64,000 nucleotides of DNA from Flaccisagitta enflata (Eukaryota): positions 46,438,001-46,502,000 of the forward strand of contig OZ231126.1 of NCBI GenBank assembly GCA_965153355.1, in the 5' to 3' direction. Made by a program: the position numbers and the translations under genes. The notes under the pieces were generated by a model. The model saw only the letters and a list, made by a program, of their open reading frames with translations, had not been told where the DNA came from and searched no databases. Each line of letters opens with the position of its first letter. Position 1 is the first letter of the stretch. This document shows positions 1 through 64,000 of the stretch, one piece after another.

Positions 1-332
1 CAGACCGATGGACGGATGGACAGACAAAGCCTCTTATAGAGATGCGTGGACGCATCTAAAAAAAGACAAAAGAAAAAAGTAATTGTGTATATCTTTTAGT
101 TTCAAGAGAAGAAGATGGATTTTAAGTGCGGTGTTGTTTACCTTTCTTAGATTTGTAAGCACATCTCTGTGACCTCAGAAAAGAAATCCCCTTGAAAGTT
201 TTTTTACGTCTGAATGGTATGAATTTGGAGAAGGTGTAATGTGACCCAGAAAATCCATTTAATTTTGTTTTATTCTATTTTAAAAAAAAAATTTTGAAAG
301 AGAGATAGAGGGAGAGAGAGAAAGAGAAAGAG

Positions 333-410
<78 letters not shown>

Positions 411-450
411 TGATTGACTGAGTGACTGGATGAAAAGAAAAAAAATTTTT

Positions 451-561
<111 letters not shown>

Positions 562-683
562 TGATTGAATGACTGGATGAAAAGAAAGATAGAATCAGAA
601 AGAAATTAATTGAAAGAACCAAAGGAGGAAATAACCAAAGAAAGAAAGAAGAGAGAAAGAAAGAAAAAAAGGAAGAGAGAGGA

Positions 684-731
<48 letters not shown>

Positions 732-2675
732 ATAAAAGAAAGAAAGAAAGAATAAAAGAAAGAAAAAAGATGGAAAGAAACAAAAGACAGAATGACAGAC
801 TCGGATGTGTCAATATGCAAGTAATTTTTTGATGAGACCATCAATATAATAGAGCACAGGGTATTATAAATTCAAAATTTTTAAACACTTTTATTATTCA
901 AATTCTATTTATTTTATTTGTTTTGAATTATTTTTAGCCATTAATTTGTATAAATAATAAGTATTAAATTATATGTTTTGCAATTCTATGTGCAAACACT
1001 GAAATAATATATATATAAAGATAATAAATTTTGAAATATAAAAAAAACGTTTATAGATTTGAATTTTATTTCTCTATCTTCCTCTTATGTTAATAATCTG
1101 ATCAAAAATACTTTTCCATAATGACACACCCGAACGGCAGAGGCAGAGACAGAGACAGAGAAAGTCACCAAAAAAAGGCTGTTTTTGAAATCTTGAGACA
1201 GATTTCTCCCAATTTTTCGCCGTCTTTTTCCGGCGATTTGTGGACTCTTCCGTCCAACGCGGAGACGACATCCGGGACTTGGAGACTAGTGGCCATCCAT
1301 TTCATTCCGCTCTCCACCTCCCTAAACTATTTGTTATCACGAACGGCTCAAAGGTCGTTAGAAATGAAAATATCGACTGTTTTTGCGGTTTTATTTGTCA
1401 ATTTCTGTCAAGGTCACACTCACAGAGAGCGGTCAAAGGTCGATCAAAATGAAATTGCGTTTAAAAAATACTTTAGAAGAGGTTCTAATATATACTCGTT
1501 AGAACAAACACGCGATACAAAACAAACAAATACAGAAATCATCTGTCCAAGTGTCAATCTTCAGAATTCATCTACACACTCAGCCTACAAAGCATACTGC
1601 GCAGTGACGGAACGTCGGGCGTATTCGTGGACTTTCAAGACCTTGTTGTGATTAAATTCTTTCATGGTTTCTCCTCGACTTGGACCATTTTCTGACATAA
1701 GACGCGGTTCTTTTGAGCGCGAGATTTTGACTGCCACGTGCAGTAAAAAATCAATATAAAACAATGACAAAATTAATGATGGTTTTGGGTAATAACATAT
1801 TTGTGTAATATATTTAAAAAAAAATTAATGCAAAATCTTGTATCATTTAGCTAATATAGCTAAAAATACTAAAAATTAATATTTTTTTTTAAATAAGTTG
1901 TTTATCATTTTTTTTTGTTTCATTTCCATTAGTAAGTATGTTATAATGATAAATATCATTTTTTTAAAGTATATTCAATGTATTTTAAAAAAAAATATTA
2001 ATAGTTAAAAATATATTTTATATACAAATTTTAGAGATTTAAAGTAAAATGTATTTGGCAATGCAAATTCACTCTTCCAAAGGAATGTGTCTTATAGCCT
2101 TTATTTCAAAATGGCGTTGCACTTATGTCTGTACTATCTTTCTGTAGCAAAACCCAAGCATGTTATAGATGTACGCAATGATGGTGTCATATACTTGTTA
2201 CACCCCCTCAACAGTCCTCTGACAACCCTGAAACCATAGTACAGTATAAAGTGTGAAACATGGCAAGTCATCACTGCAATGGACGGACTTTTCAACTTCA
2301 CAATGAGCCAACAGACAGATAGACAGGACCTTTCAACTCATGAAATTATGATTTGCCAACGTAACGACAGACAACTGTCGGTTGGTCACGCAAACAATCC
2401 TCACGGCGCACCTGTTAGACTACTTGGCCATAATATGAAGAAATTGACGAAGATTGAAAAAGCACAATTGATGCGATTTATTAGTCGCGTGCACGCGACT
2501 CTACACTCCGCTTTGTCCGCTCCGTCGATCGGCCTGGGCCGGGTCGGGCCGGTCAATCGTCAAGCTGGTCAGCCTGTCGTCGCGACTCTACACTTTTACT
2601 TTTTTATCAATTTTATTTCTTTGCTCATTTGTCATTTAAGCAGCATGTGCTGGCGTCATTCTAAGTCATTAATAC

Positions 2676-8630
<5,955 letters not shown>

Positions 8631-9447
8631 ACTTGAAATTTGAACGAGCTCAATCTGTGGAATGGAAAACGGAAATGAAAAATCTTTACCAATTAGCAAA
8701 TTAAAAGTCAGTCATTATAAAGAACAGGATGCCACAACTAATGCGCAGTTACAAAATCGGCGCGGAAAAGGGGGGGGGGAGGCAGGGAGGGACTGGGGAT
8801 TATGGGTGAAGACTGGGTATTTGTATAATTTTCGACGGACGAATAGATAGTGTTGTGTCTTGTTTAAAGCGAAAAAAATGACCCAACAACCAGTGGATTA
8901 AACGATAAAACCCCCCCCCCAAAAAAAAGTTAAAAACAAAACAAGCAAAAATGCAAGCGCATGAGAATCGCTGCCGCTTGCTGTGGAGTCGATGCTGCGA
9001 TGTACCAGGTCAAACACCGCAATTTTCTTTGATATCGCCCCCTCCATTTTTCACTCCCTCTCTTTCATTCCTTTTCAGCAGATTTGACAAAACAATTTTG
9101 CGAGATATATTTGTTCAAAGGAGGTTCTGAATTTGCCTCTGATACTAGTATACTATCTTGATCAAAAACCTTCGTCCGCCTTCTATCACTAATTTAAGGA
9201 AATGTTTTTTAATGCCTAATGAATATTGTTTTTCCTAGTTAAAAAATCTGTTTATTTAACTATTTTCATTTGGTTGTTAAAGAAAATACAAGATAAAAAA
9301 AAGTTCTATAATCAGTTTTTAATCTAGCACTGATTGTATCATTTACACAGATAGTCGGGAAAAAAGTCGAAGTTAGTCTTCGACTTTTTGACATATTCCA
9401 GAAAAACATGGTTTTCGTTTTCTGATGGGGAAGTCAAGCATCTCGAC

Positions 9448-9795
9448 TACGTCTGTCAGGGTGCCCAGAAAAGCCAAAATTGAAGTTTGCCTGGCAAAAA
9501 TATCTTTCCTTTGCAAAAATGCTTTCAAATGAGCCATTGCACAACCTTCAAATCAAGTGGGAACCATCTTTAGGGTGAGGTTAAAGTTTACATTGAATTA
9601 TCATTGAAATCTATATCTCTATCATGCAAATTCTGTCTCTCTCATAAAAATCTATGGAAACTTCAGAGTCACCCTAAAGATGGTTCTCAATTGATTTGAA
9701 AGTTGCGCAATAGCTCATTTGAAAGCATTTTTGCAAAGGAAAAAGAATTTTAGCGAAGTTCAATTTCGGCTTTTCTGAGCACTCTGACAGACGTA
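9448..9795. mobile_element. Foldback MITE, TAC...GTA termini, 8-bp target site duplication
   Basis: Long inverted arms (tacgtctgtcagggtgcccagaaaagcc / ggcttttctgagcactctgacagacgta); ATCTCGAC repeated directly at 9440-9447 and 9796-9803. Confidence 0.8.
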
Positions 9796-12700
9796 ATCTC
9801 GACCGGGCGATTTTGATAATATTTTTGGCGTTTTTTTTAGGAAAATTCGCATGAATTTTTTCTCATGATTTACATGTAGGATCAATAAAGAAGTGTATTG
9901 ATGTTTGTTTGAGCATGCAAATACAAGAAAACATGTTTAAGAGCAAAGCTGCTCATCTGTGAGGGTGTTTTTCAGTATTCTAGCTCAACTAGCTTCTTTA
10001 GCTCAGTCTTTTTTTTTCTGATTCTAAATGGGATAAACGACTAAATGTTTTGATACATGTTTAAGCATGTAAGTACAAGAAATGATGTCAGTGAGCATAG
10101 CTGCTCATCTGTGAGGGTGTTTTTAAGTATTCTTGCTCATTCAGCTCATTTAGCTCATTTTTTGGGGGGGGAATGTAATGGAAATTACGACCAGGATGCA
10201 CCCTTACTTGCAAAGGTGCCGGATACACGGCCACCAGCGGACGGGTGGGCAGGGGCGGAAATGCGCGTTTTCCCACTTTTCAACTCGAGCGTGACGGACC
10301 AAGCGGACCAACTTTGGACAACGGACCAACGGACAAACGGACGGACGGACAAAGCCTCTTATGCAGAGTTGCGTGTCACCTTTAAAATGCCACGGAGTCT
10401 CGAAAAACAAACAAACAAGAAACAAAAAACAAAACAAAGACAGCATAATAACATTTTCGCGAGACCGTGACGATTGAATCCGCAGCCACGGCCGTGCGGT
10501 GGTCGTACGTTGAAAGGCGCCTTGGAGTCATCGTGAAGCAACTGCGCTTTAACTTTCCTCGTCGTGGTTTCGAGCAAGAGGAGGAGGAAGGTGCGGAAGA
10601 AGAAGAGGAGAAGAAGAAGAGAAGGAAAAGCGAAAAAGAAAAAGAAAAAGAAAAAGAAAAAGAAAGAGAAGTGGGTAAAAAAGTGCGTAGATGAATATAC
10701 ATTGGAGTAACGCTATTCGCTAGAGCGCAACCGCCATTAAGGCTTGTCTGCCTATTAGGCCCACATGTTAACAAGGGGCGACTGGTTTTGTTCACCTTCC
10801 CTACTTCCTACTGGCCCTGCTTTCTTCCTATGAATGCCTCGCGGCTCAAAACCTTAACTCGAGTGCTTTGAGGATACATGTTTGGCCTGAAAACTGCGTT
10901 TCACGTTCACGTTCAATCATTGGGCAGGGGCAGTGATGCAAATATCGAATGCGACCGACGTAACAAATGATTATCTTAGCAACACAATTTGTGTGATGAT
11001 ATAGTTTTTTCCAAGCACTCAGAAAGTTTTTGGCTCTAAATTAGAGATGTAAACATGGCTTCATTTGTGTGAGAGGCATAGGAAAAAGTCATACCATGAG
11101 TTTTAGGATACTCCAAAAAAATAATTTTGAAAAAATTGTTTTAGCATGATCAAATCTGACAAGGCCGGATAGACGGCCACCAGTTGTGGATGGGTGGGCA
11201 GGGGGCGGAAATACGCGTTTTCCCACTTTTCGACTCGTGCTTACGGATCAACGGACCGACGGACGGATGGACAGACAAAGCCTCTCATAGAGTTGCGTGT
11301 CCGCAACTAAAAAACATATCTGTGACAACGTAAAGGTAACATTTTTTTTTGAAAAAAATTGTGTGATAAATCTTAGATATGATACAGGTTATTACGCCAC
11401 AACTAGGCCTGTTTTAGTGAAGCCGAGCAAAAAATAAAATCCCCAAACGATGAGGAATTCAAATCTGTTTTCATTTTTATTCTACAATCACGCCCTGAGA
11501 CGCAATGAGCAAATGAAACAGTCTATGCCATCAATATAGAAATTAAAGAAAGATCCATCAAAAAATTTTCATTTTACTGAAAAATTGAAGTTGCCAGCTT
11601 AAAAAGTGACAGAAAGGTTGAGAAACATGTTCATGAATTTATATTTGTTTTATAACATTAATCGGTAAAACCCTAGCATGTGATACATCAAATGAAAGCT
11701 GAGACAATTTTTTTGCTAATGGTGATAAGATATTACACATTTAAGTAGATACGATTAAGCCGTTATCATCCCTACTCTAATAGAGTATGATAGAGAATAT
11801 TGATTTTTTGCATTGCCGTATTCTATTTCCATTCGTTGTCGCACGTTTTATTCCACGTTGTTGTTGATTCGTTGTGCTTGATTTCAGTTATGTACTTTTT
11901 TACGGCATTTCTGACCAAAAAATGACACTGAACGATGACAGCTCCACTCAATTTTTGGCATGAGTATGTTCCAGAGCCAAACCATTAGTATTTGACCCTT
12001 TGCCACCTATTACAGCTGTTTCAACATTCACGACTTAAAAAATAAAATAGCCATTTCTGATGCTACAGTAAAAATGAAACACTGAATGATGACGGCTCCA
12101 TTCAATTTTTGCGAAGCATGTTCAGAGGCAAACCATTGAAGTATTTGACCCTTTGCCACCTATTACAGCTGCTTTAAAACAATAGCAGCCTAGAAAAGTG
12201 CTGAAAATAGCCATTTCCCCGGCATTTTACGGCAAAAATGACGCTGAATGATGACGATTTCCACTTGATGCTGGTATGAGTATATCTCAGAGCCACACAG
12301 TTACTGTATGACCGTTTGCCAACCATAACAACTTTTTTTTAACATCATTAACCTGAAAAACTGGCAGAAATGCCATTATTACAGAATTTTACGGCATTTT
12401 ACGGCACTGCGTGGTCAATTCTTTACCGAATGTGCTCTATAACTTTTTTTGACTTCTATGCAATACATATGATTGGTTTTAGGCAAAAAATTGTGATATG
12501 TGTGACTTTTGCCAAATTGCTTAGGGGTGACATACATAAGACACTGTGCCTTAGGGCTGGGATTTCAGCTTAAAGGCTAGGATTTGTGCCTCAGTGCTGG
12601 ATTCTAAGCTTGAGGCTGGGAATGAAGCTTTGAGGCAAGAATTTGTGCTTGAGGCTAGGATTTAGGTTGGGAATTGGGCCTCGGGGGTGAATTTTGTGCT

Positions 12701-13225
12701 TGAAGCTGGGATTTGGGCCTCAAGGCTGGGATTTGGGCCTCACGGCTGGGAATTGAGCCTTAAGGTTGGAATATGAGCTTTGAAGGGGGTGGACTGATGG
12801 AGGAGAAGGAGAAATTCGCCCATGTGTGAAAGCATAGGTCTTGACCCCTTCGAAGCCGCTGCCACAAACCATGCAACTTGTGTTTTTTTTTCTTCTAAAA
12901 TTGACTTTGAGTTGAGAAGCGGATTTCTAAATCAATAAGCAAACTGTGATCGTCCAGAGTCCTCGTTTCCCTAGCTAGTCTTGACTTGCAATTCATTTTA
13001 CTCAAAAACGTTTTATTTGCGAGGATAAGCAAATAAAAATGCAATTGCAGTGACCAGTAGAACTGAAGGCTGATAAACTCTCCCTCGCTTGTTTTCTCCT
13101 CCTCCACGGCCACCCCACTGACACATGTTTTTCCATGCTGTGGTGATATGTAGTGACCATTTGGTAATTGACATCCATAGAGCTTAAGGGCAACAACCAC
13201 TAACTCGTGATACGACCCCATCTTA

Positions 13226-13803
13226 CCGGGTCATCAATCTCGACTGGGAAAAAATGTTAAGCTTTTGCTCTCAGCTGCTTAGTCTCACTGGTCTGGAATT
13301 TGTTTACTTATATAGTAATATATTTAACGTTTTTTGTGTTAAAATTTCATTAGTCGGAGTTAAATACTTTGTCCACAACATCAATTTAAAGAAAAACAAG
13401 CATTTTCGGATATAAATAAATCATCAAAACTGTTTTTCTTTGATTGGCTCTTAATTCTCGCTAGATTAAGCAGCAAGGGTCAGATTTGTCTCAGTTAAAG
13501 ATATTTTTATGAATTCTAAAAAAACATCTTTTATTGTAGACTGTTTATGCATTTGTAGCTCAAACTGATTACAAACAAGGGAAAATAGTTTTGATAAAAA
13601 AGGTTAAATTGAGCTTCAGACACAAATACTTGTTTTACTTCAAATTGATGTTGTTGGCAAAACATTTGACACAGACCAATGAAATTTTGACACAAAAAAC
13701 GTCAAACATAGCACTATATAGAAAAATTAGTTCCAGGTCATTAAAAAGAAGCATCTGAGAGCAAAAGCTTAATACTTTTTCCCAGTCGAGATTGATGACC
13801 CGG
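13226..13803. mobile_element. Tc1/mariner-type (TA TSD) MITE
   Basis: TA-ccgggtcatcaatctcgactgggaaaaa ... tttttcccagtcgagattgatgacccgg-TA with ~170-bp diverged arms; second copy at 28741-29318. Confidence 0.8.
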
Positions 13804-14609
13804 TACTGTCTTACTATCTGATAATGATGAGCTGCCGGAGCGAAGCAGTCGCCAGGTCCCACTCAAGGCTCCAATTGTCTCGTCTCCTGAGACTGATCTG
13901 TCGCTTTTACCAACCTTAACATCGCAACCCCTTCTTAAATGAGTGTTTATAAATCTTATCCCATTACTCACTGTACATATGCCAACACTTATGTGACATA
14001 AGTGACATAGGCCTACACGGACACACCCGGCCTTCCTACTGCCTAAACTAGGTTGACTGTTGTTGCGGCAGGAGGGGTAACCGCCTTTTTACTCTATTCG
14101 AATTGAGCAATGGTCATGCTGACCAACAGAGCCCCTGACAGAGATGCGCGTGTCCGCAACTAAAAATATATCTCTCTCCCGCGTCGTTCTTGCACTAGAT
14201 CGCCCTTCGTTGGCCGTAGTGTAGGGCTCTTCATATAGGTTTCGCTCAAACAGGAGCGCCATCGACTTAGGCATTATCTTGATTTACACGCACGAATCAA
14301 TTAAGGTTGTAAAATCATATGTCGCCAAGGAGATATCGATTGGAGGACTCAGTCGAGTTCTTTCGTTTCCATGCAACAGAACAGATTCAAGAGGGTCTCG
14401 GCGCCGAATAAAATGCCTTCGTTCCTTTCTGTCTCCGTCTCTCTTTCTGTCTCTCTTTCTGTCTCTCTTTCTGTCTCTTTCTGTCTCTCTTTCTGTCTCT
14501 CTTTCTGTCTCTCTTTCTGTCTCTCTTTCTGTCTCTCTTTCTGTCTCTCTTTCTGTCTCTCTTTCTATCTCTCTTTCTGTCTCTCTTTCTGTCTCTCTTT
14601 CTGTCTGTC

Positions 14610-14795
<186 letters not shown>

Positions 14796-14958
14796 TCTGA
14801 CTCTCTCTCTCTCTCTCTCTCTCTCGCTCTCTCTCTCTCCTCTTTACCTGTCTCCATCTCTCTCTCTTCCTCTCTACCTGTCTGTTTGTTTGTTTGTGTG
14901 TGTGTCTCTGTCTGTGTGTGTGTGTGTCTCTGTGTGTGTGTGTGTGTGTGTGTGTGTC

Positions 14959-15054
<96 letters not shown>

Positions 15055-16373
15055 ATTCCCTCCAAGGAACGTGACCAAAGGAAATGTCCATGGAATCATC
15101 ATGACAGCGGTAGAAGAAAAGGAAACCCTGGTTCTTTCTTTCGTCATTTAACTGATGCAGGTGGATTGATCCCTTTATGTTTAATAAATAAATTAATATC
15201 AGAGACGAGGAACAAATTTATGTGTGACCAGACCCAGTTGTTGTCATCCTCTTTTTAAGTCATTACTGATACCCTGCTACCTATCTTCGCCCCTGGAAGT
15301 TCTAGAAAGTTGAAACCATACTAGCGGAATTTATCTGTATCTTGAGAATTAGCTTCTGTTTGAAATATTCTGACCTTGTTGATTGCATGAATAGCTTTCC
15401 CTCATGTGCCTCTCTATCCAATACCATAAACTTAAAGAGATAAAGAGAATGGAGCCAAGTCTTGAGAAGAGGAAATAAAATCTCTATGAGTCACTTGGCT
15501 GCAAAAATGTTCGAGTAACGAGGAATGATTTCATTTTAGATTGCTAATGGTTATAGACAGGTCTATGAACTCATCAATAAATGTGGAAGTTTGGGTTAAT
15601 GAGTCAATGAGGTTAAAAAAACCTCTATAACTCAACACGTAGGATCAGTTCGGGGACAGGGCGAGGAAAGGATGGAATTTGGCGCCATGACAATGATGCA
15701 TGACGTAATTGAGGTAGAAAAAAAAGTTCTAGACGTCGCATGGCGGATGTCGCATGACAACGAAAATCGGAGAGCAACGACCGAGATGGGACTAAAAGAG
15801 TTATTGGGCAGACGACGGATGGTCGCCTGGGGCAAAACTTAGCCAGCGAAAGCGTTTATCTTCATGGCACCTCGCGAAGGTGTTGCTTAGACGCGTGGCT
15901 AAGTAAAAGAGAGTTTAATCCCTCCCCCATCGAATGAATTTGGATAGACCTGGCAGGTGGCCAGTATCAAGTGAGGGAATATGTTGTGACATGACGCGAT
16001 CGTTACAAGATAGAATGATACAAGTGACGCGGGGTCACAATATCGTTGCGGACGGGTGGGAGGAGGGATATAACTCTAATCTATAATCTCCCCCACTTCC
16101 TGCTCACGCACAGACACACTCCGTCTCAACTGCAACAGCATAAATGCGCGTTTTCACACTTCGACCCGCTCACACCCTCATCATGAACGGACCGACCGAC
16201 AGATGGGCAAGTCTCTTAGAGTTGTGTGTCCAATCGATTACTTGCTATTATTTCGAAAATCTGTCTCCGACCTATTCGCAATATGCCGGACCATGCTCCT
16301 CACGAATTTCATACTAATTTATTGCTGAGTTGACAGATTCAACCAACGAATAAAGTTGGTAATGGGGCGGATG

Positions 16374-16615
16374 CACCTTGATCTGGGGGCTGAGAAAAAC
16401 CCGAGATGAATCTAGCGTGTTTCAATAGCTTAATTTACATGAAAAGCATACTTCTAGTTAACCCAGTGAGATGAAATTTTAACTGAAGCTCTGCAAAACC
16501 ATTGGCTTTCTTCATGTAAAATTTCATCCCACTGGGGCAACTAGAAGTATGCTTTTCATGTAATTTAAGCAATTGAGATTCATCTCGGGTTTTTCTCAGC
16601 CCCCAGATCAAGGTG
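16374..16615. mobile_element. Transib-like MITE (CAC termini, 5-bp TSD) with RSS-like TIRs
   Basis: Near-palindromic 242-bp element, caccttgatctgggggctgagaaaaacccgagatgaatct at both ends, GGATG duplicated at 16369-16373 and 16616-16620. Confidence 0.85.
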
Positions 16616-18005
16616 GGATGATAAGATTAGAAAACGGACGTTGATGCTGGCAAAAATACTGAGAAAAAGCTGAACCAACTTAGCCAACCACCGTGATTCC
16701 TTAAGTCAGCGTATAGCAATAACAGATGTCAAGGGACTTGTAATTTTTTTTTACGATATGCAAATTTTCATAATTACCATTATAATTTAAGAAAAGAATA
16801 CTAATAAATTGAAATTCTATATCTATAAACAAATTTCCATTGCTCTTAGATCATGTTTAGCGGGATGTAACCGTACAGAGACGCTAAATTCCTTTAACTA
16901 CATTTCAAGTAAAAGTTCTTCACTAGTCACAAACCTAGGGACTCATTACTCTTTAAAAAAAGTTGGTCAACGTGGAATGATTTTGTTTTTATTTGGTTGC
17001 GCGGAGGCATAATTTTTATATACAGAGGGAAAAACAATCAGTCGTCAAAATCTCGGAGAGTTTGCTTGTCAGGCGCAACTACTCTTTCATCAGCCGATTG
17101 TGGCGATAATGATTCTCCACTCCGCGCATAGGGAGGGAGGGGTGGGACAATAACTCAATTCAATATTTTGGGGGAATGGGACAGGAGGATAACAACCAAT
17201 TGGACAATTTCCGCTATGATTTTTAGACCTAGAATGTGATCGACCGAGGTTGCGCCATTCCGAGAGGGGGGGAGGGGAAAAAAGAAAATACTGAATGTGA
17301 AAAAGCCGTTTGATTTTTACAAATGAGTCGCATTGCACGGCAACGCGTGGGGGAAACGATGAGAAGAGAGGGAAAAATGACGAAATGATGTAAGACATAG
17401 TGACCGGGGGTGGTAAAAAATAAAAATTATCACTTGAATTTTTTTTCCAAAATCATAAGCGTATGGGTGAAGTAGATTTCTTCCGCTTTACCTCAAATCG
17501 AATCACATTGGAGAAACACGATAAGTCGAATCATGGACACTACTTTTATTTCCCCAGATGTCAACCGCGACGTCGATACTGAGTCACGAGACGCGCCGGT
17601 GTAACATGAACATGTCATTACAATTGACCCAATCCCCAACTTCCCAACCTCCACGTCAAGTTACGCCCAAGGTAGATCATTCCCAATCCACCGATGGCTC
17701 AGTCCATAGAACCCATTTGAAGGCGAACGTGCACACATTTCTACCCCTCCCCAAAAATCCGTAAAGATTGGAAACGACGTTCCAAAGAGTTGCGATGCGT
17801 CCCGTAGCTGGTCCCGAGTTCCGACTTCTCTCCAAGCTGCGACGAATGAGGGCGATGAGGAATGATGATGCTGATGAGAAATGATGATGATGACGGCGAT
17901 GATGAGTCACTTAGTTTCGCGATGAAAAAGATGGATGAAGCGACGAGTGGTTTTTGAATGTCAAAAGTTTTCACCAGTGACCGTGAACGCACATTTCCGG
18001 CACTC

Positions 18006-18122
18006 TCAAGGCTTCGCCTTATTCTGGACGGGGAGATAAAGTTTGAATTCTGCCGGAAGTTCGTCTTCGGAGTAAAGACGATCGGAGAAGTAGACGCGAC
18101 GAATCCGACAATTGGCGTGGAT
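18006..18122 (-). pseudogene. CFAP20: Duplicated, orphan copy of CFAP20 terminal coding exon
   Basis: Intact acceptor (cag) and [38 protein letters not shown], same as 33437-33553; upstream CFAP20 exons are not duplicated. Confidence 0.85.
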
Positions 18123-18782
18123 CTGTGAAAGAGTGAAGGGGGGGGGAAGAGGAGGAAAGGTAATTCAGTTGCTTGGTATGTAAAATATATTAAGTAGTTG
18201 GTAACCGCGCGATGAAAGGTACAGAAAAACCCGTCAAAAGAGGTGTGGAGGGACCAAAATTATAGCACGTCTCCCTACAACCCACATCAAATATTCCATT
18301 CTTTTACTCAAAATAGCTGATTATACCTTGGGTGAATAAAAAATTTCCTTATGGCGATTTTTGTAATTCCACCAAGGACGTTTCCAAATCTTTATTTTTT
18401 TGCAATTTTGAGGGATTTTTAGATACACTCTTTTGTTTGACTAAAAACCTTGTTTATGAGAACATTGAGGCTCAGATGTGGAAAAAAGTAAGAACAATCA
18501 TAAGAACATTGTCAGCCTCAAAAAGGGAAAATATAAGAACATTCATTCTTTATCTGCTCTAGGAAATGCAATAATCAAAAAGAATTGCAGAAGGGAGACA
18601 GCTTAATTGTTATACATAGATGACTTCAATCACTTTTACATCATAATTTGATTTGTTAATGATTACTATTTTGATTCTCATATCTTAAATTGACAATCAT
18701 GGTTAAGTAACCAGATAAAAGAACATTTTTGTACCAATAGCGGTGGCTAATCGCCGTAGGAAAAAAATCATAAATGCGTAAA

Positions 18783-18861
<79 letters not shown>

Positions 18862-18898
18862 TTAGACTCAAAAAATTGTGAAGAGTATGGGTCCGCGG

Positions 18899-19442
18899 GG
18901 TCGAACGGCGTTGTCTGGCGTTGTCGAACGGCGTTGTCGAACGGCGTTGTCAAGCGGCGTTGTCAACGGCGTTATCAAGCGGCGTTGTCAAACGGCGTTG
19001 TCAAACGGCGCTATCAAACGGCGTTGTCAAACGGCGTTGTCAAGCGGCGTTGTCAAGCGGCGTTGTCAAACGGCGTTGTCAACGGCGTTGTCAAACGGCG
19101 TTGTCAAACGGCGTTGTCAAAGCGTTATCAAGCAACGTTGTCAAACGGCGTTGTCAACGGCGTTGTCAAACGGCGTTGTCAAACGGCGTTGTCAAACGGC
19201 GTTGTCAACGGCGTTGTCAAACGGCGTTGTCAAACGGCGTTGTCAAACGGCGTTGTCAAACGGCGTTGTCAAACGGCGTTGTCAAACGGCGTTGTCAAAC
19301 GGCGTTGTCAAACGGCGTTGTCAAACGGCGTTGTCAAACGGCGTTGTCAAACGGCGTTGTCAAACGGCGTTGTCAAACGGCGTTGTCAAACGGCGTTGTC
19401 AAACGGCGTTGTCAAACGGCGTTGTCAAACGGCGTTGTCAAA
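18899..19442. repeat. 13-bp minisatellite (GGCGTTGTCAAAC)n, truncated copy
   Basis: Direct tandem units; produces the spurious [13 protein letters not shown] ORFs. Confidence 0.95.
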
Positions 19443-19903
19443 TATTCCATTCTTTTACTCAAAATAGCTGATTATACCTTGGGTGAATAAAAAATTTCCT
19501 TATGGCGATTTTTGTAATTCCACCAAGGACGTTTCCAAATCTTTATTTTTTTGCAATTTTGAGGGATTTTTAGATACACTCTTTTGTTTGACTAAAAACC
19601 TTGTTTATGAGAACATTGAGGCTCAGATGTGGAAAAAAGTAAGAACAATCATAAGAACATTGTCAGCCTCAAAAAGGGAAAATATAAGAACATTCATTCT
19701 TTATCTGCTCTAGGAAATGCAATAATCAAAAAGAATTGCAGAAGGGAGACAGCTTAATTGTTATACATAGATGACTTCAATCACTTTTACATCATAATTT
19801 GATTTGTTCATGATTACTATTTTGATTCTCATATCTTAAATTGACAATCATGGTTAAGTAACCAGATAAAAGAACATTTTTGTACCAATAGCGGTGGCTA
19901 ATC
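19438..19903. repeat. Third copy of a 466-bp CFAP20 intron-4 segment (also 18287-18752 and 33718-34183)
   Basis: Direct repeat at offset 1151 from tcaaatattccattc to gcggtggctaatc. Confidence 0.92.
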
Positions 19904-20450
19904 CTTGAGCGTGATAGCATTTTTAACGTTTGTGACAGTTTTTCAAGAAATAAGCATCACATGGTGGCACCGACGGATGTGCCTATTATACAAAAACTCG
20001 TCCAAGCAGTTAGCAAGGAAAACAAACAGATAGTTACGAGTGTTTTAATTCCAACGATGGACAAACTATGTCATGGATTCGCAGAAAAATGGTGATTAAT
20101 CTCAAATCTGCTCTTTCCGCAATTTGCGTCCTTTTTTTATCTCTACGGCAAGCTCCCATCTTGTTTTCTTTTCTTTTTTTTCTTTTACCAATGTGATTAA
20201 AATTTGGAGTGATTTTTGGAAACATGATCGACAATTAAAGCGTAAACTGGTCAGGCCTCATTCAAAATGGCGCTTTGATTCCACACACGCAAACCGAAAT
20301 GAAGAAGAAATGATAAAAGATTAAGTATAATGCTACATTAAATAGCAAAGCAAATAAAAGTTAAAAACCTTCAGCTCAGTGAATGGCGCAAGGAAGGTGA
20401 AGCCAACATATCAATAGTTTCAGATTTCAATAAACATTGTCAAAGCTCAC

Positions 20451-20878
20451 CATGGTTATTCTGTTTGGGTACAATGGGTTCTACGGGCTTGACAGGCCGA
20501 TGGAGAAATTCGTCGCGGTATTCGCTGAGAAGACACGGACCTTGAGGGGACTTGGTCAGGACATTGCTATGAAGAGGGCAGTGATGACGACCGCAGTTAC
20601 AAATCTATGTCAGGATGAAAAGAGTAATAGTTGGCAATTCTTCCTGTATGGTTGGAGATTTTCCTATGTTCGATTGTCTCTCAACCTGTGTGGTGAAAAC
20701 ATGTTCCTGTTGGTCAGTTCTGTGTTTTTCTCTCGGTGTCTTAAAGACTAATAGACTTACATATGAACACAAACAGTCCTAATATCGATATCATAACTAA
20801 CAGACGCGCACACAAACAGTCAAACACTCACACAGAGTTGATTACCTGACAAACGCATCCTTTTTTAGGGGTGACCAT
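20451..20878 (-). CDS. SAXO: Stabilizer of axonemal microtubules (SAXO/FAM154 family), first two coding exons only
   Basis: Exon 20878-20846 (MVTPKKGCVCQ, donor gtaatc) spliced in phase 0 to 20604-20451 (ICNCGRHHCPLHSNVLTKSPQGPCLLSEYRDEFLHRPVKPVEPIVPKQNNH, donor gtgagc). CxCxxCxCGRHHCP...PCLLSEY is the SAXO N-terminal signature as I recall it from human SAXO1. Not present in the ORF track. Confidence 0.85.
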
Positions 20879-20948
20879 GATTATATCTTTTGGACGTGTA
20901 TATATCAAGCGCCCGCTGATATGAAAAACTTAACAAGAAAGGCAAGCC

Positions 20949-20962
20949 GTTGTCAAGGCTAC
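20949..20962 (-). promoter_or_regulatory. RFX X-box upstream of SAXO
   Basis: GTAGCCTTGACAAC on the minus strand, one mismatch to GTHNYY-AT-RRNAAC, ~70-85 bp upstream of the ATG of a ciliary gene. Confidence 0.65.
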
Positions 20963-21562
20963 GATTCCAATTCACGCATTTTGGTCGTTTTTTGCTTTTC
21001 TCCCTTTTACCAGCTTTTCGTCGTCTCCTACCTCGTATTCTTATCGAGATCGGTTTGAAGGTTTTATACACATCGGTGGTTTCAATGTTTTTTTCTTCTA
21101 TCCCCTGGGCCCTGGCTATACCAGAAATCGCCGATGGTGCTTTCTGATCGTTTCTTGTTATTTAAGGGGGCTTTTAACGATCTTTGATAAGGAAATGAGC
21201 ACTGGTCCTATATTGTTTTCCAATATCCATGCCCCTTCGATGCCTTTTGCGTGTCGTTAAGTTTAAGACCATTTGAGAATTGGGTTACCGCGCTGGATGG
21301 CGGCAGGGCGGTCAGCACAGGCAGGCAAATCATGGAATTAAGGCACGCGATCGGAACCAGAATCAGAATAATCGCAAAAGCGTTAGAAGGTCGGCGGTAC
21401 CCGAGCCCTGCCTAATTAGGTTGAGATCAAAGTGGAAGGACGGAGAGAACAGGGCAGCGGCCTCGAAGGGGCCAATAATCTTTGCTTCCACACATGAGGA
21501 AATTTCTCCCTCTCCTTCTAGCAGTGGAGATTTGAGCCTTTGGACTGGGTTTTGAGCCTTAC

Positions 21563-23376
21563 ACCCTGTCGTATCTTGATGAAAAGCGTCACCGGGGCTA
21601 ACTTTGGGGGGTCAAAAATCAAAATTGAGATTTTGGCGTTAATTTTTTTTTTTAATGGCCAGGTAAAACGTAAACTAAGACCAAACTAATGATTTTCAAC
21701 TTTTTTTCCGACTAACGTGGCGCTACGACCTCCACAATGTTGAAAATCAACTTTTTTGGGGGGTTGAAATTTCGACCTTTTTCGTCATGAATCGTTGTTA
21801 CAAAATCGGTCGCTGTGGCTTTAAAAATTGCATTTTGGACATGCGGATTTTTTTGCTGGCTCGGTTTTGAGCAGCTCCACTGGTATCTGAAAAAAAATCC
21901 CATATAGTCTAGTATCCTAGTCGCGATAAACAAAAAAGTACACTTTTTCATCTTTTTTAACATAGAATACGCGCAAAAATGGACCTGAAACTTATATTAC
22001 CCCAGAAAACCCCATGAATTTTTTTTCACGATTTGAAAGCCCTATAAGGGTAGTTTCCAGGACCAGTGTCAAAATACCCGGACTCTGGCGGGCTTTCAGA
22101 CATTTTTGACCAAATTTGCCAGAATATCAAAAATGACAAAAATGACAAAAATCAAATTTGAATATCTACAACCAAAATTTAGATGACTCCATAAATTTTT
22201 AGGAGAAATACTACCTTAATATGGTGTTTCCAAAACCAACAGTTGAATTTTTTTTTTAATATGCATACCAGCCCAACTGACCTATCACTTAAAAATTGAA
22301 AAAACATTTTTTGGCTGTTTTGCTCTATTGTCTCAAATTTTGCATGAGGGTTGTCACTGACCCTAGAGACTATTTGCATACGCTATAGCCGATCGAATCG
22401 ATGATACTCGCCCAAATACTATACGCAAAAAAAACCATGATTTTGGGTGAAATTATCCAAAATTTTTGGAAAAGTCAAAAATGGCCAATTATCAGTTCAG
22501 TTATTTCCATATTGTAAACAAAACAAAAAAAAAAAAAAATTCATCTCAAATTTTTTTGTTTATCGCACTTTTTAGGTAAAAAAAGCTTATTTTTAGCATT
22601 TTTTTGGTTAATAATTGTTTATGTAGCTTCAAAAATCCCCATGAATCCTGGAAATTTGTGGCAATAGTCTGAATATACACATTTCTACCTGTAACAACAA
22701 GTTTTTTTACACATTTATCAGATAAGAGCTTAAAAATAGGCTAAAAATAGCAAAATATTGCTTTTTCAGCGTTTTTAAGTTTTTTCATGTTATTGAAGCA
22801 TAAAAACTCAAAAAAATTCTAGAAATGTATAGTATTAGTCAAGTATAAATACTTATGCCCTGAATAACCAGTTATTCATGATAGTTTTGGGTTTATAGCC
22901 CAAAAATAGCTTAAAAATAACAAAATTATGGCTTTTTTTAGCATTTTTGAGCAAAAAACTGTTTATGCAGCTGTATTTATCCAGAAAAATCCTTGTAATG
23001 TGTAGTCATAGTTTGAGTAAAGATTTTTTTACCCAGAACAACCAGTTGTCGGGGATTTTTTAAAGTTTAAAGATCAAAATTGCAGAAGAAAACCATATTT
23101 TATCATTTTTAAGCTATTTTTAAGCTCTAATTTGTATGTTATCTCAAAAAAACATGTTGTGAAGGGTTAAAATGTGTATATCCAAACTATTGCCTCACAT
23201 TCTCAGTATTCATTAGAAGTTTCAAAGCTGAAAAAAAAATTTTATGCTTAAAAAATGTTAAAAATACCTTTTTTCTACCAAAAGAGTTACATAAATGAAA
23301 AAATTTAAGATAATTTTTTTTGTTTTTTTTGTTTTTTTAGTATCCCACATGTTCCTGATGACAAATGACACAGTGG
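21563..23376. mobile_element. Probable AT-rich non-autonomous DNA transposon remnant
   Basis: Abrupt compositional shift, phased A/T tracts and diverged internal repeats; no convincing TIR/TSD pair found, limits approximate. Confidence 0.3.
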
Positions 23377-23915
23377 CAAAAATGGTCTTTTCATACCTCT
23401 TGGGGCGTATCCAGAGAGGTGTGATAATCCATACAATTAATTTTCATTTTTGGAAAAACTAGTCATGTAGCTAGTGTTACAATATCGTCGCGGATGAATG
23501 GGTAAGGACTTTCAAATTTCCCCCTCATCACCTCTTCAACAATTGTTTTTCCACTTTCAAACTCTTACTCACAAACCAACAGGTGACTGACTAACGGATG
23601 AACCAACGGACGGACAAAGCCTCTTATAGATTCGCGAATCCGCGACTAGAAACATGCAAGTTTGAAAATAGAATGGAATGGATCAGGTAGTAGGTGAATG
23701 AGATGATTTTGATTTAACGGACAGACAATAGTAAGGACTGGAGCATGGACAGATCTTCTCTCATAAAAATATTCAGGGACATATTTGAAAGTCGGAGGAG
23801 ATTGAGTCTTTTGTTTTCTGGCACATCAACGTGTTGGTTTTACGCATCTCACGAGTTCGACAACCGTCACCAAGAAGGGGTAATAAAATCCACTAAATCA
23901 GGTTTTCCTTAGAGC

Positions 23916-25425
23916 CTGTTTCTATAATCTCTTTTTTGCAAGATGGCGAAAAAGGTCAATTTCAAAATTGAGAAAATTTGACAAAATCATTCATAATCAG
24001 ATAGCTTATGTCAGCATAAACATGGTTAAAAAACTCAATTTTGTTACTGATCCTCGATTTTCATGTAAATTAGGCTGAAATGCAACAAATGATGATCGGA
24101 AATAAGCAAAAATTGAGTTGTTATAGTCAGCAAAACCCAAAAAATGTGAATATTTTACTAAATCACAGTTCAAGCATTCACTCAGACGTGATTCTGCTGA
24201 AAAAAAAAAATAGGATTTCAATTTTTTTGAAAATTCTCTATAAGCTGCTTTTTTGGCTGGTTGGGCCAGTTGGGAAAAATTTACTGAATCTTCTTGCAAC
24301 GATCAATTAAAGAGGACAATCTCTGAAAGAACCACTGTGCAAAATTTCAGCCAAATCGTACAAATATTTCAGAACTTATGCCATTTTTAAAATTTTTGGG
24401 TGGTAGGCTGGTTGGGCTGGTTGGGTAAGTTAGATGTGTCCGAGATGCACCAAAAGCTCTGATCGTAATTGTTTCAGTACAACATTGATCCATGCAAAAA
24501 ATCTTCAGTCTTTCTATAAGGGTTTCAAAGATATGGGCATTTCATGATTTTTTTTAATTACCATTTTGTTAGGATTGCATACATGCGCCGATAACAAAGA
24601 ATTAACTACAAAGACTCATCTTGAAGCGTGATTATTCTGCAACAATTTACCAACCAATCACATTCAAAATTTCATTGTGGCTGAATGCCCGGGAGTTAAG
24701 ACCTGAAATTTTCAGTGTAGATGCAAAATTTCATGCTCTTTCTCATAGTGTCATCCAAATTTTCATCAGCAGTTTCACAATGGCGTGACAATGACCGACT
24801 TAGTGCGTGACATGAGCATGACAGAAGAGCTGGGGGGGTGTGCGGAATAATCACGCTTGAAGAAAAGAAAAGTGTTATTACGCGGGCTTGGATAGTCACA
24901 GTGACATGAAATTTGGAGCATATGTCCGTCAAGTAGTCCTCTATTAGATAGAAACCTGAGAAGTAATTAACTTTAAGAATTAATAGTGTTTTTAAAAAAT
25001 ATAATCGGCATACTCAGGTTTTGCTGTGAAATAGAGAAAAAATTAGGAGGATCAATTTTTGATGATAATACAATATTTGAGCAACTTAGCATTTGCGCAG
25101 TTGGATGAAATTTTTTGCACATCACATCGGATTGATGATAACTGATTAAAAGCTGAGAAATGATCAGATAATCTATATTTTTATAGGTTTTGCTTGTTAT
25201 TTGCTTGCCCGGACAAAATCCGGACATGTCGATGTGGCCATTTTGACCTTATTTTTAGGCCCCCTAGGGGTAGGGGTGGTCACAAAAAATGGTTTGGCAA
25301 GGTAATCCAGGTAGTTAGGCAGGTCATCAAACTATAAAAACTTGTCATTATGCAATACACATAGCAGTAACACTGTTAACGTGGTGGTAAGTCAGGTTCT
25401 TGCGTCAAAAAGAGATTGTGACATT
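23916..25425 (+). mobile_element. ~1.5 kb non-autonomous DNA transposon, copy 1
   Basis: Colinear diverged copy at 49996-51479; imperfect TIR core aatctctttttg / caaaaagagattg; no transposase ORF. Confidence 0.75.
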
Positions 25426-25497
25426 AGCCTAGAATCAAATACATCCGCCCCTTTTCGCTGAAAGATCACTTTCATTATCTATTTGCTCACTAACAAG

Positions 25498-33195
<7,698 letters not shown>

Positions 33196-33436
33196 AGATT
33201 GGAAACGACGTTCCAAAGAGTTGCGATGCGTCCCGTAGCTGGTCCCGAGTTCCGACTTCTCTCCAAGCTGCGACGAATGAGGGCGATGAGGAATGATGAT
33301 GCTGATGAGAAATGATGATGATGACGGCGATGATGAGTCACTTAGTTTCGCGATGAAAAAGATGGATGAAGCGACGAGTGGTTTTTGAATGTCAAAAGTT
33401 TTCACCAGTGACCGTGAACGCACATTTCCGGCACTC

Positions 33437-34213
33437 TCAAGGCTTCGCCTTATTCTGGACGGGGAGATAAAGTTTGAATTCTGCCGGAAGTTCGTCTTCG
33501 GAGTAAAGACGATCGGAGAAGTAGACGCGACGAATCCGACAATTGGCGTGGATCTGTGAAAGAGTGAAGGGGGGGGGAAGAGGAGGAAAGGTAATTCAGT
33601 TGCTTGGTATGTAAAATATATTAAGTAGTTGGTAACCGCGCGATGAAAGGTACAGAAAAACCCGTCAAAAGAGGTGTGGAGGGACCAAAATTATAGCACG
33701 TCTCCCTACAACCCACATCAAATATTCCATTCTTTTACTCAAAATAGCTGATTATACCTTGGGTGAATAAAAAATTTCCTTATGGCGATTTTTGTAATTC
33801 CACCAAGGACGTTTCCAAATCTTTATTTTTTTGCAATTTTGAGGGATTTTTAGATACACTCTTTTGTTTGACTAAAAACCTTGTTTATGAGAACATTGAG
33901 GCTCAGATGTGGAAAAAAGTAAGAACAATCATAAGAACATTGTCAGCCTCAAAAAGGGAAAATATAAGAACATTCATTCTTTATCTGCTCTAGGAAATGC
34001 AATAATCAAAAAGAATTGCAGAAGGGAGACAGCTTAATTGTTATACATAGATGACTTCAATCACTTTTACATCATAATTTGATTTGTTCATGATTACTAT
34101 TTTGATTCTCATATCTTAAATTGACAATCATGGTTAAGTAACCAGATAAAAGAACATTTTTGTACCAATAGCGGTGGCTAATCGCCGTAGGAAAAAAATC
34201 ATAAATGCGTAAA

Positions 34214-34295
<82 letters not shown>

Positions 34296-37200
34296 TAGAC
34301 TTAGACTCAAAAATCTTGAAAGAGTATGGGTCCGCGACTGGGGTCGAACGGCGTTGTCGAACGGCGTTGTCGAACGGCGTTGTCGAACGGCGTTGTCGAA
34401 CGGCGTTGTCGAACGGCGTTGTCGAACGGCGTTGTCAAACGGCGTTGTCAAACGGCGTTGTCAAACGGCGTTGTCAAACGGCGTTGTCAAACGGCGTTGT
34501 CAAACGGCGTTGTCAAACGGCGTTGTCAAACGGCGTTGTCAAACGGCGTTGTCAAACGGCGTTGTCAAACGGCGTTGTCAAACGGCGTTGTCAAACGGCG
34601 TTGTCAAACGGGTTGTCAAACGGCGTTGTCAAACGGCGTTGTCAAACGGCGTTGTCAAACGGCGTTGTCAAACGGCGTTGTCAGCGGCGTTGTCAACGGC
34701 GTTGTCAAACGGCGTTGTCAAACGGCGTTGTCAAACGGCGTTAATCAAACGGCGTTGTCAAACGCGTTGTCAAACGGCGTTGTCACACGGCGTTCCCAAA
34801 CGGCGTTGTCAAACGGCGTTGTCAAACGGCGTTGTCAAACGGCGTTGTCAAACGGCGTTGTCAAACGGCGTTGTCAAACGGCGTTGTCAAACGGCGTTGT
34901 CAAACGGCGTTGTCAAACGGCGTTGTCAAACGGCGTTGTCAAACGGCGTTGTCAAACGGCGTTGTCAAGCGGCGTTGTCAAACGGCGTTGTCAAGCGGCG
35001 TTGTCATGCGGCGTTGTCAAACGGCGTTGTCAAACGGCGTTGTCAAACGGCGTTGTCAAACGGCGTTGTCAAACGGCGTTGTCAAACGGCGTTGTCAAAC
35101 GGCGTTGTCAAACGGCGTTGTCAAACGGCGTTGTCAAACGGCGTTGTCAAACGGCGTTGTCAAACGGCGTTGTCAAACGGCGTTGTCAAACGGCGTTGTC
35201 AAACGGCGTTGTCAAACGGCGTTGTCAAACGGCGTTGTCAAACGGCGTTGTCAAACGGCGTTGTCGAACAGCGTTGTCAAACGGCGTTGTCGAACAGCGT
35301 TGTCGAACGGCATTGTGAAATGGTGTTGTCGAAGTGTTGTCAAACGCCGTTGTCAAATACCGTTGTCAAATGGTCTTGTCAAATAGCGGTCAAATAAGGG
35401 TTGAGAGAAAAGCTGCTTTGTTCATATACATAGGTTGAGCCATTTAATTTTGAGTCTACATACCAAATTTTAACCAAATCGATTGAGAATTGTTCAAGTT
35501 ATGCACATTTTTCACTTTTAAGGTGGTAGGCTGGTAGGCTGGTTGGGTGGTAGGCTGGTTAGCATGCTAAAATCTTTACAAATCAAATACATAAGTTGAG
35601 TCCTTCCATTTAGAGAAAACATACCAAGTTTACACCTAATCAGTTGAAAAACGCCAAAGTTATGAACTTTTTTCACTTTAAGGCTGGTAGGCTAGTTGGG
35701 TGGTAGGCCGGTTTGGCCTGTTAGCATGCTAAAATCTTCACGATTCAAATACTTATATTGAGTCCTATTCAGAGACTACATACCAAGTTTCAACCAAATC
35801 GGTTGAAAAATCCAGAAGTTATGCACATTTTTCACTATTCGGCTGGTAGGCTGGTTGGGTGGTAGGCCGGTTTGGCCGGTTAGCATGCTAAAATCTTTAC
35901 AATTCAAATACATATGTTGAGTCCTTCCATTTAAAGACTACATACCAAATTTTAACCAAATCGGTTGAAAAATGCAGAAGTTATGCACGTTTCTCACTTT
36001 TTGGCTGGTAGGCTGGTTGGGTGGTAGGCCGGTTTGGCCGGTTAGCATGCTAAAATCTTTACAATTCAAATACATATGTTGAGTCCTTCCATTTAGAGAC
36101 TACATACCAAGTTTCAACCAAATCAGTTGAAAAATGCAGAAGTTATGCACGTTTTTCACTTTTTGGCTGGTAGGCTGGTTGGGTGGTAGGCCGGTTTGGC
36201 CGGTTAGCATGCTAAAATCTTTACAATTCAAATACATATGTTGAGTCCTTCCATTTAGAGACTACATACCAAGTTTCAACCAAATCGGTTGAAAAATGCC
36301 AAAGTTATGCACATTTTTCACTTTTAGGCTGGTAGGCTGGTTGGGCCGGTTGGGTGGGTCGGATCATAACATACGCATAGGCCGCAAAGCGGCTTACCCT
36401 AGTACAACTTCCCTCCAAATATGAAGCAAATCGGTCAAGGCGTTCAAAAGTTAGCCCATTTTTAAAAGTGTGGACGACAACAACAACAACGACGACGACG
36501 ACGACACCCACCCGCCTCGAATTATAGTCCGCGTCCGCGGACAAAAATTTTCATAGGTCAGTCAGTAGCTCAATCTTTTGCATGGACCTGCTCAATGCTT
36601 TCAATATTGCAAGTTTCAAATTTCAAGGTTCTGGCTCAAATACTTGAGATGTTATGAACATTTGTTTGAACCATATCAAGCTGAAACAATTCCAGGAGAA
36701 TCTTTAAACTTTCTTTTAAAATATGGCCGACACAAAAATTTTCTAAGTTTTTTGTAAAAAAGTGAAATTACAAGATTTTGGATCTAGGCGAATCAAGCAA
36801 TTTCCTATCAATTGCACCCCACTTTTTTTTCAAAATAATATCTTCATTAATGGCTTTTTTGGGGGCCCCTAGGGGCCCCTAAGAAGTTCAAAATTTTGGT
36901 CAATGAGATGAACAGAGTTATGTGCATACGCCAAGGTATCTTTCAGGACCAAATTAGTTCAGGACCAGATTAGTTCAAGCTAGAGCCCATGCCTTTACTA
37001 CCCTCTTAGAAATAAGAACACTGAGCCTCAGAAAAAAAAAACATGTTGTTATAAAAAGAAATGAGTGTAGCCCTAATTTTAGCATAAAACGGTCCATTAC
37101 AGCGATTTAAGGAGGAGTCTCAAACAAAACCTGAATTAAAGAATTAGTCTTCACCCATGTGCTAAACCACCACTCAAAATGAACGAATAGATATATTGAT

Positions 37201-38768
37201 GTAGGCTGGGGGGGGGGGGGGCTAAAACTTTTGGTCCCTCCACTCTTCTTACATTCCATACATAATTGACGGGTAAGTTGGGGTAACACTTGAAGAAATC
37301 ATCCTGTCTATGACTAGTCGTCATGTCTGTCCGTTAAAGAGTAGGCCAATGTAATTATATCTATCATTTCATTAAATGAGCAACAATCATTCAAACAAGT
37401 TCTTGATCAATCACCTGTTCATTCATTGGTAACTTCTTTCATACATTTATCAATTAATTCATTGATCATTCCTTATTTCTGTTCATTTCCTCAGAGAATC
37501 TATTTCGGCTTTCATTTGGTCTTGTTGCATTACCAGGGTGGCACAGGCGAACTTCAAGCAATTACACATCCAACAAATTATATTTTGCAAGATTTTGGTG
37601 GGTCACGTGCAACTCATGATCAGAGTCGGAGGATTTGACGATACCTGAACTCTGAGCGTTTCGATGTAGTTGGTTCCGTAGGCCCTCCTCGTGAAATCGG
37701 AGAGGTTGAATTGAATTTGATTCCAGCCATCGTCGAGTCTCATCGGCATCGTGCATATGAAGGGCTTCACCCGCGTCGTCGATTGGTAATTGCTCGCTCG
37801 GAACCGACGCCTCACGTTCTTGTCGTCTAATACCTACAAGATCAATAAGCGAGAGTGGGGGATTACAAGAGAGGGTGAAGCGGGGACGTAAGGAGGGAAG
37901 AACGAGAGATGCAGAAATGAGGAGAGAGGAGAGATGACGAAGAAGAAAGAGCGAGAGAAAAACAAGAAGAGGGGAGGAAAGGGGAGGATGGGGGGGGGGG
38001 GGGGGAAGAGGTGATGAGGAGAGAAAACAAAAAAAAAGAATAGGTGTGAATTGGTGCTCGTCATTGTGACCTACAAGGGAAACTCTTGTGAACGCACTTG
38101 TATCGGTAAGCAGTCTTTATAAAATCAGGGCACATACCTGGACTTCGAAGGTGAAATATTTCTTAAGATTTTTGATGATCATGACGAGGAAAGGCAGCTT
38201 GATACCCAACGTCTTCTTTGGATCCGCCGGACACGTGATGTAAGTCGTGCTGTGGAAAGTCAATGGGGAGTTCATTATCATTGATGGGCAATGATGCAGC
38301 AGTGATTCATTATGTTTTTATTCATCCGTTTATTGAATCACAGTCAAGGTGGAAGTCTCGATCAATAATTTGACATAAATCTTTTTTTAAAATATTGTAT
38401 TCTTGCCAAGCCAAGACAATTTTGTAAGTGCTCACCTGACGTTGGTTCCAACAATCTCAAGAACGAGGGACTGGATGTCGTTGTCGGTGATACGTTTTAT
38501 GTGACCATTGCGCACCTAAACGGAACGAAAAGACATAAAATCGCAGAATAATGCCACGAAAAAAAAATAATGAGAATATAAATCACTGATCGCGTCTGAG
38601 CGTAATCGAAATTTGCGAGTGAAAGGAAAACACGAGATCACGCGACAAACAACGCTCGCCATCGCAATAACGGCATTCTATTACCTTTTTGTCCCATATT
38701 TGCAGAGGTTTACTGCCGATGCTGTAGAGGATGGATAAAAATCCACTTTGAAACGTGTTTTTGAACAT
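33437..38768 (-). CDS. CFAP20: Cilia- and flagella-associated protein 20 (BUG22/C16orf80), complete, 193 aa
   Basis: Five GT-AG exons: 38768-38685 ([28 protein letters not shown]), 38515-38436, 38249-38138, 37833-37645 ([44 protein letters not shown]...), 33553-33437 ([31 protein letters not shown]). Phases agree and the sequence is the highly conserved CFAP20. Confidence 0.98.
34344..35390. repeat. 13-bp minisatellite (GGCGTTGTCAAAC)n, about 80 units
   Basis: Homogeneous centre, GTCGAAC variants at the left edge, degenerate right edge. Confidence 0.96.
35440..36360. repeat. 162-bp tandem repeat, about 6 units
   Basis: ccaaatc(g/a)gttgaaaaatgc recurs at 35956, 36118, 36280. Confidence 0.9.
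36543..37003 (+). mobile_element. Dispersed ~480-bp repeat, interrupted copy (5' stub at 34296-34313)
   Basis: Uninterrupted copy at about 57116-57600 begins tagacttagactcgaaaattttcctaggtcag. Confidence 0.75.
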
Positions 38769-39434
38769 TTTTAAAGTCTTTGTTGGATTTAAGATTGCAA
38801 AGTTTGTGACCAAAATGAAGGCCGTTGGAACGAGGAGGTTCCTTGCCGACCGCGCCGAGTGTTAGTCCAAATTACATATGTTTCTAGGAATAGACGGTTT
38901 CTGTATTCTCGAGGACCTCGTCGCTAAGGGACTTTTACTCTCTAGTATCGCTCCGCATGATATCTTTTTACGAACCTATTTTCTACGATGTTAACAACGA
39001 AAACGTTATCGATTCACGTAGTATCTGCGAGAAGAGGTGAAATCAATGAGTATTCGATATATAGTCATGAGGAACGATTATATATCAATTAAGGATCTAC
39101 TTTGTTCGCGGAGGAATACAGTCGAATTCTTGGTTCTCAATACGACAAATTGAACCTCGCCTTGCCATCCTCTCTGAGCAGCTCGGTTGCCATGGTAGGG
39201 GCTTTCAAGCCAAGCCGCCAAAAACCAACCAAGTGGAACCGGAAGAGGGAGTCGCCATGACGTCATCAGTGCCCATGGATGACATGTACGTGATGTCCAG
39301 AATCTCAAATTGAATGGGAACCAGTGATATTGTAAAATGCTTCACAGATATGGCACTTTACATTAATGACTAACTATTTCTACTCGCCAATAACAAAAGA
39401 AACTAAGATTTATCTAAGAGCTCATGGCACAAAA
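38769..39434. promoter_or_regulatory. Candidate bidirectional promoter between CFAP20 and the Domeless-like gene
   Basis: 666 repeat-free bp between divergent ATGs; X-box-like GTCGCTAAGGGAC (38920-38932) and GTTGCCATGGTAG (39186-39198), CRE TGACGTCA (39258-39265), ETS-like CCGGAAG (39239-39245), STAT-like TTCTAGGAA (38882-38890). Confidence 0.55.
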
Positions 39435-47155
<7,721 letters not shown>

Positions 47156-48663
47156 AATGCTTAGTGATGAGGAAATGTGGGGAGGGTGTGATTGGGCCTA
47201 CAGCCCACAGCCGAAAATTGTATAGGCGCCGAATGAATAGTGGTAGATCCCTCTTAGTGGTCATGGTATCATAAGATAATAGCGCATGCGCCTTTGCTCC
47301 GGTAAAGCATACGCGCTGCAGCGAGCTGTCTTTCTCTCTCTATACACTTGCGTCTTCCTATTCAAAATCGTCTGTTTGTTGTTCGTTGGTTTTCGTAAAG
47401 TTTTAGAATTTGGCTGGATTTCTATTTACAAGAATCTCAATGGGCGTTTTTTAATCATCTTCACTGAAAGACCACTACTCCAAGTTGGTACGACTGGTAC
47501 GAGATTGCAATGACTCATATTTGTGTCGCAAAGAGCTTTTCCCCTCGTTACGAGTGAATCTCAACACTCTCAACAGTCATCACGGTATACATGTAATTGG
47601 ACATTGTTTCAGGTTTACCTACATTCCTTATTTTATGATTTTTCTGTTCTTCTTTTTAACTTGATTCATATTGACGTTATGACGTTTTTGTCACTTAAGT
47701 CACTACCATTTGTTTTCCTCTCGATTGAACATTATACATTTGTTTTACTGGTTTGGTGAATTGCTGGTTATTACTTTAAAAACGAACCATTATGTTGCTC
47801 TTCTGGTGATATAACGCTGCATCTCATGAAAAAACGCCATTACAGCAAGCTCTCTCATTTCACTCATCGGCGTATATTCCCATGCATTATTGTATTTGGT
47901 GACTAGATTATTAGACATCTCATTAGAGTCCCACTGTATTTTCTCATATCCCTCCCTCCATAAATAGTTAACAATGAGCATTCCAATATGAAAAGCGCGG
48001 CTTCATTTCTTAACGAATCACTGTTAACTCTTATTTACGATTAATATTTTTTTAGTGCAATCATACACATGAATTACAGCTATACAGAGCATTTAGTAAA
48101 TTCCTAGGAGACACACCGAGCAATTTTTTCATCAAATACGCCTAGACGCATTATGTACGCGTCGTTCTTGTTTAGTTATGCCATCGTTTCAAATAATTCT
48201 TTTCTACTTAAGTTTGTTCGTGCTCAATCAAAATTGAAAAGGCACGAAAACTGGTCCCGATCAAGATTATACAGCTTTTAAACTTAAATTTCAACGGACA
48301 ATTTTTTCCCGTGCCGTTTTCCCCATTGAGTGCTACTGAGAAAGGGAATGTCAATGTAATAGATAAATGGATTTTTCTTTACGTTTCGCCCGTTCACGTG
48401 ATTTTTATAATGTTCGCGGGCGATTTCCGCAAAAATGTTCTTGCCCGACTACACGTTTCAGAGCCTGTCGCGCATCCGGCCTCGTTACTGTCCCAAAAAT
48501 TGTCCATATCATGATTTATGATCAAAAATTCAGGTCTTTAAAAAAACCTGAGAGGATCGTTTGAAATTTAATGTTCAAAATAGTAAGCGATACCTGCATA
48601 GACGTAGACTTGTAATATCTGATCTCAATCCCTTGATATTTTTTTGTTTTACTCCCTCGCTAC

Positions 48664-51600
48664 CTGTCCTTCCAGTGCAAAGAAACAAATCATGTTCAAA
48701 ATTTGTTCCTCCACGGGATTCATGTTCAACGGCTCTACAAGGCAGCTTTGGTTAAGTCTTTCTTTATGCAAAAACCCACCCTTGATTATCTCCGTCATTT
48801 TCGCCGTAAAGTTTTCTAACCTCGACAAATCTGATCTATAACGTTTTCTTTTTTTGTTCTCTTCAGCTGAACATTTGCATGAGCAGCATAGGCGAAACCC
48901 AGATCCTATCTGAGCGTATATATTGTAACCTATAGGTCGTGCTGTTTATATGCTATCAAGAAATCCTTAACACCACCATGAAATTTCATTGCGGAAATTA
49001 TGATTAACAGTTCAACAATAAATCATGTCCAAACAAAAAGCGTTGCAACTAACATAAAGAATTATTAGGTTACACCGTCTTTGGATCGGACTGTGAAATG
49101 CAAAACCTTTATAGCTCCTAAATCAATAGGAAAAAAGTCATGAAATTTTCAGTGAGTATTGGTAACATGTGACGGTTTTTGCATGTCAAAGCTCAGATCA
49201 TGATATAGAAAAGGTGAGGGAAAAACAAAATATTGAAAGAAAACCCATTTTTGATTAAGATCAATTTTTCCCCATTTCCTTAGAAAGGAGATGTCCTTAT
49301 CTGCTTGAAATTGCCTTGCATTTCAACAAAAACTCTAGGATTTATTTTCGATGACAGGTGTTAACTTATGTATTATCTATTTGCTGCATATTCTGAGAAA
49401 AAAACAGCACCTTCTGAAAAAAATCAGGTAAAAAAAACCATTTTGTTTAAAAAATGGATGTTCATGCAATATTTTGTTTTCCCCTCACCTTTTCTATTTT
49501 ATGATCTGAGCTTTGACATGCAAAAACCGTCACATGTTACCAATATTCACTGAAAATTTCATGACTTTTTTCCTAGTGGTTTAGGAGCTATAAAGGTTTT
49601 GCATTTCACAGTCCGATCCGAAGACGGTGTATTTCGGAATAAGTCAGCTCATGGATACCGTAGCAGACAGAATGAAGAAGTCATGTGAAAGTTATTTCTC
49701 AGTCAGTCAGCTTCCTGTTTGGTACACTTGTACAAGCATCCGTCGATCTTTTGTTTTTAAGACTTTTTAAGCGTTTTTTTTAAATTAGGGTTAGGGGTGG
49801 GTTTAGGGTTAGGATTGGGGATAGTTTTAGAGTTAGGGTTAGGGACAAGGTTTGCTTTAGGGCTAAGGGTTGGCTGGGTTTTATGTATTACGACCCGAAG
49901 CTATTCGAATTTAATTCGCTCTGGCGGAGGATTCTGAAAGAAAAACAAAATCGTGCCGAGACTCAATCAGCAGCTCCTATTGTTTTTACAGTAGGCTGTT
50001 TCTACAATCTCCTTTTTGAGAGATGGCCAAATAGGTCAATTTCAAAATTGAGAAAATTTGTCAAAAACATTCATAATCAGATAGCTCATGTCAATATGAA
50101 CATGGTTCAAAAACTGAATTTTGTTACTGATCCTTGATTTTCATGTAAATTAGGCTGAAATGCAACAAATAATGATCGAAAATAAGCAAAAATTGAGTTG
50201 TTAAAGTCCGCAAAACCAAAAAAATGGGAATATTTTACTAAATTACAGTTCAAGAATTCAATCAGACCCGATTCTGCTGAAAAAAAATTGAGATTTCAAT
50301 TTTTTTTGAAAATTCTCTATAAGCAGCTTTTTTGGCTGGTTGGGCCAGTTGGCAAAAATTTACCAATCTTTCGCAACGAAACTAAGGCATTCTCTGAAAG
50401 AACTACTGTGCAAAATTTTTAAATTGGACAATTATTTTAGAAGTCATGCCGTTTTTTTTTTATTTTTGAGTGGTAGGCTGGTTGGCTAAGGTTGGTTAGA
50501 TGTGTCCCAGATGCACCAAATGCTCGTAATAGTTTCAGTACAGTATTGATCCATGCAAAAAATCTTTTGTCTCTCTCAAAGGGTTTCCAAGATATGGGCA
50601 TTTCCTGATTTTTTTGGTTTACCATTTTGCTGTAAGTGCATACATGCGCCGATAACAAAGAATTAACTATGAAGATTCATCTTGAAGCGTGATTATTCCG
50701 CAACAATTTACTGACCAATCACATTGAAAATTTCATTATGGCTGAATGCCGGGGAGTTAAGACCTGAACTTTTCAGTGTATTTGCAAAATTTCATCCTCT
50801 TTCTCATCGTGTTATCCAAATTTCCATCATCAGTTTCACAATGGCGTGACAGTGACAGACTTAAAGCGTGACATGAGCGTGACAGAAGAGCTGGGGTTGT
50901 GTGCAGAATAATCACGCTTGAAGAAAAGTGTCATTACGCGGGATTGGGGTGTCACAGTGGCATGAAATTTGGAGCGTATGTCCTTCAAGTAGTCCTCTAT
51001 TAGATAGAAACCTGAAAAGTGATTAACTTTGAGAATTTATAGTGTTTTAAAAAAAGATATCGGCATACTCAGATTTTGCCATGAAATAGCAAAAAAATTA
51101 GAAGGATCAAAATTTGATGATAATACAATATTTGAACAAATTAGCATTTGCGCAGTAGGATGAAATTTTTTGTACATTACATCGGAATGATGATAACTGA
51201 TTAAAAGCTGAGAAATGATCAGTTAATCTATTTTTGATAGGTTTTGCTTGTTATTTGCTTGTCCGGACAAAATCCGGACATGCCAATGTGGCCAATTTGA
51301 CCTAATTTTTACTACCCCTAGGGGTAGGGGTAGTCACAAAAAATGGTTTGGCAAGGTAATCCAGGTAGTTAGGAAGGTCATCCGACTATAAAAACTTGTC
51401 ACAATGCAATAGACATTGCGGTAACACTGTTAACGTGGTGGTGAGTCGGGTTCTCTCGTCAAAAAGAGATTGTGACATTCCACAGTGGGATTTGCGTGCT
51501 CAGAGCGAGCGAGGAAGCTTACATCTGCGTGTCTCTCTATATACGGCTTTTATACGCCATTGATCAACTAATTTTTCAACCAAAATGGATTCCTCCCTCA

Positions 51601-51703
51601 TAGAATTGACAAAAAAAGAACATTTAGGCGAAGCACAGTGGTTTATTTCATAATTTTTGGGCCTCATATTAAAGCAGTCCGGCATAGACCGGCAGTCAAA
51701 ATT
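48664..51703 (-). CDS. Candidate exons of an uncharacterised Cys-containing protein
   Basis: 51703-51523 (acceptor ttttttgccag, 60 codons+1, donor gtaagc) is phase-compatible with 48929-48664 (2+88 codons, donor gtagcg). No start, stop or family recognised. Confidence 0.3.
49073..49629. mobile_element. Tc1/mariner-type MITE, ~180-bp TIRs
   Basis: TA-caccgtctttggatcggactgtgaaatgc ... gcatttcacagtccgatccgaagacggtg-TA. Confidence 0.85.
49996..51479 (+). mobile_element. ~1.5 kb non-autonomous DNA transposon, copy 2
   Basis: Colinear with 23916-25425. Confidence 0.75.
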
Positions 51704-54495
51704 CTGGCAAAAAAATGACAAAAGTGCTGAAAGAGAGAAGACGAAGAAAAAGGTGAAAAGAAAGGACAAGACTAAAATGTCAATCAAGAAGATGAAGTAC
51801 AGTAGATGAAGTAGGGGAAGAAGAATGCGACAAAGATGGTGGAAAAGAAGGTGGAGGTGGAGGAGGAGGAGGAAGAGGAGGAGGAGGAGGAGGAGGAATC
51901 AAGTGATTGAAGATTTGAAAGATTAGTTTCAGTTTTAATGTTTTATTACGTAAGGAAATAATAAGAACAGGGAGGAAACAACAAGAATAAGAAGAAAAAG
52001 AAGTAGAAGAAGAAGAAGAAGTAAAAAAAAAAAAAAGGATGAGGAAGAAGAAGAGGGAGATGAAGAAGAAGAAGAAGGTGGAGGAGAAAAAGGAGGCATT
52101 AGCACAAGGAATGTTGAAAAAATCACTTTTATCACAATGACGCGAGGAAGAACAGAAGAAGAAAGAAGAAGAAGAAGAAGAAGAAGAAGAAGAAGAAGAA
52201 GAAGGAGGAGGAGGAGAGGAGAAGAAGAAGAAGAAGAAGAAGAAGGAGGAGGAGAAGAGGAGGAAGGAGGAGAAGAAGAAGAAGAAGAAGAAGAAGAGGA
52301 AGGACAAGAACGAGGAAGGGCAGTAGAATGAATCAAAATTCGAGTGCTGAGAATATCAGTTTCAAGTTTCAACATGATTACGAGAAGAAGAAGAAGAAGA
52401 AGAAGAAGAAGAAAAAAAAGAAGAAGAAGAAGAAGAAGAGTAGGAGATGAAGAAGGAGAAGATGAAGAAGAAGAAGAAGGTGGAGGAGAATAGTCGCAAA
52501 AGCGTCAGATGGTCAACGGTACCCGTGCCCTGCCTGAGTAGGTTGTGCTTAAAGTGAGTGAGCAGGGCAGCTACCCTGGGGGCGTCGATGACCATGCCAT
52601 TAGAATTTTTCTTCTTCCCTCCTCCCCAGCATCCGGCCTCTTGGCTGAGATTTGATTTCAAGGCTGAGATTTGGGCCTCAAGGCTGGGATCTGCTTTAGA
52701 CTGGGATTTAGGCCTTGAGGCTAGAATTAAATTTTGAGACTGGAATTTGGGCCTCGAGACTAATCTTGGGGGAGGGTGGAGAAGGAGAAGGAGGAGAGAA
52801 GAAGGAAAATTCCATATGTGTAAAGCATAAGTCATCTTACCTCTAGGGCTGCTGCCCAAAAAGGAGGAATTTAGACATAGAATGATGAAAAGATGATTTG
52901 TAGCAAAATGACACAAAGAAGAAGAAGAAGAAGAAGAAGAAGAAGAAGAAGAAGAAGAAGAAGAAGAAGAAAAACATGAAGAAGAAGAGAGGAGGAGAGG
53001 AGAATGAGAACAATGAAAAATAGTAGGAGTAATTTCAAATGGAACACTGATATCACTTTCAAGTTTCAATGTAATTAGGCAACCAGAAAGAAGAAGAAGA
53101 AGAAGATGAAGAAGGAGAACAAGAAGAAGAAGAACAAGAAGAGGAAGAAGAAGAAGATCAGCAATATTAAGAATAAGAAGAGAATGAAGAATCAAAGTTG
53201 GTGTAAAGTTAAAGGATAAAAAGAAACTGAAGAATATCAATCCTGTTCCATTTCTAAATTCGCTAAGATGAGAGAGAGATAGCTACATATAAATTAACTA
53301 TGTGAGAGATAGAGATAGAAAGAAAGGAATTAAAGCTCTATTTCACTCATCATCAAAACAGGAGAATTAAGGTATGTTGGCCCTAGTTTGACCTATTCTC
53401 ACTATGTCTTCCTTATTAACAACACCCTTAGTGATCTTTCTATAATAATTTTAGGCCCGGCGATCCCCAGCGTTTTTTTTCTGAGATTGATTTGTATATG
53501 CATGCAAATTAGATAGAAGGCCCAAAATTCAAGGTGGGGTGAGGACTATGCGAAATGAAGAAATGGCTCAGTTTTCGGTTTTAAACCTCGGTAGAGACTC
53601 TAATTCAATAGATTGTGGTCAAGTTTTGACTTGGAATGATCATTTGATAGGAAATATTGACCCCTAAAATTTGCCTCTGCATTTGGCGTTTTTTTCTATT
53701 TTCCTAATTATCATGATTTTGACGCTTTTTTAAGCGCTCGTATGGGATTATTTTATGCTGAAATCGACTGAGACATATGCTTAAATGTTTTTAGCAAGTG
53801 TTTCCTTCAGATTTAGGCCCGTTTTCAAAAAAAAGAAAATTGTCATACCGCTGGCTATCACCAGCCACATCCCATTGTGCATTCGCCAGTAACAAGGCCA
53901 AGTAGGCCAATAAGGTGCGACGTGTTGATCGTGGAACGAATGCGTTACCCAACCGACCGACCGACGGACAGAGCCAGTTATAGAGGTGCTTTATCGCACC
54001 TAAAAAGAACGAAGGAAAGAACTAGGCCAAGTAGGCCAATAAGATTTAACCAACCGACCGACCGACCAACCAACCAACACAGCCAGTTATAGAGGTGCTT
54101 TGTCGCACCTAAAAACAAGACGAAGAGAAAGGGAAACTGAAAGATGTAATGGTAACAAGTCATCCAAGGATCGCACATGGTCAGCGGTACCCGATGCCCT
54201 GCTTGGACTGATCAGCTGAAGAAGTGGAGTGAGAGCAGGGCAGATATCCTGTAAAATACAGGGGTGAATTTCCATACATCCTGAGAGGGTATACTTGAGG
54301 TCTTTGGGGCCATTTTCCATGAAATTCAATGGGAGTTCTGCATTTTTTCAGTCTCTTGCCTATTTTCCATGTTATTGAATGGGAATTTCACATTTTTTCC
54401 TTCTGTTAATTTTCCATTTCATTCAGTGGGATTTTCTCATTTTTTCATGTTATTCAAACAAGGACGGACAAAGGCACTTATAAAGTTAGCGGCTA

Positions 54496-54534
<39 letters not shown>

Positions 54535-57115
54535 AAGAAAGAAAGAAAGAGAGAGAAAGAGAAGACGATAGGAGAGGTGGGAAGAACATGTAACCCGGGG
54601 TTACAATATCGTCGCCGACGGAGGGCAGGGGCGGAAAGGTGCGTTTTTACTCTAACGAATTTACTCAGGACAGACAGAGCGACAGATGAACAAAGCTCCT
54701 CAAGAATAAAGCTTCTGCTCCACAAAAATCTTCCCATCGAATGAATAGTAGGCTTAGGAATCTTGGCTCTCCATCCATGTGGCAATTGTCGACTCGGCAG
54801 TGCAGAGCCTACCCTGTTGACCTACCTGGTCTTTTGAATTTACATTTGTTTCGGTTAAGACGGTTTAATCAAATCATGGAGAAAGTTGTAAAAACCGAGG
54901 TTGATCCTGGATCTAATTATCCATTTTCTCCATACCACAAAACGATAAAAAGTAGATTTACTTCTCCTTTGAAATATTAACGTTTGAGCAAGCTACCATG
55001 AATCCATAGGTATGAGAGGGTTAGGGGTCTGAGATTCATGTGGGTTCCTTTTGAGAGCCAAACGCAGAAGTGATTTACTCATAGCAGCATAACATCAAGG
55101 TTCCCTCTGCGCTGTGGGATTGTCGACTTCTTTCAATATTTTATCTTGAAATGACATGTCTTTTTGTCCTAATCTTCTCCTTCCATGAACATCCGCTTTT
55201 GTCTGCTCCACTTCGTTGGTCTGTCAGGTGGTCATCGGTGCTTCGTTTCCTCTTTATTCTTCACAATTAAGGAACAACACCACCCTCTATGTCCTCCTCG
55301 TTTTTAGGTGCGACAAAGCACCTCTGTAACTGGCTGTGTCCGTCGGTTGGTCTGTCGGTTGGTTGGTCTGTAACGCATTCCTTCGACGATCCACACGTCG
55401 CACCTATTGGCCTACTCTAAGTCAAAGTTAGTGGTAAAAGTAAGGGTCAATCAATTTGAACAGACTCCCCGCGTTATTGATTACACTTCGGGTAGCAGCT
55501 TCATCCATCTTAGTTCCGTATTTTGAGCCAAGTGTGTAAAGGGTCATCGCTAGATTTTCCATCTTTGGTCGTAATGTACGATTCCGCCATCCTTTTCCTC
55601 CTTGTGTCTTCTATTCGAGGTGTTTTTAGACCGTTTTCATGTTAGAAATCTCAGAAATCGTCTTCGTCTGTTATGCTCTGCTCGACTTTTTTCTTTCTTA
55701 TTTGAATGGAATTGCTTCCTTCTCAAACTGGTCAAGAAATTATGGCCATACTTCGGACATTTCTGTTTATTATTTGTTGTAGCGCGCACGCTAGGCCTGT
55801 CGGTTGGTCCATGACACTGCTCGTTCGGCACTTACAGGTGTTTTTGCATAACTGCTCCTGCCCAAATGCTTTGTCTTTTTCATCACTGCCCTGAACGTAT
55901 CGATTCAGTACAGATGTTGAAAATCCCTCTTTCTCTATGCCTCATTGTGTCTGTCTGTTTGCGTCTATTTCAGGTGCGCGAACACATATCTATAAAAGGC
56001 TCTGTCCCTCAGTCGGTCGGTGAAATTCGCATAAAATGTTTGAAATCACACGGAACTCATCTCATTCATCACGCATACATGTCATCAATGTATTCATTCT
56101 CATATTCAGCCTCGTTTATATCTGATAGAGTTTGGGATAGGACTCAAGAGGGATAAGGGATAAGGGATAAGGTTGGGGCATAGAGTTTGGGATAAATCTG
56201 AGTATAAATAATGCCAGGCGCACCGTCTTTGCCCGTGTATCCGGACTTGTTTTCGAGTCGCCCGCCCGTCCGTTAGTCGTTCGTCACGCTTGAGTGGAAA
56301 AGTGGAAAGAAATAAGTAGAGCAAATCTTGGTCTACTGTTATGAAATGTAACAGGTCGCCCAAGGGCAATATGTGGTCAGCGATACCCGTTGCCCTGCTT
56401 TGCATGGTTGTAAATCGGAATGAGACGCAGGGGCAGCGGCCCCAAAGGGGACGAAGTCCTGTAGAACACGGGACTTTCGTTCGTTTGTCCATTCGTCCGT
56501 CAATCCGCCCTCCCCAGGCCCTCTCAGGCCTGAAATCTGCCATCTCAGGCCTAAAATCTGTCCTCTCAGGCCTGAAATCTGCCATCTCAGGCTTAAAATC
56601 TGTCATCTCAGGCCTGAAATCTGCCCTCTCAGGCCTTGAATCTGAGAGGGCAGATTTCAGGCCTGAGAGGGCAGATTTAAAGCCTGACAGGCAGGTTTCA
56701 GGCCTGAAAGGGCAAATTTCAGGCCTGAGACAGCAGATTCAAGGCCTGAGAAGGCAGATGTCAGGCCTAAGAGGGTAAATTTCAGGCCTGAGAGGGCCTG
56801 GGGGGACGCACAAACGAACGAACGGACAAATGAACGAAAGTCCCCTGTGTCCTACAGGACTTCGTCCCCTTTGGGGCCGCTGCCCAAAAAGCAATGACGA
56901 GCTCTATGTCGCAAAGGGTGCATGCAATGAGGAAATTGTGGCGGAGACGGGCCCCAGCAAGATGTCTTATTCCCGCTATCAATATGGAAGAAGTATCAAC
57001 ACCGTGCATATAATAGTATAAATATCCTCGCACCGGCTGACGGCTGCCATCGTATAACCATCGCACAATCAATCAGATTTATAAGTGATGGGGAAAAAAT
57101 CAGGATCTTCTAGGA

Positions 57116-57600
57116 TAGACTTAGACTCGAAAATTTTCCTAGGTCAGTGAGTAGCTCAATCTTTTGCATGGACCTGCTCAGCGCTTTCAATAATGCATGT
57201 TTCAAATTTCAAGGTTCTGGCTCAAATACTTTAGAAGTTATAAGCATTTGTTTGAACCATATCAAACTAAAAAAATTCCAGGAGAATCTTAAAACTTTCT
57301 TTTGAAATACGGCCGACACAAAAAATTTTTAAGTTTTTTTGAAAAAAGTGAAATTACAAGATTTTGGATCTAGGCGATTCAAGCAATTTCCTATAAAATG
57401 AACCCCACTTTTTTTTCGAAAAAAAAATCCTCATTAAAGGCTTTTTGAGGCCTCTAGGGGCCCCTAAGAAGTTCAAAATTTTGGTCAATGAGATCAACAG
57501 AGTTATGTGCATATGCCAAGGTATCTTTCAGGAACAAATTCAAGCAGATTAGTTCAAGCTAAAGCTCATACCGTCACTACCTTCGGACCGGCCGCATAAA
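57116..57600 (+). mobile_element. Dispersed ~480-bp repeat, uninterrupted copy
   Basis: Homologous to 34296-34313 joined to 36543-37003. Confidence 0.75.
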
Positions 57601-57730
57601 AAAGAGAAATATGAAAATTCACGGGGACTTAGATTTAGGATCTAAGGTCAATATCTATCTAGGATCCTCAGCGTTGATAGATTTTCACCCTTTTTCCTTG
57701 TCTTACTCCTTGATATGACGGTAACCCTAA

Positions 57731-58475
57731 CAGCTGGGTATCCTACGATTCTAAGAAACCTAGGTTTCTGGGTTAGAAACCTTACGTTTCTAGGTTTCCT
57801 AGCTGATTTTACAAAGGGAAAGTGAGTCTTTTCATTATAACCCAAAAAGCGCTGCTTTGATTTTTCTCCTTTCTTGGGTGATTGTCCATGATGGCACAAC
57901 ATCCAGATGCCATAAAAGAATAGCATCGCCACTCCGCTATAGATAAAAAATGTGAATGAAAAAATCCTACCTACGTTTCTTAGGTTTCTAGGTTTTCTAG
58001 GAAAATGTTGCTTATGTTTCTTAGAATTCTAGATTTACAAGGATTTACAATATCAGCAAGAATAGAAATTTTTTCTTCCTTGAACATCTGTTGCTCCTTT
58101 CATTGGTTGATCCACTTTTTTGTTAGAAAAGATTTTAATTTTCGCTGACATTATTAATCTTGGGAAACCTAGAATTCTAAGAAACCTATGCAAAATCTTC
58201 TTAGAAAACCTAGAAACGTAAGAAACCTAGGTTAAAATTCTTCTTTCACTTTTTCCACCAACTTAGAGTAGAGTGGCGACGCTATTATTCTATGGCATCA
58301 GGATGTCTTCCCGTTGTTAGTAACCACCCAAAAAATTGGAAAAATTGAAGGGGCGCTTTCTGGATTAAAATGAGAAAAACTCAATTTCCCATTGTAAAGT
58401 TGGTTAGGAAACTTAGAATCCTAAGCTTTCTTACCCAGATTCCTACGTTTTTTAGAATCGTAGGAAACTCAGCTG
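57731..58475. mobile_element. Diverged foldback element, CAGCTG termini, 5-bp TSD
   Basis: cagctgggtatcctacgattcta ... tagaatcgtaggaaactcagctg; CCTAA at 57726-57730 and 58476-58480; arms extend almost to the centre. Confidence 0.72.
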
Positions 58476-58670
58476 CCTAATGCGCGTAATTGCGCAATTA
58501 ACTATGGGCTGAGATTGAGCTCAATCTCTGACTTTTTAATTATGCAAATTAAGCCTAGACTTACTTTTGCGCTTGGAAATTCTTGAGTAAAACTGTTCTA
58601 TGCAATAGTAATTATCGGGATTCAATTACTTTGGTTTACTGGGGCAAATTGGAATTGAGAAAAATGAGTA

Positions 58671-59073
58671 CAGACGGGACCCTAATAAGAGCGGAGGAGG
58701 GACCCAAAGTGTTACATGCCCCCCCCTACAGCTCAACTGGTTCAATCAATTCTCACATTTGCAGTGGCGGTTGACACTTTAGGTGAATACAAATGGCGCC
58801 ACCGTGGCGATTTTTCAATTTCCACCTTGAACCCCCTCAAACCACTCCAAAAGCTCGAAAAATTGAAGAATTTTTTTTCTCAAATTTTGATCCAAATTTG
58901 ACCCGTTGAGGGGGTTCAAGGTGGAAATTGAAAAATCGCTACGGTGGCGCCAATTGTATTCACCTAAGGTGTCAACTGCCACTGCAAATAAGAAAGTTGA
59001 TTGAACCATGTGAGCTGTAGGGGGGGCATGTAACAATTGGGTCCCTCCTCCGCTCTTATTAGGGTCCCTTCTG
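58671..59073. mobile_element. Palindromic Tc1/mariner-type MITE
   Basis: TA-cagacgggaccctaataagagcggaggagggaccc ... gggtccctcctccgctcttattagggtcccttctg-TA. Confidence 0.85.
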
Positions 59074-62008
59074 TAATAGCTTGTGCAGGGCGATTTTAAA
59101 CTCTCAACAGTTCGATTTTTTTCCCATCACGACGGACTGTGCATCGTTATACCATCGCTTTATTCTCATTTCAGGAAACTACCATCCGTGGAAGGTGTCG
59201 TGGAACAGATAATTAAAAGATTATCCGTCCGGAATTATGACAGGTAAAGACCATGTTGACAGATGAGCTATTCGTTCCAAAATAAAAAGATGAATCTTCA
59301 TGAAGAGTATCAAAAAACTATCAATTGACGTAGCTTCAAGAAATAAAACCGAGGCAGTGCAGAAAATCCCAGAAATGATCTACACCATTCTAAACGTCTA
59401 TTGTTGTGCAACATCGTTTCCAGGTTTCCATCTGCATTTTTCCACAATCTTCTCATTCGTGTCAAAGATTTTATCAAAATTGAAAACGCAACTTCCCTCA
59501 TCAAGCCGTGAGGAAGTCGATGCTCATGCCCTCAAGAAGCTTTCACTTGATCGTAGTCAACCTTGTATGACTATCCGCGACTGTGCTTTCCTTTTTTTTG
59601 ACGGTTGCCGAGCGTCTTTATGGCAGTGTACCTCGGAAAGGGCGGAATGTCTGTGTGTAATACAAACTTAGAATGACGCAAAGCCGCGGCGACCATAATG
59701 ATGACTTATGAGCATTTCAGCCCCCATCAATCCACCTTACCGCCCCTGCCTACCCGCATGACACGGCCGAATACTGGACTTATAAGCAAAAGAGTGAAAA
59801 CATTCACTTCAACAAAGGACAGAAAATATGCAAATAAATAAGGGGAAAAATAATGACCTGTCTATTTTCATTTTTGGGGGCTTATCATGATAAAATCATA
59901 TATAAATCGGTGACCATTAGAAAGAGCTTCAAAAAATCTGCCTAATGACACCAAGCAGATTTTTTTAGCTCAAACCGTTTGGATTTTATTTAAAAATGAA
60001 TATACCTCGGTTTGAAAATGCCAATAAAAGAAATTCTATGAAAATCAAAGGACTTGTCGTACAAAATTGTTCAAAATCCCTTCATCTATGTCTTCCCAAA
60101 TGATTACAAATGATATTTAGTACCTGGAAAGCCTAGACAAAACATTGCTACAAAAAAATTAAATTTATTGCAAAAAATAATAGCAACAAATAACTTTATT
60201 GTTTTACTGAGACGATATTTTTGACCAAGATGGTACATGGTTTTTATTATAGACCACAATTATTATCTCACAGAAATGCGGAGTATTTCCGCTAAAAAGG
60301 GATCACATGTGCGAATGTTCTGCCATGAAAAAAGCGGAAAGCGACGCTGAACAACCAGAGAACAGAACAGAGAAACTGATCAAAAGAATGCGGCCGTCGG
60401 TAGAGAATTAAGACCGGGAACGCGAACGATGGGAAGCGTGGCTTCGGTGAACAAAAAGTCTGCCGCCAGTCAATTTGGCAGAAACGATTCGATTCGAGCG
60501 GTCGTGGAGTCAACCGCGACAGAAAATGCTTATGGCCGCCAATCTGCAGGAGTGGATTCGGCTCGAGGGAGCAGCGCCTCACCAACATCCCCTCCAGCCA
60601 ACGTCTCGTCCCAGAAACGGCCGTCCGGCGAAATATTCCGTAATAGGGCATGGTTCATCGCCAAACTAAAGGTGGGTGAGACTCACGGTGAATGAACCAC
60701 TTATTTCGGTATCAGTTTTAGCTACTAGTCGCTGGCTAAGTGAATCTATAGTATGAGAGCTACGCAAAGGACGTGTCCCTATGGCGCACTGTAACTTCAC
60801 TTTTCCCATTGAACGTGGTTTTAAGCACTGTGGAGGAACAGAAATGGCGCCCAAAGGCGATGTTTGAGATTCTTCCTAGAACCCATAAATTCAACCACTT
60901 TTTTGCCCCAAAAATAACTACTTCGTTAAACATTAAAAAGGAATCTTTTTTTTGTTTCAGGAAATCTTTTTATTGGTAAATTAATTCTACCCACCGTAAA
61001 TCATATCTTTTGATCCGTTTTCCAATTTTTATTGCAGAAAATTTAATTTTCAAAATTTTTAAAACTGAAATTTGAATGTTCAAGATTAACTTATTAAACG
61101 CAAAATAAGATAAGCCAAAACAACAGGATTTATAGTGGAAACAGGCTTGGTACAACACAATCAAGTGTTTTTTTCGGAATCAAGAAAAAATGTTGTGACT
61201 TGTTAAAGTTTGTAAATGCAAAATATATCCATCCACATGTTTATTGATAACAAACAAAAAAATTTCATTTTTTGAAAATTATGATTCTTCTGGCTTAGGT
61301 AACTAATTCCAACGCGAAATTGTGACTCTGGGCATTACTGCCCCTAACCAGTCCCACAGCCTCTGCACTACCCAAATTATTGCCTCTTCCCATTCAAATT
61401 ACTGCCCCTGCCCACCCAAATTACTGCCCCTGCCCAGTCCCAAAGCCTCTGCAATGCCCACCCGAATTTTTGCCCCTGACTACCCGAATTATTGCCTCTT
61501 CCCATCCAAATTACTGCCCCTACCCACCCGAATTACTGCCCCTACCCAGTCACACAGCCTCTGCACTGCCCACCCGAATTTTTCCCCCTTCCCACCCGAA
61601 TTACTGCCTCTTCTCCTCCAAATCACTGCCCCTACCCACCCGAATTACTGCCCCTAGCCACCCGCCAGCGACTACTTATTGACCGCGTATCCGGCCTAGT
61701 TAAAGTTACTTTTCACCCAATTCCGTTCAGGGGACGTCACGGTCACGTACAAACCCGATAATCACAGTTAAACCCGCGGAAAACAACGTTGACTTTTTGG
61801 CGGCCCCGGAAATGCCCATAACTGACCGGGGCAGTTCCCCCACTTCTAGTTCAAGAACCGAATCACGGTGAGATCGTCCATGAGAGTAAACAGCAGCCCA
61901 AAGGCAGTATATGGTCAGCTGTATCTGTGCCCTGCTTGCATGATTTGTTGGAAAAGTTGAACTTGAAGAGGGAGCAGAGAAGCGGGCCCCAAAAGGGATG
62001 CAGTCATT

Positions 62009-63325
62009 AAGTGTGAAAGCCACCCTCAAAATAAGGCTTTTCCCTACTTCTCAGTTCTTATTGATCTTTTTCCTATATTCGTTGCCCTCAACATTTTAGA
62101 TCATGTTGAAACGGCTGAGGTACTCCCTCTCAAGGTTTAAAAACAAATGACCCCGCTCCAAAACAGATTTGGACATGGACTAGAGCATCATTTCTGAGAC
62201 GTCGGTAGTATGAAAAAACATTGATTTTTATCGATTTTAAGATATAAAATGAGATTGCTCTACTTTAGCCGCGTGGAATTCCTCTAAATTCATGGAATTG
62301 CTGTCTGTGCTCATTCTGTTGGTAGTGTAAACAAAATTTGGGGCCTGCAAATGTTGTGAGGCAAGATTTTGGCCTCGGTCTGAGGTTTGTCAGTTAGTAT
62401 ATGTGAACTTTCTAGGTCTAAATGGAGGGGTCAATGGCAAGATTTGAGAAATTTGACTAGGTTCAGTGAAAGAACAGTGTTTGAGCAGTCAGCAGCTTGA
62501 ATTTTGACGTCTCAATGGATATCCTAGTAGGGCTACAGTGGTATCCTTTTAAAGTGGGAAAAATGGGATTTCTACTGGTTTGCACTCATATAAGGGGCAA
62601 GGTGACATGAAATTTTTTTTAGAAGAGCTGTCTAAAGGTATTTTTTTATATTTAAAGCTTGGTTATGATAGAAAATGAAATAATATTATGAAAAATGACA
62701 TTTTTTTTCATTTTTTTACAAAAAGTTTACTACACATAACTGTTTAAAGTGTGAAAGCCACCCTCAAAATAAGGCTTTTCCCTACTTCTCAGTTCTTATT
62801 GATCTTTTTCCTATATTCGTTGCCCTCAACATTTTAGATCATGTTGAAACGGCTGAGGTACTCCCTCTCGAGGTTTAAAAACAAATGACCCCGCTCCAAA
62901 ACAGATTTGGACATGGACTAGAGCATCATTTCTGAGACGTCGGTAGTATGAAAAAACATTGATTTTTATCGATTTTAAGATATAAAATGAGATTGCTCTA
63001 CTTTAGCCGCGTGGAATTCCTCTAAATTCATGGAATTGCTGTCTGTGCTCATTCTGTTGGTAGTGTAAACAAAATTTGGGGCCTGCAAATGTTGTGAGGC
63101 AAGATTTTGGCCTCGGTCTGAGGTTTGTCAGTTAGTATATGTGAACTTTCTAGGTCTAAATGGAGGGGTCAATGGCAAGATTTGAGAAATTTGACTAGGT
63201 TCAGTGAAAGAACAGTGTTTGAGCAGTCAGCAGCTTGAATTTTGACGTCTCAATGGATATCCTAGTAGGGCTACAGTGGTATCCTTTTAAAGTGGGAAAA
63301 ATGGGATTTCTACTGGTTTGCACTC
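62009..63325. repeat. Near-identical 579-bp direct repeat pair (62009-62587, 62747-63325)
   Basis: Offset 738; I saw one substitution (ctctcaagg/ctctcgagg); second copy is flanked by TTAA on both sides. Confidence 0.9.
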
Positions 63326-64000
63326 TTAAGGCACAAGCGAATCGGTCTCGTCAGCGATCTCAATCTGTGTCTTTTGTTTTGAAGTGTTTTTAAGCGGGTA
63401 ATGTTTTAGGGTTAGGGGTGGGGTTGGGGTTGGGCTGGGTTTTAGGGTTAAGGATAGGGTTGGGGTTAGTGATAGGAGTTAGGGTTAGGTGTGGCATTGT
63501 TTCTACAATATATTTCAGCTCGAGTGTGCTTGAATTAAAGATTTCCCCTAGCGGGAAAAACAAACGAACAGGATGGTTTACGCTAACTTTACCGGGAATC
63601 TGTCCGTCCATCTGGATCCACTTGGATCAGGAACTTGAAAAACAGGATCTGGGTCTCTAAGGTCATGATTTGTGTCATATGGACCATGATTTGGGTCATA
63701 GCGACGCGACAAGAAGATCTTGGTCTCAAAGGTCAGTATCTAGGTCTCTGAGGCCAGTATCTTAGTCTCAGGGGTTGGGATTTAAACCTCCGAAGCTAGG
63801 CTTTAGATCTTTATAGAACTCAGCCCAGAATTCAATATTAATAGCCAAATTTGGGCCATTTTGATTGGATTTGGGCCATTTTGCACAGATTTAAGCCACT
63901 TAGCTTGCATTTAAGCGGTTTTGCTTAGGTTTGGGCTGTTAGGCAGAATTTAGGTCAGAATGGACCCCGAAAGAAACTAAGCCCTGAAAAGGGGGGGACA

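What the first reader, a model, noticed from the sequence alone, without database searches (positions are those of the whole stretch)
16369..16620. Transib-like MITE whose two ends resemble V(D)J 12-RSS signals
Seen: each end reads CACCTTG, a 12-nt spacer (ATCTGGGGGCTG), then AGAAAAACC; left 16374-16401, right 16588-16615; exact 5-bp TSD GGATG. Established: the 12-RSS consensus is CACAGTG-12-ACAAAAACC, and RAG and Transib transposases use CAC ends and make 5-bp TSDs. The match is 5/7 in the heptamer (CAC intact), 8/9 in the nonamer, with exact spacer length. Inference: a symmetric 12/12 RSS-like non-autonomous element implying a recently active Transib or RAG-like transposase in this genome, possibly with nonamer recognition. 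No transposase is in the window; the second copy (31805-32046) comes from the segmental duplication, not independent transposition.
Basis: partly seen in the sequence, partly recalled or inferred. Interest (0 to 1): 0.75.

Follow-up and report, generated by a model that had tools for sequence, protein, structure and literature searches.

The report
High-copy foldback MITE with RSS-like ends
This is a short, non-coding "jumping DNA" element present in roughly a thousand or more copies in a marine animal genome; its ends look like those of Transib transposons, the relatives of the vertebrate antibody-gene recombination signals, a resemblance already known for that transposon group.

Summary
A 242-bp element lies at 16374-16615. 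Its ends read CACCTTG, 12 nt, then AGAAAAACC, and it is flanked by an exact 5-bp duplication, GGATG. The second copy, at 31805-32046, lies inside a 7.5-kb segmental duplication.

New here:
- The perfect inverted repeat is 39 bp, and the whole element is a near-palindrome.
- It belongs to a very high-copy family whose borders fall at the CAC/GTG ends. Summed contig depth is about 1,000-1,900 times that of the flanks.
- The family also occurs in marine metagenome runs.
- One contig carries the locus without the element, but as an imprecise 265-bp gap.

Transib/RAG-like membership rests on a single independent insertion. No genome is held, no other copies could be fetched, and no transposase was found, so the partner and the family-wide duplication length are untested.

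Within the family the terminal 37-44 bp do not vary at all. The nonamer-like block is therefore no better conserved than the spacer. One variant end does keep the heptamer-12-nonamer layout and loses the next 21 nt.

RSS-like Transib ends, including 12-type ends on non-autonomous families, were described in 2005 (PMC1131882). Verdict: a real, young MITE, probably of Transib type, and a new member of a known kind. Moderate interest.

The parts
16369..16373 (.). left target-site duplication GGATG
   Evidence: Read directly. It is identical to 16616-16620. The next outward base differs, so the duplication is exactly 5 bp.
16374..16615 (.). 242-bp foldback MITE (whole element)
   Evidence: As single-stranded DNA it forms an almost complete hairpin: -103.4 kcal/mol, z = -22.7, with 0 of 200 shuffles folding as well. 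Summed contig depth rises from about 238 to 257,000-528,000 between the bins starting at 16372 and 16614.
16374..16412 (+). left terminal inverted repeat, 39 bp perfect. Heptamer-like CACCTTG at 16374-16380, 12-nt spacer at 16381-16392, nonamer-like AGAAAAACC at 16393-16401, then CGAGATGAATC.
   Evidence: the first 39 columns of the alignment between the element and its reverse complement are identical; no variant at 5% or more of depth in 16374-16410.
16577..16615 (-). right terminal inverted repeat, 39 bp. Nonamer-like block at 16588-16596, spacer at 16597-16608, heptamer-like at 16609-16615, read on the minus strand.
   Evidence: no variant at 5% or more of depth in 16572-16615.
16616..16620 (.). 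right target-site duplication GGATG
16438..16564 (.). inner inverted module (about 16438-16488 and 16519-16564) around a variable centre
   Evidence: table 7: many contigs match only from 16438/16442 onward, only up to 16485/16488, or only from 16519 onward. The centre and the sub-terminal parts therefore differ between subfamilies or related repeats.
31800..32051 (.). second copy (element 31805-32046) with the same GGATG duplication. A paralogue made by segmental duplication, not a separate insertion.
   Evidence: The flanks are co-linear. There are 2 differences within the element (16400, 16571) and 3 over the 642 bp compared.
11897..19442 (.). segmental duplication, copy 1 (partner 27403-34891)
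   Evidence: 97.18% identity over 7,589 columns.

Best explanation
The element at 16374-16615 is one copy of a young, very abundant family of foldback MITEs. A MITE is a non-coding cut-and-paste DNA transposon that depends on a transposase encoded elsewhere in the genome.

The most likely mobilising enzyme is a Transib or RAG1-like (RAGL) DDE transposase. Such an enzyme would bind the terminal 28 bp or so, nick at the CAC border and release the element through hairpin formation on the flanks. It would then re-insert the element across a 5-bp staggered cut, which gives the GGATG duplication.

Shown here:
- the anatomy of the element;
- family abundance, with borders that fall at the CAC/GTG ends;
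- near-identity of this copy to the family majority;
- stronger conservation of the ends than of the interior;
- an element-less form of the locus.

Inferred:
- the superfamily;
- the cleavage chemistry;
- any role of the A-rich nonamer-like block 12 nt from the heptamer as a second protein contact.
For: (1) Structure. The element has a 39-bp perfect TIR with CAC..GTG ends and an exact 5-bp duplication. It has no coding capacity and forms a whole-element hairpin.

(2) Family.
- At 80% likeness or more, 1,779 contigs were laid in X1 and 1,404 in X2. In X1, 705 are at least 99% alike, 493 are 95-99%, 292 are 90-95% and 289 are under 90%.
- Summed depth in the end bins is 1,071-1,418 times the flank depth in X1 and 1,819-1,862 times in X2. 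This is a rough order of magnitude, not a copy count.
- Depth steps up and down in the bins that hold 16374 and 16615.
- Loose ends at 16374 and 16615 have low agreement (0.44-0.47), meaning many different flanks.

(3) Youth. This copy differs from the near-unanimous family letter only at 16503 and 16571.

(4) Ends more conserved than interior. All 19 within-element positions with variants at 5% or more lie in 16411-16571. None lies in the 81 terminal positions (p about 4e-4 if variants were spread evenly).

(5) A variant end. Marine-metagenome runs X3 and X4 (one contig each, same study) give TT|CACCTAG ATCTAGGGGCTG AAAAAAACC joined directly to position 16423 (table 7).
- The 28-bp heptamer-12-nonamer unit is kept at 25 of 28 positions.
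- The following 21 nt are absent.
- This points to about 28 bp as the unit that matters.

(6) Transib signature from the literature (PMC1131882, passages). 5-bp duplications were described as unique to Transib among eukaryotic DNA transposons. The same passages describe CAC heptamer-like ends, an A-rich nonamer-like block, GC-rich targets, and RSS12-like ends in several families including non-autonomous ones. Here the 10 nt upstream of the insertion point are 80% GC in a window region of about 41-42% GC (n=1).

(7) An element-less form of the locus. A 486-nt X2 contig joins 16354 to 16620 (table 5). This is compatible with excision followed by end resection.
Against: - Only one independent insertion could be read, so '5 bp' is n=1. 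A 4-bp duplication plus one chance base (probability 1/4), or 3 bp plus two (1/16), is not excluded.
- The wider CMCT clade (EnSpm/CACTA, Mirage, Chapaev, Transib) shares CA..TG ends and makes 2-5 bp duplications (PMC12730594, passages).
- No transposase is in the window and no genome is held, so the partner is unknown.
- The heptamer matches the Transib/RSS consensus beyond CAC only at TG.
- Positions 8-10 are ATC, not the A-rich TR2 block of RAGL-B ends (PMC7204232, passages).
- Within the family, spacer and nonamer are equally invariant. There is no bipartite conservation pattern.
- The three changes in the variant end fall one each in heptamer, spacer and nonamer.
- The element-less contig lacks 265 bp, not the 247 bp expected for a clean empty site. 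It could be an ordinary deletion of an unstable palindrome, and it differs from the window at further positions, so it may be another haplotype or paralogue.
- All family evidence comes from contigs, which collapse identical copies and drop rare variants.
Confidence: 0.68

Rival explanations
1. It is a MITE of another lineage in the CACTA/Mirage/Chapaev group. These also have CAC ends, and the true target duplication would be 3-4 bp with the fifth base (or the fourth and fifth) matching by chance. The nonamer-like block would then be coincidental.
For: Members of the CMCT clade share CA..TG termini and generate 2-5 bp duplications (PMC12730594, passages). Only one independent insertion is available. 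The heptamer is not a good match beyond CAC..TG.
Against: The duplication is exactly 5 bp. The chance of extension is 1/4 from 4 bp and 1/16 from 3 bp. An 8-of-9 match to the RSS nonamer exactly 12 nt after the heptamer has a per-position background of 3.75e-4 in this window. Both features are what Transib ends are described as having.
Confidence: 0.17
2. It is a Transib-type MITE, but the RSS-like heptamer-12-nonamer reading has no functional meaning. The transposase would read only the terminal 15 bp or so (or the whole long TIR), and the A-run sits at 12 nt by accident.
For: There is no preferential conservation of the nonamer over the spacer: 16374-16410 is entirely invariant. Most Transib families are described as having symmetric ends with little or no nonamer similarity, and invertebrate RAGL enzymes are proposed to rely on the terminal 15-17 bp or so (PMC8289069 and PMC7204232, passages).
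Against: The variant end seen in X3 and X4 keeps the spacer at exactly 12 nt and keeps the A-run plus CC. It discards the 21 nt that follow position 28. All five positions called essential in RSSs (heptamer 1-3, nonamer 5-6; PMC1131882) are present.
Confidence: 0.45
3. It is not a mobile element. It would be a local inverted duplication or palindrome, or a pair of genuine or cryptic V(D)J recombination signals.
For: The near-perfect hairpin. The RSS-like letters.
Against: Thousands of contigs from two individuals and from marine metagenomes match the element with sharp borders at its ends and with unrelated flanks. The flanks carry no ORF of 90 aa or more with a family match. The two signals face inward as transposon ends.
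Confidence: 0.02

Closest known systems
Non-autonomous Transib families with RSS-like ends (TransibN1-N3_AG, TransibN1_SP and others; Kapitonov and Jurka 2005, PMC1131882)
   Same: No coding capacity, CAC-heptamer-like termini, an A-rich nonamer-like block at an RSS-type distance, a 5-bp target duplication and a GC-rich target.
   Different: The published consensus is CACAATG-23-AAAAAAATC, and the 12-type ends described are paired with a 23-type end. Here both ends are 12-type, because the element is a palindrome. The heptamer is CACCTTG, and the nonamer-like block is closer to the vertebrate consensus (8 of 9). The transposase link is untested.
RAGL transposons (amphioxus ProtoRAG; RAGL-B of molluscs and nemerteans; RAGL-A of Ptychodera flava)
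   Same: CAC ends and a 5-bp duplication. PflRAGL-A ends carry a heptamer plus an AT-rich nonamer-like block.
   Different: There is no A-rich TR2 at positions 8-10 (here ATC). There is no length asymmetry between the ends and no RAG1L/RAG2L gene in the window. RAGL-B ends lack a nonamer-like block.
Vertebrate 12-RSS
   Same: Heptamer CAC, a 12-nt spacer, nonamer 8 of 9 with A at positions 5-6.
   Different: It is the terminus of a repeat present in roughly a thousand or more copies, not a signal beside a V, D or J segment. Heptamer positions 4-5 differ. Both ends are 12-type, which the 12/23 rule disfavours.
Foldback MITEs in general
   Same: Under 300 bp, arms that pair over nearly the full length, high copy number, and sub-families that share ends but differ in the centre.
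   Different: Nothing beyond the particular end sequence.

Membership tests
MITE (non-autonomous cut-and-paste DNA transposon) | Short, non-coding, with terminal inverted repeats, a flanking target duplication and many copies with different flanks | tested here: met
   242 bp, 39-bp perfect TIR and GGATG duplication. 1,779 contigs laid in X1 and 1,404 in X2. Loose ends at the borders have low agreement.
Transib superfamily (non-autonomous member) | 5-bp target-site duplication | tested here: met
   Exact GGATG on both sides, not extendable. However, this is only one independent insertion, because the second copy is a paralogue.
Transib superfamily (non-autonomous member) | 5-bp duplication in the bulk of family copies | not testable with these tools
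   No genome is held. 0 hits in metagenome, viral and prokaryote-genome contig scans. Read laying returns no flank pairs.
Transib superfamily (non-autonomous member) | Termini 5'-CAC...GTG-3' with a heptamer-like CACNNTG | tested here: met
   CACCTTG / CAAGGTG. The consensus CACAATG is matched at 5 of 7 positions.
Transib superfamily (non-autonomous member) | A-rich nonamer-like block 12+/-1 or 23+/-1 nt from the heptamer | tested here: met
   AGAAAAACC after exactly 12 nt at both ends. The background for such a match is 3.75e-4 per position.
Transib superfamily (non-autonomous member) | An autonomous partner with the same ends that encodes a Transib transposase | not testable with these tools
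   No transposase family among 83 window ORFs. No genome.
Transib superfamily (non-autonomous member) | Bipartite conservation: heptamer and nonamer conserved, spacer variable | tested here: inconclusive
   Within the family the whole of 16374-16410 and 16572-16615 is invariant at the 5% level. One diverged end has one change each in heptamer, spacer and nonamer.
RAGL (RAG1L-RAG2L) transposon-derived element | A-rich TR2 block directly after the heptamer (positions 8-10) | tested here: not met
   Positions 8-10 are ATC. The feature is taken from PMC7204232 and the 2023 preprint.
CACTA / Mirage / Chapaev (CMC) | Target duplication of 2-4 bp with CAC ends | tested here: inconclusive
   The duplication reads as 5 bp. 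With n=1, a 4-bp duplication plus a chance base (1/4) cannot be excluded. The lengths for the single lineages are recalled.
Functional V(D)J recombination signal | Heptamer abuts a V, D or J coding segment, and the signal is paired 12 with 23 | tested here: not met
   The flanks carry no ORF of 90 aa or more with a family match. Both ends are 12-type. The sequence is a high-copy repeat.

The most novel reading that the evidence does not exclude
The family is mobilised by a currently active Transib or RAG1-like transposase of a marine planktonic animal. That enzyme would genuinely read a nonamer 12 nt from the heptamer through a nonamer-binding domain, like RAG1 and unlike the RAGL-B enzymes studied so far. 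It would work on symmetric 12/12 ends. This would be a natural, high-activity system in which the origin of nonamer recognition, and of the later 12/23 restriction, could be tested.
Probability: 0.15. Interest if true: 0.7.

Novelty: new member of a known kind. Interest (0 to 1): 0.38.

Why it matters
The ends of Transib and RAG-like transposons are the presumed ancestors of the V(D)J recombination signals. Which invertebrate transposases read a nonamer, and at what spacing, is still being worked out. Examples are the RAGL-A elements of acorn worms and ProtoRAG TR5.

A family of roughly a thousand or more near-identical copies has ends that keep a near-consensus nonamer at exactly 12 nt. This marks a genome in which an active partner enzyme is worth looking for.

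On the evidence obtainable here, however, it is an ordinary annotation: a young MITE of a superfamily whose RSS-like ends have been known since 2005.

Tried and rejected
- Exact and degenerate end patterns in metagenome contigs, viral contigs and genome contigs, and the inner module in viral contigs: 0 loci each. No independent copies, duplications or autonomous elements could be fetched.
- Earlier findings of the scan: nothing relevant. The only sequence hit shared 2 of 56 words with a bacterial island.
- Rfam over the whole window and tRNA search: 0 matches each.
- Weak BLAST hits of the element's interior cluster in the 1.5-kb repeat 23913-25425 / 49993-51479 (E of 0.015 or weaker). Not followed up; they could be chance or a shared module.
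- Looking for an uninterrupted paralogue of the insertion site in the window: only the duplicated copy, which also carries the element.
- Using the 1.5-kb repeat pair as an empty-site control for the 51481-53879 candidate failed. Both repeat copies simply end there.
- Taxon: an FN3/cytokine-receptor-like ORF (39336-40517) has relatives only in unnamed metagenome contigs at 63-73% identity. The Atlas rows are leads only. The phylum stays unknown beyond 'metazoan-like, marine'.
Their small word shares (0.05-0.13) are no evidence of anything. The 242-bp element alone makes up 11% of the 2,201-base query.
- A full-text search for the 19-nt end found 0 papers.
- No RIC score could be computed, because no model is available here.
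Full report
**What is there**

The sequence is exactly as reported. An element of 242 bp occupies 16374-16615. Its left end, and the reverse complement of its right end, both read CACCTTG, then ATCTGGGGGCTG (12 nt), then AGAAAAACC. GGATG stands directly outside both ends, at 16369-16373 and 16616-16620. The bases next to the ends (G and G) cannot pair, and the base before the left GGATG differs from the base before the right one. The inverted repeat therefore starts at CAC, and the duplication is exactly 5 bp.

The perfect terminal inverted repeat is 39 bp long (16374-16412 and 16577-16615). After a 9-nt indel the arms keep pairing almost to the centre. As single-stranded DNA the element folds into one hairpin of -103.4 kcal/mol. 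Shuffles average -23.3, giving z = -22.7. The 'symmetric 12/12' arrangement is thus a by-product of a foldback element whose two ends are copies of each other.

**Second copy**

31805-32046 has the same flanks and the same GGATG. It lies in a duplication, 11897-19442 = 27403-34891, that is 97.18% identical over 7,589 columns. Over 16174-16815 the two copies differ at three positions. One is 16400 C>A, in the left nonamer-like block of copy 2.

**Is it more than chance?**

- The 28-mer occurs four times in the window at up to 3 mismatches, and never in 100 shuffles.
- A scan for CAC..GTG inverted repeats (14 or more of 16) with identical 5-bp flanks found only this element. With flank lengths of 3, 6, 7, 8 or 9 it found nothing. 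With 2 and 4 it found two other elements each.
- A 9-mer matching ACAAAAACC at 8 or more of 9 positions occurs at 48 of 127,984 positions (3.75e-4), this element's own occurrences included. For six admissible offsets that is about 2e-3.
- Of 1,370 CAC sites, only this element's ends have such a block at 11-13 nt.
- The heptamer contributes little beyond CAC: 2 of the remaining 4 letters match.

The nonamer-like block is thus unlikely to be there by chance for one pre-chosen element. It was, however, noticed after the fact in a large scan.

**Family evidence**

No genome is held for this window. It is eukaryotic:
- microsatellites and satellites occur throughout;
- the only family matches are a CFA20 exon and repeat artefacts;
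- one ORF looks like an FN3/cytokine receptor.

Public runs that hold the locus were found, and four were laid on 16174-16815 at 80% likeness or more. X1 and X2 are organism A, study P1. X3 and X4 are marine metagenomes, study P2. All are contigs, so depth is a summed per-contig figure and not a copy number. The results:

(a) Abundance and borders.
- Flank depth is about 238-240 in X1 and 113 in X2.
- Depth over the element is 257,000-528,000 in X1 and 206,000-435,000 in X2.
- The end bins are 1,071-1,418 times the flank depth in X1 and 1,819-1,862 times in X2.
- The steps fall in the bins that contain 16374 and 16615.
- X1 gave 1,779 laid contigs (705 at 99% or more, 493 at 95-99%, 292 at 90-95%, 289 below 90%). 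X2 gave 1,404 (415/372/295/322). X3 gave 282 and X4 gave 97.

(b) Presence in seawater DNA. X3 and X4 have zero depth in the flanks but up to 14,834 and 2,181 over the element. The family, though not this locus, is present in seawater DNA of one further study.

(c) Different flanks. Loose ends at 16374 (before) and 16615 (behind) have consensus agreement of only 0.44-0.47, which means many different flanks.

(d) Conservation. All 19 within-element positions with variants at 5% or more of depth lie between 16411 and 16571.
- None lies in 16374-16410 or in 16572-16615.
- If variants fell evenly across the element, the probability of this would be about 4e-4.
- The ends are therefore under stronger constraint, or are more recently homogenised, than the interior.
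- Within the ends, heptamer, spacer, nonamer-like block and the next 9-16 nt are all equally invariant.

(e) Youth. This copy departs from a near-unanimous family letter only at 16503 and 16571. It is a young copy.

(f) Sub-families. Many contigs share only the inner module, starting at 16438/16442, stopping at 16485/16488, or starting at 16519. Sub-families or related repeats with other centres and other sub-terminal parts therefore exist.

(g) A variant end. One contig in each of X3 and X4 has, directly before position 16423, TT then CACCTAG ATCTAGGGGCTG AAAAAAACC.
- That end keeps the 7-12-9 layout at 25 of 28 letters, with one change in each part.
- It lacks the 21 nt that follow position 28 in the window's copy.
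- It is a single sequence, but it suggests that the first 28 bp are the conserved functional unit and that the 12-nt spacing is kept.

(h) An element-less form. One 486-nt X2 contig joins 16354 to 16620, a gap of 265 bp.
- A clean empty site would lack 247 bp. This one also lacks 19 nt of left flank and 4 nt of the right duplication, with one letter ambiguous.
- It differs from the window at six further letters.
- It shows that a version of the locus without the element exists. That fits excision by a hairpin-forming enzyme followed by resection.
- It fits a plain deletion of an unstable palindrome, or a different paralogue, equally well.

**What could not be obtained**

- Six scans of public contig collections with the end or inner sequences gave no locus.
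- No second independent insertion, no family-wide duplication length and no longer element with the same ends could be examined.
- None of 83 window ORFs of 90 aa or more matches a transposase family.

**Mechanism**

The best reading is a non-autonomous element moved in trans by a Transib or RAG1-like DDE transposase. The enzyme would bind the terminal 28 bp or so and nick at the CAC border. It would form hairpins on the flanks, excise the element and integrate it across a 5-bp stagger.

The anatomy, abundance, borders and end conservation are shown. The enzyme class and the chemistry are inferred from the published signature of the superfamily:
- 5-bp duplications, described as unique to Transib;
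- CAC heptamer-like ends;
- an A-rich nonamer-like block;
- GC-rich targets (PMC1131882, passages).

Here the 10 nt upstream of the insertion point are 80% GC, in a region of about 41-42% GC (n=1).

**Comparison with what is known**

Kapitonov and Jurka (2005; passages read) give the 38-bp Transib end consensus as CACAATG-23-AAAAAAATC. They report that several families, including the non-autonomous TransibN1-N3_AG, have an RSS12-like 5' end and an RSS23-like 3' end.

Later passages state the following:
- most Transib families have symmetric ends, with little nonamer similarity in Hztransib (PMC8289069);
- a review figure legend describes symmetric 20-22-bp spacers and 12/23-asymmetric families (PMC8355894);
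- RAGL-B ends have a heptamer plus an A-rich TR2 and no nonamer (PMC7204232);
- Ptychodera RAGL-A ends have heptamer, TR2, asymmetric spacer and nonamer, together with a GRPR/K nonamer-binding domain (bioRxiv 10.1101/2023.08.20.553239).

The present element fits the Transib description. It does not show the TR2 feature of RAGL ends, since positions 8-10 are ATC. What is somewhat unusual is a 12-type block at both ends, and a nonamer-like block closer to the vertebrate consensus (8 of 9) than to the Transib consensus. I read only passages of these papers and saw none of their supplements. Figure S4 and the Repbase entries behind them may hold similar 12-type MITEs.

**Rivals**

- The main rival for the superfamily is another lineage of the CACTA/Mirage/Chapaev/Transib clade. 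That clade shares CA..TG ends and makes 2-5-bp duplications (PMC12730594, passages). With n=1, a 4-bp duplication plus a chance base cannot be excluded.
- The main rival for the RSS reading is that the A-run has no separate function. The data neither support nor refute a bipartite recognition signal.
- A non-mobile palindrome or a true recombination signal is excluded by the family evidence.

**Verdict**

The element is a real, young, very abundant foldback MITE, probably of Transib type. It is a new member of a known kind.

The end sequence was not found in the searchable literature (0 papers for the 19-nt end), which is no evidence that the family is absent from repeat databases.

Interest is moderate. 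It would rise if the partner enzyme proved to carry a nonamer-binding domain and to need the block at 12 nt.

Noticed in passing
window 51476-53884: A weak second candidate of the same kind. A 2,399-bp stretch (51481-53879) starts CACAGTGGGAT and ends, in reverse complement, CACAATGGGAT (12 of 16 letters shared). It is flanked by CATTC on both sides. The interior has no coding potential and is full of AAG repeats, and there is no nonamer-like block. About 0.1 such pairs are expected by chance by my own rough estimate. It abuts the end of the 1.5-kb repeat, so no empty-site control was possible.
   Followed up: partly
window 16354-16620 (run X2): A 486-nt contig from a second individual or haplotype carries this locus without the element. 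The gap is 265 bp (element, 19 nt of left flank and 4 nt of the right duplication), not a clean 247-bp empty site.
   Followed up: partly
window 11897-19442 and 27403-34891: A 7.5-kb segmental duplication at 97.2% identity overall, but 99.5% around the MITE. The 13-bp tandem array at its end differs in size between the copies: 18917-19442 has about 41 units and 34343-35383 about 80 units.
   Followed up: partly
window 13224-13805 (= 28739-29320), 9515-9732, 43502-44668, 49073-49629, 58795-58951: Several other foldback or MITE-like inverted-repeat elements with other ends. One example is 49073-49629, with CACCGTCTT ends and TA flanks. The genome seems rich in such elements.
   Followed up: no
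window 23913-25425 and 49993-51479: A 1.5-kb dispersed repeat at 88% identity. 11 of the 21 weak BLAST hits of the MITE interior fall inside its two copies, which may point to a shared inner module.
   Followed up: no
window 26845-27909 and 35421-36345: Satellite arrays with units of about 160-163 bp. There are also many 20-22-bp minisatellites with related units, for example at 4021-4218, 12705-12769, 26076-26352, 56518-56797 and 61334-61663.
   Followed up: no
window 38586-38861 (-) and 39336-40517 (+): A CFA20-domain exon (E = 5e-8). Next to it is a 394-codon open frame that resembles FN3/cytokine-receptor proteins. Its only sequence relatives (63-73% identity) are on unnamed metagenome contigs.
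   Followed up: partly
window 49785-49853 and 63403-63494: Short interstitial arrays of degenerate TTAGGG-like units.
   Followed up: no
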